From the NCBI GenBank assembly GCA_016202865.1, contig JACQNV010000010.1, forward strand, positions 1-42,271: a stretch of DNA of 42,271 nt. Direction: 5' to 3'. This stretch comes from Candidatus Aenigmatarchaeota archaeon (lineage in GTDB: Archaea > Aenigmatarchaeota > Aenigmatarchaeia > QMZP01 > JACQNV01). The notes beneath the pieces were generated by a model. It saw nothing but the letters and a program-made list of their open reading frames with translations, did no database searches and was not told the DNA's origin. Positions 1-42,271 of this stretch are shown here, in pieces (within the stretch, counting starts at the first letter, position 1; each line of letters opens with the position of its first letter). The translations under genes were made by a program, and so were the position numbers.

Positions 1-18
1 GTATAATATTAGCTCCAT

Positions 19-2052
19 ATGTCCAAAAAGTCAAAAAACAGTAGTAGCCAAAAAAGGCTGAAGGGGCAAACTGAGATAGTTATAGTTCTGGCGATCCTTA
101 TCATAGTGGTTGCAGTCGTGGCATTTTCTTTCAGTAATATTGTAAAAAAACCACCTCTTCCTGAAAACCTGGCCGGTTTGGGTGAAAGCCTGAAAATAGA
201 GGTTCAGAACTCCATCATAGACAGTTCCAGATCTGCCTTAAAAGCAGTATCAACAAACGGCGGTTATTTGTCTGCAGCAAGCCTCCCTGTTACAGTTGAT
301 TACAAAGGCTCAAAAGTTGCTTACTGGCAGTTTGCGAATGCAAGCTTTGCCTTATCCAAAGATCAAATAGGAAAAGAAATAGCAAAAGGCATTAAAGACT
401 CTCTAAAAAACATCGACCCCCAAATTCTGGGCAACAAAATAGGCAAAAAGATTTCACTTGGAAACATCAATGATGCTACAGTGGATGTAGAAATCAGGGA
501 TTCGGAAATTGTCGCTACAATTAGAACACCATTATCCATTGAGGATTTCAGCGTAACTGATACAGTAGAAGTTTCTGTCCCAACAACATTAGGAAAATCC
601 CTTAATTTTGCTTCGGAGATGATAACAAAAAACCTTGAGAGAAACAGAAACGATAGGGGTGAAGAATACCAAAACAGATTCTTTGAATGGTTTACAATAA
701 CATCGCTTTATTCTTACAGGCTTAATGGAATTGACGGCCAGCCAAAAGTCCCTGTAACAAGCGGTCCTTTGATTGGTTGTGGAAAAAGTATATACAAGAC
801 ATGGTTTGATGTGAAGCCTGAATTGGAGGCTTTGTTAGAAGGCTCGCTAAAAAACACATTTATTGTAGGGACAACACCAAAAAACATCACATCAACATCA
901 TCATTCCAATCGCACACATTACCAGTGCACACTGACCAGAAGGTCACATTCAATTTAGGTGAACCGCTTTCAGAGAGATCCTTCCAGATGTACCCAAATC
1001 CGCTAACAGTTAGGACAGTCGCAGCCCCCTACACAACACTATGCGTCTCACCGCCTATAGTTGTAAACTACTGGTTATTATTCCCTGTAGTGGCAGAAGT
1101 TGGCGAGGGAGACGACAAGTTTAATTTTGCTTTCACTGTTTTTGTCAATAACGATGCTCCTGGAGAATATGGAGATGCAACAAGGTTTATAGACGCATGG
1201 AAACAGCAGGTAAACACATGCGAAAAAGCGCAATGCGATGCCACTGTTTATGTGGAAGATGGTGATGGCCCCCTTGGCCTAGCTCACATTAACTATGCAG
1301 GCTGTTATTTAGGAAGAACAGACAGGCAAGGCGTTCTGTCAGCCAGCGTGCCTTGTGGCATCAGTGTCTTGGAAATAAGCAAAGGCGATCATACATTATA
1401 TTCAGAAGTTGTTGGTTCGGGAGATCTGGAATACAAATCAGTCCACTTGCTGAAAACGCCAACACTCAAGCTTAACTTGGTCACAGTTGAATTTACAAAC
1501 CAGTCCGGAAGCCTTAAAGTGAGCAGTGTTGAATCAAACACAAAAGAAGTTTCCATCGGGTTTAAAGCAGGCAGCCAAGAAACAAGCCTGCAGTCTAGCG
1601 ATTCTACAACCTTAACAAAGGATGTCTCACCAGGATCCAATTCAGTCGTCTCTGTTGTTAGAAGTGGGGCGGGGGAGGAACTGGGCGGATTTTTCAATGA
1701 TTATATTATTGGTGAAAGAAACACAGAAGTGTGGGTCTATATACCTGTTTTGAAGGGGGGTTTAGGCATAGCGCCTCCGCCAAGTTTGCAGCTTACTCCA
1801 CAGGAGGAGAGCGAATATGACAGGCTTTTGGATGAAGGTGACAGCCAAAAAATCACAGCTTTCATAATAAAAACCGCGCAGTCGAAGGGCATAGACCAGT
1901 CTGAAATAAACAGCGATACATCGCCTGCCTTGGAGTTCGCCGAGAAAATAAACGACCTCTCAAAAGCCATTGTAGACTGTGGGACCAAATTGGGCGAAAG
2001 CCTTCCAATCAGCGAGAAACAGATAGATGTAAATAAGTTACTATCATGTTAA
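19..2052 (+). CDS. Module 1 component A: giant secreted protein with class III (type IV pilin-like) signal peptide, 677 aa
   Basis: ATG ORF. The N-terminus MSKKSKNSSSQKRLKG/QTEIVIVLAILIIVVAVVAF has a basic n-region, a G-Q junction, Glu at +3 and a ~20-aa hydrophobic helix, as in archaeal prepilin/archaellin signals. The C-terminal half has a CarboxypepD_reg-like beta-sandwich pattern (ATVYVEDGDGPLGLAHINYAGCYLGRTDRQGVLSASVPCGISVLEIS). It is a paralogue of 7674..9527 (shared KVAYWQ, NFAS, CG..I..TW.DV, VPCGIS). Confidence 0.8.
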   Translation: MSKKSKNSSSQKRLKGQTEIVIVLAILIIVVAVVAFSFSNIVKKPPLPENLAGLGESLKIEVQNSIIDSSRSALKAVSTNGGYLSAASLPVTVDYKGSKVAYWQFANASFALSKDQIGKEIAKGIKDSLKNIDPQILGNKIGKKISLGNINDATVDVEIRDSEIVATIRTPLSIEDFSVTDTVEVSVPTTLGKSLNFASEMITKNLERNRNDRGEEYQNRFFEWFTITSLYSYRLNGIDGQPKVPVTSGPLIGCGKSIYKTWFDVKPELEALLEGSLKNTFIVGTTPKNITSTSSFQSHTLPVHTDQKVTFNLGEPLSERSFQMYPNPLTVRTVAAPYTTLCVSPPIVVNYWLLFPVVAEVGEGDDKFNFAFTVFVNNDAPGEYGDATRFIDAWKQQVNTCEKAQCDATVYVEDGDGPLGLAHINYAGCYLGRTDRQGVLSASVPCGISVLEISKGDHTLYSEVVGSGDLEYKSVHLLKTPTLKLNLVTVEFTNQSGSLKVSSVESNTKEVSIGFKAGSQETSLQSSDSTTLTKDVSPGSNSVVSVVRSGAGEELGGFFNDYIIGERNTEVWVYIPVLKGGLGIAPPPSLQLTPQEESEYDRLLDEGDSQKITAFIIKTAQSKGIDQSEINSDTSPALEFAEKINDLSKAIVDCGTKLGESLPISEKQIDVNKLLSC

Positions 2053-2066
2053 TAATTGGGGATTAT

Positions 2067-5000
2067 ATGAGAAAAGGTAAGATAATAACAATAATAGCCG
2101 TGATGTGCGCATATCTAATCCTAGCTATGCCTTTGGGTCTAGCCCAGAGTATAGGCGTCACTTTTTACAGTTCAGATGGCACAACAAAGTTACCTGTTAC
2201 AGCTACATTGCCAACACCTCACGATCTTGTGACTAAAACGGTAAGCTTCTTGCCAGATCCGACAGGAACACTGCAAAATGTTTTGGTGAAATACGACATC
2301 AAGCAGAAAAACTATCCAATAAACAGGGGTTTTGTCTGGCTTTGTCAAAACCTAGAGCCCTCTGATTGTTTAGCTCAAAAAAAGGAGGCAATAGCCCTTC
2401 AGGAGTTTTTGAGTAAAGAAAGAGTCTGGAGCGATGTTGGGGAAATAACAGTCACATATCCGCAAAAAGGGAATGTGTTCATCCTATTGAACCTTGATGT
2501 TGTCACACAAACAGGAAGCTCGCAAAGCGTCTGGGTTGGAATTTGGGATGAGATAACAAGCCTTGGCGCAAATCTAAACCAATTCTCTGTCAGGACAAAC
2601 AGGATAGCACCAGAAAGCATAAATTTGATTTTAGAGAAAGACCAGTTCGCAAATCTCACAGCAGAATTCATCAACAACTTCTACATGATACCAAGATCAT
2701 GGGTTAAGGAAGTCCAGATACCAAAGGTAGAAGGAAATGTAGTCAACATAATTTCAGGCACACAGCTTGATAATTTAGACTCGCCTCAGCAGTTTGGCGA
2801 ACCACACAAAAGAACAGCAACAGACAGAATTCAGACAAAGACTTTGAAAAAACAATTCAACCTAGAATTCCCAATAGCCTCGCTTACAGGCGGCGATGTT
2901 GTGGCTTCACCTGTAACATTATTTAACAATCCAAAAGCAGTGTGCGGCGAGGATACAGATAAAGACGGCAATCTGTGCGACAGGAGCCTTGGTGAAAGCG
3001 AATCGACATGCTGTAAAGACTGTGGTTGCGATTCTTTGGGGTCAAACTTCACCTGTAGCGTGAGCCAGATAAGCGACAAAGATCCTGGTGCCTGTGTAAA
3101 TTCAAATGAGATTAAGCTAGTCATATCTGACATAGATTCAAGCCTTGTGTCTTGCGAGAGAAGTCATGAGATTGAATTCAACGCAAGGATAACAAACCCG
3201 CCAGGAGATTTGAATGTTGAAGAATGGTGGTATAATTTAGATAACAAAACAAAGAGATCAATAAGCTGCAGCAAGAAGCTTGTGCAAGAATATGGATGCC
3301 AGCTAACTATAGAACCGTTGGATGATTGTTCAGAAGGCGTTCATGTAGTTAAAAACAACAAGCTATTTGCAAATGTAAGATATTCACAAAACTCTGTTTC
3401 CAAAGAATTGTCAACGCCTTTGCCTGATTTTGTTTTAAACCAAAGATCTATAAGCCAAGACCAGATAAGGGAGTTCATTGTGGCTGAATTCAAGACAATC
3501 AATAATGATTTAAAAGAAGGCGTGGAGCAAGCAAAAGATTTGATGAAAACCTGTGTAAAGTTTTTGAAATATAGTTTATATGCTGGTCTAGGGGCAGCAG
3601 CAATCACAGCCGCAGCAGCTTTGTATGAAGGCGGTAAAGCCATTAATTTATGGGGCGGCCCCAACAGTTTGATAGGGGCAAAAACAATTGGTGGTATAAT
3701 AGGCGGGGCAGCAGGCTTTGCAGCAGGCGGTCCTGTAGGAGCAGTATCAGGAGCTATATTTGGTAGTGGAGTAGGGAGTTGGTTAGGCCCTGGTAGCGGT
3801 CCAGCGCCACCAACATTCTCGCAAGGCCAGACCCTTACACCTACTCAACTTCAAGCTTTAGGCGCTCAACCTGGAAGCTCATTCACCAATGGTGGTTACC
3901 AATACACGCTTTCAGGAAATACAGTTCAAACAGTTAGCACCCCAATAAATGCTCCGGGGATTGGCCAACAATTAACAGCAAATCACTTTGCCTTAGGGTT
4001 CCCGCAAACAGGGAGCGTAACTTGGCAAGCTGGTAACGGCCAGACAAATACATACACAATGACAAATGGCGTGGTTACAGGAATAGCGCCTGCCACAGCG
4101 ACAGGTGTGGGAATAGTTCCAGCCGGCTTGTCTCCAGCAGTACCAATCACATCAGTATCCACACCAGGCGTATCCCCAGTCACAACTAAATCCGGTCCTT
4201 ACACGCCAAGCGGTACAATTTTATCTTTTGCAGAGTATCTTTCATTTGTAGATGGAACACAAATAGCGCCTATAATAGTAAATGCAGGCGCGCAGGGGCT
4301 CCAACACCTTGCTCTCCAATTTGGCCAAGCCTTCACTGGGACAGCCTCTGCCTTAAGCAGCGCATCTTTGAATATTTGCCAAGCAGCAAGCCAGATAATG
4401 GATGTATACAGCAGGATGGCAAATGCCCAATCATTCTTTGTTAAATTCCAATTATGTTTGCATAACTTTGACAACCTAATGGGTAATGGCGCATGCGATG
4501 GGGGCAAAGGATCAACAACATCCAATGCTTTATCTGCTTCGCAATCTTGCATGAATTTATTGCAAGGATGCATGACAGACTTAAAACAAATGTCAAATGA
4601 AGTTAAGGATTTCACAACAAGCCTCGCAGCACAACAGCAAAATTATGCCAACCAGTTGCCATCATCCAGAGCAGTTGATTTCTGGGTGGAAGAACTAGAG
4701 CCAATTACAGGGTTCCCAGATGGAAGAGGTAGGGTTGGAAATACTTGCGATCAAAGATCAATAAAATTCGGTTACACACCTACCTCAGTATGCTACACAC
4801 CCAAAATAACAAAGACACTGAAAACACATTCAGATAAAGTGAAGTCTGTTGACACTGAATCCAAAAACATTGTTTCAAGGGCAGACACATTGATAAGATA
4901 CGCTTCAGATTACACTTCCACTCAACCAGGAGCAGCTGACATAGCCAGAAACCAGACAATTTCAGTCGCAAAACAAATAGACACAAGTTCCAAGCTAATA

Positions 5001-6056
5001 AAGTCTTCAGCCCAGGACCAGTCAATAATAACATTGGCAGATAATATAGCTACCATAGCTGGCCAGATAATTTCCACTGCTCCAGTTCAGCTACTGGATG
5101 AAGCAACTGTGAAACAGCAAGCTTTGGATATAAGATCAGCAAGTTTAGACATACAAGGCCTAATTCCAGATTTGGTAAAGCAGGTTGATGTTACAGGCCA
5201 AGTTTTGGGAACAGCATGGTCAACAAAAGTCCAGGCAGACCAAGTATTTACAGAAGGTCCGGGCTCTTACACATTTGATTTCTCTTGCGGTGACAAGACA
5301 AATCCAGCAAAGGTCGATATTAAATACGAGACAGACTGTAGCAAATTACCACCACCAAGGGTTCCAAGCACAACAGCTGTCACAAGTCCTGTTGTAGGAT
5401 CAGCAACACCTGTTTCAACACCAGTTCCAACAACAGCAGCTGTCGCAATTAAATTAGGAAGCGATTACAACCAACCAACAGGAGTCCATCAAGGAATTGG
5501 AAAAGACAGCCAGCCAATAACAGATGGTTATGATAATAACAAGGAAGTTTTTGCTCTATTGACAAAACCAAATAATTCCGCGACTTGCGAAATAGACTGG
5601 GAACAAACAGGATTTATTTTATGGGTCCCATTGCAGGCAGTAGCTATAATTGGTACAAATCAAGATGTCGCAACTTACAATTTCACTGGAATTGTCACAG
5701 GAGGATTGGACGGCAAAAAAGATGTCAAGTTTAGATGCAAAGATTCTAACGGGACAATAACAGGAACAGCTATAGGCAGCATAAAAATCGACACAACTGA
5801 CCCAGTAGTATCCATAACCAAAATAGAAAAAACAAATGTTAACCCGCTACAAGTCAGGCTTGATTTGACAAGATCAGATGCAAATGGGATAAAAGCATGC
5901 GAAATCCAATGGCAATCAGGACATCCATTTGAGAAGATAGGGACAGCGATAAATTGGGTGCATGATTATAACATAACAGGAAGTTACCTTGTACAAGCAA
6001 GATGCTCAGATCCTGCAGGCAACTATGGTGTGACAAATAAGACCCATACATTATAA
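2067..6056 (+). CDS. Module 1 component B: very large Cys-rich surface protein with N-terminal signal peptide, central Gly/Ala-rich hydrophobic hairpin and C-terminal Ig-like domains (about 1329 aa)
   Basis: The long ORF runs 2046..6056. I prefer the ATG at 2067 (MRKGKIITIIAVMCAYLILAMPLGLA/QS is a Sec-type signal); the ATG at 2046 overlaps the stop of A1. A Cys module CGEDTDKDGNLCDRSLGESESTCCKDCGC lies at about 2941-3030. A Gly-zipper-like hydrophobic stretch lies at about 3570-3810. The C-terminus has Ig-like patterns (DTTDPVVSITKIE.., ARCSDPAGN). It is a paralogue of 9524..11635. Confidence 0.8.
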   Translation: MRKGKIITIIAVMCAYLILAMPLGLAQSIGVTFYSSDGTTKLPVTATLPTPHDLVTKTVSFLPDPTGTLQNVLVKYDIKQKNYPINRGFVWLCQNLEPSDCLAQKKEAIALQEFLSKERVWSDVGEITVTYPQKGNVFILLNLDVVTQTGSSQSVWVGIWDEITSLGANLNQFSVRTNRIAPESINLILEKDQFANLTAEFINNFYMIPRSWVKEVQIPKVEGNVVNIISGTQLDNLDSPQQFGEPHKRTATDRIQTKTLKKQFNLEFPIASLTGGDVVASPVTLFNNPKAVCGEDTDKDGNLCDRSLGESESTCCKDCGCDSLGSNFTCSVSQISDKDPGACVNSNEIKLVISDIDSSLVSCERSHEIEFNARITNPPGDLNVEEWWYNLDNKTKRSISCSKKLVQEYGCQLTIEPLDDCSEGVHVVKNNKLFANVRYSQNSVSKELSTPLPDFVLNQRSISQDQIREFIVAEFKTINNDLKEGVEQAKDLMKTCVKFLKYSLYAGLGAAAITAAAALYEGGKAINLWGGPNSLIGAKTIGGIIGGAAGFAAGGPVGAVSGAIFGSGVGSWLGPGSGPAPPTFSQGQTLTPTQLQALGAQPGSSFTNGGYQYTLSGNTVQTVSTPINAPGIGQQLTANHFALGFPQTGSVTWQAGNGQTNTYTMTNGVVTGIAPATATGVGIVPAGLSPAVPITSVSTPGVSPVTTKSGPYTPSGTILSFAEYLSFVDGTQIAPIIVNAGAQGLQHLALQFGQAFTGTASALSSASLNICQAASQIMDVYSRMANAQSFFVKFQLCLHNFDNLMGNGACDGGKGSTTSNALSASQSCMNLLQGCMTDLKQMSNEVKDFTTSLAAQQQNYANQLPSSRAVDFWVEELEPITGFPDGRGRVGNTCDQRSIKFGYTPTSVCYTPKITKTLKTHSDKVKSVDTESKNIVSRADTLIRYASDYTSTQPGAADIARNQTISVAKQIDTSSKLIKSSAQDQSIITLADNIATIAGQIISTAPVQLLDEATVKQQALDIRSASLDIQGLIPDLVKQVDVTGQVLGTAWSTKVQADQVFTEGPGSYTFDFSCGDKTNPAKVDIKYETDCSKLPPPRVPSTTAVTSPVVGSATPVSTPVPTTAAVAIKLGSDYNQPTGVHQGIGKDSQPITDGYDNNKEVFALLTKPNNSATCEIDWEQTGFILWVPLQAVAIIGTNQDVATYNFTGIVTGGLDGKKDVKFRCKDSNGTITGTAIGSIKIDTTDPVVSITKIEKTNVNPLQVRLDLTRSDANGIKACEIQWQSGHPFEKIGTAINWVHDYNITGSYLVQARCSDPAGNYGVTNKTHTL

Positions 6057-6102
6057 CAATTTAACAAGCTGTGAAATGAACCATAAATTGGCCAGCAAAA
6101 CT

Positions 6103-6112
6103 CTAATATAAC
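6103..6112 (+). promoter_or_regulatory. Putative archaeal TATA box for 6131..7528
   Basis: CTAATATAAC is centred about 24 nt upstream of the ATG at 6131 in a 75-nt intergenic gap. The spacing fits a leaderless or short-leader archaeal transcript. Confidence 0.3.
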
Positions 6113-6130
6113 CTCAACCTTATTTATTAT

Positions 6131-7528
6131 ATGTATTCCAAACATCCAAAACTTCTACTAGCCTTCAGCCTCTTCGGTTTATTCACATTTCTACTGTTAT
6201 TTGCTTCTTCCAGCCATGCCCTATTAACTGATGGTGTTGTAGTTGGCATACCGCCAAACGGTGCATGGAGAGCGACAGTTGAACTGCCTGATGATTACGG
6301 TGTGGTTGGCGGGATAACAGAATTTGTTGTGAAAACAGATTGCGACGACTGGTGCGATCTGCATTATGCAAAGGTTGTGACAGACTCCAAAAATCCAGTA
6401 CGCCTCCCTCTATACATATCAAGCCAAGGAAAGCAAATTGGGGATAAAAAAACATTCAGGATAGACATATCTGCTCTTGGCGTGACAAATAGCTATGATT
6501 ACGGTATCTGCGTAACTGGCTCAGCAAACACAAACAAAGGCTCTGTAGCAGATCCATGCAAAACAGTAAACTCTGAAAACGATGCCTTCAGCCTTTCAAT
6601 CTCACCTGATCCCGTATATGCTCAGCCAAATAGCCAAGCAGAATACACAATCTCTGTCTATTCCCAAGCTGTGATGGAAGTTGAAGTAAAATCGCTGCTA
6701 ACTGGGAAAACATGGAGCATCGTGACAGATCCAGACAAGAGGATTACAGCAACAGACAAATATCTGGTTGGTGACAATCCAGAACAAATAGAAGTAGAGG
6801 CGACAATCAAAGGCTGCACAAACTCCGATTTCTGCAAAAAGACAGCAACAGCGGCTTTAATTCCCACAAGCGCACCACCAAACCAAGCTGGCGGCGATTT
6901 CTCAATAAAAATAGACCCTGCATCAATAACAGGAAAAAAAGGCTTCCCGATAAGCTATTCCCTTGACATAACAAATCACAAGAACGAAAAATCTTATGAC
7001 ATTGAGATCATACTACCAGACAGCGGACTTGAAACAGACTTTAAGCCAATATATGGAAAATCAATTTCTGGCAAAGAAAATATAGCTTTCAAGGTAACGC
7101 CAACTGGAGATCAACAGTCATACACCTTCCAGATGAAAGTCACATCAAGCCAGGGAATAACAAAGCTCACTGATGCAACAATAAATGTTAATGAGATTGT
7201 AAACGATGCCATAAACACAGCTTCTGGCGGCGAGTTGGACGCAGAGGCTTTGAGAAAACTGAATGAATGGAAAGCTAAATATAAAGACTCTGATATAGGG
7301 ACACAAATAAAGGCAGCAGATGATCTGAATAAGCCCACAACTACACCAAAGGTTACAAGAACCCCAACACCTACAACACAGCCAAAACCAGAGACCAATA
7401 TAATGGATCTTCTACTTATTGTTGTCCCTGTGGCAGTTGTTATTGTCCTTCTACTGTTTATCCTAATTAAAAAAAGGGGCCATGTAGTTGAAGAAGGCGA
7501 AGAGGAAGGCGACTATAGCTGGAAATAG
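6131..7528 (+). CDS. Module 1 component C: secreted CARDB/NEW3-like (COG1470-like) surface protein with Thr/Pro stalk, C-terminal TM anchor and acidic tail, 465 aa
   Basis: Signal peptide MYSKHPKLLLAFSLFGLFTFLLLFASSSHA. Beta-rich repeats. Stalk TTTPKVTRTPTPTTQPKPE, then TM LLLIVVPVAVVIVLLLFILI, then KKRGHVVEEGEEEGDYSWK. It is a paralogue of 11626..13053 (GICV, PC, FCKK islands). Confidence 0.8.
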   Translation: MYSKHPKLLLAFSLFGLFTFLLLFASSSHALLTDGVVVGIPPNGAWRATVELPDDYGVVGGITEFVVKTDCDDWCDLHYAKVVTDSKNPVRLPLYISSQGKQIGDKKTFRIDISALGVTNSYDYGICVTGSANTNKGSVADPCKTVNSENDAFSLSISPDPVYAQPNSQAEYTISVYSQAVMEVEVKSLLTGKTWSIVTDPDKRITATDKYLVGDNPEQIEVEATIKGCTNSDFCKKTATAALIPTSAPPNQAGGDFSIKIDPASITGKKGFPISYSLDITNHKNEKSYDIEIILPDSGLETDFKPIYGKSISGKENIAFKVTPTGDQQSYTFQMKVTSSQGITKLTDATINVNEIVNDAINTASGGELDAEALRKLNEWKAKYKDSDIGTQIKAADDLNKPTTTPKVTRTPTPTTQPKPETNIMDLLLIVVPVAVVIVLLLFILIKKRGHVVEEGEEEGDYSWK

Positions 7529-7567
7529 GTCTGCAGACCTATTTCAACCCCTAACAGCTGGAAATAG
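7517..7567 (-). repeat. 39-nt palindromic insertion element, copy 1 (reverse orientation), with perfect 12-nt flanking direct repeat
   Basis: AGCTGGAAATAG occurs at 7517-7528 and again at 7556-7567, exactly 39 nt apart. Between them lies a perfect 24-nt palindrome GAAATAGGTCTGCAGACCTATTTC (7522-7545). Its reverse complement aligns with the copies at 12640..12687 and 15801..15848. The first direct repeat supplies the last 3 codons and the stop of 6131..7528. Confidence 0.75.
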
Positions 7568-7621
7568 CCTAATGAGTATATGGTGACATGAGACATCTCA
7601 GCACTCATTTCATAGTGAGAT

Positions 7622-7643
7622 GCTGAAACCGTAGGTTTTAAGC
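7622..7643 (+). repeat. Intergenic hairpin with core AACCGTAGGTTTT (copy 1 of 2)
   Basis: GCTGAAACC-GTA-GGTTTTAAGC. The 13-nt core at 7627-7639 is identical to 18778-18790. The outer stem differs in sequence but is still complementary. Confidence 0.3.
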
Positions 7644-7673
7644 TTAATGTACTAATTTTACCAAATTATATTA

Positions 7674-9527
7674 ATGAAAGCACAAGCAGAAATAGTCATT
7701 GTTTTGGCAGCCTTGATACTTGTTATAACCCTTGTCACAATTGTTTTCCAGACAGGTCTAAACTCGCCTGACATAACAAATTTAGCCTCTGTTTTCAGAG
7801 ATGAGGTAAACAGAAGACTCTATGAAGGTTCCTTTGATATTGTAAAGACAATCAGTCTTCAGGGGGGTGTTTTAGACCCAGTACCCAACTCTGTAGATTT
7901 GGCTGGCACAAAGGTGGCTTATTGGCAAATGTGCCAGAACAAGGCCCTTCCAAGCCTTGCAGATATAAGGAAAAACATAAAATTGGGAATTGAACGGTTT
8001 GTTAGTAATCTCAATATAAACGATTTTCAGGGAAAAAAAGCCTCTCTGAGCCTGAAAGATTTAGATATCATAATAAGAAATCAGGATATTCTGGCTACAT
8101 TTACCTTGAACACAAATTTAGCAGGTTATGATCTAGATCCGCTATATGAAATAAGAATTCCAGCTAACTTGGCTGAAGTCTATAATTTTGCGTCTGATTT
8201 TGTTGATGATAATGTCCAGAAAAGGCACTTCGAGAGGTTTTTGTTGTCTCTTATGTTCAGGACAGATGAAAACATTCTGCCAACTTCCGGTGTGCTAACA
8301 AAATGCGGTCAAGCGATAATAAGAACATGGGATGATGTTCAAGAACAGATCGAGAAGCTGAGGGACTATTCTTTTGTTAACACTGTTTTTTGGGCAAGTG
8401 GAAATGACGAGTTCAAATATTATATACCAGCTCTCAATGGAAAAAAATATGACAGTCTGAAAATAAACTTTTTAGGCAGCGATCTTACAAGATCCAATCT
8501 TCAATCCTCAAGAAATCCAATATCTATAATAAACTCCAAAACCATCAGCATAGTGGCGCCATATTGCATAAAGGATTATAGGGTTGATTATTCACTAAAC
8601 TCTCCTGTGGCAGTTAAGGTGACAGGAACACCTGACTACAGTTTTAATTTTGCAATTCTACCGTTTATCGATAATAATAAAATAGGCAAGTGTTCTGGCC
8701 AGCAAGCCTTTTCATATGGCTCTGACATATGCACTGAGGCAAAATGTGATGTCAAATTATCTGTCCTTGATGTAAATGACAGACCAATACCAAATACACA
8801 AGTAAATTTCGGGGCTTGTTCAGTCGGAAAAACAGATTTCTCGGGACAGGTTAAAGGCAAAGTTCCGTGCGGAATTTCAGAACTTGTTGTAAGCAACCCA
8901 AAATACACATACTTTGCCGATGTTGTCAGTTCCAAATCAATTCCAGAAAAAATAAAACTTACTAAACTCCCTACAATAAATATCAACTTTTACAGGGCCG
9001 ATGTTATAAGAACACTATCTTATGTGCTTAATACACCTTCTTATGGAGAAATTGAAAGAGTAAATATCGGTCAGATTCAAGGCGACTACATTTTCGCAAA
9101 ATTCAAATCAAAGACGGCAAGTCCGTGGTCGCAGAGGGAATTTATTTTGGTTAATGCCGGTCTGAACAAATCAACTGTGACTAGCCAAGTTGTGGATTTC
9201 TTGTCTCCAGACAACTACACAGTTGAAGTTTCAACCATGAAAAGAGCAACCTACAAATATCAGGTTTGTGATACCGGTCTAGGCGGAACAGGAATAGCTA
9301 AAGACTGTAAGACAAAAAGCGCCCCGACAGTTTTTAACGGGAAAATGGTTTTTGATTTCGAAATAAAGGAAGGCACAAAAGACATCTACATAACATCCCT
9401 AATACCAGCGGAAAGCGAGACAAGGCAGGAACAGACAGATTTTGATTATACATCCAATATAGCTGAGGTGTCTAAATGTTTTGACCCTATATCCACAACA
9501 AAACCTAGAGAGGTTTGCACATTATGA
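7674..9527 (+). CDS. Module 2 component A: giant secreted protein with class III (pilin-like) signal peptide, 617 aa
   Basis: The N-terminus MKA/QAEIVIVLAALILVITLVTIVF has the same Q-x-E-I-V-I-V-L-A junction as A1. CarboxypepD_reg-like segment CDVKLSVLDVNDRPIPNTQVNFGACSVGKTDFSGQVKGKVPCGISELVVS. Its stop overlaps the B2 start (ATGA at 9524-9527). Confidence 0.8.
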   Translation: MKAQAEIVIVLAALILVITLVTIVFQTGLNSPDITNLASVFRDEVNRRLYEGSFDIVKTISLQGGVLDPVPNSVDLAGTKVAYWQMCQNKALPSLADIRKNIKLGIERFVSNLNINDFQGKKASLSLKDLDIIIRNQDILATFTLNTNLAGYDLDPLYEIRIPANLAEVYNFASDFVDDNVQKRHFERFLLSLMFRTDENILPTSGVLTKCGQAIIRTWDDVQEQIEKLRDYSFVNTVFWASGNDEFKYYIPALNGKKYDSLKINFLGSDLTRSNLQSSRNPISIINSKTISIVAPYCIKDYRVDYSLNSPVAVKVTGTPDYSFNFAILPFIDNNKIGKCSGQQAFSYGSDICTEAKCDVKLSVLDVNDRPIPNTQVNFGACSVGKTDFSGQVKGKVPCGISELVVSNPKYTYFADVVSSKSIPEKIKLTKLPTININFYRADVIRTLSYVLNTPSYGEIERVNIGQIQGDYIFAKFKSKTASPWSQREFILVNAGLNKSTVTSQVVDFLSPDNYTVEVSTMKRATYKYQVCDTGLGGTGIAKDCKTKSAPTVFNGKMVFDFEIKEGTKDIYITSLIPAESETRQEQTDFDYTSNIAEVSKCFDPISTTKPREVCTL

Positions 9528-11635
9528 GATTGAAAATATTGTCTTTGGTGTTGGTCTTGATAGTTTCCAGTTCAAGCTTAGCTATGGCAATCGAGATTGA
9601 CTTGGTTTATAACAATAATGCAGTCAGTTCAGCGGTTTTTGATAGGTCAAAATTTTTTGACAAAAGTCTTGTAGTAAACAATAACACTCTGCATATTTCA
9701 GTCTCAGGAAAAAACAATATTTCAATAAGTAGCATACTGCTATTCTTGTGTAAAGATAAAGCGCCAGATGCCTGCGACTTTTCAAACCCTATAGAATATG
9801 AGAGGTTTGTGGAAACCGATTTTTACCTGAATGACATATCCAATAACAACAGGGCAAATATACTTACATTGGTTAAGGCAGGTGAAAGCTGGATAGGTGC
9901 GTGGGATTCAATAGAAAATGGTGTTTGGAAAACAGGTGAAACAGACAATTTAAATCTATACCTAAAACATGATGTTGGTTCTGACTTGAAAGTCGCAATA
10001 GAGAGCCTAGGTTCCATACCAACAAACTCTGTGGAAAAAGCAGATTTTTCGGGCAAACCGCTTTATATTCTAGAAGGCAAGAAATCAATAGGCCTATTCA
10101 AAAAGGATAAAATTAATATAACATCATCTTTCTCTTCAAACAAAGTCGACTTGAAAAAAGGATATACATTTGTTTTCCCTACAGGCAACCAAATAAACAA
10201 CCCAATAACCCTATTCAACACCCCTGAGCTTTGCGGTAATTTGAAGTGTGATATTGGAGAAACCTTCAACACATGTTGGCAGGATTGCGCATGTTCAGCT
10301 GGACTAGTAAACACACCTCACGGTTGTGTCCCTGAAACAGATTTAAAATTGAACATTGAAAGCAAAAACAGGGGCGAATTTAACTGCTTTATTCCACCTG
10401 ATATACAAGCTTTCCAAAACATTGGCGGTTGTGTATTTACTGATGACTTTGAAATAAAATTGAAAATAAACAATACACCGACAACATATTTGCTAAACCC
10501 CCCATACTTCTATCTGGGTGGGCAATCTTACCCAGTGGCTGGGCGAGGAACATGCACAGAGATAGGCGATTCATATCAAATAGTTGAGAACAACTTTTCC
10601 TCTGCTCCAACAATAGTCTACAACGCCTCTGAATTTTCCTGTAACCTTTATTTTCCACCGCTTGAAAGAGATGAAGAGTTTAATGAAACCCTGGCCTTCT
10701 CCATGATATTCCCAATAACAACGAAAGAAGGAAACAAAACAGAAACACATGAACTGACAGCAACAACAGGATTGGACATATCAGGCACAAGCTTGAGGTT
10801 GGACTTGACAGATCTTCAAGATTTAGCCAAAAAGAAAGCAGAATTGGAAAAGCAACATAGGGAACTCAATAAATACCAGTATTGGCTTTCAATCGCCGAG
10901 CTAACATATGAGGCTGTGAAAATAGCCTTGGATGGTTGCTGCGCCTCTGTAATAGGATCTGTCTTCTGTTGTGGTGCAGTTACTTTCTGGACACCCGTTG
11001 TTTTTGGTTTGCATCTTGCTAATGCTGCGTATGGCATCTACATGGACAGAAAATACGATAAAAAAGTGGATGAGGTGAAAGAATATGCTCAAGGAAAAGT
11101 TCAAGAGTCTGCTATAGAAGCAAAAATAGAAATTGCGCAGAATATTCCGAACCTTGTATGGGTTAATGGAGCAAAATCAGGGCCTTATACAGGAACTGTT
11201 TGCGGCCAGGAAAATGTTGAGGTCTGGTATAACTTTGAATCCTTTGGCTGCTCTCAACGCGACGGGTTGTGGTTCAATTTCAATAATGTGACAAGGCCTC
11301 AATGCGATTGTCAGCAATTTGAATGGATAAGCGAGAATATGGAAGGGCCAATATGCGATTGTAATCAGGTATCGACATCATTCTCCTGGATCAAGAAAGA
11401 TATTAATGGAAAAGAGACAGGAATGAGAAAATATAATCAGAAAGGCGCGCATCTTTTATTGAATACAACAGCAGATAAACTGTTCAAAAAAAACAATATA
11501 CTCAATATAACAACATTCTGCTCAACAGGACAGATAGAAGCAATAGCTGAGGAAGCCGGTTTTAGTTTGGGTCCTGATATCGGAGATGTAACAGCAGAAT
11601 TCGAGTTGGTAAATTATAATTCAACATGTCAATAA
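9524..11635 (+). CDS. Module 2 component B: Cys-rich surface protein with signal peptide and central Cys-rich hydrophobic hairpin (about 703 aa)
   Basis: The ATG at 9524 overlaps the A2 stop; the track ORF starts at TTG 9515. Signal MRLKILSLVLVLIVSSSSLAMA. Cys module ITLFNTPELCGNLKCDIGETFNTCWQDCAC (about 10225-10295) parallels B1. A helix followed by the hydrophobic stretch CCASVIGSVFCCGAVTFWTPVVFGLHLANAAYGIYM lies at about 10880-11045. Confidence 0.8.
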   Translation: MRLKILSLVLVLIVSSSSLAMAIEIDLVYNNNAVSSAVFDRSKFFDKSLVVNNNTLHISVSGKNNISISSILLFLCKDKAPDACDFSNPIEYERFVETDFYLNDISNNNRANILTLVKAGESWIGAWDSIENGVWKTGETDNLNLYLKHDVGSDLKVAIESLGSIPTNSVEKADFSGKPLYILEGKKSIGLFKKDKINITSSFSSNKVDLKKGYTFVFPTGNQINNPITLFNTPELCGNLKCDIGETFNTCWQDCACSAGLVNTPHGCVPETDLKLNIESKNRGEFNCFIPPDIQAFQNIGGCVFTDDFEIKLKINNTPTTYLLNPPYFYLGGQSYPVAGRGTCTEIGDSYQIVENNFSSAPTIVYNASEFSCNLYFPPLERDEEFNETLAFSMIFPITTKEGNKTETHELTATTGLDISGTSLRLDLTDLQDLAKKKAELEKQHRELNKYQYWLSIAELTYEAVKIALDGCCASVIGSVFCCGAVTFWTPVVFGLHLANAAYGIYMDRKYDKKVDEVKEYAQGKVQESAIEAKIEIAQNIPNLVWVNGAKSGPYTGTVCGQENVEVWYNFESFGCSQRDGLWFNFNNVTRPQCDCQQFEWISENMEGPICDCNQVSTSFSWIKKDINGKETGMRKYNQKGAHLLLNTTADKLFKKNNILNITTFCSTGQIEAIAEEAGFSLGPDIGDVTAEFELVNYNSTCQ

Positions 11636-13053
11636 AATATTTAATCCCAATAACTGTAGTTTTCACACTTTTGATTAGCCTAACCTCTGTGCGAGCTTAC
11701 TTGGAGACAAACTTCTATTTTACAATGGCTCCAAATTCCACATATTGCCTATCCACAATATTGCCGTCAGATCTAGGTTTCCTTGAAGATGACAAATATA
11801 CAATGGCGATAGACAGCGGTTTTGAAACAAACATAAACTTTATAGAGACAGAAGCCGGAAAAAACAACGCAATAAAAGTCCCAATATGCTTCTCATCCAA
11901 GAACAAAAATAATGGCGAGTTTGCAGATTATAAAATCAGGACATCTGGAACAAAGTTCTCACCGTTTGAATGGAAAGGTGGAATTTGCGTATCCAATAAA
12001 ACACAAGACACCGACAAGGACTCATCAAAATATGAAAAAAATCCTTGCGAAATAGTGAACGGTCTGAGCGATCTGTTCTGGATGGATATTTTTCCAGAGC
12101 AAGCCATAACTGTTCCTGGACAAGAAGAGACTTTCTATATAGAAATCCTACCGTCTGTGGACATGGAGATAGATTTGACAATAAACAGCAACGCCGGCAT
12201 TAACATAAACAATTCTTATCTGCGATTAAAACAGTATGAAAGAAAGCAAATAGAGTTAAGGGTAAATCCAACCCTAAAAGGAGAGTATTATCTAAACGCA
12301 ACAGCAAAAGCCATATTCAACAGGCAGTATTGTGATCTGCCTTTCTGTAAAAAAGAGATCGGCGCGAAAATCCTTGTAGACGGCGGCAAAAAAATCCAGG
12401 GCTGGTCATTCCTTGTTCTCCCGCGTTTCTTATCTGCCTACAACCAAAAACCAATAGAATATGTGGCCATAATAGAAAACAATCAAGAGGACAGAAACTT
12501 CTCAATAGATTTGGGTTTGCCGCCAGGTTTATTATCTGACACGAAAAGTATTTCAGGCATTGTTAGAAAGAGCGAAAGAAAGGAGTTCAGATTTAACATA
12601 ACCTTTGCAGAAAATATCCCGCAAAAATACACAATTGATTTTACAGCAACAAGGGGACGAAATAGGTCTGCAGGCCTATTTCCAGCTGAGGGAGACACTG
12701 AAAGGGTTTTGACAGCTTTCCTATCTCTCTACGAATCTGCAGATGATTTAAAATCCCAATGGAATTCAATAAGGGACCAAGTAGACGACAAGACGCGTGC
12801 TGAAATAGATGATTTGGTGAACAAATATTTGATAGATCTCAAAGATGGGGGGTTCAGTCCAGATGATTATACAAAGATAAGAAACAAAATAAATGAAACA
12901 TCAACTAAAACGAAAACAGAAAAAACACCAGCATCCACAACAAGTCCAGCAAACCAATCAGAACAAATGCCTGTGGTTGTTCTTATCTTGATTCCAGTAG
13001 TCGTGATTATAATCCTTTTAGTTTTAATGTTCGCAAGAAGAAAGCGAGTTTAA
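11626..13053 (+). CDS. Module 2 component C: secreted CARDB/NEW3-like surface protein with C-terminal TM anchor, 475 aa, carrying an in-frame 39-nt insertion
   Basis: Signal MSIKYLIPITVVFTLLISLTSVRA. Stalk TKTKTEKTPASTTSPANQSEQ, then TM VVVLILIPVVVIIILLVLMF, then ARRKRV. Its start overlaps the B2 stop by 10 nt. It is a paralogue of C1. Confidence 0.8.
   Translation: MSIKYLIPITVVFTLLISLTSVRAYLETNFYFTMAPNSTYCLSTILPSDLGFLEDDKYTMAIDSGFETNINFIETEAGKNNAIKVPICFSSKNKNNGEFADYKIRTSGTKFSPFEWKGGICVSNKTQDTDKDSSKYEKNPCEIVNGLSDLFWMDIFPEQAITVPGQEETFYIEILPSVDMEIDLTINSNAGININNSYLRLKQYERKQIELRVNPTLKGEYYLNATAKAIFNRQYCDLPFCKKEIGAKILVDGGKKIQGWSFLVLPRFLSAYNQKPIEYVAIIENNQEDRNFSIDLGLPPGLLSDTKSISGIVRKSERKEFRFNITFAENIPQKYTIDFTATRGRNRSAGLFPAEGDTERVLTAFLSLYESADDLKSQWNSIRDQVDDKTRAEIDDLVNKYLIDLKDGGFSPDDYTKIRNKINETSTKTKTEKTPASTTSPANQSEQMPVVVLILIPVVVIIILLVLMFARRKRV
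12640..12687 (+). repeat. 39-nt palindromic insertion element, copy 2, in frame inside 11626..13053
   Basis: TTTACAGCA (12640-12648) and TTTCCAGCT (12679-12687) lie 39 nt apart. The hairpin is GAAATAGGTC-TGCA-GGCCTATTTC (12659-12682). It is translated as (FTA)TRGRNRSAGLFPA. Paralogue C1 lacks these residues. Confidence 0.7.
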
Positions 13054-13061
13054 TATTTTAT

Positions 13062-14825
13062 CTATTTATCGTACTCCTCTTCTTCACCATAGCCTTCCTC
13101 CTCATATTGCTCTTCATCTTCTGCTGAAGGTTTCTTTTTTAAAATCTTTTTCTTGACTATAATGAAAGCAAGAACGGCTATGATAATCACAATCACTACT
13201 AACAAAATTGGGAACTCGCCCTGTGTTGTTGCGGTCTTTGGTGCCCCAGAAGAAAGTATGGATTTGGCCAATGAGAATTTAGATTCGGCCTGCTGCAAAA
13301 GGATTGTAGCTGTTTGATAATCGCCTGCCTGCTGTTTTGTCTTGGAGTTATCTAAATCTAAAAGTATCGGAGCAAAAAACTTGTCAGCCTCGCTTGAAGT
13401 CACACCCTGTTTTGTTAGATTGCCTTTGAACGACCCAACTTCACTTCTGAGTTTGTCTATATCGCTTGTGACATCATCAAAAGCAGAGAATGACAGATAA
13501 ACTATTTTCACACCGCCATCGCTTTTTATCTTAACTTTTCCAGTATAATCTCCTGGATTGGTTGGTTTTATTGTTATTGTCACTTCTCCAGGGGCAGTGG
13601 ATGTGATAACAGGATTTGGTTGTGTAACTGTTATAATGTCCCCGGTGAAACCTTCAATTTCTGGCTGTTGTAGTGTAAGATTGCCTGCGCCAAGATTCCT
13701 GACAATCAACCTGTTTACAGACTCGTTTCCGGTGAGTATTTTAATGTAAGGTATAACAGGCGGATCAACATCTAGAACAGGTTTGTCAAGAGTTGTTGGT
13801 CCTGCCACTCCGCCTGTAACAGAGATCTTTATATCCAAAGGGACAGTCTTCAAGATAATAGCTGGAACACCGTTAGCTGTCTCAACAATATCAAAGCTGT
13901 CTTTTATAATCAGGCTTTTGTCTGCCCTGACTTTTATCACATATTCGCTTGAATTGCCTGCCTGTAGGCTTTTTGAAACCAGGTCAACAGTAACATACTG
14001 TTTTAGGCTGTCTGACATTGATATGCTCAAGTTAGAATAGCTTGTTGTTGTTGGATTTTTGATTGTAAATTGCCTGTCAACTGTGTCGCCTGCGACAGTT
14101 GTTGTGTCTATTGAGCTGACTGCAATATCCAAGCCTGTCTGTATTGGCGCGCCTGAACCACCACCGATTTCAAAATACATGACATAACCGCCGTTTTTTA
14201 TAGGAGCGCTTGTTGTTTGAGCTTCAAATGCGATGAAATATTTGCCAGAAGTCAGTGTGATATTAATATAATAGTCGCCGGGTCCAGTCCTATATTCTGC
14301 CTGACCGCTTTTTAGTTGTGTTAAATTGTTTGCAGTGTAGAGAGTATAAGTTACATTAGCAGCTACATTCCTAACATAGACAGAGCCTTCAATAAGAGGT
14401 CCGTTTATATTTTTTACAGCCTGAACAACCTGAAGGTCGCTGACATTTAAAATGAAATCAGAAGACTGGTTAAAACCAGGTCCAGCAAGCTGTATGTTAC
14501 CTTGGAATGTGCCTGTTTTCTGTCCAGTTGGTTGTATGAGGGGGTTTGGTCCGCATGTTGCTGTAGAATCATCTGCAAAGAAGCATGCCCATTTACTAGG
14601 ACTTAACATGTTAAAAGAACCAGCTGCTGTTGGGCTGAGATATTTTTGCCATGAAAGCCTGTTACCTGATTGTAATGCCTGTGTTTCCACAACCCAAATA
14701 AATGGTGTGCCGGCTGAAAGCGTTGAAGGAATGGTATATTTTGAAGTGATCTGCGAGGCTTGAGCGTTCACACTAAGCAACAGAACTACGCTTATAATAG
14801 CTACTAAAAGAAGGCTCTTATACAT
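13062..14825 (-). CDS. Surface protein with signal peptide, CARDB/NEW3-like beta domains, C-terminal TM anchor and acidic Tyr-containing tail, 587 aa
   Basis: Signal MYKSLLLVAIISVVLLLSVNAQA. Patterns such as VDRQFTIKNPTTTSYSNLSISMS and VNRLIVRNLGAGNLTL..PGEVTITIKPTNPGDYTGKVKIKSDGG. TM FPILLVVIVIIIAVLAFIIV, then KKKILKKKPSAEDEEQYEEEGYGEEEEYDK. It converges on C2 with an 8-nt gap. Confidence 0.8.
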   Translation of the reverse strand: MYKSLLLVAIISVVLLLSVNAQASQITSKYTIPSTLSAGTPFIWVVETQALQSGNRLSWQKYLSPTAAGSFNMLSPSKWACFFADDSTATCGPNPLIQPTGQKTGTFQGNIQLAGPGFNQSSDFILNVSDLQVVQAVKNINGPLIEGSVYVRNVAANVTYTLYTANNLTQLKSGQAEYRTGPGDYYINITLTSGKYFIAFEAQTTSAPIKNGGYVMYFEIGGGSGAPIQTGLDIAVSSIDTTTVAGDTVDRQFTIKNPTTTSYSNLSISMSDSLKQYVTVDLVSKSLQAGNSSEYVIKVRADKSLIIKDSFDIVETANGVPAIILKTVPLDIKISVTGGVAGPTTLDKPVLDVDPPVIPYIKILTGNESVNRLIVRNLGAGNLTLQQPEIEGFTGDIITVTQPNPVITSTAPGEVTITIKPTNPGDYTGKVKIKSDGGVKIVYLSFSAFDDVTSDIDKLRSEVGSFKGNLTKQGVTSSEADKFFAPILLDLDNSKTKQQAGDYQTATILLQQAESKFSLAKSILSSGAPKTATTQGEFPILLVVIVIIIAVLAFIIVKKKILKKKPSAEDEEQYEEEGYGEEEEYDK

Positions 14826-14850
14826 ATATAGTATATTGTTGTGACCCCCT

Positions 14851-14863
14851 TATATTATATATA
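14851..14863 (-). promoter_or_regulatory. Putative TATA box for 13062..14825
   Basis: The minus strand reads TATATAATATAAG 26-38 nt upstream of the ATG at 14825. Confidence 0.3.
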
Positions 14864-14905
14864 CCAAAGGCCAGCTAAAGGAATTTAAAACCAAAGCCAT
14901 TATAT

Positions 14906-15115
14906 GTGTATATGTATGAGCATGTCGGGAGCAGAATAATGGATTATGGTGCCCTTGTTGTAGGACTGTCGCTAACAGCCACGGGATTGGGCCTAATGAT
15001 ACAAGATGCATATAGAAGTCGCAAGCTCAAACCAACAAAGCAGGAGATTGATCTTACAATAATAGAATTTGAGAGAGGTGTTGGAATCCATCTCGAAAGA
15101 AAAAATCCTGAATAG
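14906..15115 (+). CDS. Hypothetical small single-TM protein (69 aa or shorter from an internal Met)
   Basis: This is only an ORF with one hydrophobic helix (YGALVVGLSLTATGLGLMI). I recognise no similarity. The antisense ORF 14944..15138 is a competing reading. Confidence 0.3.
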   Translation: MYMYEHVGSRIMDYGALVVGLSLTATGLGLMIQDAYRSRKLKPTKQEIDLTIIEFERGVGIHLERKNPE

Positions 15116-15116
15116 T

Positions 15117-15932
15117 TTACCTGTGCATTTCTATCCAATTTACAGCCAGTTTTATCAGCTTCTCAAATTGTGCGGGTTCTCTAAAATAATGATCAGCGCC
15201 TTCTACTACCTCGAGAGCCTTTTCACCTTTAAGGTTTTTCAGAATCTCCTTGCTCCCCTCAAGAGGAACCAGATCATCCTTGTCGCCATGTAAAATTAAT
15301 GTCGGAATGTCTATCTTTTTTGCCATCTCAATCCCGTTGTATTTCAGGTAATCCTGATAAAAAGTGTAGTTTAGCTTGCAATACTTGTTTGCGGAAATTA
15401 AGTTAACATAAACATAGCCATTTTCCTTGCATTTTTTCATGAGGTCTTTCAATTCCCCTGTGCATAGATCAAGACTTGCTACAGGGGAGCTCAAAACCAG
15501 ATTCTTTATCCTCTTGTCTTTGGTTGTGAGTATTGTAGCTACAAGGCCGCCCAAACTGGAACCGATAAGACTAACCCCTTTCTTCTCCACAAAGCCCAAC
15601 TTCAAGACAAAATCAATTGCGCACCTCAAGTCGTCTACATACTGTGTTATCGTTGTGTTTTCGAAAATACCTTCGCTCTCGCCAATATTTGAAAAGTCAA
15701 ATCTCAGGAAAACAAAACCTTTTTTTGTCAGAGCTTCTGCCAGTGCAAGAGGTTTCGGCCCGTCCTTACATCTACCTCGAAAACCATGTGCAAAGACAAC
15801 AGCTGGAAACAGATCAGCGGATCTGTTTCGTCCCTCATCAGCTCTGAACGGTCCTTTACCTTCTGGTGTGTGCAAAATCCCAACCAATTTCTGTCCTTTG
15901 CTGTTTTTGAAAATAATTTTTTGTTCTGGCAT
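15117..15932 (-). CDS. Alpha/beta-fold hydrolase (dienelactone hydrolase / S9-like esterase family), 271 aa, carrying an in-frame 39-nt insertion
   Basis: Nucleophile elbow GSSLGG, HGDKDDLVP and GADHYF motifs in Ser-Asp-His order. It is a paralogue of 16517..17290. Confidence 0.85.
   Translation of the reverse strand: MPEQKIIFKNSKGQKLVGILHTPEGKGPFRADEGRNRSADLFPAVVFAHGFRGRCKDGPKPLALAEALTKKGFVFLRFDFSNIGESEGIFENTTITQYVDDLRCAIDFVLKLGFVEKKGVSLIGSSLGGLVATILTTKDKRIKNLVLSSPVASLDLCTGELKDLMKKCKENGYVYVNLISANKYCKLNYTFYQDYLKYNGIEMAKKIDIPTLILHGDKDDLVPLEGSKEILKNLKGEKALEVVEGADHYFREPAQFEKLIKLAVNWIEMHR
15801..15848 (-). repeat. 39-nt palindromic insertion element, copy 3, in frame inside hydrolase 15117..15932
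   Basis: Plus strand AGCTGGAAA (15801-15809) and AGCTCTGAA (15840-15848) lie 39 nt apart. There is a perfect 10-bp stem with a 4-nt loop, GAAACAGATC-AGCG-GATCTGTTTC (15806-15829). It is translated on the minus strand as FRADEGRNRSADL, which is absent from the paralogous hydrolase. Confidence 0.75.
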
Positions 15933-15968
15933 AATAAGAATTAGGAAAACAAGTTAATATGCGTCACA

Positions 15969-16495
15969 TCAACGATTTGCGCTTTCTCCTCTTTGTGTAA
16001 TCCTTAAAAGATCTGATTCTGGATCGTAATAAACATCTCTCTCAAGTCCAGCTACGAATTCAGTATAACGGGCTTCCTGAATACTAATTCCGTGTTTTTC
16101 CAAACCGCTAATTATTTCTCTAAGATCTGGTTCCCATCCTGCATTGATAGTAGCCTTTGACATTCTTAAATAAAAACCATGTATTCTGGCCTCCTCAACT
16201 AATCTATCTACGACATTTCCAGTGCATATTTGATTAAAGTTGGTGGGCCCATATTCGCCATTGAAAGAATGCGCAAGCAAAGCCTCATCTCCATAATCCA
16301 AAATTACAGCGCTGCAAGAAGAGAAGCGTTTTGATGTCAATGGGCCTCTGTTGTAGCCAATTTCTCCCCAACCAACATCAACTGTTTGGGGGGGGGGGTA
16401 TGTGTATGTTCAAGTTCGTCACGCAAAGAGTGGCTTGGAGCAACTAACCCGTAGACCAATCCTAAACCTAAAACAAATGCTCTTAAAAGTTTCAT
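15969..16495 (-). pseudogene. Secreted hypothetical protein (about 175 aa if intact) split by a frameshift at a C11 (minus-strand) homopolymer
   Basis: The ATG at 16495 opens MKLLRAFVLGLGLVYGLVAPSHSLRDELEHTHTPPP.. (signal-peptide-like). This runs out of frame after the tract and stops at 16337-16339. The downstream frame (track ORF 15969..16340) is open back to 16409 and reads ..PPPQTVDVGWGEIGYNRGPLTSKRF... One extra C (12) or two fewer (9) would fuse the two frames. Confidence 0.6.
16388..16398. repeat. G11/C11 homopolymer tract
   Basis: I counted it directly: ctgttt-ggggggggggg-tatg. It is the longest homopolymer I noticed in the window, and it sits at the frame break of the gene above. 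Confidence 0.95.
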
Positions 16496-16516
16496 CTTTA
16501 AAATTGATAGTCAAAC

Positions 16517-17290
16517 TTATAACCACTTCTTGAACCAACCCAAAACAAGCTTTAACATTTCTTCCATTGCTTCTTTCCCCTCATATCCATGCTGTGTGTT
16601 TTTGATAATGTGAAGCTCCTTAGGCTGGTTTGCCAAATCAAAATAATCATCAATTTTCCTGCCGACCAAATCATCTTTCTCACCGTGGATTAACATTACT
16701 GGCACATGTATATTCTTGATGATTTCGGGGAAATTATAATTGTCAAAATCCTTCCAAAATTGCGGGCCGATTTTGACAGGTGGCTCGTCCTCATGTTTTA
16801 GGATAGAAATTCCATCTGGATTATAACCACCCCTATACTTTACTATTTTTGCAATCTCAACTCTTGGGTTTTTACAGGAACTCAGCAAAGTAATAGCCTT
16901 TATATTATGGTCACCGCGTGCAACTGTAACAGCTGTTCCAAAAGACATACCAATAATGCCAACCCTTTTTGTGTCGACAAATGGAAGCTTCCTCAGAATT
17001 TCGAGGGCAGAATTCAAATCAGAAACATGACTTGTCAAAGTTGATTTGGAAAAGTCGCCTTCGCTCTCGCCGCACCCAGTGAAGTCAAATTGCAAAGTCA
17101 CAAAACCGTTTTCACAAAGCGTTTTTGCAAGCACATCAAACATGTTTACATTGTCCTCATTTGTCTCATGCATGTGGTAGCCAAAACCGTGGGCTAGAAT
17201 TATGGCTGGAAATTTAGATTTACCAGGAGGAATATTCAAAATTCCAGCTAACTTTTCTCCTTTAGAATTATTGAACTGGATTTTGTGCAT
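16517..17290 (-). CDS. Alpha/beta-fold hydrolase, paralogue of 15117..15932, 257 aa
   Basis: GMSFGT nucleophile elbow, HGEKDDLV and NTQHGY motifs. The N-terminus MHKIQFNNSKGEKLAGIL parallels MPEQKIIFKNSKGQKLVGIL. It overlaps the upstream gene's 3' end by 23 nt. Confidence 0.85.
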   Translation of the reverse strand: MHKIQFNNSKGEKLAGILNIPPGKSKFPAIILAHGFGYHMHETNEDNVNMFDVLAKTLCENGFVTLQFDFTGCGESEGDFSKSTLTSHVSDLNSALEILRKLPFVDTKRVGIIGMSFGTAVTVARGDHNIKAITLLSSCKNPRVEIAKIVKYRGGYNPDGISILKHEDEPPVKIGPQFWKDFDNYNFPEIIKNIHVPVMLIHGEKDDLVGRKIDDYFDLANQPKELHIIKNTQHGYEGKEAMEEMLKLVLGWFKKWL

Positions 17291-18083
17291 CTAGAGCCTC
17301 TGGTACTGTGAATTCTGGTTGTTTAATTGAAGCAGTATTCCTAAACTCGCCATTTTCATAAATAACAAGTGACTTAAAATCTATGTCGTGTTGTGCAAGA
17401 ACCTCCCTACCATGGTATGTCTCTCCCCTCCAATTAATCAGCTCAACTACACATGCAAGACCAACTGTTTGTATACCCAATTCATCTAACATCTCGGCAG
17501 TAGCTAATGCCTTTTTACCGTCCTCTACAAAACCATCAACCAAAAGAGCTCTCGGCCTCTCTGCTTCTTTAATCAGTTCCACATGCCTATCGTTTACAGC
17601 TAGCTCACCTCCCCTTAAAGGGACTCCTGAATATATCTCAGCTCTTCTTCTGGCAGCTATTGGCTCATAGTCTTCATGCAACCATCTAGTTAATTCTCTT
17701 TCTATTTGAAGATGTTTCCTGCTTACCCTCCCACTAGCTGTCTTAGTTCCGTCTGGTTGAATAGGCTCTTGTATATACAAGCCTATTTCAAATTCACTCT
17801 GATCAAGTTTCGTACCTTTTTCTATGTAAATACATGATATGTCAAAATCTGAAAAATCAGCCAAGCTCCCCCCTAACTTGTGACCTTTGTTTGGAAGAGC
17901 AACAACAACATCAAAAATAGGTTTGCCGTTGTCTGTCCAATCAGAAGACATGCAAGTAAGAGCCATCCGCCTTACTGGACCATAAAAAAGGAGGCGCTCT
18001 ATAAACACATAGGGTCTTCCATCCTTCACACCAAGCTTAACATATCTCTTAAAATCAGTCAGGCTGTGTGGTTCTGATTGCAT
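17268..18083 (-). CDS. Divergent type I phosphoribosyltransferase-fold protein with a degenerate PRPP loop (about 271 aa)
   Basis: ALLVDGFVEDGKKALATAEML sits where PRTases have hhhhDD..TGGT. VVVALPNKGHKLGG resembles the PPi-loop region. The ATG at 18083 (MQSEPHSL) lies 8 nt after the apt stop; the track ORF starts at TTG 18095. Confidence 0.55.
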   Translation of the reverse strand: MQSEPHSLTDFKRYVKLGVKDGRPYVFIERLLFYGPVRRMALTCMSSDWTDNGKPIFDVVVALPNKGHKLGGSLADFSDFDISCIYIEKGTKLDQSEFEIGLYIQEPIQPDGTKTASGRVSRKHLQIERELTRWLHEDYEPIAARRRAEIYSGVPLRGGELAVNDRHVELIKEAERPRALLVDGFVEDGKKALATAEMLDELGIQTVGLACVVELINWRGETYHGREVLAQHDIDFKSLVIYENGEFRNTASIKQPEFTVPEALDAQNPVQ

Positions 18084-18091
18084 ATAAAAAA

Positions 18092-18700
18092 TCAAAATTG
18101 CAGAAGCGATTTGACAAGATCCATGCCGCCATGATGTTCCATCAATCTTTCTCTTGCATTCATGCCATCATTCGCCCTTGCTCCAGGTAACTCTATAAGA
18201 AAGGTATAACAGGCAACAACACCGCCTTCATATTCTATTGCCCTTGCTGCAGCTTCTGCTGTGCCTCCGGTTGCCGCAACATCATCAACAACACCCACCT
18301 TTTCACCTTTTTGTATGCGGCCTCTATGTATTTGTAGCGCATCTCTTCCATACTCCAAACCGTAATATACAGTCACAAGCCTTTCTGTCACAACAAGTCG
18401 GCCATCTTCAGATCTGTGAACAATAGGATCATGCGGGGGAACTGGAAGCTTTCCAGCCTTCCTAACCTTCACTATGGGCAAGCCGTTGCCTGCTCCTGTA
18501 CCATAAATAAATCCTCTAGAATCAATGGCTGCGATTTTATCTACACCAGCTTCGTCCAAATGACCTCTCATTAAGTTAAAGGCATAAGTCCTTATTCTTG
18601 GACTTTCTAGTAGTCTCGCATCGTCTCTAAACATGATGCCTGGTTTTGGAAAATCAGGAACTGTATCTATATACGCACGCAAATTAAACATCTCATCCAT
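18092..18700 (-). CDS. apt: Adenine phosphoribosyltransferase
   Basis: Hallmark motifs DFPKPGIMFRD, IAAIDSRGFIYG and KVGVVDDVAATGGTAEAA. 202 aa. Confidence 0.9.
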   Translation of the reverse strand: MDEMFNLRAYIDTVPDFPKPGIMFRDDARLLESPRIRTYAFNLMRGHLDEAGVDKIAAIDSRGFIYGTGAGNGLPIVKVRKAGKLPVPPHDPIVHRSEDGRLVVTERLVTVYYGLEYGRDALQIHRGRIQKGEKVGVVDDVAATGGTAEAAARAIEYEGGVVACYTFLIELPGARANDGMNARERLMEHHGGMDLVKSLLQF

Positions 18701-18772
18701 AAGCTACCCCCAATTTTTGAACAAACAATAATTAGAGCTAAATAATTTAAGCTTTAGTATATGAGGGAGTGG

Positions 18773-18793
18773 GTGAGAACCGTAGGTTTTCAC
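18773..18793 (+). repeat. Intergenic hairpin with core AACCGTAGGTTTT (copy 2 of 2)
   Basis: GTGAGAACC-GTA-GGTTTTCAC forms a 9-bp stem including one G-T. The core at 18778-18790 is identical to 7627-7639. Confidence 0.3.
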
Positions 18794-18802
18794 AATTTAA
18801 AC

Positions 18803-19576
18803 CTATTGTGTATCTTCAGAACCGGCTTTTGGCGAACTATCAGGAAGCTTGAAATTCAGCGGTTTCAAAGATTTGTCTGGAAGTCTTTCATAGTCCATAA
18901 GTGAGAGAAGCCGTGTTCTTGTGTGTTTCTTCTCAAACTCCGCTCTACCATCTTGTATAGAGACAACTGTTGCCGCACCGTTCACAATACCGCCTTGTGA
19001 TTCGACTAAATCAACGCAAGTAGAAAGCTGTTTATATGTCTCTGCCCAATCGTCCAGTAAAATAACATTTTTTGGTGGTTCTTCAATTATGCCTTTTTGT
19101 ATGGCGAGAACTTTATACTCTGGAACCTGAGATCCGTTAGGGCCCTGCAAAAATCTCCCAGTTGGATAGCATCGATTTACAAAATCTCCAGGAATCTCAT
19201 CACCTTCTCTGTATTTCATTATCCTTATGTGACCCTTGTTTCTTTTGTGGCCTCTCAAATTTTCCCAATGCCATGCTTCTGTAGGAGTAAGCTTCATAAT
19301 CAGGGCTCCACAAAGTACACCTGCTCCAGATTCTGGACCGCCAATATAATCGACACAACTAGAGTCATCATCCTGAAACGATCCTGCAAGCCAATCAACT
19401 AAACCTTGCAATATACCACCATTACCAAAAGCAGCTCTTAATCCAATTAAACTATCCCCATTTGTTGAATGTTTCTCAATGTAACGATGAATTGCATACC
19501 TGAGACCATCATATTCCGGGCCACCATGATTTAAAATCCTCGTCCCTAAAGATCGTGCTTGAATAGCATCCCCCAT
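18803..19576 (-). CDS. Divergent type I phosphoribosyltransferase-fold protein with a degenerate PRPP loop, 257 aa
   Basis: NVILLDDWAETYKQLSTCVDL keeps the hydrophobic strand and DD but lacks TGGT. YIGGPESGAGVLCG resembles the I.G.ESRG PPi loop. There is a long insertion between the two. Confidence 0.55.
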   Translation of the reverse strand: MGDAIQARSLGTRILNHGGPEYDGLRYAIHRYIEKHSTNGDSLIGLRAAFGNGGILQGLVDWLAGSFQDDDSSCVDYIGGPESGAGVLCGALIMKLTPTEAWHWENLRGHKRNKGHIRIMKYREGDEIPGDFVNRCYPTGRFLQGPNGSQVPEYKVLAIQKGIIEEPPKNVILLDDWAETYKQLSTCVDLVESQGGIVNGAATVVSIQDGRAEFEKKHTRTRLLSLMDYERLPDKSLKPLNFKLPDSSPKAGSEDTQ

Positions 19577-19600
19577 ATTAAATTATGGCAGAAGAAAAAT

Positions 19601-20350
19601 TTAAACCTTTATTTTAGGAATAACATTCACCAATAGTTGCTTGACCTTCTCCGCGTTCTCATGAAAAACTTTTAATATTGCCTCCCAAGAAACAGATTCT
19701 TCACCTTCTCTCCAGCAATCATAATCCGTGCTCATTGCGACTGCAGCATAAGGCACACCGGCTTCATTTGCTAATGTAGCTTCAGGTGCAATTGACATGT
19801 TGATCAAGTCGGCGCCCCAGAGCCTGAACATTTTACTCTCGGCCTTTGTTGAAAATCTCGGCCCTTCGATTGTGATCACAGTCCCCTTCTCGTGGATTTT
19901 GTAGCCAAGCTCCTTACCTGTTTTTGTCAAAATTTCTCTCAATTTTTTGTCGAAAGGCTCGGCCATTGGTGTGTGTTTTGGTCCGTCATTGAAATTGTCA
20001 TGAAAAGTAATGCTTCTGTGTCTTGTGAAATCTATAAATTGGTCCAAGACAACAAGATCTCCCCTACCTATTTCTTCGCGCAGGCTGCCGCATGCTGTGG
20101 TTGCAATTATGTGTGTGCATCCCTCCTGTTTTAGCGCCCAGATATTTGCGCGGTAATTGACTTGTGTCGGTGTGATTGTGTGGCCTTTGCCATGTCTAGC
20201 CAAAATAACAACATCAACACCGTCAATTTTTCCAGCAGTCAAAACAGAAGAAGGCTTTCCATATTGTGTATCAACTTCCTTTTCCTTCGCATCTTTCATT
20301 ATTTTTGGATCGTCCAAACCAGAGCCGCCGATAATACCAATCTTTACCAT
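19601..20350 (-). CDS. mtnP: 5'-methylthioadenosine / purine nucleoside phosphorylase (MTAP family)
   Basis: [10 protein letters not shown], ..YGKPS.., [41 protein letters not shown]. 249 aa. Confidence 0.85.
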
Positions 20351-20379
20351 AGAAAGAATTAGCTGGTAGAAATAAAAGC

Positions 20380-20676
20380 TTATTTCCTTCTTCTACCTTC
20401 TTTGCTGTGCGGTTTGTTCTTGTGCACTTTCTTGATGTGAAGAGAATACCAGATTTCTATTGCTATTATTGCGACAATTATTCCGTTCAGGTAGATGAAA
20501 ACAGCATCATTGATTAAAAAACTGTAGACAAAAAGAAGGGAAACGCCAACAAAGTGATTAATCGAAAATCTCAAGTCAATCAAACTCTTGTGTCTTCTGA
20601 CAGCTTCAACAGTCTCAAATGCCCAGCCAATAATTAAAACCACTGCGCCAATTAGGCCGATTAACAGTTCCATCAT
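20380..20676 (-). CDS. Hypothetical small membrane protein (3 predicted TM helices, basic tail)
   Basis: ORF of 98 aa with hydrophobic segments [31 protein letters not shown] and [15 protein letters not shown] recognise no family. Confidence 0.55.
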
Positions 20677-20694
20677 ACATTATATTATGCGCTT

Positions 20695-20886
20695 CTAAAA
20701 TAAGTCATTCTCTTCTGGAATTTTGCTCACCGCGCGGAAGACAGACTCTTTACCAAAGCCTTTTCTCGATAAGCTTGCAAGGTTTTCATCAGAATCCAGG
20801 TCAACACCAGAAGATAAAATAGATTTTATTATTCTCCCATCTTTTCTTCCAAGATCCGCCACCTGCAACTCATCGTTGAAAAACAT
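20695..20886 (-). CDS. Hypothetical small protein (63 aa from ATG)
   Basis: ORF only. The track start at 20898 is TTG; the first ATG is at 20886 (MFFNDELQV..). Confidence 0.3.
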   Translation of the reverse strand: MFFNDELQVADLGRKDGRIIKSILSSGVDLDSDENLASLSRKGFGKESVFRAVSKIPEENDLF

Positions 20887-20915
20887 ACCAATCACCAAAA
20901 TCCCCTAAACATATT

Positions 20916-21077
20916 TTATAGGCCAACAAGGCTCCTATACTCTTTGCTGATGGCCCCTCTTTTTATGTCCCTGTATTCAACGGCTGTTAGTTCTCCGTGT
21001 AGATATTTTCTAAATGCAATTCCAACTTCATCCTTAAAGCAAAACGGTTCTAATATTTCCACAATTCTTCCAGCCAT
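20916..21077 (-). CDS. Hypothetical small protein, 53 aa (below the ORF-track cutoff)
   Basis: My own translation is MAGRIVEILEPFCFKDEVGIAFRKYLHGELTAVEYRDIKRGAISKEYRSLVGL*. It fills an otherwise empty 185-nt gap in a same-strand gene string. Confidence 0.3.
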   Translation of the reverse strand: MAGRIVEILEPFCFKDEVGIAFRKYLHGELTAVEYRDIKRGAISKEYRSLVGL

Positions 21078-21083
21078 ACAACC

Positions 21084-21395
21084 TCACTTAATGTATCTTT
21101 TCATTTCAGTTTGAATATTTTCTTCTGTCGGTAACACCCCTACATTAGCAAGTCTCATAATTGCTAAGCCTCTTGGTAAACACTTATTTCCATACTCTTT
21201 TAACAGTCTTCCGGAGTTCCAGAATGTCGGTTCTTCATCTATCTTTCCATGTTCGTATAATCCAATTGCGCGGGCCTGTTTGCACCTTCTAGTTATGTAA
21301 AACATGCCTCCAAAAACAGTTGCTAGAAGACCTGTTGCTGCAACATCCACATAATTCCAGCCGTTTATTGTTCCTTCCAAAACATTCCAATCCAT
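21084..21395 (-). CDS. Hypothetical protein with one TM helix (about 103 aa)
   Basis: ORF directly downstream (1-nt gap) of the glutaredoxin gene. The ATG at 21395 gives MDWNVLEG... TM VDVAATGLLATVFGGMFYI. Confidence 0.5.
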   Translation of the reverse strand: MDWNVLEGTINGWNYVDVAATGLLATVFGGMFYITRRCKQARAIGLYEHGKIDEEPTFWNSGRLLKEYGNKCLPRGLAIMRLANVGVLPTEENIQTEMKRYIK

Positions 21396-21405
21396 AATCT
21401 GCAAC

Positions 21406-21642
21406 TCACTTAATATTCAAAGCCTGCTTCAAAGCTTTCTCGTTGAACCCGACAATTATTTTTCCGTCAACATCAATTACAGGCACGCCCATCTGGCCTG
21501 ATTTTTCAACAACTTCATTTGCCTTTTCAGGATGCTCTTGCACATTAACCTCTGTGAATTTGACATTGTGTTCTTTCAAAAAATCCATTGCCTTGTGGCA
21601 CCATGGACATGTAGATGTGCTGTAAACCAAAACATTTGCCAT
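21406..21642 (-). CDS. Glutaredoxin-like protein (NrdH/YruB-type, CPWC active site)
   Basis: 78 aa with VLVYSTSTCPWCHKAMDFL and ..GVPVIDVDGKIIVGFN.., typical of a glutaredoxin fold. Confidence 0.85.
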   Translation of the reverse strand: MANVLVYSTSTCPWCHKAMDFLKEHNVKFTEVNVQEHPEKANEVVEKSGQMGVPVIDVDGKIIVGFNEKALKQALNIK

Positions 21643-21665
21643 ATCTTAAAATATAGAATTGGGAT

Positions 21666-22259
21666 TTATATTGCTTCCTGGCCTTCGAACCAGAGCGGTC
21701 TTCTTGGCAAGCCATATGTTTTGACAAAAGTTTCGATGAGTCTGTAAAACAAAATTTCTGGTATTTCTATTGCTGTCCTTAAAGATTCGCCTTTATAGCC
21801 CGCTTGTTCGAGCGCATCTTGATATATGGCCTGTTCCTGATCTATCCTCGATCTGAAAAGCTTCTGATCCTCTTCAAGCACCGCAAGCGCGTCTTGTGGT
21901 TTCGCAATTCCTTGCCAAGCCTCGATCCTTTGTCTCATCCTTTGCGCTTCCATTGTATATTTGTCTCGAAGAGTTGGGTCTGTTGTCTGAGCTATCCATG
22001 TATCGTATGTCTCCAACTGCCTTGTGAAAAACTCGATAAACTTGGCCGTTACTTTATTCAAGTATATTTGAAGAGATGCCTTTTTATCGGCTGCTGTGAC
22101 TACATCACGCCTAATAGAAAGTATTTCCTGCTCTTTTCTCAATCTCTGCAAAGCCCACTCTAGAGACCCCTTATCTTCATCTAAAACTATTGGGATTAGT
22201 TCCTCTGCAACTTGTATATAGTGTTCGTTCATCCGCCTCCTTGTAGCTAAAGTGTCCAT
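21666..22259 (-). CDS. Hypothetical helical protein, 197 aa
   Basis: Clean ATG ORF with protein-like, helix-rich composition. I recognise no family. Confidence 0.6.
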   Translation of the reverse strand: MDTLATRRRMNEHYIQVAEELIPIVLDEDKGSLEWALQRLRKEQEILSIRRDVVTAADKKASLQIYLNKVTAKFIEFFTRQLETYDTWIAQTTDPTLRDKYTMEAQRMRQRIEAWQGIAKPQDALAVLEEDQKLFRSRIDQEQAIYQDALEQAGYKGESLRTAIEIPEILFYRLIETFVKTYGLPRRPLWFEGQEAI

Positions 22260-22303
22260 AAAGTTTCTGGAAGTGTTGATTTATAAATTGTTACTATACG
22301 CCA

Positions 22304-22579
22304 ATGTTCACACCGGTTATTATAGGTGGCCAACCAATATATATTATGGTAGCAAAAGCATCAGCAAACCAGAGACCACAACATTTGCCAGCATGTAGAG
22401 GAGTCAAGGCTGTGTTTGGTTTATTGGTTTTAATAGTTGGTCTGTATGCAGTTGCTGGCGATCTAGGAGCTCTAGGATCCAAGATACCTGTAAGCCCATG
22501 GTGGCTATTGGTTGTTATAGTGGGTCTGTTCTGGCTCTTGAAGTCGGCAGCAGGCGGCAAGTGTCCGGCATGTAGATAA
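22304..22579 (+). CDS. Hypothetical small membrane protein with 2 TM helices and a C-terminal CPAC motif
   Basis: AVFGLLVLIVGLYAVAG and WWLLVVIVGLFWLL helices; ends GGKCPACR. I prefer it over the antisense ORF 22294..22560, whose translation is Pro/Thr-rich and not protein-like. The start is uncertain (22304, or the Met at MVAKAS). Confidence 0.5.
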   Translation: MFTPVIIGGQPIYIMVAKASANQRPQHLPACRGVKAVFGLLVLIVGLYAVAGDLGALGSKIPVSPWWLLVVIVGLFWLLKSAAGGKCPACR

Positions 22580-22580
22580 A

Positions 22581-23432
22581 TTATTTCTCTCTTTTTTCTT
22601 TACTTTTTTCGCTTTCTTGAGAAGTAGCGCTATCCAACTTTTTCCAGCCAATCATTTTAAGATATTCTTCCTCGGTTTCCACAACTTGAAATTCTCCATG
22701 TAAAACTTCAAAATACTCTTGGCGAGTAATTCTGCAGATGACTTCTCCATCTATCACTTCTGCGCGTATCAAATCACCTGGAGCCAACAATTTGCAATAT
22801 CCTCTAACACCTATTCTTCTAATCTGCCCACCCATATTTAATGTATAAATTGTGACAGGTTCATCAAAGTGCCCGACTGTGGTTTGCCCAGCTGTTTTGA
22901 TTTCCCCTTCTATGAAAACATTTTCAGCTTCCCCACCTCCTTTAGGTAATAATCCAAGGGCGGCTTCCATCTTTTCTTTTGTTGCTTTATCTTCTGCTTC
23001 CCACTTAGCCCTTCTAGCTTTCTTCGCCTCTTCCCATGCCTTTTTAGGATCTTCCACAACTTCTGGAGGAAACACTTTTCTGTGAATTCCGATTAATGTA
23101 GCTTCCATCGGATCAAAAACACCATTAAGCACATCATCTGGGATAACCAAGCCGCTGTTAGCCATGTCTCCAACTATCTGCGATTTGTATCCCATATTTC
23201 TGTCACTGTAAGCCTTGCCACTAAAATCCACTATTTTGCGTTTGTATTGGATTGGTGATTTGGCTGTTGGTTTTGTTCCCCCCTGTTCTCCTATTTCATA
23301 GACAGAAAACATAGCGCGCCCTTCTATTGATGAGCCATCAAAAACACATTCCTGAAAACTGCCAATATATCTATTGCCGCCGGCATCATACCTACTCACT
23401 AGAACTTTTGGAAGCACGCGTTTGGTTTCCAT
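22581..23432 (-). CDS. Hypothetical protein with a central Lys/Glu-rich helix, 283 aa
   Basis: Clean ATG ORF. I recognise no family. Confidence 0.6.
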   Translation of the reverse strand: METKRVLPKVLVSRYDAGGNRYIGSFQECVFDGSSIEGRAMFSVYEIGEQGGTKPTAKSPIQYKRKIVDFSGKAYSDRNMGYKSQIVGDMANSGLVIPDDVLNGVFDPMEATLIGIHRKVFPPEVVEDPKKAWEEAKKARRAKWEAEDKATKEKMEAALGLLPKGGGEAENVFIEGEIKTAGQTTVGHFDEPVTIYTLNMGGQIRRIGVRGYCKLLAPGDLIRAEVIDGEVICRITRQEYFEVLHGEFQVVETEEEYLKMIGWKKLDSATSQESEKSKEKREK

Positions 23433-23513
23433 AAGATCTTTTTCAGATGTTAGGCTTTAATCCTTATCGAGCACTAGAAAATGCGCTTTTAAGGCTTACC
23501 CTCAATTACAATA

Positions 23514-24545
23514 ATGGTTTACAGTCACTATTGCGCTCCACTTGAGAGAAGGACAAATTATAGATGGTTGATGGCGCTTGCACGCAGAGCAATAGAAAGC
23601 GATGATATAAATCCAACTGTGAATGATGTGCTGGTGGGGGTTGTTGCGGTAGACAAAGCGTTCAAGGGAAGCCAGAAAGATGAAGCTCTTGACATGGCAT
23701 CAGAAGCCGGAAAGAGAGTTGGCCCCCTGTTCAAACCTGAGGCCAGAAGGGTTTTCAAGATGTATGGTGTTGATCGAAGAGTTGCTGCTGCCTTTGAGGA
23801 AACAGCATATAGAGCCTCTGCAGGTAGGCTTAGATATTCAAGAGAAGATGATCATGCGCTGTTTCTTTATAGTAAAGATGTGGAGCATACTAAATATGCA
23901 ACTGAGTTCGCAGAGTTTTTGCATTGCGAGCTTGGCTTTGGTTTCAGAAATATAGTTACAGCAAGAGAATTGACAGGCGACGAAGATCCAATAGAAGGTG
24001 TTCGCGCTTTTACACGATCTGCACAAGAAATTCTAAAAAGAGCAGGCATGTTCGGGAATGTTGTGGTATATTATAGCGGGATGACAGGTATTGATCCTTT
24101 GAATCAGGAAATTGGCGGTTTTGTTTTTGCAAACCATTTAATTCCGTACAAAGTTTGGGCAGCCCCGCTTGTCGGGCATGATGGAAATATAGTTTTTGTC
24201 AACGATACATCGTTTGCAGCTTCAGCTAATATAACATTTAGGGATCTTGGTTTGTTGCCTGAGAGAGCGATGGTATTGTCTGCTTGTGGTATCGATGAAG
24301 CAGGAGTAAGAAATCTTTTTTCGAGATCAGTTATGAGGCAATATGGAGATCAGCTGGTATATCGCCCCACACAAATTCAACTAGAACACAGAGTTGCTAC
24401 GGTTGAAGCTGCACCGTGGGGAGGCCAATCGTTCAAAGTTAGTCTGCCAAAAGAGCTTCGGACTGTTTTGCACAGACAAACCCCAAAAAAGACAGGAGCT
24501 GATTTTGATTATTTACTGATGAAATATCCAATGAATGGGTTGTAA
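23514..24545 (+). CDS. Hypothetical protein, 343 aa (the C-terminal half weakly recalls a caspase-like fold with substituted catalytic residues)
   Basis: Clean ATG ORF. VVVYYSGMTG followed about 40 aa later by IVFVNDTSFAAS loosely resembles the hhhSGHG ... hhhDxCxSG layout, with His replaced by Met and Cys by Ser. This is weak, by-eye recognition only. Confidence 0.6.
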   Translation: MVYSHYCAPLERRTNYRWLMALARRAIESDDINPTVNDVLVGVVAVDKAFKGSQKDEALDMASEAGKRVGPLFKPEARRVFKMYGVDRRVAAAFEETAYRASAGRLRYSREDDHALFLYSKDVEHTKYATEFAEFLHCELGFGFRNIVTARELTGDEDPIEGVRAFTRSAQEILKRAGMFGNVVVYYSGMTGIDPLNQEIGGFVFANHLIPYKVWAAPLVGHDGNIVFVNDTSFAASANITFRDLGLLPERAMVLSACGIDEAGVRNLFSRSVMRQYGDQLVYRPTQIQLEHRVATVEAAPWGGQSFKVSLPKELRTVLHRQTPKKTGADFDYLLMKYPMNGL

Positions 24546-24570
24546 AATGCGATATATTATTTTGTAAGTA

Positions 24571-25056
24571 TTAGTGTGCCAGTTTGTTTATTATTGCTGT
24601 GTAAAAGTCTGTGGAACAGTACCAGCCGCTGCCTATCATCTTGTCAATTATAGACTTTACCTCAGCTTTTGTAATTATCTTCTTTTTGAACAAAAGGAGG
24701 AGAAGGAACACAGAACCAGCATTGTCCACTTTTTCTATTGAAGTCAAGTTCCTAAGTTTCTGGTCGTCGGTTACAGCTGTCCCCTTTAATTTTTTGGCCA
24801 GTTCAAGAACCTCTAAATCAGCTTGCTCAACAACCTTTAGCTGACCTATATCACCTTCTTCCACTGAAAATAATTTTGAATCTACCAACATCTTTATGTA
24901 AACAGCTTCCTCAAAACCCCTTTTTATTCCTACATCTACAACCTCCCTATAAACTTTTGCCGGGATAATAAGTTGCGCATCTAGTTTTTCCAACTTCTCT
25001 AATGTTCTTGCTTTTCCAAGATAGATAAGTGTAACAGCATCAAAAACAAGTATCAT
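24571..25056 (-). CDS. PIN-domain toxin, DUF3368 / COG2405-like
   Basis: MILVFDAVTLIYLGKARTLEKLEKLDAQLIIPAKVYREVVD matches the typical DUF3368 N-terminus (D..PLIYL.K....LL..L....IIP..V..EV). It has a 4-nt ATGA overlap with the upstream antitoxin. Confidence 0.75.
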   Translation of the reverse strand: MILVFDAVTLIYLGKARTLEKLEKLDAQLIIPAKVYREVVDVGIKRGFEEAVYIKMLVDSKLFSVEEGDIGQLKVVEQADLEVLELAKKLKGTAVTDDQKLRNLTSIEKVDNAGSVFLLLLLFKKKIITKAEVKSIIDKMIGSGWYCSTDFYTAIINKLAH

Positions 25057-25358
25057 GACAATGCTCTCTCTATATCCTTTTCAAGGACATCTTTATCTTT
25101 GATCCAAACAGTTTTAGACTCTTTTACCTTTTCTGCAAATGACCAAACATCTAGACCAGCAAATTTTGCAGCAGCTAAAAATGTAAGTTTGCCCTTAGAT
25201 AGTAAATCAACAGCTGTTTTCTCTCTCCACTCTGTTAAGGATGTTTGGAGTAGCTTCCTGATGGCAGTTGATTTGTCCAAATTCTCAGATTCTATAAACT
25301 CCTCCAATTCCTTTTCCAATTCCACGGATAACCTTATAGACAAAGATGTTTCCTTCAT
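25053..25358 (-). CDS. UPF0175 (COG2886)-type antitoxin with N-terminal RHH-like segment (101 aa from the ATG at 25358)
   Basis: MKETSLSIRLSVELEKELEEFIE is RHH-like. AVDLLSKGKLTFLAAAKFAGLDVWSFAEKV matches the UPF0175 signature. The longer track ORF (to 25442) adds a non-protein-like leader. Confidence 0.7.
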   Translation of the reverse strand: MKETSLSIRLSVELEKELEEFIESENLDKSTAIRKLLQTSLTEWREKTAVDLLSKGKLTFLAAAKFAGLDVWSFAEKVKESKTVWIKDKDVLEKDIERALS

Positions 25359-25382
25359 ACAATGTATACTTTGTATTACTTG

Positions 25383-25390
25383 TATAAAAA
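25383..25390 (-). promoter_or_regulatory. Putative TATA box for the antitoxin-toxin operon
   Basis: The minus strand reads TTTTTATA 25-32 nt upstream of the ATG at 25358. Confidence 0.3.
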
Positions 25391-25534
25391 GATCGTGCCT
25401 TATAAATATAACAATGTTATATTGCTGAGCGCCAGACTTCACAATGTTAACTATTTAAATACACTCCCACAACATCTAACTAGAAACTTTTAATGTTTAT
25501 TAAACGTTTACAAAAATTTACTAATGCACTCTAT

Positions 25535-25948
25535 ATGATGTCTAAAACGCCGCAGGAAATTGAAGTCTGGTATATAATCCCAGCCCTAAGGAGGGAATTG
25601 GTAAAAGGCCTCATACAATCGGGGTTGACACAAAAGCAGGCAGCCATGAAGCTCGGCCTTACAGAGTCAGCTGTTTCCCAATATCTGAGCGACAAGAGGG
25701 CAAAAGGCATAAAGTTCAACGAAAAAATTTCAGCCAAAATAAAGGAAGCAGTAAAAAACATCCTTGAGGGTAGCCAGCCAGTCGGCGAAATCTACAGGCT
25801 TACACAACAAGTAAAATTTGACACAACTATATGCAAAGTCCACACGCTTTATGACAACGATGTGCCGGAAGGTTGCAATGTCTGCGAGCTTTACGAGTCG
25901 ACAGAAAATCTAGTTAAAATAAAACAAAAGGAGGCAGTTGCGGTATGA
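25535..25948 (+). CDS. XRE-type HTH transcriptional regulator with a C-terminal 3-Cys cluster, first gene of the suf operon
   Basis: HTH LTQKQAAMKLGLTESAVSQYLS. C-terminus CKVHTLYDNDVPEGCNVCE. Its stop overlaps the sufB start (ATGA at 25945-25948), and an AAGGAGG lies 11 nt before the sufB ATG. The start could be 25493 or 25535. Confidence 0.7.
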   Translation: MMSKTPQEIEVWYIIPALRRELVKGLIQSGLTQKQAAMKLGLTESAVSQYLSDKRAKGIKFNEKISAKIKEAVKNILEGSQPVGEIYRLTQQVKFDTTICKVHTLYDNDVPEGCNVCELYESTENLVKIKQKEAVAV

Positions 25949-27360
25949 GTGAGCAATATCTATCAACTGTCGAATCCTTCAAGAGGGAAACATTCGACTC
26001 AAAAAATGAAGAAAAGAATGTCTTTGATGCAGGCGAAGGTTTAACAGAGGAAATAGTTAAAGAAATTTCCAGGCAAAAAGATGAGCCGGAATGGATGAGA
26101 AAGTTCAGGCTCGATGCGCTCCAAAAATTCTTCGAACTCCCAACACCAAAATGGGGACCAGATCTATCGAAACTCGATCTCAACAAAATAAGATATTTTA
26201 TCAGGCCAGATGCAAAGGAAAACGCAAAAAGCTGGGACGAGCTTCCAGCAGACATAAAATCCACCTTTGAAAGACTGGGAATTCCAGAAGCTGAAAGGAC
26301 AGCTTTGGCTGGTGCTGGTGCGCAATATGAGTCAGCAGCTGTCTATCACAACCTGAAAAAGCAATGGGAAGATAAAGGCGTCATATTCACTGACTGCGAT
26401 ATCGCAATTAAAGAGCACCCAAAAATTTTCAAGGAACATTTCATGACTTCCTGTGTTCCTATGGGTCTCCACAAATTTACAGCCTTGCATGCAGCTGTTT
26501 GGTCAGGCGGCTCCTTTATTTATGTTCCGGAAGATGTGAAAGTTGATTTGCCCTTGCAAGCTTATTTTAGAATGAATGCAATTAAAGGCGGACAGTTTGA
26601 ACACACTCTAATTATTGCAGACAAAAACAGCCAAATATTTTACATTGAAGGTTGCTCAGCCCCAATCTATAATCAAAATTCCCTGCATGCGGGTTGTGTG
26701 GAGCTCCATGTAAAAGAGGGGGCCAGGATGAGGTATTCCTCTGTTGAAAACTGGAGCAAAAATACTTATAACCTTAACACAAAACGCGCAATAGTTTCAA
26801 AAAACGGGACAGTAGAATGGATTGGGGGCAATATGGGGTCGGGGTGTACGATGCTTTACCCTTGCTCGATTTTGAAAGGCGAAAACTCTCGCGCAGATCA
26901 CATAGGTATTGCCTTTGCAGGGAAAGAACAAAACCAGGATGTCGGCGCAAAGGTTTATCATATTGGTAAAAACACAACTTCTATAATCAAATCAAAAAGC
27001 ATAAGCAAAGATGGTGGAGTCACTTCCTACCGCGGCCTTCTTCAAATTGCAAAGGGAGCAACAGGCGCAAAATCCGTTGTTAATTGTGATGCCTTGATGA
27101 TGGACGCGATTTCAAAATCCAATACTTATCCATACATGAAAATCAACGAAAGCAAGGTCGACATAGCACACGAAGCGACTGTGGGAAAGATTTCAAATGA
27201 TCAGATTTTCTATTTAATGAGCAGAGGCATTAAAGAAGAACAGGCAGTTCAAATGATTGTCTCGGGTTTTATTGAGCCAATTGTGAAGGAGCTGCCTCTC
27301 GAATACGCAGTCGAACTAAACAGGTTAATACAACTGGAGATGGAAGGTTCAATTGGTTAA
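25945..27360 (+). CDS. sufB: Fe-S cluster assembly scaffold protein SufB
   Basis: 471 aa with typical SufB segments (FYIEGCSAP, HIGKNT.S.I.SK.IS, ATVGKIS.DQIFYLMSRGI.EE.A). Confidence 0.9.
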   Translation: MSEQYLSTVESFKRETFDSKNEEKNVFDAGEGLTEEIVKEISRQKDEPEWMRKFRLDALQKFFELPTPKWGPDLSKLDLNKIRYFIRPDAKENAKSWDELPADIKSTFERLGIPEAERTALAGAGAQYESAAVYHNLKKQWEDKGVIFTDCDIAIKEHPKIFKEHFMTSCVPMGLHKFTALHAAVWSGGSFIYVPEDVKVDLPLQAYFRMNAIKGGQFEHTLIIADKNSQIFYIEGCSAPIYNQNSLHAGCVELHVKEGARMRYSSVENWSKNTYNLNTKRAIVSKNGTVEWIGGNMGSGCTMLYPCSILKGENSRADHIGIAFAGKEQNQDVGAKVYHIGKNTTSIIKSKSISKDGGVTSYRGLLQIAKGATGAKSVVNCDALMMDAISKSNTYPYMKINESKVDIAHEATVGKISNDQIFYLMSRGIKEEQAVQMIVSGFIEPIVKELPLEYAVELNRLIQLEMEGSIG

Positions 27361-27396
27361 AATTTCCGTGTTTTATAAAAGTTATCATGGTTAGTT

Positions 27397-28635
27397 ATGG
27401 CTCTGGCAACATCCAAAATAGAAAGTGAAAATCTAACTGAAGACCTTGTTAGGGAAATCTCTAAAGAAAAAAATGAGCCGGAATGGCTGTTAAAGCAAAG
27501 GCTGGAGGCCTTCTACAGAATAGATAAAATAGATTTTGGAAATTTCATGTATGGCCTTGGCATAACCATAGACGCCTCAAGTCTTAATCTGGAAAAAATC
27601 AATCCAAAAACCTCCTTCCAAAACCAGCCAGCTTCTTTTAACAGAGCAGACGGAACAGTAGTATCTGACTTGCACGAAGCCTTCAAAACACACGAAAACC
27701 TTATTAAAAAGTATTTGTCATCTGTTCCGGATTTTGAAAATAAACTATCTGTTTTACATGACGCCTTCTGGACAAGAGGCCTTTTTATCTATGTTCCAAG
27801 AGGAGTTGAAACAACGCTTCCAATAAAACTCACATCAATAATGACAAAAACCACACTAATAGAAAACACCCTCATTGTGACTGAGCCCCTGAGCAAGCTA
27901 ACTCTGATAGATGTTTCTGAGTCCAGCGAGAAGGCTTACGGTTTTAGGAGCCAAAAAATAAAAATTTTCGCAGGTGAATCCTCAAAGATAGAATTTTCCG
28001 GCTTCCAAAATTACAGCGAGTTGGTAGCCAACATAAGTGACAGAAAAGCATTCCTGGGAAAAGACGCATCAATAGATTGGATAATAACCGACCTCGGCGG
28101 CAGTCTAACAAAGTCCGATGTCACAACCTACCTTCAGGGCGAAGGCTCATCTGTAAAGAACATAGGCCTGTTTCTAGGCAACGGAAACCAGCAATTCGAT
28201 TTCAATGTGAAGGCAACTCATATAGCCCCTCACACATCTTCTGACATGCTTACAAAAGGCGCCTTGTCAGGAAAATCAAAATCAGTATATAGAGGTTACA
28301 TACAAATCAAAGATACCGCCTCAAAGTCAGCCGGTTACCAAAAAGCAGACATCCTATTGCTGAGTGAGGATGCAGAAGCAGATCCAATCCCAAATCTTGA
28401 AATAGATAATAACGACATAGAAAAATGCACTCATGGCGCAACTGTGGGCCAGATAGACAGGGACAAATTATTTTATATGATGAGCCGCGGTCTCTCAGAA
28501 AAAGAGGCAACAAAAAAGTTTGTTGAGGGTCTGTTCGAGCCTGCTCTGAGCAGGATAAAGGTGGAGGCAATCCAACATCACATCCTCAAAATAATTGAAG
28601 CTAAGCTCGACAAAGTCGTTGAGGAAGAGGTATGA
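27397..28635 (+). CDS. sufD: Fe-S cluster assembly protein SufD
   Basis: 412 aa, a SufB/D-family beta-helix paralogue lacking the SufB Cys region. C-terminus HGATVGQIDRDKLFYMMSRGLSEKEA. Confidence 0.85.
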   Translation: MALATSKIESENLTEDLVREISKEKNEPEWLLKQRLEAFYRIDKIDFGNFMYGLGITIDASSLNLEKINPKTSFQNQPASFNRADGTVVSDLHEAFKTHENLIKKYLSSVPDFENKLSVLHDAFWTRGLFIYVPRGVETTLPIKLTSIMTKTTLIENTLIVTEPLSKLTLIDVSESSEKAYGFRSQKIKIFAGESSKIEFSGFQNYSELVANISDRKAFLGKDASIDWIITDLGGSLTKSDVTTYLQGEGSSVKNIGLFLGNGNQQFDFNVKATHIAPHTSSDMLTKGALSGKSKSVYRGYIQIKDTASKSAGYQKADILLLSEDAEADPIPNLEIDNNDIEKCTHGATVGQIDRDKLFYMMSRGLSEKEATKKFVEGLFEPALSRIKVEAIQHHILKIIEAKLDKVVEEEV

Positions 28636-28636
28636 T

Positions 28637-29854
28637 ATGCTGATAGATGAAATAAGAAACGATTTCCCAATACTGAAGAGGAAGGTAAACGGTAAACCTC
28701 TTGTTTATTTAGACAACGCTGCAACATCCCAAAAACCAAAACAAGTTATAGATGCCATAAAAAACTTTTATGAGACACAAAACGCCAACATCCATCGCGG
28801 TATTCATCAGCTAAGCGAAGAATCAACAGAAGCATTTGAAAGGTCCAGAGAGAAAGTTGCGAAGTTCATCAGTGCAAAACCAGAGCAAATAATCTTCACC
28901 AAAAACACAACAGAATCAATAAACACAATAGCTTATGGTTATGGCTTGAAAAACATAAAGAAGGGCGACGAAATCCTGACAACTGTAATGGAGCACCATT
29001 CCAATTTCCTGCCTTGGCAACTTGTAAAAAAGCATACAGGAGCCACACTAAAAATAGCTGACATAACAGACGACGGCTTGCTAAAGATGAATCACCTTGA
29101 AAAGCTCGCAACCAAAAAAACAAAACTTGTTGCTGTCACTCAAGTATCTAATGTATTGGGAACAATCAATCCAGTAAAGGAGATATCTGAAATCGCACAA
29201 AAAAATAATAGCTTGTTTTTGGTCGACGGAGCGCAGGCAGCACCACATATGCCAGTTGATGTGAAAAAAACAGGCTGCGATTTTTACGCATTCTCCTCGC
29301 ACAAAATGCTCGGGCCAACAGGTATTGGGGTCCTCTACATAAAAGATCCTGATAAAGTGGATCCGTTTTTGGTCGGCGGCGGGACAATAAAAGAAGTTTA
29401 TACAGACAAAGAGGCTGTGTGGCATGATTCGCCATGGAAATTTGAAGGCGGCACACCGGATGTCTCCGGTGTTATTGGTTTTGGCGCAACAGTAGATTAT
29501 TTAAATAAAATAGGCATGGAAAAAATAAGGAAACATGAAGAGGAAATAACAAAATATGCGCTTGATAAATTGCTGAAAATAAAAAATATCACAATATATG
29601 GTCCTATGGATCACAGATTGAGGGGAGCTGTCATAGCCTTTAACATTGGTGGTATCCATCCGCATGATGTCGCAGCTATATTGGATTCAGAAGGCATTGC
29701 AGTAAGACCAGGTCATGCCTGTTGCAAACCTTTAATGTCAAGACTTGACATACTTGCAATGTGTCGCGCAAGCTTTTACATTTACAATACAAAAAACGAA
29801 GCAGATGTCCTTGTGTCTGGCCTGGAAAAGGTGAATAAAATTTTCAAGCGATAA
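28637..29854 (+). CDS. sufS: Cysteine desulfurase SufS (class V aminotransferase, group II)
   Basis: YLDNAATSQKP, HRGIH.LS, SSHKMLGPTGIGVLY (PLP Lys) and RPGHACCKP (catalytic Cys loop). The ATG at 28637 follows the sufD stop by 1 nt; the track ORF from 28595 overlaps sufD. Confidence 0.9.
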   Translation: MLIDEIRNDFPILKRKVNGKPLVYLDNAATSQKPKQVIDAIKNFYETQNANIHRGIHQLSEESTEAFERSREKVAKFISAKPEQIIFTKNTTESINTIAYGYGLKNIKKGDEILTTVMEHHSNFLPWQLVKKHTGATLKIADITDDGLLKMNHLEKLATKKTKLVAVTQVSNVLGTINPVKEISEIAQKNNSLFLVDGAQAAPHMPVDVKKTGCDFYAFSSHKMLGPTGIGVLYIKDPDKVDPFLVGGGTIKEVYTDKEAVWHDSPWKFEGGTPDVSGVIGFGATVDYLNKIGMEKIRKHEEEITKYALDKLLKIKNITIYGPMDHRLRGAVIAFNIGGIHPHDVAAILDSEGIAVRPGHACCKPLMSRLDILAMCRASFYIYNTKNEADVLVSGLEKVNKIFKR

Positions 29855-29856
29855 CT

Positions 29857-30249
29857 ATGTCACTCGATATGTACGCAGAGAACATAATGGATCACTTTAA
29901 TAGTCCCAGGAATAGCGGCGAAGTAAAAGACCCTGACATAAAGCACAAAGAATTCAACCCGTTCTGCGGTGATCAGATTGAGTTGACAGTAAAATTGCGC
30001 AATGGAAAAGAAATTCAGGAAATAAAATTCCAAGGCAAAGGCTGCTCAATAAGCCAAGCCTCAGCTTCCATGCTTACAGAAATTGTAAAAAACAAAAACA
30101 TAGAAGAGGTTAAAAAGCTTACCAAGGAGGATATACTAGATCTCTTGAACATACCAATTGGGCCAGTAAGAATGAAATGCGCATTGTTGGCTCTTGACAC
30201 TCTGCAAAACGGAATAAAGATATACGAACAATACACTAAGAAAAAATAA
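29857..30249 (+). CDS. sufU: SufU / IscU-like sulfur acceptor
   Basis: 130 aa with NPFCGD, GKGCSISQASASM and VRMKCALLALDTL, the three conserved Cys contexts of SufU. Confidence 0.85.
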   Translation: MSLDMYAENIMDHFNSPRNSGEVKDPDIKHKEFNPFCGDQIELTVKLRNGKEIQEIKFQGKGCSISQASASMLTEIVKNKNIEEVKKLTKEDILDLLNIPIGPVRMKCALLALDTLQNGIKIYEQYTKKK

Positions 30250-30259
30250 TGAAGGTAAT

Positions 30260-30997
30260 ATGCCAAATTTAGTAGTAAAGGACTTGCATGCAAGCGTTGA
30301 TGGAACACCAATACTCAAAGGAATAAATCTAGAAGTAAAAGAAGGAGAGGTAAACACCATAATGGGGCCCAACGGCAGCGGAAAATCAACCCTAGCCTAT
30401 ATTCTGATGGGCCACCCAAAATACACGATAGACAAAGGCCAGATACTTATAGACGGGGAAGACATAGCTGGGCTTCCAGCAGACGAGCGAGCTAAAAGAG
30501 GCCTATTCCTATCTTTTCAATATCCTCAGGAAATTTCTGGTGTAACTGTATCTAATTTTTTGCGCACAGCCCTGAGCTCAGTGAAAAATGAAAAAATATC
30601 TGTGATGGACTTCAAGAAACTCATGGACGAAAAGCTTGACATGCTAAAAATGGATCATGCCTTCGGCCGAAGATACCTAAATGAAGGGTTTTCAGGCGGC
30701 GAAAAAAAGAAGGCGGAAATCCTCCAGCTCGCTGTCATACAACCAAAAATAGCAATCCTCGATGAGACAGATTCTGGAACAGATGTTGACGCATTAAAAA
30801 TTATCTCCAACGGCATCAATGTTGTGGCAAAATCCCAGAAAATGGGCATACTCCTAATAACACATTATGACAGGATACTCCAATACATTAAAACAGACCA
30901 TGTGCATGTTCTAGTAGACGGTAAAATAGTCAAATCCGGCGGTCCCGAGTTGGCAAAACAGGTGGAAAGTGAAGGTTACGCCCCTTTGAGGCAATAA
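30260..30997 (+). CDS. sufC: Fe-S cluster assembly ATPase SufC
   Basis: Walker A GPNGSGKST, signature FSGGEKKK, Walker B IAILDETDSG, H-loop ITHY. Confidence 0.9.
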   Translation: MPNLVVKDLHASVDGTPILKGINLEVKEGEVNTIMGPNGSGKSTLAYILMGHPKYTIDKGQILIDGEDIAGLPADERAKRGLFLSFQYPQEISGVTVSNFLRTALSSVKNEKISVMDFKKLMDEKLDMLKMDHAFGRRYLNEGFSGGEKKKAEILQLAVIQPKIAILDETDSGTDVDALKIISNGINVVAKSQKMGILLITHYDRILQYIKTDHVHVLVDGKIVKSGGPELAKQVESEGYAPLRQ

Positions 30998-31010
30998 GGC
31001 CTTTAAGAGC

Positions 31011-31020
31011 AAATATATAC
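31011..31020 (+). promoter_or_regulatory. Putative TATA box for 31042..33969
   Basis: AAATATATAC is centred about 27 nt upstream of the ATG at 31042. Confidence 0.3.
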
Positions 31021-31041
31021 AGCCTAGCCTAATTATTATTA

Positions 31042-33969
31042 ATGAAACCAATCGTATTGTTGGTTCTGGTAGCCTTAGTAATACTTGCAGCTGTTCCTCT
31101 GGGTCTCGCATTTACAACAAATCCGTCAACAGCCACAGACAGCAATCCAAGAGTCACATGCAATCAGGTTGAGTGTGTATTGGTGTGGTTAAGGTCCAGC
31201 TCTTCTGTGGATGTATACTATCAGCGCCTTGATCATAGCGGCAATACGATAGGCAGCGAAAGCAGGCTGACAACTGGCCTAAATGTACCAGCGTTCTCTG
31301 TTTCAGCCGGTCAAGACAGCTTCCTGATAACATGGTCAGATACAAATTCAAGAATATTGGACGGTAGAATAGTTGACAAATCTGGAAATGTAAGGCAGCC
31401 AGCCATAAACACACCAACAGTATACGGGACAGTAGCATCTGCTTACGATTCCTTAAATAACAGATATATCATAATCTACGATGGCATCGATTTAACCAAT
31501 ACAAGTTCTGATTTGTTCTATGTCCTCGTTGATGCCGGCTCAAACCAGATTGTCTCAAGGAACAGGCTTTTCTATACAAACACAAACGAGCTCCCTGCCT
31601 CCATAACCTTCGACAAAACATATGGCCATTATGTATTATCCTACATAAACTACACCACAAACACCCAAATAAGAATGGCAGCTTTGGACACACAAGCATC
31701 TAGAATAGTAAAACAAGGAACTCAAACACCAATAGACATAGAGGTTGCCACAGTGCCTGGACTAACAGGCGGCCTAATATCCTATAATGATATTGACAAA
31801 AACTTTTTGGTCTCCTGGCAAGATAACTCTGTTGGCCAAGGCGATATATTTGGCCAGCTGGTAAATACAGTAATCACAATACCATCGAACAGAATAAATG
31901 ATCTCGTGCTTTCTGGTTCAAGAATATCTATAAGCACAGATCCAAACTCACAGCTATTATATGGCGCTCATTTTAACAGACAGGAGTCGAAGCATGTAGT
32001 TGCATGGTACACAAACAAGCTGGCCTCACCTGGTTATGGAGTCTATGTCCAGATGCTTGATAAGAACGGCGCAAAACTGATCACCGATACAAAGTTGGTG
32101 GCTACAGGATCAAGTGGATCTGAAACAGACATATTTTTTGATGATTCCACTCTGAAATATCTAGTCCCAGCAAGGACAGCACAGAACACAATAACACTAA
32201 ATTATTTCGGTACAAACCTTGCCACTGCAAATCCAAATACTTTTGTAGCTCCCAGAAACGCTGCAACAAAAAAATTCACACCAACAAACCTCGTGACAAG
32301 CCAGCCAATAGCAGACGGATCAAAAGGATTTAACACAATTCCACTTAGTTTTACCAATGAAACCTTGGGGCCAAGGCTTATAGTTGACGGCCTTTTCAAT
32401 CAAGGTAGCGTAGATGTTGGAGACATCCTTATAGAAGCAACAAGCAATGCTACAGCAGTAAACCTCGTTGCAGCCAGAAACATTGGAACCAAACATACAC
32501 TAAGCGTCCCTAATAACAATGCTGGCGGCGGTGTAAGAGTCTGTCCCCAAGCAACAACAGTGGCAGGCGTTGTAGATAACTGCCCCGGAGAAATAGAGCT
32601 TTCAACTGTGCCATTCAATCACACATCCGGAATATCAGTCTCCTTCGGAACTTTCAAAACACAAAACGATATTTACCTTGTAAGCGGTTTGAACAGCACA
32701 GGCATTGGTTTGCTAACAGGTGGTCCAGGACCATCACCATCTCCGTCACCTTCCCCATCACCAGGCGGGTCTCAAACACAAGCAACACTTTATACAAATC
32801 ACACAGTCCAAAACGGTTCAGTAGAATTCAAAGCAAGCTACACATACAATTTCAGCGGCACATTCATTCCAATAGCCAATCCAACATGCACAATAGTATT
32901 CGGTGATATCGCAGGAACATTCCCGATGACATATACGCCTTCCCTTGGTGGTGCGATTAACTTATACACAAGGCCGTTCACAGCTTCTGCTGCATCAACC
33001 TACACAGTGACTTGCTCTCACTCAAATTACACAACTGAGACATCACAATCCAATTTCACAATACAAGTAACTGGTGGTCTCGACATCCCACCAATAGATG
33101 TTCAAGCAATATCCCCAATAAATGGAAAACTATTCAATAATACAGGTGATGTCGAATTCATATGTAGCGCCAAAGATGACAACGGACTAAACTCCTTCAA
33201 ACTATCAACAAGCATACCTGGTGGAATAGACAGGACAAACCAAGTTGCAGGAAAACAAAACCAGACATCTTGGATCCTAAGAAACATACCGAGGGGAAAT
33301 TATACATGGACATGCGAAGCTGAAGACAGTTCGGGCCAGAAAATAAAAAGCGCACAAAGGTCATTTTCTATCGATTTCACATCTAGTGTTGTGACAACAT
33401 GCCGTGAAAACTGGGATTGCCTTCCTTCTGATTTCTCTTCAATCACATGCCCGATTGACGGAATTAAGAAAAGGGTTTGTGTAGATAAAAATAGCTGTAA
33501 CAACGCTGTCCCATTAGTTTCAAAACCAGATACAGAGCGCTGTATTTCTGCTGGAGGAGCAGTTTGTCGAGAAGATTGGGATTGTATACCTGTTGGTCCT
33601 TGTACAAATGGCAAACAAGCTTTAACATGCACAGACAAAAATAACTGTTCAAACCCAACGCCAGTTATTCCAAAATCAACATCAAAAGCATGCGGCGCGC
33701 AAACAGGGGCTCCGGGAACCACAAGCGGCGGCGACCTTTTATCAAACCCGCTCATACTTGTTTTAATAATCGCAATAGTTGTCCTGGCTGTCCTGTTCTT
33801 TGTGATAAGAAAAAGGAAGAAATCAAAAACAGGTGAAGAGGAGACAGAGGAGGATGAATATGCAGACGAGGAAGACGAGCTAAGAGAGCCTGCAGAAGGC
33901 GAATACACAGACGAAAACCAAGGAGATGATCAGGGCGAACAAAGCGGCGAAGATGAAGAAGAGAAGTAG
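31042..33969 (+). CDS. Large surface protein: signal peptide, repeated W-motif beta-blades, (PS)n linker, Ig-like region, two Cys-rich modules, TM anchor, long acidic tail (975 aa)
   Basis: Signal MKPIVLLVLVALVILAAVPLGLA. Recurrent strands ECVLVWLRS / DSFLITWSD / NRYIIIYDG / GHYVLSYIN / NFLVSWQD / KHVVAWYT at about 50-60-aa spacing. GPGPSPSPSPSPSPGG. CRENWDCLPSDFSSITCPIDGIKKRVCVDKNSCNN and CREDWDCIPVGPCTNGKQALTCTDKNNCSN. TM LILVLIIAIVVLAVLFFVI, followed by a tail rich in E/D/Y. Confidence 0.85.
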   Translation: MKPIVLLVLVALVILAAVPLGLAFTTNPSTATDSNPRVTCNQVECVLVWLRSSSSVDVYYQRLDHSGNTIGSESRLTTGLNVPAFSVSAGQDSFLITWSDTNSRILDGRIVDKSGNVRQPAINTPTVYGTVASAYDSLNNRYIIIYDGIDLTNTSSDLFYVLVDAGSNQIVSRNRLFYTNTNELPASITFDKTYGHYVLSYINYTTNTQIRMAALDTQASRIVKQGTQTPIDIEVATVPGLTGGLISYNDIDKNFLVSWQDNSVGQGDIFGQLVNTVITIPSNRINDLVLSGSRISISTDPNSQLLYGAHFNRQESKHVVAWYTNKLASPGYGVYVQMLDKNGAKLITDTKLVATGSSGSETDIFFDDSTLKYLVPARTAQNTITLNYFGTNLATANPNTFVAPRNAATKKFTPTNLVTSQPIADGSKGFNTIPLSFTNETLGPRLIVDGLFNQGSVDVGDILIEATSNATAVNLVAARNIGTKHTLSVPNNNAGGGVRVCPQATTVAGVVDNCPGEIELSTVPFNHTSGISVSFGTFKTQNDIYLVSGLNSTGIGLLTGGPGPSPSPSPSPSPGGSQTQATLYTNHTVQNGSVEFKASYTYNFSGTFIPIANPTCTIVFGDIAGTFPMTYTPSLGGAINLYTRPFTASAASTYTVTCSHSNYTTETSQSNFTIQVTGGLDIPPIDVQAISPINGKLFNNTGDVEFICSAKDDNGLNSFKLSTSIPGGIDRTNQVAGKQNQTSWILRNIPRGNYTWTCEAEDSSGQKIKSAQRSFSIDFTSSVVTTCRENWDCLPSDFSSITCPIDGIKKRVCVDKNSCNNAVPLVSKPDTERCISAGGAVCREDWDCIPVGPCTNGKQALTCTDKNNCSNPTPVIPKSTSKACGAQTGAPGTTSGGDLLSNPLILVLIIAIVVLAVLFFVIRKRKKSKTGEEETEEDEYADEEDELREPAEGEYTDENQGDDQGEQSGEDEEEK
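32725..32763 (+). repeat. Imperfect hexanucleotide (Pro-Ser)n coding repeat
   Basis: cca gga cca tca cca tct ccg tca cct tcc cca tca cca encodes PGPSPSPSPSPSP, an interdomain linker. Confidence 0.8.
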
Positions 33970-33984
33970 CTAATTTTGTATTAT

Positions 33985-34200
33985 ATGCCAAAAAACATAA
34001 GGTGTACATATCACGCAATAAAAAGAAAACTAGAAAGAGATATAAGTGATGAAGAAATTAACCAAACACTAGCTTCCCCAGATTATACAATATCCTCAAT
34101 AGAGGAGAGAAAAATAGCTGTAAAACAAGCAGGTTCAAGAACACTCCGTGTGGTTTATAAAGAGGAGAAAGAAAACATAATTATAATAACCGTATACTAG
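33985..34200 (+). CDS. DUF4258-family putative toxin (71 aa from ATG)
   Basis: CTYHAIKRKLERDISDEEI matches the DUF4258 signature (.HA..R..ER.I...E.). The track start at 33976 is TTG; the ATG is at 33985. Confidence 0.65.
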   Translation: MPKNIRCTYHAIKRKLERDISDEEINQTLASPDYTISSIEERKIAVKQAGSRTLRVVYKEEKENIIIITVY

Positions 34201-34207
34201 AGATACT

Positions 34208-34414
34208 ATGAAAGTCACATATGACAAAGAGGCAGATGCTGCCTTTATTTACTTGAAAGAGAAGATAGAGAAAGGCGAAGTCAAAAATACAATTTCAATG
34301 AATGACAACATAATACTGGATTTTGATTCAAACAAAAAGCTAATAGGCATCGAAATCCTTTCTGCAAGCAAAGTCATTCCAAAAAACACAGTTTCTCAAA
34401 TGGAAATCGCATAA
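34208..34414 (+). CDS. DUF2283-family putative antitoxin
   Basis: MKVTYDKEADAAFIYL ... NIILDFDSNKKLIGIEIL is the typical DUF2283 pattern (YD.E.D..YI.L ... D.D..G.L.GIEIL). It lies 7 nt downstream of the DUF4258 gene. Confidence 0.7.
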   Translation: MKVTYDKEADAAFIYLKEKIEKGEVKNTISMNDNIILDFDSNKKLIGIEILSASKVIPKNTVSQMEIA

Positions 34415-34444
34415 TTCCTCCATACTTAAAATCAATCAAATTTT

Positions 34445-34894
34445 ATGAATCCTAAATTCCAGTCTTCTGTTAGAAAAGCCATGGAAAGCGACCTGAAGCC
34501 TATTTCTGAAATATTTAGAAGCGAGTCATCCAAAAAACCCTACTCCCAAAAATGGACAGAGCAGACAGCATTTGAAAAGGTCAAGGAGCTTTTTGAGAAA
34601 GGCCACATATACATCGCTTTAGTTAATGGAGAAGTTGTTGGCTTCATTTCTCTAACCACCAGTTTATGGGAACAGTCTAAATGCGCTCTTATTGAAGAGT
34701 TGTGGGTAAAATCTGGTCACCAGAGAAAAGGCATTGGAAGACTTCTGGTATGGTTTGCTGAAACCAAATGCAAAGAAAATGACATCAATTCAATCTTCAC
34801 AATTTCCAACAAAAAATCAGCAGCATTCAAGTTCTACAAAAAACAGAAATACAAGCTCTACAGTAATCATGTTTTGATGGGAAAGAAATTGTGA
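34445..34894 (+). CDS. GNAT-family N-acetyltransferase
   Basis: VVGFISL.. followed by ELWVKSGHQRKGIGRLLV (motif A, Q/R-x-x-G-x-G/A). 149 aa. Confidence 0.8.
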   Translation: MNPKFQSSVRKAMESDLKPISEIFRSESSKKPYSQKWTEQTAFEKVKELFEKGHIYIALVNGEVVGFISLTTSLWEQSKCALIEELWVKSGHQRKGIGRLLVWFAETKCKENDINSIFTISNKKSAAFKFYKKQKYKLYSNHVLMGKKL

Positions 34895-34940
34895 TTGGTT
34901 TAACAATTAGTCTAAAAACTAACAAATGTGTGGGTAGCTA

Positions 34941-34953
34941 AGAAAAAAAGAAA
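34941..34953 (-). terminator. Oligo-T terminator candidate after the stalk-protein operon
   Basis: The minus strand reads GCTAAG-GGTTTCTTTTTTTCT-TAGC. This is a T7-containing T-rich run embedded in a short inverted repeat, 11-23 nt past the P1 stop. Confidence 0.4.
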
Positions 34954-34963
34954 CCCTTAGCCT

Positions 34964-35263
34964 TTAACCAAACAAACCTGCGAGACCGGATGCTGCTTCT
35001 TCTGCTTTCTTTCCGTCGTCTTCTTTTTTCTCTTCTTTCTTCACTTCTGCTCCGCCACTTGCTGCTGGTGCTGCGGCAGCTGCTGTTATTACAGATTGTT
35101 TTATAGCCTCGTCTATGTTTACATCTTTTAGGCTTGAAACAAGGGCTTTAACTCTTGCTTCATCTGTCTGTGTGCCTGCTGCGTCCAATACCTTCTTTAC
35201 TCCGCCTTCGTCTACTGGTTTTCCAGCGCTGTGCAGGAGAAGAGCTGCGTATACTTCTTGCAT
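34964..35263 (-). CDS. rpl12: 50S ribosomal stalk protein P1 (L12e)
   Basis: MQEVYAALLLHSAGKPV N-terminus, Ala-rich hinge, KKEEKKEDDGKK, C-terminal GLAGLFG. The track start (35275) is TTG; the ATG is at 35263. Confidence 0.9.
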   Translation of the reverse strand: MQEVYAALLLHSAGKPVDEGGVKKVLDAAGTQTDEARVKALVSSLKDVNIDEAIKQSVITAAAAAPAASGGAEVKKEEKKEDDGKKAEEAASGLAGLFG

Positions 35264-35328
35264 ATAGGGAACCAAGGTTCCTCTAACCCTCCTTTATGTT
35301 TACTTTTCGGGTCAGATTAACTGTGTTC

Positions 35329-36171
35329 TTACACCTCCATTTTTACTTTGGATTGTAATGTCTGCATCTCTGCATTTGCTTTTTGCAGCAAATATTTGAT
35401 GCTTTCTGGCGTCATTATCTTTCCATTTACAGCCAGATTCAAAGCCTTTTTGTATGCTTGTGATATGAATATCTTGACATTGTCCTTTGCAACAAATTCT
35501 ATACCTACTGATAGATTCAAAGCATTTAAATATGCTGCCTTCAGATCATCCAAATATTTTTCTCTTGGTATGAACAGGATGTCCTTTTTGTATATTGTGC
35601 CGGCATCTAAAACAGCCAACAAATCTAAACCAATTTCCATCGGTTCTATTGCCAACTTAGCTAATGCATCTGCAACTTCTTTGCTTATTTTTTCACCAGC
35701 CCTCACAATAACCGTGTCCTTTTTGATTGCTATTTTTCCGCCCTCGACAGAAGCCGGCAACCCCGCCTTCTGCAATTCACCAATCGCAGGGCCTGCTGGC
35801 AAGCTTGTTGGTCCAGCTGGAATCATGATGTCAGAAGGAGCTATATCACCTGCTTTTGCAGCTGCCTTGGATTTTGAAGCAGTTATAATAGCAGCCAAAT
35901 CAAAAGGATTTTGATCACTAAACAAGAGGGCTGGCTGATCCTTCAAAAGAGCTTCCAACCTTTCAATACCCTGTTTTTTTGCGCCTTTCAAAGCAAGCAA
36001 AATCAAACTTTTTTTTGCAACCTTAACTTTAGCCTTGCCTTTAAGTTTTTCTTTAATCGAAAACAGCTGCCTTCCCGGGAGCTTATGCATATTTACAATC
36101 CCCACAATCTGCTGCTTCTCAATCAGCGCCTTTAATTCTTTCACTGTCTCTTGTTTTTTAGTTGATACCAT
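35329..36171 (-). CDS. rplP0: 50S ribosomal protein uL10 (P0), short form lacking the acidic C-terminal tail
   Basis: Its position between L1 and P1 and the uL10-like N-terminal domain (VGIVNMHKLPGRQLFSIKEKLKGKAKVKVAKKSL). 280 aa; ends ..QSKVKMEV with no hinge or GLxxLFG peptide. Confidence 0.85.
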   Translation of the reverse strand: MVSTKKQETVKELKALIEKQQIVGIVNMHKLPGRQLFSIKEKLKGKAKVKVAKKSLILLALKGAKKQGIERLEALLKDQPALLFSDQNPFDLAAIITASKSKAAAKAGDIAPSDIMIPAGPTSLPAGPAIGELQKAGLPASVEGGKIAIKKDTVIVRAGEKISKEVADALAKLAIEPMEIGLDLLAVLDAGTIYKKDILFIPREKYLDDLKAAYLNALNLSVGIEFVAKDNVKIFISQAYKKALNLAVNGKIMTPESIKYLLQKANAEMQTLQSKVKMEV

Positions 36172-36219
36172 GCACTTCTTTCTATGCAGTTGTCTAAAAG
36201 ACCTGCACTAGAAAACCTC

Positions 36220-36861
36220 CTACAATTTCAACGGCAACTTGATTGCCGGCCCCATTGTCAATTTGATATATACTGCCTTTATGTTGTTCCTGCCCTTTGG
36301 TAATTTTTCTTTCACAAAGTTTACCAAAGCGTTCGCATTGGCCTCTATCTTTTTGTCATCCATATCCTCTGAGCCCACGATTGTGTGGATAACTGGTGTT
36401 GTGGTCACCCTAATTTTGATCGTCTTTCTTGCCACATCTGTGAAAGCTTTTATGTTTGCATTTGGAGGGACAGGTTTAGGCATCTTTCCTAGTGGACCCA
36501 AAACTTGACCTAAAGTCTTACCAATCAAAGGCATCAAAGAAATTTCACCGAAAAATGAGTCATATTCCCTTGCTAAAGTTTTCAGTTTTTTAACATCCTT
36601 AGATAAAGCATCTATCTCCTCCTTTCTTATAAGAAGGTCAACAACATCTTTAGCAGCTGCTGTCAAAGAATCTGCAATTAAGGCGACCTTTATCGATTTC
36701 CCCCTGCCTTCTGGAAGCAAAAAATCCAAATTCAGCCTGTTTTCAGGCTTCTTCAAATCTATTCCAGCCAAGCTAACAACAAGATCAAAAGTCTGGGAGA
36801 ATTTCCTTTTCTTTGCCTTTTCCCTAGCTTCTTTTATTTTAGTTAAAATCTCTTCTGCCAT
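36220..36861 (-). CDS. rpl1: 50S ribosomal protein uL1
   Basis: KRKFSQTFDLVVSL..IDLKKPENR, GKMPKP and VIHTIVG are typical uL1 segments. ATG at 36861 (MAEEIL). Confidence 0.9.
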   Translation of the reverse strand: MAEEILTKIKEAREKAKKRKFSQTFDLVVSLAGIDLKKPENRLNLDFLLPEGRGKSIKVALIADSLTAAAKDVVDLLIRKEEIDALSKDVKKLKTLAREYDSFFGEISLMPLIGKTLGQVLGPLGKMPKPVPPNANIKAFTDVARKTIKIRVTTTPVIHTIVGSEDMDDKKIEANANALVNFVKEKLPKGRNNIKAVYIKLTMGPAIKLPLKL

Positions 36862-37016
36862 ATGCGACAAAACCGTGTATCAACCTGTTCAAGTCTCCTA
36901 CCTAAGTAGTGAGCAGTTATTCTAAGAATTGCAAGTGAAGATATTTAAAGGTTTGTATGGGCCGAGGTTTGCACTTTAACTCTTAAACTTTTAGTATTAG
37001 AAAGCGAATATAATGC

Positions 37017-37766
37017 ATGTCTTCTGAAGAGAAAGCTAAAAAAGTATCTGTAGACCAAATAACACAGCTTAATATACAATTGGATGAATTTCGACAGCAC
37101 AATTTAAGACAGTTAGAGAACGTAAGAAAGAATATATTTGGTGCTCTTATAGATAACTGGCATCATCAATTTAGTATATTATCAGAAAGAGTAAAGGAGT
37201 TTAAAAAGTATCAGTCTAGATTAAAAAAATCTCGAGATAAATGGATTTTTCATGATGACTTACCTATAAGTGTGATTACCCTATATGATATTAATGAAAA
37301 GAAGTTTATCAATCCTATTAAAACTAAAGATGATTGTGATGAGTTATTAGAACTCTATGCAACAAACAAATATTTTTTACCTCATAATATTATATTAAAA
37401 GAGGCCTTATACGCCCATTCAAACAAAAACTATATTGTTTCAATTCCTCTTCTCCTAACACAAATAGATGGTATTTACTTTACATATGCTAAAAGAAAGA
37501 AAACGGTTTACCAAAACAAGTATATCAAGGGTGTTCAGGACTCTAATAGTCAAGCCAATTTCAAAAATCTAGAAAAACATCTAAATCTTGTATCAAAAGA
37601 ATTTTTAGAGTTTATTGATAAAAAAGTTGGTGTAAGAGCCAAAAAACATACACTTTGGACTTATAGAAATGATGTTCTTCATGGAAAAAGAACCAATTAT
37701 GCAGAAGAACAGTGGTCAACAAAATTGTTGTTTATACTAAGACTATTACATGTGGCATTAAAATAA
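37017..37766 (+). CDS. Hypothetical AT-rich gene with a C-terminal HEPN-like R-N-x-x-x-H motif (candidate Abi/HEPN RNase), 249 aa
   Basis: WTYRNDVLHGKR (motif codons 37665-37682) fits the Rx4H HEPN signature in its common RNxxxH form. The predicted protein is helical. About 30 % GC by hand count of one 60-nt line, lower than its neighbours. Confidence 0.6.
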   Translation: MSSEEKAKKVSVDQITQLNIQLDEFRQHNLRQLENVRKNIFGALIDNWHHQFSILSERVKEFKKYQSRLKKSRDKWIFHDDLPISVITLYDINEKKFINPIKTKDDCDELLELYATNKYFLPHNIILKEALYAHSNKNYIVSIPLLLTQIDGIYFTYAKRKKTVYQNKYIKGVQDSNSQANFKNLEKHLNLVSKEFLEFIDKKVGVRAKKHTLWTYRNDVLHGKRTNYAEEQWSTKLLFILRLLHVALK

Positions 37767-37776
37767 TAATATACTT

Positions 37777-37848
37777 TTATTGAAATATACTTAGTAGAAA
37801 AATAGCTATACTAAATACTATAGCACCGGCATATGCAACTTCTTTCAT
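37777..37848 (-). CDS. Candidate 23-aa hydrophobic peptide with strong Shine-Dalgarno
   Basis: My own translation is MKEVAYAGAIVFSIAIFLLSIFQ*. AGGTGAT lies 4 nt upstream of the ATG and is complementary to the archaeal 16S 3' end. It converges on the HEPN-motif gene. Confidence 0.3.
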   Translation of the reverse strand: MKEVAYAGAIVFSIAIFLLSIFQ

Positions 37849-37931
37849 AGAATCACCTGATTGTACTATTTATTGGGGGCTTTTAAAGTTACTTACTAAT
37901 CATTATTCGGATTTTTTAACGCTTAAAGCGC

Positions 37932-37939
37932 ATATAAAT
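37932..37939 (+). promoter_or_regulatory. Putative TATA box for the asparaginase gene
   Basis: ATATAAAT is centred about 24 nt upstream of the ATG at 37960. Confidence 0.3.
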
Positions 37940-37959
37940 CCTAGTCCCAATTCTACTCT

Positions 37960-38999
37960 ATGGAAAAGAAGAAAATCCTGATTATTGGTTTCGGTGGAAC
38001 AATAGCGATGGTAGTGGACACAAAAAGGAAGGCTTTGGTTCCAGCCAAAAACATCCACGAAATAATAGAAATGGTCCCGCAGATAAAGGACTTGGCTGAT
38101 GTTGATTTTGTCGACTTGGAAAACTTGGACAGCACAAACATCAATCCTCACCACTGGACAAAGCTAGCCCTTTTCGTATCTGATAACATGAATAAGTACG
38201 ATGGTTTTGTGATTACCCATGGAACAAATACAATGTCTTATACAGCTTCTGCTCTCTCCTTAGCTCTTGGAAGAGGACTGAAGAAACCAGTTGTTATAAC
38301 AGGATCCCAATTACCTTTGATATCAATTGGAACAGACGCAAAGTTCAACCTTGAAAATTCAGTCAAAACAGTTTTAACTGCAATAGATAAGAAAATAGCA
38401 GAAGTCGTGGTTGTGTTTTCAGATGTTGTTCTCAGAGGCTCGAGGACAGTAAAAATAAGCGAGTCAGATTTCAAGGCCTTTGATTCTCCTGCAGTTGACC
38501 CAATTGCCAGAATAAGGTCTACGGGAATATTCTTCTCAAAAGACGCTTTCAGAATAGATGACAGCATTCCCTTTGACTGCAATCCACATTTTGACGCAGG
38601 CGTACTTGCAGGTGATCTAACACCAGGTCAATCACCTTCACTGATTAGAGAAGTTTTAAAATCTGGAGCATGTAAAGGCGTCATCTTAAAATCGCATGGA
38701 GCAGGCTCTGTACCAAGCCAAGGTGAATACAATTTCTTACCTTTAATTCGCGATTCTGTTTACACATACAAAATCCCGATGCTTGTCTCAACCAAATTCT
38801 TGGGCGGCAATTCTTACAAAGAAGTAAATGACGAGCCTGCTGTTGAAGCCATAGAAGCAGGAGCCATAACACAGGTGATATGACAGATGTAATGACAGAA
38901 GTTAAGTTAATGTGGTTGCTGAGAAAAGGCTTCAAGACGAAAGAAGAACTTGCAAACGAGATAAAAAGAAGCTATGTTGGTGAAGTGACGCCGTTTTAA
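37960..38999 (+). pseudogene. Type I L-asparaginase, interrupted by a 1-nt frameshift near 38870-38874
   Basis: ILIIGFGGTIAM, HGTNTMSYTA. Frame 1 ends ..EAGAITQVI* at 38883. The conserved C-terminus continues in another frame from 38874 as GDMTDVMTEVKLMWLLRKGFKTKEELANEIKRSYVGEVTPF* (compare E. coli AnsA ..AGVISGADMTVEATLTKLHYLL....NLRGELTP..). Confidence 0.75.
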
Positions 39000-39001
39000 A
39001 A
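38977..39001 (+). repeat. Direct repeat, left copy (covers the last codons of the asparaginase)
   Basis: TTGGTGAAGTGACGCCGTTTTAAAA versus 40057-40081 TTGGCGAAGTCACGCCGTTTTGAAA: 22/25 identical, exactly 1080 nt apart. Confidence 0.8.
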
Positions 39002-39010
39002 ACAACAAGT

Positions 39011-40023
39011 TTAATCGTCTTCTGTTTCCTTGACTGGCTCAGAAAAAACAAGCACAGCCCTGTCAAACCTTTCATCAGCTCTAGTGTCTGTGGCGGCATC
39101 AAAAACTTTTCTGGCCCTCCGGATGTTTTCGTCGCCACCCCTTTTAAACTCTTTGTAAAAATCCAAAAATGTTTGTTTATTGTCACCTATTTCCATCTCT
39201 CTCCACCTTTTAAAAAGCTCAGCCTTTCTTAATTCCTCTCTTATTACAATATCTTCGGCAAGTATCTCAGCCTCTGCCCGTGGTCCATATCTATAACTCT
39301 CCACATCGCCTGGCAATCTTCTAGAAACCCATCTATCTCTAGCCCTTGTTAGCCAAGATTCTTTATCTATGTCCTGAATAGATGCATAGCCAATAGCAGT
39401 AGCAAGTCCAAAAACTGGAATTGTAAAGCGCCCTGTATGTTCAATCCCAAAATAGTAACCGAGACACGCGGAAAGCATAAAACCAATGGGCGCCCTAAAA
39501 CAGTGCCTACAACCAAACTTGTTAGTGGTGTCCCAATAGGACTCTTAGCTATGTTATCAAGGATTGTTGATGTGTATAATGGGTTTTCCAAAACCTCTGA
39601 TGTGATGGCTCCCAACCCACACGGAGTAAAACCATCTCCAATAACAAATGTTTCAGGTATTTTAACATCCCTAAATTCTGGATTGCGCCGGCGCGCCTTG
39701 AAATAAATCGCTACAAACCCTTCTGGAAGTTCTCTATAATCAAAGTCTGTAAAATCGTCGCTGAAATGGCCCCCCATAGCCTCAGCAGATTTTACTTTTA
39801 CTGGATAAGAAGAATCAAACCAAGGTATCTGGAAGCCCCGTCTACAAAATATTTCCCAGTGACCTCCTTTTATATTCACTTTTGCAACCGCCCCATTGTA
39901 ATTCTTTCTTACAGCTCGGTCTGCCTGGTCTCTATAAGCAGGCAAAAGACATTTATCTGAATCAAATCCACCATACGATAACTTCCTTCTCAAAAGTGCC
40001 GGGATTCTTGATGACTCGACCAT
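39011..40023 (-). pseudogene. Hypothetical 2-TM protein (about 335 aa if intact) split by a frameshift near 39488-39500
   Basis: ORFs 39367..40023 and 39011..39478 overlap by 112 nt. The upstream frame is protein-like up to ..TSLVVGTVLG and then turns into junk. The downstream frame is open and sensible from APIGFMLSACLGYYFG. One extra G in tta-ggg-cgc on the minus strand would join them into one TM helix. Confidence 0.6.
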
Positions 40024-40056
40024 AAAAAGAATTAGTGGAGAAGTTTTAAATAAACA

Positions 40057-40081
40057 TTGGCGAAGTCACGCCGTTTTGAAA
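40057..40081 (+). repeat. Direct repeat, right copy
   Basis: It reads att ggc gaa gtc acg ccg ttt tga (IGEVTPF*). This is the same peptide and stop as the asparaginase end, differing only at two synonymous third positions and in the stop codon. It abuts the stop of the convergent lipoprotein gene. Confidence 0.8.
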
Positions 40082-40441
40082 TTAATTATCTGGGCCTTGT
40101 CTAGCTGGTTCCGGACTTGTTGTTTCTGTTTTAGGCGAGTATTCAATTGCCGAGAGCGCCCTTCTTGACAAGTTGGTGTAAAATGGATCAACTGTGTCTG
40201 GACCAACAACTTTAGTCACAGGCTCCCCACCATCTGTTAACCTAATTTCAACAACTTCATACTTGCCATTCTTATCATTGTCCAGAAATGTAAACAAGTG
40301 CATGCCTTTACCGCTTACAGGCGTCTCATAATAACCCCATATTTTTGCTTCAGGTAGTGGTTGAGGAGCTGAACATGCAGCTAAAGAAAGAGCCAAAAAA
40401 GCGTCTCTTGCAAATCTCTTAAAGCCAGAAAGGTATCTCAT
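40082..40441 (-). CDS. Small secreted lipoprotein
   Basis: MRYLSGFKRFARDAFLALSLAAC contains a lipobox-like LAAC. 119 aa. Confidence 0.65.
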   Translation of the reverse strand: MRYLSGFKRFARDAFLALSLAACSAPQPLPEAKIWGYYETPVSGKGMHLFTFLDNDKNGKYEVVEIRLTDGGEPVTKVVGPDTVDPFYTNLSRRALSAIEYSPKTETTSPEPARQGPDN

Positions 40442-40473
40442 ATACTTTACTTGAAGTGCGGAGTTTATATTGC

Positions 40474-41550
40474 TTACGAAACAATAAGGCCGACAGCTTG
40501 ATTGATATTTGCAACTTCAACCACTTCTAAACCAGTTACATTAACAAGTTGTCCTACAGGAACCAGGAATTTTGTCGCGCCTTTAGCTTTGGCTGCCTCT
40601 GCCTTTGCCTGCTGTCCGCCAATCTGGCCAATTGTCCCATCTATGTTTATCGTTCCTGTCATCAGAACATTTGAATTCATGTTCTTGCCTTGTATTGCAG
40701 CAATCATTGTAACAGTTATAGCTGCTCCTGCAGACGGTCCGTCTATCGAAACAACGCCTTCACCGCCATGAACAAAACTTACAGTAGTATCACTTCCGCT
40801 CAACCCAACACCTGTTACTTGTTGGGCAACAATTGCAGCTGATCTCACAGAATCCTGAGCAGTTGAAGAGACCTCAACATTATGCACATCTATTGATATG
40901 ATGCCTGTACCGCCAACAAACTTTACTTCCATTGGAACTATGACACCGCCGCCACTTCCAGAAACAGCAGCGACAAAATAGTTTTTTGTTACAGGTGTAA
41001 GGGACTGGACTTTTTGTTGAGAAGAACTCAATTCAGATTTGGTTGAAGTAAGCTGACCCTCTAGTGTTTTTACCTGAGACTCTGTCTGGCCCAATTGATC
41101 TTTAAGGTTATTTATCACAGCTTCTTTTGTCTTGACAGAATTTGTTAGTGTGGTTATGTTTGTTAACAGCGTATTTATGTAAAGACCCCTTTTTTCCAGC
41201 TCAGTCTGCTGCGCGCCTATTGTCACTTTTTGCGTGTTTGTAAAAGCAGTGAGGTTGGCTATGGAGAGCGCCTGATTCTGAACAAGTTTGCCGAGCGAAT
41301 TTATTTGTCCTGTTTGGTTTTCTATAACAGCTTCCTGGGATGATATGATGACAGCCTTGTTCTGATTGTCAATTGAAAATGTGAAGTTAAAAAAAGCAGA
41401 TGTGCCGATAACAATAAGGAGCACTACTACTGCGGCGCTAAAATGAATTTTCAGCTTTCTATGTTTATGCAAAAGATGATTTAAGAACTCCTCACCGTGC
41501 TTGATTTCTTCGCGTATCGTCTTGTGCTTATGATCCTTGTCTTCGGCCAT
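40474..41550 (-). CDS. Membrane-anchored coiled-coil protein with a C-terminal Lon-type (S16) protease domain and no AAA+ module
   Basis: N-terminal TM AAVVVLLIVIGTSAFFNFTF. A long heptad-like region. SIDGPSAGAAITV (Lon catalytic Ser context) and IGGQQAKAEAAKAKGATKFLVP (catalytic Lys context). Confidence 0.75.
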   Translation of the reverse strand: MAEDKDHKHKTIREEIKHGEEFLNHLLHKHRKLKIHFSAAVVVLLIVIGTSAFFNFTFSIDNQNKAVIISSQEAVIENQTGQINSLGKLVQNQALSIANLTAFTNTQKVTIGAQQTELEKRGLYINTLLTNITTLTNSVKTKEAVINNLKDQLGQTESQVKTLEGQLTSTKSELSSSQQKVQSLTPVTKNYFVAAVSGSGGGVIVPMEVKFVGGTGIISIDVHNVEVSSTAQDSVRSAAIVAQQVTGVGLSGSDTTVSFVHGGEGVVSIDGPSAGAAITVTMIAAIQGKNMNSNVLMTGTINIDGTIGQIGGQQAKAEAAKAKGATKFLVPVGQLVNVTGLEVVEVANINQAVGLIVS

Positions 41551-41585
41551 GTATAATTATATGCTTCTGTTTAAAATAAGTTTTG

Positions 41586-42197
41586 CTATTTACCTTTTTT
41601 CTGCTTCCTTTTCTTCTCTTCTTTCACTTTTTCACCAGGGGCTGCCGTTTTGATTGCTGGAGCCGCAGCACCAGGAGCACCCGCTGGCTGGCCTTCTGCA
41701 GGCGTTGCAACAGCTGTTGCCGCAGCCGCTTTCTTGGCTTCTTCTGCTCTGGCCTTCTCCTCTGCTCTCAAAATAGCTTCCTGTTTAATAAAAGTCTGAT
41801 CTCCTACGCCGACACCCATGCTCCTACATGTTCCAACAACCTGATTAACATAATTCTCAGTGTCTGATTCAAATCTTGCCTTAGCTATTGATTTTACCTG
41901 ATCCATTGTCAGCGAACCAATACACTCCAAACCAGCTTTTCCAGATCCTTTATCCTTTGCCAATTCTTTTTTTATCAAAGCAGATGTTGGTGGCTTTCCA
42001 ACTTCAATTGTAAAAGTTTTGTTTGGGCCAGCAATAACTTTGACAGGGACCTGCATGCCCTTCAAGCTCGCAGTCTTCTTGTTTATTTCTTCGACTACTT
42101 TGCCTATTGGAACCCCAAGCGGACCTAAAGCTGGTCCCAACGGTGGCGCAGCTGTTGCTTTCCCACCTTCTACAATAACACTAACTGTCTGTCCCAT
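41586..42197 (-). CDS. rpl11: 50S ribosomal protein uL11 with a ~45-aa Ala/Lys/Glu-rich C-terminal extension
   Basis: VEGGKATAAPPLGPALGPLGVPIGKVVEEIN is a typical uL11 N-domain. 203 aa versus about 160 usual. The tail is ..RAEEKARAEEAKKAAAATAVATPAEGQPAGAPGAAAPAIKTAAPGEKVKEEKKRKQKKGK. Confidence 0.9.
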   Translation of the reverse strand: MGQTVSVIVEGGKATAAPPLGPALGPLGVPIGKVVEEINKKTASLKGMQVPVKVIAGPNKTFTIEVGKPPTSALIKKELAKDKGSGKAGLECIGSLTMDQVKSIAKARFESDTENYVNQVVGTCRSMGVGVGDQTFIKQEAILRAEEKARAEEAKKAAAATAVATPAEGQPAGAPGAAAPAIKTAAPGEKVKEEKKRKQKKGK

Positions 42198-42204
42198 AGC
42201 TAGC

Positions 42205-42225
42205 CTTTCTTTTCAGAAAAGAAAG
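42205..42225 (-). promoter_or_regulatory. Perfect 9-bp hairpin immediately upstream of the uL11 start codon
   Basis: CTTTCTTTT-CAG-AAAAGAAAG ends 7 nt before the ATG at 42197 on the minus strand. It could be a leader structure or the end of the upstream transcript. Confidence 0.3.
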
Positions 42226-42271
42226 TCTCCCGTATCCAAAGAAAACGGTATACATTTTTTCTCTGTAAATA

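Follow-up and report, generated by a model that had tools for sequence, protein, structure and literature searches.

A duplicated three-gene surface-protein module at the distal end of a conserved operon with pilin-like genes in Aenigmarchaeota

Genes and protein features of the module

The window, i.e. the whole stretch of DNA that was analysed, is an entire 42-kb contig (42,271 nt) of a Candidatus Aenigmarchaeota MAG. It opens with six genes on the forward strand, A1-B1-C1-A2-B2-C2, the first of which starts 18 nt after the contig start. Together they occupy 13,035 nt, or 31% of the window. A1 (19..2052, 677 aa) encodes a giant type IV pilin-like (modular pilin) protein, B1 (2067..6056, 1329 aa) a giant secreted surface protein with 29 Cys, and C1 (6131..7528, 465 aa) an S-layer-like surface protein. 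Their respective paralogues are A2 (7674..9527, 617 aa), the shortened B2 (9524..11635, 703 aa with 24 Cys, or 706 aa from an alternative start at 9515), and C2 (11626..13053, 475 aa). A convergent gene on the reverse strand, c12 (13062..14825, 587 aa), encodes a C-terminally anchored surface protein with an Ig domain of the HYDIN/DUF1573 type.

Stop and start codons overlap within the triads. At the A2/B2 junction, the sequence ATGA (9524-9527) contains the start of B2 and the stop of A2; the ATG of C2 at 11626 lies within B2, the stop codon of which is at 11633-11635, resulting in an overlap of 10 nt. The A1 stop codon is at 2050-2052, and B1 has two possible starts. Initiation at 2046 would yield a B1 of 1336 aa that overlaps A1, but the second ATG at 2067 is the likelier start, because it is preceded by GGGGA and a clean signal peptide begins there. 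The presence of two translationally coupled operons in the window is plausible. An earlier note on this DNA had described the six ORFs, the overlaps (that between A1 and B1 at 2046-2052 as a possible one, and that at 11626-11635), the share of about 31%, and a reduced archaeon as the host; the ORF listing agrees with these descriptions, and Aenigmarchaeota belong to DPANN.

Both A proteins have N-termini of the class III type, in which a short basic leader with [KR][GA] at its end precedes some 20 residues of hydrophobic helix. Motif and hydropathy analysis of A1 assigned a leader, MSKKSKNSSSQKRLKG (nt 19-66), which ends in KRLKG, and a predicted mature N-terminal helix, QTEIVIVLAILIIVVAVVAFSF (nt 67-132). 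The leader of A2 is MKA (nt 7674-7682), followed by QAEIVIVLAALILVITLVTIVF, and its hydrophobic helix spans nt 7683-7748. A six-frame scan of the window retrieved this motif in A1 and A2 only. Further downstream, both proteins contain a beta-sandwich (nt 1234-1413 in A1, where it is transthyretin-like and bracketed by Cys, and nt 8745-8927 in A2). At E<=1e-3, the A profile matched 2,632 cluster representatives, of which 676 remained at E<=1e-10 and 202 at E<=1e-30. Nearly all full-length top hits begin with [KR][GA]Q.E and a hydrophobic helix; a [KR][GA][QAST] start was found in 123 of the 150 top hits, and the remaining ones are mostly N-terminally truncated. The pilin-like nature of A, which the earlier note had proposed, is seen at the motif level in A1, A2, and nearly all full-length members of this large family of ~600-aa proteins.

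At the profile level, A1 and A2 had no hit at E<=1 to the Pfam models Class_IIIsignal (PF04021) and Pilin_N (PF07790) or to NCBIfam, and the orthologue from the related locus L021 reached PF04021 with E=0.37 and 11.3 bits, below the cut-off of 23.7. With the N-terminus of the A profile, a weak match to type IV pilins of bacteria was obtained (E 0.66-0.93), and profile-profile comparison of A with the small pilin families gave a similarly weak one with a probability of 22%. The AF2 model of A1 (pLDDT 73.5) has a broken N-terminal helix (18-36 and 49-79, with residues 1-43 at pLDDT <50), a beta-rich alpha/beta region, the strands of which fall between 92 and 188 (pLDDT about 75-90), beta-sandwiches, and a helical C-terminal domain. 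Foldseek matched only generic beta-sandwich domains to this model, and no pilin was among the top matches. Searches of A1, A2, B1, and B2 for DUF2341, the PilY1 beta-propeller, and VWA gave no Pfam hit; A-family paralogues fused to VWA occur in other loci only (P0144 and P0148).

B1 consists of a signal peptide (nt 2067-2144), a Cys knot of the form CG..C....GE...CC.DCGC (nt 2943-3029), a hydrophobic, Gly-zipper hairpin (nt 3573-3626 and 3678-3788), a Cys-rich helical region that is conserved in the B-family alignment (nt 4374-4571), and an Ig-like C-terminal part. B2 retains the signal peptide (nt 9524-9589), the Cys knot (nt 10232-10294), and a long helical hairpin, the hydrophobic tip of which is at nt 10916-11017. 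A strong hydrophobic segment occurs once in most full-length B proteins; in several, a weaker second one follows a short or Gly-rich loop. In the B protein of locus L034, the hairpin is a clean two-TM one and sits some 50 aa before the C-terminus. Both arms of B should be outside the cell, because the PKD and Big_7 domains are located on the C-terminal side of the hairpin. A PDB profile search with B was empty, and B1, B2, and five other B proteins had no hit to the Pfam HAP2-GCS1/fusexin or membrane-insertion models. The model of B2 is unreliable (pLDDT 48), and Foldseek returned only generic Ig or MG strings for it.

C1 has a signal peptide (nt 6131-6220), a Thr/Pro stalk (nt 7331-7393), a C-terminal TM helix (nt 7409-7468), and an acidic cytoplasmic tail (nt 7469-7525). 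The corresponding elements of C2 are a signal peptide (nt 11626-11697), a Thr/Ser/Pro stalk (nt 12898-12963), a TM helix (nt 12970-13032), and a short tail that is basic only. Each protein contains 6 Cys, conserved GICV and FCKK positions, and Ig-like hints, and both have the architecture of the S-layer-like proteins (arCOG05471-type) of archaeal T4P loci, i.e. a signal peptide, a large ectodomain with conserved Cys, and a single C-terminal TM. The Cys-rich character and central hydrophobic hairpin of B and the C-terminal anchoring of C had also been predicted in the earlier note, and both descriptions hold. C2 carries an in-frame insertion of a palindromic element at 12659-12682.

Duplication of the triad

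All three pairs of paralogues were recovered by BLASTP, A1/A2 over 512 aa (3e-53, 181 bits, 29% identity), C1/C2 over ~450 aa (4e-15, 63.5 bits, 21% identity), and B1/B2 over the N-terminal ~290 aa only (5e-8, 43.5 bits, 23% identity). As a control, the second partner of each pair was shuffled 100 times. The maximum scores of the shuffled sequences were 24.6, 26.2, and 23.5 bits for A, B, and C, respectively, compared with 181, 43.5, and 63.5 bits for the real pairs, and cross-family pairs among A, B, and C scored 17-24 bits. The same triad is therefore present twice in the same order, as had been claimed. No collinear similarity between the two triads was found at the DNA level, so the paralogy is visible at the protein level only, again in agreement with the claim. 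The conserved islands named at the time could be located in the alignments, i.e. GG(Y/V)L, KVAYWQ, NFAS, and VPCGIS in A, W(V/I)G.WD, TLFN.P..CG, and the Cys knot in B, and GICV and FCKK in C.

In the tree, the A1 and A2 clades are sisters. At locus L043, each member of the two triads is the reciprocal best match of the corresponding copy in the window, with identities of 27-33%, and double triads are also present at L001, L003, and L009. The duplication is lineage-specific but deep; the age attributed to it is confirmed by separate orthologues of both copies in at least four other assemblies, at ~30% identity. A, B, and C were duplicated as a group, and each set has persisted as a separate orthologue line. 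This joint duplication and the retention of both sets over a deep divergence suggest that the three proteins act as one set, and hint at co-adapted, interacting partners. The second set, with A2, the short B2, and a C2 that lacks the acidic tail, might be a diverged alternative adhesin set, e.g. for another surface or host.

The operon in related loci and its relation to known systems

In more than 40 related loci, the triad forms the 3′ end of a conserved operon. Clustering of the ORFs from 42 loci revealed the recurrent order c9-p6-p3-p4-p5-p2-A-B-C-c12(-), with five or six additional small genes immediately upstream of A and gaps or overlaps of only a few nt within the operon. A is directly followed by B in 34 of 38 cases, and C lies at most three ORFs downstream of B in 12 of 15 cases; the A-B-C order, which the earlier note had proposed to look for elsewhere, recurs in many genomes. 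The convergent surface gene c12 is likewise a conserved neighbour downstream of C (8e-72 for the orthologue at L043). Housekeeping genes flank the operon in about 40 loci, including those for AspRS, PCNA, a DEAD helicase, and ribosomal proteins. In some loci, toxin-antitoxin pairs of the MNT/HEPN type are inserted inside the operon. The triad is thus not free-standing but makes up the distal end of a conserved operon with about ten genes; in the window, the first five or six genes are cut off by the contig end.

The N-termini of c9, p6, p5, p2, and A all consist of [KR][GA][QA] and a hydrophobic helix, and p3 and p4 have hydrophobic anchors at the N-terminus. The operon proteins had no match above the cut-offs of Pfam and NCBIfam, none reached the pilin thresholds in Pfam, NCBIfam, and PDB sequences, and an obvious major pilin was not identified in the operon. 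Genes for an assembly ATPase, a platform protein, or a prepilin peptidase do not adjoin it in any of about 40 loci, and their absence from the window had already been reported. According to the earlier note, the triad could not be assigned to any characterised system. This stands insofar as the profile searches placed no triad protein in a characterised family, but the conserved upstream genes, including four for class III signal-peptide proteins, put the triad among type IV filaments.

In archaeal T4P loci, a set of about five minor pilins is often accompanied by a large adhesin or minor pilin that has a signal peptide, and by an S-layer-like protein that contains Cys and carries a TM at its C-terminus (Makarova, Koonin & Albers 2016, PMC4858521). 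Compared with these loci, e.g. the Methanococcus Epd-type “system 1” and Thermoproteales clades 4B, 4E, and 4G, the operon shares several small class III signal-peptide proteins together with a large one with the same type of N-terminus, as well as the pairing of a large signal-peptide protein with a Cys-containing protein that has a single C-terminal TM. In contrast, it has no linked ATPase, TadC, or peptidase, no detectable sequence relation to Pilin_N, Class_IIIsignal, or DUF2341, a B protein whose TM hairpin is central and whose Cys knots are repeated, and a duplication of the three distal genes.

The bacterial minor-pilin/PilY1 operon (fimU-pilVWXY1E) and the T2SS GspH-I-J-K tip complexes similarly combine four to six minor pilins with a very large adhesin, apart from the genes for the major pilin and motor, and the VWA domain of some A paralogues recalls PilY1. 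However, homology is lacking, the large adhesin itself has a pilin N-terminus here, the envelope is archaeal, and B and C are additional partners. A and its VWA variants also follow the logic of modular type IV pilins, such as PilB and PilC of Streptococcus sanguinis (PMC8179133, PMC9934059), ETEC CofB, and V. cholerae TcpB, in which beta-rich or vWA-type adhesive modules are grafted onto a pilin module. A matches these neither in sequence nor in global fold, exceeds them in size, and ends in a helical domain that is Cys-clamped and conserved. In the “dark matter” pilin islands of DPANN, too, signal-peptide proteins that defy annotation are clustered (Makarova, Wolf & Koonin 2019, PMC6393860, Fig. 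2A). The proteins were interpreted as divergent pilins, and the islands were recognised via adjacent FlaI/TadC genes, whereas the present operon lacks FlaI/TadC and has a fixed order of ten genes with an A-B-C-c12 tail.

A possible role in type IV filaments and alternatives

We consider it fairly likely that the six genes form the distal portion of a structural operon for type IV filaments in DPANN of the Aenigmarchaeota type, with the last three genes duplicated in tandem in this lineage. Alongside the directly observed gene structure, paralogy, signal-peptide motifs, operon conservation, and family size, the best reading of the function is that the module represents the minor-pilin and adhesin part of the filament, with a duplicated adhesin set. 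The small pilin-like proteins and A would be processed by a prepilin peptidase encoded elsewhere, and an ATPase and a platform protein of the FlaI/FlaJ type, also encoded elsewhere, would assemble them into a short filament or a tip-priming complex. Homologues of FlaI and FlaJ are encoded in most Aenigmarchaeota MAGs (PMC8407114). A would be a modular pilin of ~600 aa, with a pilin-like N-terminal module, three beta-sandwiches, and the Cys-clamped helical C-terminal domain, and may act as an adhesin at the distal end of the filament. B, a giant Cys-rich ectoprotein, would be held by its central hydrophobic helical hairpin in the membrane of the cell itself, with both arms outside, and could form an envelope-side partner complex with the S-layer-like C, which has a Thr/Pro stalk and a C-terminal TM anchor. 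The filament would probably have a role in sticking to surfaces or host cells, and may be a host-contact apparatus.

DPANN archaea need cell contact, and contact proteins are almost unknown beyond a few cultured Nanoarchaeota and Nanohaloarchaeota. The set of about ten genes has a fixed order, is widely conserved and so far unannotated, and combines a clear type IV filament signature with three very large surface partners; the A family alone has >2,600 cluster representatives. It offers concrete targets in Aenigmarchaeota enrichments for proteomics, for labelling in cryo-ET, and for the prediction of structures, and thousands of “hypothetical proteins” could be given an annotation as a pilin-like component, an adhesin, or an anchor.

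Alternatively, the class III-type N-termini could serve as membrane anchors only, which has been proposed for the Sulfolobus bindosome, and A, B, C, and the small proteins would make up a static, non-filamentous complex associated with the envelope or S-layer. We regard this as possible but rather unlikely. Assembly genes are linked in no locus, a clear major pilin is lacking, A, B, C, and c12 resemble anchored, envelope-resident proteins, and class III proteins are discussed as anchored substrate binders in a 2026 preprint on archaeal TFF systems. However, five co-operonic proteins share the prepilin-type N-terminus, a number typical of minor-pilin sets that co-assemble via their helices, and bindosome proteins themselves still need a TFF ATPase and platform. 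The several small pilin-like genes and the lack of an evident major pilin would also suit a pseudopilus, i.e. a short piston or fibre built from five or six minor pilin-like subunits, which would work in secretion or in the uptake of DNA in the manner of T2SS GspH-K or the Com pseudopilus, with B and C as cargo or envelope conduit. The need of reduced DPANN cells to take up many building blocks would favour such a machine. It is nevertheless improbable to a high degree, as no homologues of a secretin, conduit, or DNA translocase were found, and a 600-aa A with adhesin-type beta-sandwiches and VWA-fused paralogues is better suited to adhesion.

It is improbable that the hairpin of B, instead of anchoring the protein in its own cell, would be inserted into the membrane of the host, like a fusion peptide or pore, to build a DPANN-host bridge. 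The hairpin and its long flanking helices are conserved in most full-length B proteins, the DPANN lifestyle described in the literature would fit, and B1 and its closest orthologue match a phage tape-measure family via the Gly-zipper region. This match is absent from four other B proteins and therefore probably compositional, the hairpin of the L034 protein has the position of an ordinary anchor, and B has no similarity to fusexins or known pore-formers. Similarly speculative is a combination with the preferred filament, in which the ten-gene operon would be a host-contact organelle common to Aenigmarchaeota; a short filament tipped by A would position B, the hairpin would enter the host membrane to open or stabilise a bridge, and A2-B2-C2 would be a second, host-specific key. 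Least credible is an origin as a mobile or virus-derived cassette of surface genes, to which the MNT/HEPN-type pairs and the weak tape-measure match could point. No integrase, capsid, or terminase and no further PHROG hits were found, the GC content of the module is similar to that of the remainder of the contig, and the synteny with chromosomal housekeeping genes is stable across deeply diverged genomes.

Organization and history of the two triads

The window contains six forward-strand genes that form two consecutive A-B-C triads, encoding a pilin-like protein (A), a giant Cys-rich protein (B) and an S-layer-like protein (C). The ORF list placed A1 at 19-2052, B1 at 2046/2067-6056, C1 at 6131-7528, A2 at 7674-9527, B2 at 9515/9524-11635 and C2 at 11626-13053, with two possible starts for both B genes, in agreement with the coordinates claimed in an earlier note. 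Two of the gene overlaps described there were recovered, i.e. an ATGA at 9524-9527 is common to the stop codon of A2 and the start codon of B2, and the ATG of C2 at 11626 lies 10 nt within B2. The third overlap, between A1 and B1, stood only in part. It involves the A1 stop codon and an ATG at 2046, but the ATG at 2067 is the likelier start of B1, because it is preceded by GGGGA and yields a cleaner signal peptide. The start of A1 is 18 nt away from the contig end, and whatever lay upstream of A1 was lost to assembly, not to biology.

Comparison of the triads with BLASTP gave E-values of 3e-53 for A1/A2 (29% identity, 512 aa aligned), 5e-8 for B1/B2, with the similarity limited to the N-terminal ~290 aa, and 4e-15 for C1/C2, across ~450 aa. 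The respective scores were 181, 43.5 and 63.5 bits, versus 24.6, 26.2 and 23.5 bits for the best of 100 shuffles, and cross-family pairs among the A, B and C proteins reached 17-24 bits. A blastn comparison of the triads revealed no collinear DNA similarity. The duplication is therefore real and old and is recognizable at the protein level only, as had been claimed.

The double triad is also found at L001, L003, L009 and L043, which are related loci on other contigs. In an NJ tree of the A proteins, the A1-type and A2-type clades are sisters within the clade of the window, L001, L003, L006 and L009. At L043, every gene of both triads and its counterpart in the window are reciprocal best matches, with only 27-33% identity; its A' protein scores 286 bits against A2 versus 143 against A1, and its B' protein 199 bits against B2 versus 45 against B1. 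The sister clades and the reciprocal best matches show that A-B-C was duplicated once, in an ancestor of the window's sub-lineage, with both sets retained since, which bears out the earlier view that the duplication is old and left the triad intact. Throughout, the second set is more derived than the first; B2-type proteins have 700-840 aa versus 1,150-1,750 aa for B1-type proteins, and C2 of the window is devoid of an acidic tail.

The operon in related loci and its products

Homologue searches by word index retrieved 4-6 close relatives, and a third search, with the B-family alignment, yielded nothing new. A scan of the genome collection gave a single species representative, which is a weak guide to distribution, since the patterns were specific for the A1 subfamily. 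A-family members from the full HMM search and a metagenome scan led to 43 loci, for which ORFs were called and then clustered. Each close A1 homologue on a longer contig has five or six small genes upstream of it, none with a Pfam match. Carriers of the operon include, besides the window's assembly, GCA_053536795.1, GCA_053536435.1 and GCA_964631205.1 as well as JGI contigs of 341 kb and 420 kb. The recurrent order across the 43 loci is c9-p6-p3-p4-p5-p2-A-B-C, where c9 to p2 denote the small genes, followed by c12, a convergent gene for an anchored surface protein that is represented in the window by the ORF 13062-14825(-). The triad order is found in other genomes as well: in 34 of the 38 cases that could be tested, B comes directly after A, as a rule with an overlap of 1-14 nt, and C is located within three ORFs downstream of B in 12 of 15 cases.

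The operon is flanked by housekeeping genes, including those for a DEAD helicase and L12/L10/L1; further flanking genes were read as aspartyl/asparaginyl-tRNA synthetase and PCNA (by eye, without library search). A gene for a protein of ~440-530 aa, upstream of the operon in many loci, was considered as a candidate assembly ATPase and rejected, because its motifs read as those of the synthetase; the PCNA-like gene is the one beyond it. No gene for a secretion ATPase, FlaJ/TadC or a prepilin peptidase adjoins the operon in any of the 43 loci.

The taxonomic range is loosely constrained; six family proteins carry source labels, five of Aenigmarchaeota and one of Micrarchaeota. The locus of the Micrarchaeota-labelled protein (L041) is syntenic with the Aenigmarchaeota-labelled L007/L008. 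These loci (L007/L008, 7500-16171; L041, 7440-23048) represent a variant that encodes, in this order, an unannotated protein of ~840 aa, an A-like pilin of 1015-1102 aa fused to a VWA domain, an A of 640 aa without such a fusion and a B of 1880 aa; small pilin genes are missing immediately upstream. In L003 (17204-18126), L009 (15352-16391) and L025 (16965-18063), the operon contains a nucleotidyltransferase gene (NTP_transf_2/Polbeta) with a small partner gene. These pairs resemble MNT/HEPN-type toxin-antitoxin pairs; depending on the genome, they separate C from A2 or B from C, and the insertions recur at the same spot.

The N-termini of c9, p6, p5, p2 and A have a short basic leader ending in [KR][GA], then Q or A, and a hydrophobic helix of ~20 residues, which is the pattern of the archaeal class III signal peptide (type IV prepilin/archaellin-type). 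Examples are KGQMFIVT (c9), KGAFQLSLGF (p6), KGQ..MEY (p5), K[GA]Q(T/S) (p2) and KGQ.E (A). The leader of p3 is very short and uncharged (MNVG|MVFG...), and p4, with ~375 aa, is anchored N-terminally. A scan of all six frames of the window found the class III-type motif in A1 and A2 only. An HMM search for the A family reached 2,632 representatives of clusters formed at 50% identity with E ≤ 1e-3, of which 202 had E ≤ 1e-30; nearly all full-length members have 580-760 aa and a class III-type start, and some paralogues bear a VWA domain.

The AF2 model of A1 (mean pLDDT 73.5) starts with a broken helix and a beta-rich alpha/beta region, and this predicted N-terminal part resembles the pilin architecture. 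The remainder comprises a Cys-bracketed transthyretin-like sandwich, two more beta-sandwiches and, at the C-terminus, a helical domain that conserved cysteines close off. With this model, Foldseek returned transthyretin-like and Ig-like domain matches only and no global match. Sequence-profile searches of the PDB with the A, B, p6 and p2 families gave nothing significant, and the profile-profile comparison of A with the small pilin families was weak.

The B proteins have a Sec signal peptide, a conserved N-terminal domain of ~290 aa and one to four copies of the knot CG..C...GE...CC.DCGC, seemingly in alternation with beta-rich domains, judging from the sequences and a low-confidence model of B2. 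Next come a conserved element, in which a hydrophobic segment and a Gly-rich loop lie between two helices, and then a helical region rich in Cys; the C-terminal part is variable. In some members, PKD or Big_7 domains, which are of extracellular type, are located C-terminal to the hydrophobic element, and in the B protein of L034 this element, close to the C-terminus, forms a clean two-TM hairpin. Both features suggest, as the simplest topology, that the hairpin anchors the protein and that both arms are outside. Although of low quality (pLDDT 48), the AF2 model of B2 predicts a long helical hairpin (429-473 / 481-540) with the hydrophobic stretch at its tip; the Foldseek matches of this model were generic and disregarded as not meaningful. 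B1 contains a long Gly/Ala-rich, glycine-zipper hydrophobic stretch at aa 503-574 (window 3573-3788), followed by a low-complexity insert of ~200 aa.

C and c12 have a signal peptide, Ig-like regions, a stalk and a single C-terminal TM, in most cases followed by an acidic tail. The earlier descriptions of A as pilin-like, of B as Cys-rich with a hairpin and of C as C-terminally anchored fit the proteins. The cytoplasmic tail common to the anchored surface proteins consists of a basic stop-transfer stretch and a Glu/Asp run, and in C and c12 the last or one of the last residues is usually aromatic (...EEGDYSWK, ...EEEEYDK, ...EEEFY, ...LEEGF). In the window, it is encoded at 7469-7525 (C1), 13062-13150 (c12 C-terminus, minus strand) and 33800-33969 (a 975-aa protein); among the relatives, it is present in C and c12 of L001, L003, L009, L011, L020, L021, L025 and L043. 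The shared tail may act as a conserved signal for docking or sorting. The 975-aa protein (31042-33969, just past the SUF operon) has a signal peptide, a C-terminal TM, a Pro/Ser linker, two Cys-rich repeats (CRENWDC...C.NG...C.DKN.C.N) and weak, sub-threshold Pfam hints of Ig-like domains; it is a further large surface protein that falls into no family.

Comparison with known systems

Pfam and NCBIfam searches with the six triad proteins and their neighbours gave no match above the cut-offs. The earlier note had been unable to assign the triad to a characterised system; this holds for protein families, none of which was matched, but the architecture does match that of archaeal type IV pilus loci (PMC4858521). 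In many of these loci, several small class III proteins are encoded together with a large one, a large protein with a signal peptide and a Cys-containing protein bearing a C-terminal TM, and the operon shares this four-part architecture described by Makarova, Koonin and Albers. Parallels exist as well to the bacterial minor-pilin/PilY1 operon and to modular pilins, e.g. S. sanguinis PilB (PMC8179133), and homologues of FlaI and FlaJ have been reported elsewhere in the genome for Aenigmarchaeota MAGs (PMC8407114). Together, these points favour a type IV filament, and the cluster is probably its structural minor-pilin and adhesin operon. A would be a modular pilin at the filament tip, B and C its envelope partners and A2-B2-C2 a second, diverged adhesin set. 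The data show the gene anatomy, the signal-peptide motif, the conservation of the operon and the history of the duplication. From these we infer that the leaders are processed, that a filament is assembled with A at its tip, and that A, B and C are in contact and may serve adhesion or host contact.

A static, bindosome-like anchored complex would not form a filament, which is compatible with assembly machinery unlinked to the operon; we regard it as less likely than a filament. A pseudopilus for secretion or uptake has a low probability and lacks supporting components. It is still less probable than a static complex that the B hairpin inserts into the host membrane. The sole positive hint is the match of B1 (E 6e-7) and its closest orthologue, from L001 (3e-6), to the PHROG tape-measure family phrog_167. 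It lies at the Gly-zipper stretch and is missing in four other B-family proteins tested as well as in the scan of B2, so that it is probably compositional and was discarded. A mobile-element origin of the cassette is unlikely, because the chromosomal synteny is stable and the GC content is normal. The MoxR/VWA/DUF4350 'novel secretion system' (PMC5898192) was also considered and has a different gene set.

Archaeal type IV filament accessory operons are already known as a kind of system, and divergent 'dark' pilin islands have been noted in DPANN (PMC6393860). The ten-gene operon, the large A family, the hairpin-anchored Cys-knot B family and the co-duplicated A-B-C set were not found in the literature searched, Pfam, NCBIfam or the PDB. 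The operon, for which the function given here is a proposal, offers a useful and testable entry point to the DPANN cell surface.

Remaining window content and a palindromic element

The remaining content of the window appears to fit a DPANN archaeon and includes archaeal ribosomal proteins L11, L1, L10 and L12 and a SUF operon, as read from the translations without a library test. Several ORFs that neighbour purine-salvage-like genes, with lengths of ~200-340 aa and located at 17268-19576 and 21666-24545, had no Pfam match at E ≤ 1e-3. Searches of the window for tRNAs and Rfam families gave zero matches, and the Rfam and tandem-repeat scans of the region were empty.

A palindromic core of 24 nt (GAAAYAGRTCNGCNGRYCTRTTTC) occurs in three copies with similar flanks (CAGCTG... 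/ ...GTCCC), while shuffles predict 0 copies; the 43 related loci contain none. The copy at 7522-7545 overlaps the stop codon of C1. The copy at 12659-12682 is an in-frame insertion of ~13 aa (GRNRSAGLFPAEGD) in C2 that is missing from all other C-family proteins. The copy at 15806-15829 lies in frame in an alpha/beta-hydrolase gene (15117-15932, minus strand), the paralogue of which (16517-17290, minus strand) has no copy. Where the stems differ from each other, the changes are compensatory (TAGGTC/GACCTA versus CAGATC/GATCTG), and the palindrome resembles the Rickettsia palindromic elements, which insert into coding sequences.

Follow-up and report, generated by a model that had tools for sequence, protein, structure and literature searches.

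The stretch of DNA analyzed here (referred to as the window) comprises 42,271 nt of the forward strand of contig JACQNV010000010.1 from Candidatus Aenigmatarchaeota archaeon (assembly GCA_016202865.1). It contains three copies, designated A, B, and C, of one 39-nt hairpin element (Table 1). Copy B is inserted in frame in the C2 gene, copy C in an alpha/beta-hydrolase gene, and copy A lies at the stop codon of C1, a paralogue of C2. A degenerate hairpin pattern matched three sites in the window versus 0.29 expected, a number reached in 0 of 100 shuffled sequences.

Table 1. Positions of the element copies and of related native sequences in the window
Feature	Position	Strand	Description
Copy A, 39-nt unit plus perfect 12-nt direct repeat AGCTGGAAATAG (7517-7528, 7556-7567)	7517..7567	-	Antisense to C1, at the C1 stop codon (TAG at 7526-8); covariance model, 66 bits
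Copy A hairpin core, perfect 24-nt palindrome GAAATAGGTCTGCAGACCTATTTC	7522..7545	.	Overlaps the C1 stop codon
Native flank TTTACAGCA of copy B	12640..12648	+	7/9 match to the 3' end of the element, TTTCCAGCT, of which it appears as a direct repeat lying 39 nt upstream
Copy B, 39-nt (13-codon) insert in C2 (ORF 11626-13053)	12649..12687	+	5' part ACAAGGGGAC, hairpin, and tail CAGCT; covariance model, 65.9 bits
Copy B hairpin GAAATAGGTC TGCA GGCCTATTTC	12659..12682	+	10-bp stem, one U.G (T.G) at pair 9, loop TGCA
Copy C, 39 nt inserted into the minus-strand ORF 15117-15932, the alpha/beta-hydrolase gene	15801..15839	-	Insert peptide (residues 32-44), D E G R N R S A D L F P A; covariance model, 65 bits
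Copy C hairpin GAAACAGATC CGCT GATCTGTTTC	15806..15829	-	10/10 pairs; DNA z = -4.5
Uninterrupted native TTTCCAGCC (F P A) in a paralogous hydrolase	17204..17212	-	Position equivalent to the copy C insertion; target-like site without insert

The first-pass annotation had compared copies B and C, and its counts were reproduced: copy B reads R N R S A G L F P A and copy C (15801-15830, minus strand, CGAAACAGATCCGCTGATCTGTTTCCAGCT) reads R N R S A D L F P A, with 7 of 30 nt and one amino acid differing. The paired stem differences that it had described, T:A to C:G at pair 5 and G:C to A:T at pair 8, are present in the sequence, as are the preserved hairpins (10/10 pairs in copy C, 9 pairs plus one T.G in copy B) and the 39-nt spacing of the flanks TTTACAGCA and TTTCCAGCT. 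The hairpin of copy B is the weakest among the three (RNA z = -1.2); relative to copy A and to a copy from a related genome (L117), it carries an A-to-G change at position 16 that also replaces Asp by Gly. The hairpin core of copy A is identical to that of the L117 copy, which lies in a tRNA-Thr intron. Copy A was absent from the list of features in the first-pass annotation.

The sequence of copy C was found identically in three independent read-set assemblies (Logan) and is therefore not an assembly artifact. The exact C2 protein had no record in the assembly index, and independent confirmation extends to copy C only. In an AlphaFold model of the hydrolase (mean pLDDT of 92.7), the insert forms the beta2-beta3 loop, a coil between strands 15-21 and 42-48 with pLDDT values of 57 to 75.

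The element copies are insertions

The element copies are insertions, with orthologous sites empty in close relatives. The first-pass annotation had relied on the absence of the copy B insert from C1, a weak comparison given that C1 and C2 are only 20% identical; decisive here is the C2 orthologue in the related locus L113 (57% identical), in which an alignment gap spans exactly the 13 codons of copy B and nothing else. Likewise, the hydrolase orthologues P0001 and P0002 (89% and 81% identical) both lack the 13 residues of copy C, and the DNA alignment gives TTCAGAGC(A/T)|GTTGT as the empty site. The C1 orthologue in L113 ends in ...TACAAATGGAAATAA, with no element behind it. The reverse case was also observed: a paralogous hydrolase in L113 carries two in-frame copies (L113-1 and L113-2) where the window site is empty. 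A further copy, adjoined by partial extra arm-plus-tail repeats, was found behind the hydrolase stop codon in one relative only (L116).

At most sites, the 3' end of the element has a counterpart in the native sequence 5' of the insertion point (matches of 7/9 at copy A, 6/9 at L113-1, and 5/9 at copies B and C), and this resemblance is absent at L113-2. Each of the insertions A, B, and C follows AGCT or the near-match (A/T)GCT, and AGCT is also the terminal sequence of the element; the junctions of L113-1 and L113-2 fit this rule poorly, and it is clean at only 3/5 sites for which an orthologous empty site is available. The apparent direct repeats are of unequal length (12 nt, about 5 nt, and 4 nt) and are lacking at L113-2, and one insert is 42 nt long. 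Because of these variable repeats, the 42-nt insert, and the lack of target likeness at L113-2, the integration rule is not clean. A strict 9-nt target-site duplication was rejected on the alignment of orthologous empty sites.

The hairpin stem is conserved in coding and noncoding copies

More copies were collected by pattern scans of genome and metagenome collections, in which the inner 14 nt were left free, and by a covariance model. The scans returned approximately 100 chance matches without a matching hairpin and four true copies with new, fully paired stems, and the model found five further copies at 35 to 55 bits (top score in 662 kb of unrelated DNA, 22.6 bits). The resulting set comprises 14 copies from ∼130 kb of sequence of four archaeal genome sources, with the window's own genome, which is absent from the collections scanned, represented by these 42 kb only, at a density of about one copy per 8 to 14 kb. 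The closest named homologues of the relatives carrying the element are labeled Woesearchaeota.

On the sense strand, the 39-nt unit consists of a purine-rich lead followed by GGGAC, a 10-bp stem starting with GAAA, a 4-nt loop, the complementary arm, which ends in TTTC, and the tail CAGCT(GAR). The conserved 5' flank is (R)RGGGAC, and the 3' tail C-CA-GCT is present in 13/14 copies. The paired changes first seen between copies B and C held over the 14 copies, which represent nine stem haplotypes: every stem cell pairs, including two T.G cells, and no cell is unpaired, although 5 to 7 of the 14 copies were recovered by the structure-aware model, which favors pairing. Double (compensatory) changes were observed at pairs 3, 5, 6, 7, and 8. 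Among the seven seed copies, 100% of the cells pair, three pairs show double changes, and none of 500 shuffles reached the observed covariation score.

The family is interspersed over coding regions, tRNA introns (tRNA-Ala, tRNA-His, and one intron of a three-intron tRNA-Thr), one rRNA operon, and stretches just behind stop codons. About 12 of the 14 copies lie in sense orientation to the local transcript and 2 in antisense orientation. No match to Rfam 15 at gathering score was obtained for any copy (window, L047, L053, L064, L077, L113, L116, and L117). Two patterns applied to the IMG/VR viral contigs gave only chance matches, none with a hairpin, and thus no sign of a viral or plasmid source. 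A hammerhead ribozyme was considered on the basis of CUGAUGA...GAAA upstream of the stem and was rejected by inspection (this motif occurs in copy C only, and stem I or II cannot form). C/D-box and K-turn RNAs were likewise rejected by inspection, since only part of the copies contain UGAUGA and CUGA.

In the coding frame, wobble positions pair with each other

The first-pass annotation had taken the differences between copies B and C, which are both compensatory and synonymous, as a sign that structure and peptide are constrained together. This conclusion was not supported. Stem position i pairs with position 25-i, and in the frame used by the coding copies every third codon position faces another third position (pairs 2, 5, and 8 and the loop positions 11/14); a compensated transition at these pairs is therefore automatically synonymous on both arms. 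Moreover, the states that distinguish copies B and C (T:A or C:G at pair 5, G:C or A:T at pair 8) recur in noncoding copies of other genomes, and the differences are therefore older than the insertions. Finally, in the in-frame copy L113-1 the non-wobble pair 7 has changed with compensation from G:C to T:A, which altered two residues (R to M and L to I), i.e., the structure was kept and the peptide was not. The proposal of a selected nucleic-acid hairpin stands insofar as what is conserved is the nucleic-acid structure rather than a protein motif, as indicated by the noncoding copies, the complete pairing of all stem cells, and the five doubly changed pairs; joint selection on the peptide is not needed.

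One peptide-level signal remains and is real: although about four frames are stop-free, a single one is shared by all four in-frame copies. Sense frame 0 encodes GRNRSADLFPA, and antisense frame 1 encodes AGNRSADLFRP.

Similarity to known repeat families

Among known repeats, the closest in form are the bacterial REPs of the "CGTC-tagged" superfamily, which includes Rickettsia RPE-4/RPE-6 and Neisseria dRS3 and has been reported from bacterial phyla only (Di Nocera et al. 2013; PMC3733652). These REPs are 20 to 40 nt long and form a single stem-loop whose stem of 8 to 10 bp has A:T pairs at its base and whose loop is 4 to 5 nt, flanked by a conserved unpaired tag at one end and by a CCA tail at the other end; the archaeal element shares this form, its 3' side reading ...TTT-CCA-GCT. 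Bacterial REP subfamilies also differ by alternative complementary stem residues and contain G.T pairs, and intragenic in-frame copies and element ends that supply TAG stop codons have been described (PMC3733652). All of these traits recur here: the element is a short interspersed stem-loop repeat (39 nt, 14 copies in ∼130 kb from four genome sources) with nine haplotypes and five pairs changed on both sides, and its copies lie just downstream of genes, supply a TAG, or are intragenic and in frame, as shown by shorter orthologues. A RAYT (Y1/HUH) transposase gene flanked by repeats defines the GTAG REPs and not the CGTC REPs (PMC3733652), for which no dedicated transposase is known; for the element, none was found in the loci scanned. 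In contrast to the CGTC REPs, the element has the tag GGGAC, and the 4 nt beside the A:T part of the stem on the same side are GACG, the reverse complement of CGTC, so that neither the GTAG nor the CGTC tag is present. It also differs in its archaeal hosts, in having copies within tRNA and rRNA introns, in the absence of head-to-head dimers (all copies are single), and in its fixed 39-nt unit with apparent direct repeats.

Rickettsia RPE-1 was reportedly described by Ogata et al. in 2000 as a family of selfish palindromic repeats of about 100 to 150 bp in this bacterium, which are said to lie in frame in unrelated coding genes, where they lengthen the protein by a peptide segment at surface positions that tolerate it, and also in noncoding RNA genes and spacers. 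The element resembles the Rickettsia palindromic elements (reviewed in PMC10969869) in being a palindromic in-frame insertion in otherwise conserved ORFs with shorter orthologues; this is a functional analogy and not membership, since it is 39 nt long, outside the 100- to 150-bp length class, with a single hairpin and a presumably unrelated sequence. With the ends of IS200/IS605 elements, PATEs, and RAYT/REP systems (PMC2817692, PMC3479197), it shares asymmetric conserved flanks without terminal inverted repeats and the lack of a genuine target duplication of fixed length, and it may share a hairpin recognized by shape on one strand and strand-specific insertion beside a short specific sequence. 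It differs from them in having one hairpin instead of separate left-end and right-end hairpins and in that the surroundings of the copies yielded no TnpA, RAYT, or TnpB gene. The PARCEL palindromic coding repeats (PMC2996958) likewise give similar peptides in either orientation, but they are tandem intragenic repeats encoding amphipathic modules, whereas the element occurs as interspersed single 39-nt hairpins. A MITE was rejected because the ends are asymmetric (GGGAC versus CAGCT) and no fixed-length target-site duplication was found.

Origin of the element and alternative explanations

The most probable explanation, to which we assign a probability of roughly 0.6, is that the three sites carry copies of a short, selfish, nonautonomous REP/RPE-like hairpin repeat family of DPANN-type archaea whose hairpin is read by its propagation machinery. 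Stem complementarity would then be kept because this machinery recognizes the hairpin on one strand and not because of a host need in these two genes. The element would most likely move as single-stranded DNA, with a HUH/Y1 transposase that recognizes the hairpin and acts in trans performing the cutting and joining beside an (A/T)GCT-like site, in the style of IS200/IS605 or RAYT. The preferred target may be the non-template strand of transcribed DNA, which would account for the mostly sense orientation and for the copies in tRNA and rRNA genes; the orientation ratio of ∼12:2 also fits a role at the RNA level. Intragenic copies would survive owing to the length of 13 codons, a stop-free frame encoding the hydrophilic loop GRN(R/M)SA(D/G)(L/I)FP(A/S), and insertion into surface loops. 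The differences between copies B and C would be those between their source subfamilies, and their synonymous appearance is due to the pairing of wobble positions with one another in the frame used. No transposase of any kind was detected by a Pfam scan of the ∼40 ORFs of the window, and none (Y1_Tnp included) was marked by Pfam among the called genes of ∼60 kb of related loci (L113 to L118). We know of no RAYT-type enzyme from archaea.

A bolder possibility, which we consider tentative and on balance unlikely, is a new archaeal class of 13-codon hairpin elements with strand-specific integration into transcribed DNA or RNA, for which tRNA and rRNA introns would serve as reservoirs and whose length and stop-free frames would be adapted to gene-dense DPANN genomes. 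Such elements might be mobilized by an enzyme new to repeats of this kind, or the hairpin might double as an RNA signal read by a protein of the host.

A less likely alternative to the main explanation is that the same selfish repeat spreads without a transposase, with a stalled replication or repair polymerase switching templates to another copy at a AGCTGGAAA-like microhomology, copying ∼39 nt through the hairpin, and returning at AGCT, which would leave direct repeats of variable length. The length of the direct repeats does track native similarity (12/12 at copy A, about 7/9 at copy B, and 7/10 at copy C), the native targets resemble the end of the element even in genomes without the insert, and the partial repeats beside the L116 copy and the absence of transposase genes from the loci scanned would also be expected. 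Repair accidents alone, however, leave unexplained why the 39-nt unit and its asymmetric flanks are conserved across four or more genome sources, why stem complementarity is strict over nine haplotypes, and why the site L113-2 has no target similarity.

We judge it rather improbable that the host selects the hairpin as an RNA or DNA signal for a nuclease, a recombinase, or an RNA-binding protein, with structure and peptide selected jointly, as proposed in the first-pass annotation. The prevailing sense orientation, the single frame common to the four coding copies, the U.G pairs on the sense strand (C.A on the other strand) in both imperfect copies (B and L047c), and the hairpin forming one arm of a conserved three-way junction in two tRNA introns would all fit such a signal. 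Against it, the insert is missing at all three window sites in close relatives, the host genes are unrelated (surface proteins and hydrolases) with insertions in loops or at gene ends, and Rfam holds no matching family; in addition, the synonymous pattern follows from the pairing geometry with states that predate insertion, and the compensated change in L113-1 cost two residues.

Archaeal bulge-helix-bulge introns are defined by a 4-bp helix between two 3-nt bulges, one at each splice site, with further helices adjoining. Archaeal mRNA introns of this type are known from cbf5 (PMC2738675), and the copies might be miniature introns of this type, cut from the mRNA by the tRNA splicing endonuclease so that the peptide would never be made. 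Three copies do lie within genuine tRNA introns. A scan requiring a 4-bp central helix and a 3-bp outer helix recovered the control tRNA-Ala and tRNA-His introns at their known splice sites, but it found no 4-bp central helix for removal of 39 or 42 nt in copy B, L113-1, or L113-2 and only weak candidates in copy C, built on the self-complementary AGCT. Moreover, every coding copy is stop-free, has a length divisible by three, and uses the one common frame, a pattern expected only if they are translated. We consider this explanation highly improbable.

That a shared protein motif, GRNRSADLFPA, spread by gene conversion with the hairpin incidental, an alternative that the first-pass annotation had itself raised, is suggested by the nearly identical 11-residue peptide in four proteins, but it is effectively refuted by the noncoding copies: the same DNA occurs in introns, in spacers, behind stop codons, and in the opposite orientation. 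A motif scan of 120 hydrolase homologues found none with GRNRSADLFPA, and a peptide profile (3× tandem) searched against 5.8 billion proteins gave one further match, a dubious 61-residue ORF over a tRNA-Thr intron, which led to an extra copy of the element and to no protein.

Significance

Elements of this kind are known from bacteria (REPs and Rickettsia RPEs) and appear to be new to DPANN archaea, for which we found no description in the literature. The DPANN genomes concerned are about 1 Mb in size and have almost no intergenic space. Here, surface proteins and enzymes gain 13-residue loops from the element, and since the insertions differ between close relatives, they generate protein-length variation and may confuse orthology assignment and annotation. 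The element also sits in long tRNA introns that are missed by standard tRNA finders. The hairpin on one strand together with its GGGAC and CCAGCT flanks provides a defined substrate for seeking the archaeal enzyme that moves such repeats. More generally, differences between palindromic copies that are both compensatory and synonymous are to be expected whenever the reading frame pairs wobble positions with wobble positions.

Copies of a 39-nt hairpin element in the window and in other genomes

Re-reading of the window confirmed the first-pass annotation's description of the hairpin region in the surface-protein gene C2 (copy B), of its differences from the counterpart in the alpha/beta-hydrolase gene (copy C), and of the paired stem changes: the two 30-mers differ at 7 nucleotides with one amino acid change, and both sides are altered at pairs 5 and 8 of the 10-bp stem. 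The copy C sequence is identical in three independent assemblies from different sequencing runs. A third copy (A), at the stop codon of the surface-protein gene C1, stands between perfect 12-nt direct repeats (AGCTGGAAATAG) spaced 39 nt apart. A degenerate hairpin pattern gave 3 matches in the window, versus 0.29 expected by chance. All three copies lie within or beside a cluster of seven large genes (positions 19-14825; 465 to 1336 residues) and the adjacent hydrolase gene; the cluster is almost without Pfam matches, and several of its products have either a C-terminal membrane anchor or an N terminus reminiscent of the pilin-type signal peptides of archaea (e.g., MKAQAEIVIVLAALILV).

Genome and metagenome collections were scanned with a pattern in which the flanks and four outer stem pairs were fixed, pair 5 was limited to pyrimidine/purine, and any sequence was allowed in the inner 14 nt. 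These scans returned ∼100 chance matches without a matching hairpin and four true copies whose stems were new and fully complementary. A covariance model seeded with seven copies found only copies A, B, and C in the window and further copies at the relatives' loci with 35 to 55 bits, the highest score in 662 kb of unrelated DNA matching the same anchor pattern being 22.6 bits. Two weaker candidates, L047c (24 bits) and the copy of L116 (19.6 bits), are probable copies accepted on their flanks.

Copies of the hairpin element and their contexts
Copy	Position	Context	Details
A	7517-7567	Spans the TAG stop codon of C1	Perfect 24-nt palindrome
B (hairpin)	12659-12682	Inside C2 ORF 11626-13053	GAAATAGGTC-TGCA-GGCCTATTTC; in-frame ...T R G R N R S A G L F P A...
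C (30-mer)	15801-15830, minus strand	Inside alpha/beta-hydrolase ORF 15117-15932	
L113-1, L113-2		Paralogous hydrolase of relative L113	Two in-frame copies
tRNA-Ala(UGC)		136-nt intron; 16S-23S spacer	ARAGORN, introns allowed
tRNA-His		131-nt intron	ARAGORN, introns allowed
tRNA-Thr		Third intron of three	
rRNA		rRNA operon	
Further copies		Directly behind stop codons	

Partial and rearranged forms were also seen. Partial additional copies adjoin full ones: in L116 (5604-5660), the right arm and tail recur 20 nt downstream, and L077 (1-37 and 75-111) has a 37-nt direct repeat with a degenerate hairpin (GAAAACATGCAATTGTTTCC). The stem GAAACCGATC carries the loop TGAA at L047 6077-6100 and L053 3276-3299 and the reverse-complement loop TTCA at L064 1296-1319, which gives the appearance of a palindromic core flipped relative to its flanks ("flip/flop"). 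An open frame (...SAGNRSEDRFRP...) at L064 1221-1386 (minus strand) contains an antisense copy, and a pilin-like class III signal peptide (KRKGLNGQASLIDVVLLG) follows immediately downstream; no start codon precedes the contig end, and the copy could be coding or part of a 5' leader.

Empty sites in relatives

Gene order is shared by two recovered relatives, L113/L114/L115 and L116, in whose hydrolase orthologues (89% and 81% identical) precisely 13 residues are missing between GPFR and AVVF; in DNA, the empty site reads TTCAGAGC(A/T)/GTTGT, and the window carries 39 additional bases ending in CCAGCT. In the C2 orthologue (57% identical), 13 residues are cleanly missing at the copy B site, and the C1 orthologue ends in GDYKWK and its stop codon (...AAATGGAAATAA), with the element absent behind it. 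Judged by these alignments, the window copies are insertions. The first-pass annotation had pointed to absence from the paralogue C1, a much weaker comparison, at 20% C1/C2 identity, than that with the orthologues. The paralogous hydrolase has 284 residues in L113 versus 257 in the window and L116. The spacer after the hydrolase gene (14826-15116) is 290 nt in the window versus 35 nt in L113, and is ∼110 nt in L116, where it holds an element copy; on sequence comparison it appears to be an insertion hot spot.

Stem conservation and the encoded peptide

The 14 copies, in which pairs 1 to 4 are preset by the search pattern, those found by the structure model are biased towards pairing, and which are as related sequences too few for a phylogeny-aware test, comprise nine stem haplotypes with a standard pair in 140 of 140 stem cells; T.G occurs in two cells, in each case on the sense (GGGAC...CAGCT) strand at pair 9. 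Two-sided changes are found at five pairs: 3 (A:T/C:G), 5 (T:A/C:G), 6 (A:T/C:G/T:A), 7 (G:C/T:A), and 8 (G:C/A:T). With the seven seed copies, 0 of 500 shuffles matched the observed paired fraction or covariation score, and shifting the partner by one column lowered pairing to 46 to 54%. Within the stated caveats, conservation of the hairpin structure, already proposed by the first-pass annotation, is real at the family level.

The same annotation had read the paired, mostly synonymous differences between copies B and C as a simultaneous constraint on structure and peptide, a reading that gives way to geometry and ancestry. In the frame of the coding copies, position i of the 24-nt core pairs with position 25-i, so codon third positions (2, 5, 8, 11, 14, 17, 20, and 23) pair only among themselves. 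Among 30 conceivable compensatory replacements, only 3 are synonymous on both arms (a single one at each of pairs 2, 5, and 8), and copies B and C differ by two of the three, a striking coincidence whose weight is reduced on three counts. These replacements are of the transition type and proceed via G.U intermediates; as pairs 1 to 4 are nearly invariant in the family, the effective choice was about two of five; and noncoding copies in other genomes show either state at pair 5 and at pair 8. The copy B stem equals that of copy A and of the tRNA-Thr-intron copy save one A-to-G change, and copy C has the C:G and A:T states, found elsewhere too. The differences were thus inherited from separate source subfamilies and are not a product of constraint on the coding sequence. 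Which of the two takes priority is settled by the in-frame copy L113-1: T:A replaces G:C at pair 7, which leaves the stem intact and alters the peptide at two residues (R to M and L to I).

A peptide-level signal remains: four of the unit's six frames usually lack stop codons, yet the certain coding copies share one frame (4 of 4), with the peptide GRN(R/M)SA(D/G)(L/I)FP(A/S); the chance of this is ∼1.6% if four frames are equally used and ∼1 in 8 if only two hydrophilic frames are tolerated. In the AlphaFold model of the hydrolase (mean pLDDT, 92.7), residues 32 to 44, encoded by copy C, form a coil between strands 15-21 and 42-48 (pLDDT, 57 to 75). The loop position is the ordinary filter to be expected for any insertion surviving within a gene, and since the unit is intrinsically 39 nt, noncoding copy A included, every insertion keeps the frame.

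Insertion mechanism and alternative readings

Inserts A, B, and C follow (A/T)GCT, and the element's own end is AGCT. Over the 9 nt preceding the insertion point, the native sequence matches the element end (TTTCCAGCT) at 7/9 positions for copy A (native sequence from a relative without the insert; single-site P = 0.003), 6/9 for L113-1, 5/9 for B and C, and 2/9 for L113-2; the junctions were picked with the repeats already known, so this resemblance is suggestive only. The insertion pattern fits hairpin-guided single-strand cutting and joining beside a short motif, and it fits microhomology-mediated template switching as well. The mechanism is a step that we infer, since neither the window nor the related loci yielded a transposase domain.

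That the hairpin is a host RNA signal is conceivable: the copies show a sense-orientation bias and U.G asymmetry, and in two tRNA introns a conserved three-way junction surrounds the hairpin; against it, the insert is missing from close relatives at every window site. A classical MITE is disfavored, because the apparent duplications are unequal in length and terminal inverted repeats are absent. A bulge-helix-bulge mini-intron was rejected: in a scan that detected the motif where the tRNA-Ala and tRNA-His introns are known to be spliced, 3 of 4 coding copies lacked a 4-bp central helix that would permit precise removal. No known RNA family matched the element. A protein motif is refuted by the noncoding copies; the peptide motif occurred in 0 of 120 hydrolase homologues, and a peptide-profile search gave one further match only.

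Relationship to bacterial REPs

Bacterial REPs, as surveyed by Di Nocera et al. (PMC3733652), are stem-loops of 20 to 40 nt in which an unpaired tag flanks one side and a CCA tail the other; their subfamilies differ in complementary stem residues and include G.T pairs, and they have copies directly behind genes, copies that donate a TAG stop codon, and in-frame intragenic copies, Rickettsia RPE-4/6 among them. The archaeal element matches this architecture. It differs in having GGGAC/GACG instead of the defining REP tag GTAG or CGTC, in its archaeal hosts (the survey reports none from archaea), and in its residence in tRNA introns, which is not described there. The literature searched describes no element of this kind from DPANN archaea, an absence that is not proof of novelty. 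We conclude that the element belongs, as a new archaeal representative, to the known REP/RPE-like class of selfish hairpin repeats, with a mobilizing mechanism that is inferred only.

The window itself is archaeal, encoding ribosomal proteins L10P/P0, L12, L1, and L11 and a SUF system, and proteins labeled Candidatus Woesearchaeota are the closest named homologues of its hydrolase. Its L11 (41586-42197, minus strand) has 203 residues, with ∼70 extra at the C terminus, and an Ala-rich stretch of this protein forms a DNA-level inverted repeat with 3583-3616 in the gene for the 1336-residue surface protein. At 24571-25442 (minus strand), two genes with a 4-nt overlap, one PIN-like (DUF3368) and one UPF0175, are probably a toxin-antitoxin pair.

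tRNA and rRNA gene contexts

In MAG CAYYYJ01, tRNA-Ala(UGC) (L047 5982-6190, minus strand) and tRNA-His(GUG) (L053 3193-3408, plus strand), both missed by default ARAGORN, have introns at position 37/38 with a common ∼95-nt module that folds as a three-way junction, the outer helix of which shows a compensated G:C/C:G change. A tRNA-Thr(UGU) with three introns (D-loop, anticodon loop, and T-arm; L117 9900-10190, plus strand) was recognized by ARAGORN only once hand-spliced, and its T-arm intron holds an element copy whose core is identical to that of copy A. Within the 3' part of a 16S rRNA gene, a LAGLIDADG homing-endonuclease-like ORF (L047 6316-7113, minus strand) shares its intervening sequence with an element copy at L047 7412-7446.

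Follow-up and report, generated by a model that had tools for sequence, protein, structure and literature searches.

A short hairpin repeat in frame in a hydrolase gene of an aenigmarchaeon, probably an archaeal counterpart of the palindromic in-gene repeats of bacteria

REPs of the CGTC and GTAG types are short palindromic units whose stem measures 5-13 bp (8-9 bp for the CGTC type) and whose loop has ~4-5 nt; they carry a tag, GTAG or CGTC (with the variants TGTC and CCTC), at one end and an unpaired CCA tail at the other (PMC3733652). They are present in many dispersed copies per genome, mostly extragenic and often arranged as head-to-head dimers (PMC3733652). Both types are also found inside ORFs, and these intragenic cases include RPE-4 and RPE-6 of R. 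conorii (Di Nocera et al. 2013, PMC3733652). Palindromic elements inserted in frame into genes are indeed established for Rickettsia, as an earlier note on the DNA described here had stated, but short intragenic palindromic repeats occur in other bacteria too (PMC3733652). The same survey lists bacterial phyla only, RAYT-type enzymes have been reported only from bacteria (PMC6006769), and no archaeal report of such in-gene palindromic repeats was found in the literature searched. As for enzymes that act on hairpins, the sole Y1 subclass with reports from archaea is that of IS200-type TnpA; elements of the IS200/IS605 type rely on guide bases located 5' of a hairpin to recognise each of two tetranucleotides, the target one in the flank and the terminal one at the right end (PMC6006769).

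The DNA analysed here, called the window in the following, is a 42-kb stretch (42,271 nt) whose host is archaeal, as indicated both by the archaeal/eukaryotic-type insert domain of L10/P0 in this genome and by the contig label, Candidatus Aenigmarchaeota. It contains three copies of a hairpin repeat (7517-7555, 12649-12687 and 15801-15839), the last of which lies in frame in an alpha/beta-hydrolase gene. These 39 nt are, with good probability, a repeat of the REP/RPE kind (very short, non-autonomous and with a single hairpin) that was inserted recently and would be translated with its host gene and mobilised in trans. By analogy, the element appears to be the archaeal counterpart of the short palindromic in-gene repeats of Rickettsia and some other bacteria.

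The host of copy 3 encodes a 271-aa protein on the minus strand (15117..15932; Pfam Hydrolase_4 and Abhydrolase_1), and the copy itself (15801..15839, minus strand) is matched by the covariance model with 54.9 bits. Its minus strand reads GATGAGGGAC-GAAACAGATC-CGCT-GATCTGTTTC-CAGCT, while the stretch from 15801 to 15848 reads AGCTGGAAACAGATCAGCGGATCTGTTTCGTCCCTCATCAGCTCTGAA in the window. The perfect 10-bp stem (GAAACAGATC/GATCTGTTTC) with its 4-nt loop, at 15806..15829, is backed by the sequence, the pattern search and covariation; folded as DNA, this hairpin reaches -8.8 kcal/mol, with a z-score of -3.3. The gene reads ..GKGPFRADEGRNRSADLFPAVVFAHGF.. where its paralogue at 16517..17290 (minus strand) reads ..GKSKFPAIILAHGF.., and the two become colinear when 13 codons are taken away, so that the 39-nt palindromic element in frame described in the earlier note is confirmed. 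The filled allele recurs unchanged in three independent assemblies, of the read sets SRR12113383 to SRR12113385, and copy 3 is therefore not an assembly artefact. A search with neighbouring window proteins for an empty allele in this population led back only to these short contigs.

The paralogue had also been taken to mark the empty site. In alignment it is empty in the window, but it is only a proxy, the real empty sites being those of the orthologues, and its own L007 orthologue holds two other in-frame copies. The hydrolase orthologues P0001/L010 and P0002/L007, together with that of the sister genome L027, read GPFR directly followed by AVVF, without the 13 residues; the peptide is carried by 0/120 homologues, and the spacing of the GxLxxP..HG motif is 11-15 residues in 80 homologues versus 25 in the window hydrolase. 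An ancestral loop, lost from the paralogue and from other lineages by deletion, is thereby refuted and retains a negligible probability: it would have to be missing from three orthologues, one of them in a sister genome with 92% protein identity, and from 120/120 homologues, and the same DNA unit is also found in unrelated genes and in non-coding DNA.

The family layout starts with a 5-nt lead GGGAY (semi-conserved) and a stem GAAAYAGRTC of 9-10 bp; after a 4-nt loop and the 3' arm it closes with a tail, CCA-GCT or CCA-ACT, and CCA is present in the tail of every copy. Copy length is 27, 37, 39 or 51-52 nt, the stem starts with GAAA and the loop has 3-4 nt or 16-17 nt. In the seven aligned copies, the stem is 9-10 bp long and the loop 4 nt, variants having a 3-nt or a 16-17-nt loop; 5' of the stem, five of the seven have GACG and the others GATG or GTTG, and ...TTT-CCA... 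follows the AAA/TTT stem start in 7/7, A/T pairs thus coming first in the stem. The inverted repeat is internal to the element and its flanks are asymmetric. A degenerate hairpin pattern finds three matches in the window against 0.06 expected, a number reached by 0/100 shuffles, which rules out chance for the three hairpins, and the conserved 3' end of the element, AGCTGGAAA, occurs five times against 0.78 expected. The covariance model scores the three copies at 55-60 bits (E ~1e-13 to 1e-14), the next match at a different site reaching 12 bits. Pairing is complete (100% of cells in seven copies), with four pairs altered on both sides; the stem covariation score is matched by 0/500 shuffles and collapses in slid controls. 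The stems are kept fully paired through compensatory changes.

In architecture, the unit can be written in REP terms as GACG-AAACAGATC-loop-GATCTGTTT-CCA, and bacterial intragenic REPs of the CGTC type, including RPE-4/6, seem to be the closest known kind. Like these (8-9 bp stem, A/T first pairs, 4-5 nt loop), the archaeal element is a single short hairpin, with stem and loop sizes in the REP range, an A/T stem start, a CCA tail and a conserved tag at the opposite end; it is likewise dispersed, variable between strains, peptide-coding in frame or stop-supplying at gene ends, and, in the ~210 kb covered, without a dedicated transposase nearby. Unlike in CGTC REPs, the tag is GACG, GATG or GTTG rather than GTAG or CGTC, CGTC itself being present on the other strand alone, where it stands at the wrong end with respect to the CCA tail; the copies are all singletons, the host belongs to the DPANN, and 51-nt long-loop and 27-nt variants exist. 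With Rickettsia palindromic elements (RPE-1 and others), the likeness is that both are palindromic repeats lying in frame in unrelated housekeeping genes, both encode a tolerated, conserved surface peptide, and both leave filled and empty orthologues. Classic RPEs are ~100-150 bp long (PMC10969869), versus 27-52 nt here, and the hosts belong to different domains of life. Other repeat classes fit less well. The window copies are solitary, 3-5 kb apart and inside genes (on strands -, + and - within 8 kb), and hence not CRISPR repeats; a classical MITE can be set aside because the inverted repeat is internal, the flanking direct repeat pairs host with element sequence, and no parent IS was seen.

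The other two window copies, already claimed in the earlier note, are borne out by their hairpins (7522-7545 and 12659-12682) and by flanks common to all three. Copy 2 (12649..12687, plus strand, 59.9 bits) lies in frame in ORF 11626..13053 and encodes TRGRNRSAGLFPA, 13 residues that the orthologues in L007 and L027 lack, the empty site of L027 reading GATTTCTCTGCA directly followed by AGAGGTGAT. The host codons just upstream, Phe-Thr-Ala (TTTACAGCA, 12640..12648, plus strand), match the 3' end of the element at 7/9 positions. Copy 1 (7517..7555, minus strand, 57.7 bits) is antisense to ORF 6131..7528, whose final three codons and TAG stop (7517-7528) fall within it; the L007 orthologue ends ..TGGAAATAA, without the element. 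This native TGGAAATAA identifies the second copy of a 12-nt direct repeat, AGCTGGAAATAG at 7556..7567 (plus strand), as the native gene end Ser-Trp-Lys-stop, located 39 nt past the first copy (7517-7528) and identical to the element's 3' end by chance. In the sister genome L027, the same site holds a 37-nt variant, whose stem is one base pair shorter than that of copy 1 through a symmetric change.

The interpretation of the earlier note would also have been refuted by a lack of further copies in the genome and its relatives, but relatives do carry them, at sites that are empty in the window. The hydrolase site, filled in the window, is empty in L010, L007 and L027, and the site in ORF 11626..13053, also filled in the window, is empty in L007 and L027; the comparison with the 92%-identical sister genome shows that both copies are younger than the split between the two. 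Conversely, the paralogous hydrolase has two copies in L007 and none in the window, L010 or L027, and NifU has a 27-nt in-frame copy in L019 only, being empty in the window. In the rpl1 leader, the empty site of the window (agaataac directly followed by tgctcact, 36908..36923, minus strand) is exactly the place where a 51-52-nt long-loop copy is found in the non-sister genomes L019 and L021; L022, L024 and L026 are empty here as well. As the identity matrix places the window and L019 apart from L021, itself grouped with L022 and L024, this site was struck by at least two events. Closely related genomes thus differ in their set of filled sites. In all, ~16 copies are present in roughly 125 kb from three or four carrier genomes, all as singletons (three in 42 kb in the window, six in 36.5 kb in L007/L021, five in 40 kb in L019/L027), and no family copy was found in 84 kb from four other relatives. 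Partial and half copies as well as tail duplications also exist, for instance in L010 and L022.

These comparisons show a hairpin family that has apparently spread within a small clade of Aenigmarchaeota. A scan of GTDB (185,579 species genomes) gave no match with a first pattern and, with a looser one, seven matches, each of them in an unrelated bacterium and none of them true, a number close to chance expectation; in JGI metagenomes, one real relative (L003) was found, and two occurrences (L001, L002) of a terminator-like hairpin of high GC content are regarded as a chance match. The viral contigs scanned gave either no match or one chance match without a hairpin. That the family is so small in public data (no true match in GTDB, one in JGI metagenomes) counts against the reading as a recently inserted mobile repeat.

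The sequence next to copy 3 bears on how the element arrived. Directly upstream of it in gene direction are the host codons Phe-Arg-Ala (TTCAGAGCT, 15840..15848, minus strand), which match the element's 3' end TTTCCAGCT at 6/9 positions and are ancestral, the empty orthologous sites reading TTCAGAGCA in L010 and L027 and TTCAGGTCT in L007. The proposal of the earlier note that AGCTCTGAA is a decayed target-site duplication does not survive this comparison: AGCTCTGAA is host sequence that is already there at the empty sites and merely resembles the end of the element, AGCTGGAAA being that end. Judged from these alignments, the likeness between flank and element would reflect a target preference or microhomology, not duplication. 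When the left flanks TTCAGAGCT, TTTACAGCA and CTATTTCCAGCT are set against the element end (CTA)TTTCCAGCT, this likeness is clear for the three window copies and weak or offset in the L007, L021 and L003 copies. The same is true of the last four bases, which are AGCT, AGCA and AGCT in the left flanks of the window genome and AGCT at the element end, a rule absent for the L007, L021 and L003 copies.

The way in which the element moves can be put forward with less certainty. Single-stranded hairpin DNA may be the form in which it is copied or moved in trans, the agent most likely being a hairpin-recognising HUH/Y1 enzyme of the IS200/IS605 type; it would then insert immediately 3' of host sequence similar to its own 3' end (TTTCCAGCT, encoding Phe-Pro-Ala), which would leave no true target-site duplication, and only those insertions that keep the host frame open would survive. 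With IS200/IS605 ends, the repeat shares a hairpin of ~20-25 nt, conserved bases 5' of its foot and the lack of a target-site duplication. It differs from them in having one hairpin rather than two different ends, in a flank rule that fails for L007 and L021, and in an orientation that follows the gene strand, not one replication strand. Neither the window nor the genes with Pfam annotation at the other loci analysed contained a transposase gene of any kind, and no tnpA or RAYT (TnpA-REP) gene in the ~210 kb that these make up together.

Possibly, although with a probability well below even, the same element spreads without any transposase through copy-choice, either by template switching at microhomologies or by gene conversion over very short patches: a nascent strand whose end reads like TTYNNAGCT would mispair at the flank of an existing copy, copy the hairpin and return to its template. 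The microhomology of 6/9, 7/9 and 12/12 positions, which exceeds a 4-nt cleavage site, would be accounted for in this way, as would an upstream repeat made of host sequence and a downstream one made of element sequence, the partial and half copies and tail duplications of genomes such as L010 and L022, and a window in which no transposase was found. Copy-choice has more difficulty with the L007 and L021 copies, whose flanks lack convincing homology, and with the 51-nt variant, which two non-sister genomes share at an identical site where the microhomology amounts to just ~3 nt; moreover, the conserved GGGAY and CCA flanks and the strictly kept stem resemble a protein recognition site.

Insertion in trans as a hairpin being the preferred reading, the question arises of what the inserts do once in a gene. 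Those in coding regions are all multiples of three (27 or 39 nt) without an in-frame stop, and frame +1 is open in 4/4 of the 39-nt coding copies (GRNRSADLFPA), whereas 3/3 of the 39-nt non-coding copies have a stop in it, which argues that coding inserts are translated. Out of four to six open frames, the same one is used by each of the four 39-nt coding copies, and 5/5 coding copies are sense-oriented; simple avoidance of stop codons does not explain this shared frame and orientation. In the hydrolase, copy 3 encodes residues 32-44 (DEGRNRSADLFPA), which lie between strands 15-21 and 42-48 (beta-2 and beta-3) of an AlphaFold2 model with a mean pLDDT of 90.7. The insert falls there in a low-confidence surface loop (residues 34-38 below 50), so that the predicted structure agrees with the surface position anticipated by the earlier note, and the catalytic residues Ser126, Asp219 and His248, in invariant alignment columns, are intact. 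With 13 codons open in the gene frame and placed between beta-2 and beta-3, the insert is probably read through as a 13-residue surface loop (..GRNRSADLFPA) that would not disable the enzyme.

Short inserts that escape translation are a feature of mitochondrial 'byp' elements and of bypassing in phage T4 gene 60, in which a hairpin lies in an insert of ~27-55 nt within coding sequence, between matching flanking codons. The archaeal inserts resemble these in their hairpin, their matching flanking codons and their mobile-element-like distribution. It is conceivable that the insert is removed or skipped in expression, either as an archaeal BHB mini-intron or by ribosomal bypassing between GCU...GCU codons 39 nt apart: the flanking codons are identical or synonymous (GCT/GCT in the hydrolase, GCA/GCT in ORF 11626..13053) with a stable hairpin between them, and taking out exactly 39 nt gives back the ancestral protein. 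This is nevertheless very improbable. When five copies are folded as RNA together with 36-42 nt of flank on each side, only a plain hairpin forms, without the two 3-nt bulges around a 4-bp helix of a BHB intron; the putative take-off codon is not followed by a stop, an unassigned codon or an obvious stall codon, the archaeal inserts being open in frame; and insert lengths in multiples of three without stops, as against the stops of non-coding copies, are expected only under translation, which is favoured.

Of 12 independent copies, about 10 are in sense orientation relative to the nearest gene, and the sites of copies, distributed over coding regions, UTRs and intergenic spacers, include gene ends, operon spacers and the rpl1 leader. 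A hairpin that is mainly a signal useful to the host (a 3'-end stabiliser or terminator, a leader regulator or a protein-binding site), with coding copies as incidental or functional loops, would agree with this placement, with one peptide being encoded by 4/4 of the 39-nt coding copies, and with the symmetric change that preserves the stem of copy 1 between sister genomes, a change that could point to selection on the hairpin in place, and thus to a host function rather than pure selfishness. Such an explanation is unlikely, however, since loop positions in unrelated proteins (NifU, a surface protein and two hydrolases) have received insertions, these are restricted to particular lineages in a pattern that conflicts with the phylogeny, the family is missing from four close relatives in the same syntenic region, and no Rfam family matches, either at gathering thresholds or even at E<=1. 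Also improbable is a bolder version of the mobile-repeat reading, in which the hairpins would be an archaeal, ultra-short form of mobile DNA that spreads without a RAYT-type enzyme, coupled to the transcribed or sense strand and choosing targets by similarity to its own 3' end; its radical form would have the inserts skipped or removed in expression. Such a mode of spread would explain the repeated use of the same sites in separate lineages, the sense orientation of all coding copies and the single frame shared by the four 39-nt coding copies.

The repeat would offer a clean, datable case in a small-genome DPANN archaeon, with filled and empty sister sites, recurrent site use and strict upkeep of the stem, and a tractable system for studying how hairpin repeats move in archaea, where RAYTs have not been reported. 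It may also serve as a natural experiment on the tolerance of enzymes, such as the alpha/beta hydrolase and NifU, to loops of 9-13 residues. Some likenesses to functional RNAs can be set aside: the hammerhead core-like sequence of the hydrolase copy (CUGAUGAGGGACGAAAC), best regarded as coincidence, has a CUGAUGA unique to that copy, a stem II that would be one base pair and no Rfam match; the C/D-box-like UGAUGA/CUGA is likewise limited to it; and the SECIS-like TGA followed by a hairpin in copy 1 and L003 is found in copies that are non-coding or antisense. Finally, the start of Logan contig L018 maps to window position ~7538, within the copy-1 hairpin, so that at least one short-read contig breaks at such a repeat, a warning for both annotation and assembly.

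A short single-hairpin unit has inserted repeatedly in this archaeon and its relatives, in a lineage-specific and site-polymorphic manner and with its stem kept intact. The palindromic insert that the earlier note had described in a hydrolase gene is real, and the core of its interpretation is supported: positions 15801-15848 (AGCTGGAAACAGATCAGCGGATCTGTTTCGTCCCTCATCAGCTCTGAA) hold a perfect 10-bp stem with a 4-nt loop at 15806-15829, and the product of ORF 15117..15932 (minus strand, 271 aa), which contains ..GKGPFRADEGRNRSADLFPAVVFAHGF.., is colinear with its paralogue (16517..17290, minus strand) after 13 codons are taken out. The two additional copies it had reported are present as well, at 7517-7555 (copy 1, minus strand) and 12649-12687 (copy 2, plus strand), the hydrolase copy being referred to here as copy 3. 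A degenerate hairpin pattern matches the window three times versus 0.06 expected, and a covariance model scores the three copies at 55-60 bits, the next match at a different site reaching 12 bits. The host gene of copy 3 encodes an alpha/beta hydrolase (domains Hydrolase_4, Abhydrolase_1 and Peptidase_S9) whose Ser-Asp-His triad falls in invariant alignment columns, and three independent read-set assemblies carry its filled allele in identical form. Copy 1 runs antisense to ORF 6131..7528, whose last three codons and TAG stop codon it overlaps. Of note, a short-read Logan contig from the same organism (L018) starts at about window position 7538, within the copy-1 hairpin, in keeping with such a repeat disrupting de Bruijn graph assembly.

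The 39 nt in the hydrolase are an insertion, and a recent one. Among 125 hydrolase homologues at E <= 1e-10, the nearest two, with 85% and 77% identity, are shorter by 12-13 residues and read GPFR-AVVF and GPFR-SVVF at the insert position. In DNA, the site is empty in two relatives, L010 (..CCTTTCAG/AGCAGTTGT.., with a slash at the insertion point) and L007 (..TTCAG/GTCTGTTGT..), and also in L027 (CCTTTCAGAGCA/GTTGTT; hydrolase of 258 aa), a locus of the sister genome GCA_053529675.1, which also comprises L019 and shares 92% identity with the window across five concatenated proteins. The GxLxxP and HG motifs are separated by 11-15 residues in 80 homologues and by 25 in the window hydrolase, and the insert peptide motif was found in none of 240 fetched proteins, 120 of which are hydrolase homologues. 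An ancestral loop deleted in other lineages is thereby refuted, the 13 residues being absent from the L007, L010 and L027 hydrolases and from all 120 homologues. Copy 2 consists of 13 additional codons in ORF 11626..13053 relative to L007 and L027, its empty site reading GATTTCTCTGCA/AGAGGTGAT. At the copy-1 site, no element is present in L007, and L027 has a 37-nt variant in the same place.

The family is wider than the earlier note had seen: its units measure 27-52 nt and occur in coding as well as non-coding DNA, and relatives have further copies where the window has none. In L007, the orthologue of the paralogous hydrolase carries two in-frame copies (..TKGRNMSADIFPS.. and ..FMGRNRSADLFPS..), neither of which is found in the window, L010 or L027. 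In L021, which belongs to the L007 genome, a 39-nt copy lies in the sufB-sufD spacer, and 51-nt long-loop copies lie in the nifU/ABC-ATPase gene spacer, behind a histidine-kinase gene and in the leader of rpl1. L019 has a 52-nt copy in its rpl1 leader, weaker element variants, and a 27-nt in-frame copy in NifU (KL-RVETDKVSFGKQILI-QEI), versus KL-RNGKE-IQEI or a close variant in three other genomes. L010 bears a short variant directly past the hydrolase gene, a 1-kb JGI contig (L003) has one further copy, and no copies were found in the 84 kb of L022, L024, L025 and L026, which represent four further relatives.

At the rpl1 leader, the insert lies exactly between agaataac and tgctcact; L019 and L021 carry it, and the window, L022, L024 and L026 show the empty site. 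Since the identity matrix groups these genomes as (window, L019) against (L021, (L022, L024)), at least two events have taken place at this one site, which may be independent insertions, precise losses or inter-lineage exchange. We count ~94% identity between the L019 and L021 copies and ~70-78% between their flanks.

Several of these loci have further peculiarities. In L010 (5570-5680), the hydrolase gene has gained an insertion of ~80 nt at its 3' end, made up of a short hairpin variant and a half copy; the C-terminus now reads ..TKNRN-stop, the ancestral last codons ..AHK-stop persisting just downstream. Intergenic L021 copies (8510-8617 and 11641-11757) are nested in an outer inverted repeat, CCTTT(T)CTT ... 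GARTTAAGAAA(A)GG, which may represent a longer composite form of ~62-74 nt or insertion into the loop of a pre-existing terminator-like hairpin. The sufB-sufD site of L022 reads CCTTTTCTTTTGG, without element. At its contig end (1-112), L003 contains the 37-nt sequence AGAAAACATGCAATTGTTTCCAGATCATAACCTTTTC twice, 74 nt apart; this repeat includes TTGTTTCCAGAT, resembling the element 3' end, its second occurrence is directly followed by the element copy, and the pair could be the edge of a CRISPR-like array. Finally, a high-GC JGI contig of an unrelated genome, seen in two samples (L001 6300-6345 and L002 2745-2790), has GAAACAGACC-ACTA-GGTCTGTTTCCAGCT right after a stop codon; this hairpin overlaps a second palindrome, matches the element arms and tail, and is probably a chance terminator hairpin.

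In a common orientation, the element reads NYWAR-GGGAY-GAAAYAGRTC-NNNN-GAYCTRTTTC-CAKCY. Stem cells are all paired in seven copies, four stem pairs change on both sides (U-A to C-G or G-C, A-U to U-A, G-C to U-A, and G-C to A-U), and 0 of 500 column shuffles attain the observed score; sliding one arm by a single column gives 44-49% pairing, and larger slides lower values still. Folded as DNA, the hairpins reach -5.6 to -10.1 kcal/mol. In the frame in use, the stem pairs third codon positions with one another, so that most compensatory changes are synonymous (AAT/AAC, AGG/AGA, GAC/GAT, CTA/CTG). For the non-coding copies, a role as host regulatory hairpin is a less likely possibility: it agrees with the sense-strand bias, with the position in the rpl1 leader and with the stem being shortened symmetrically by one base pair between copy 1 and its L027 counterpart, but leaves the insertions in unrelated enzymes unexplained.

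Coding inserts are 27 or 39 nt long and non-coding ones 37, 39, 51 or 52 nt. All four 39-nt coding copies are open in frame +1, which TGA closes in all three 39-nt non-coding copies; the five coding copies are all sense-oriented, and four of them use the same frame, though four to six frames are open. When the hydrolase was modelled with AlphaFold2 (mean pLDDT 90.7), the insert came out as the sole badly modelled stretch (residues 34-38 below 50), looping out between strands 15-21 and 42-48. Together, these features make translation of the insert, as a surface loop that the enzyme tolerates, the most likely outcome. Ribosomes bypassing the insert would agree with the matched codons that flank it, but the evidence is against this, the inserts being open, multiples of three and without a stall signal. 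A BHB intron was rejected, as the folds lack a bulge-helix-bulge motif.

The decayed target-site duplication proposed in the earlier note did not stand: its upstream repeat, AGCTCTGAA, corresponds to host codons Phe-Arg-Ala also found in empty orthologues, and AGCTGGAAA is the element's own conserved 3' end (TTTCCAGCT, Phe-Pro-Ala). Host sequence resembling that end lies directly 5' of each of the three insertions in the window genome, namely TTCAGAGCT (6/9 positions), TTTACAGCA (7/9; ancestral form TTCTCTGCA in L027) and CTATTTCCAGCT (12/12), a native Ser-Trp-Lys-stop gene end. As a random 9-mer with equal base frequencies would match at 6/9 in ~1% and at 7/9 in ~0.1% of cases (our own calculation), the resemblance reflects either a target preference or microhomology, although the copies in L007, L021 and L003 show it only weakly or with an offset of 3 nt.

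As to the way of movement, we infer, as the preferred model, that an HUH enzyme of the IS200/IS605 type would mobilise the element in trans, as a single-stranded DNA hairpin. This type is the only Y1 subclass reported in archaea, and it recognises two tetranucleotides, the target one at the flank and the terminal one of the element, by means of guide bases 5' of the hairpin (PMC6006769). An element with one hairpin would insert beside a copy of its own end, and the window flanks AGCT, AGCA and AGCT, compared with the element end AGCT, fit such insertion. No transposase gene was found in the window or among Pfam-annotated genes of the fetched loci. Template switching at microhomology, the main alternative, would account for the longer flank matches and the partial copies. 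Element orientation tracks the gene strand, not one replication strand, which could reflect selection or, more speculatively, insertion into the single-stranded non-template strand during transcription.

No known RNA family in Rfam matched the element. By analogy, the nearest described kind is the bacterial CGTC-tagged REP, in which a stem of 8-9 bp, opening with A/T pairs, encloses a loop of 4-5 nt and carries a CCA tail; such REPs lack a dedicated transposase, sit inside ORFs as peptide-coding inserts and include R. conorii RPE-4 and RPE-6 (PMC3733652). The archaeal unit, GACG-AAACAGATC-loop-GATCTGTTT-CCA, shares this architecture, but its tag falls outside the defining CGTC/GTAG; it thus works like a REP or RPE, yet is not classed as a member. 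A 2024 review reports archaeal MITEs only from Sulfolobus, Halobacterium, Haloquadratum, Desulfurococcus and a few other genomes, with RPEs as the main example of in-frame fusions (PMC10969869), and a 2025 survey predicted REP-like hairpins in archaeal intergenic regions only (PMC12306157). In line with the earlier note, which was aware of no archaeal equivalent, no report of an in-frame palindromic repeat in archaea was found in the one literature collection searched, where absence does not amount to proof. The element is notable for its archaeal host, its very small size, the repeated use of one site and a way of moving that we only infer.

The host phylum, Candidatus Aenigmarchaeota, belongs to the archaeal kingdom Nanobdellati (DPANN), and the window, a complete contig of 42,271 bp, has genes for L1, L11 and an L10/P0 protein that bears the archaeal/eukaryotic insertion domain, as well as a SUF operon and a series of large secreted proteins. 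At 16382-16392, 11 consecutive G (C in the coding strand) split a minus-strand gene (15969-16499), with the N-terminal part MKLLRAFVLGLGL... in one frame and the remainder ..VDVGWGEIGYNRGPL.. in another; its counterpart in L007 (9470-9985, 171 aa) is intact. Either the homopolymer contains a sequencing error, or the frameshift is real and possibly phase-variable. At 24571-25442 lies a toxin-antitoxin-like gene pair (PIN/DUF3368 and UPF0175) that L022 also has; L019 and L021 have a glycosyltransferase gene there, another small presence/absence difference among these genomes. In L024 (4967-8716), SufB has 1249 aa with intein and LAGLIDADG domains, compared with ~470 aa in the window and other relatives.
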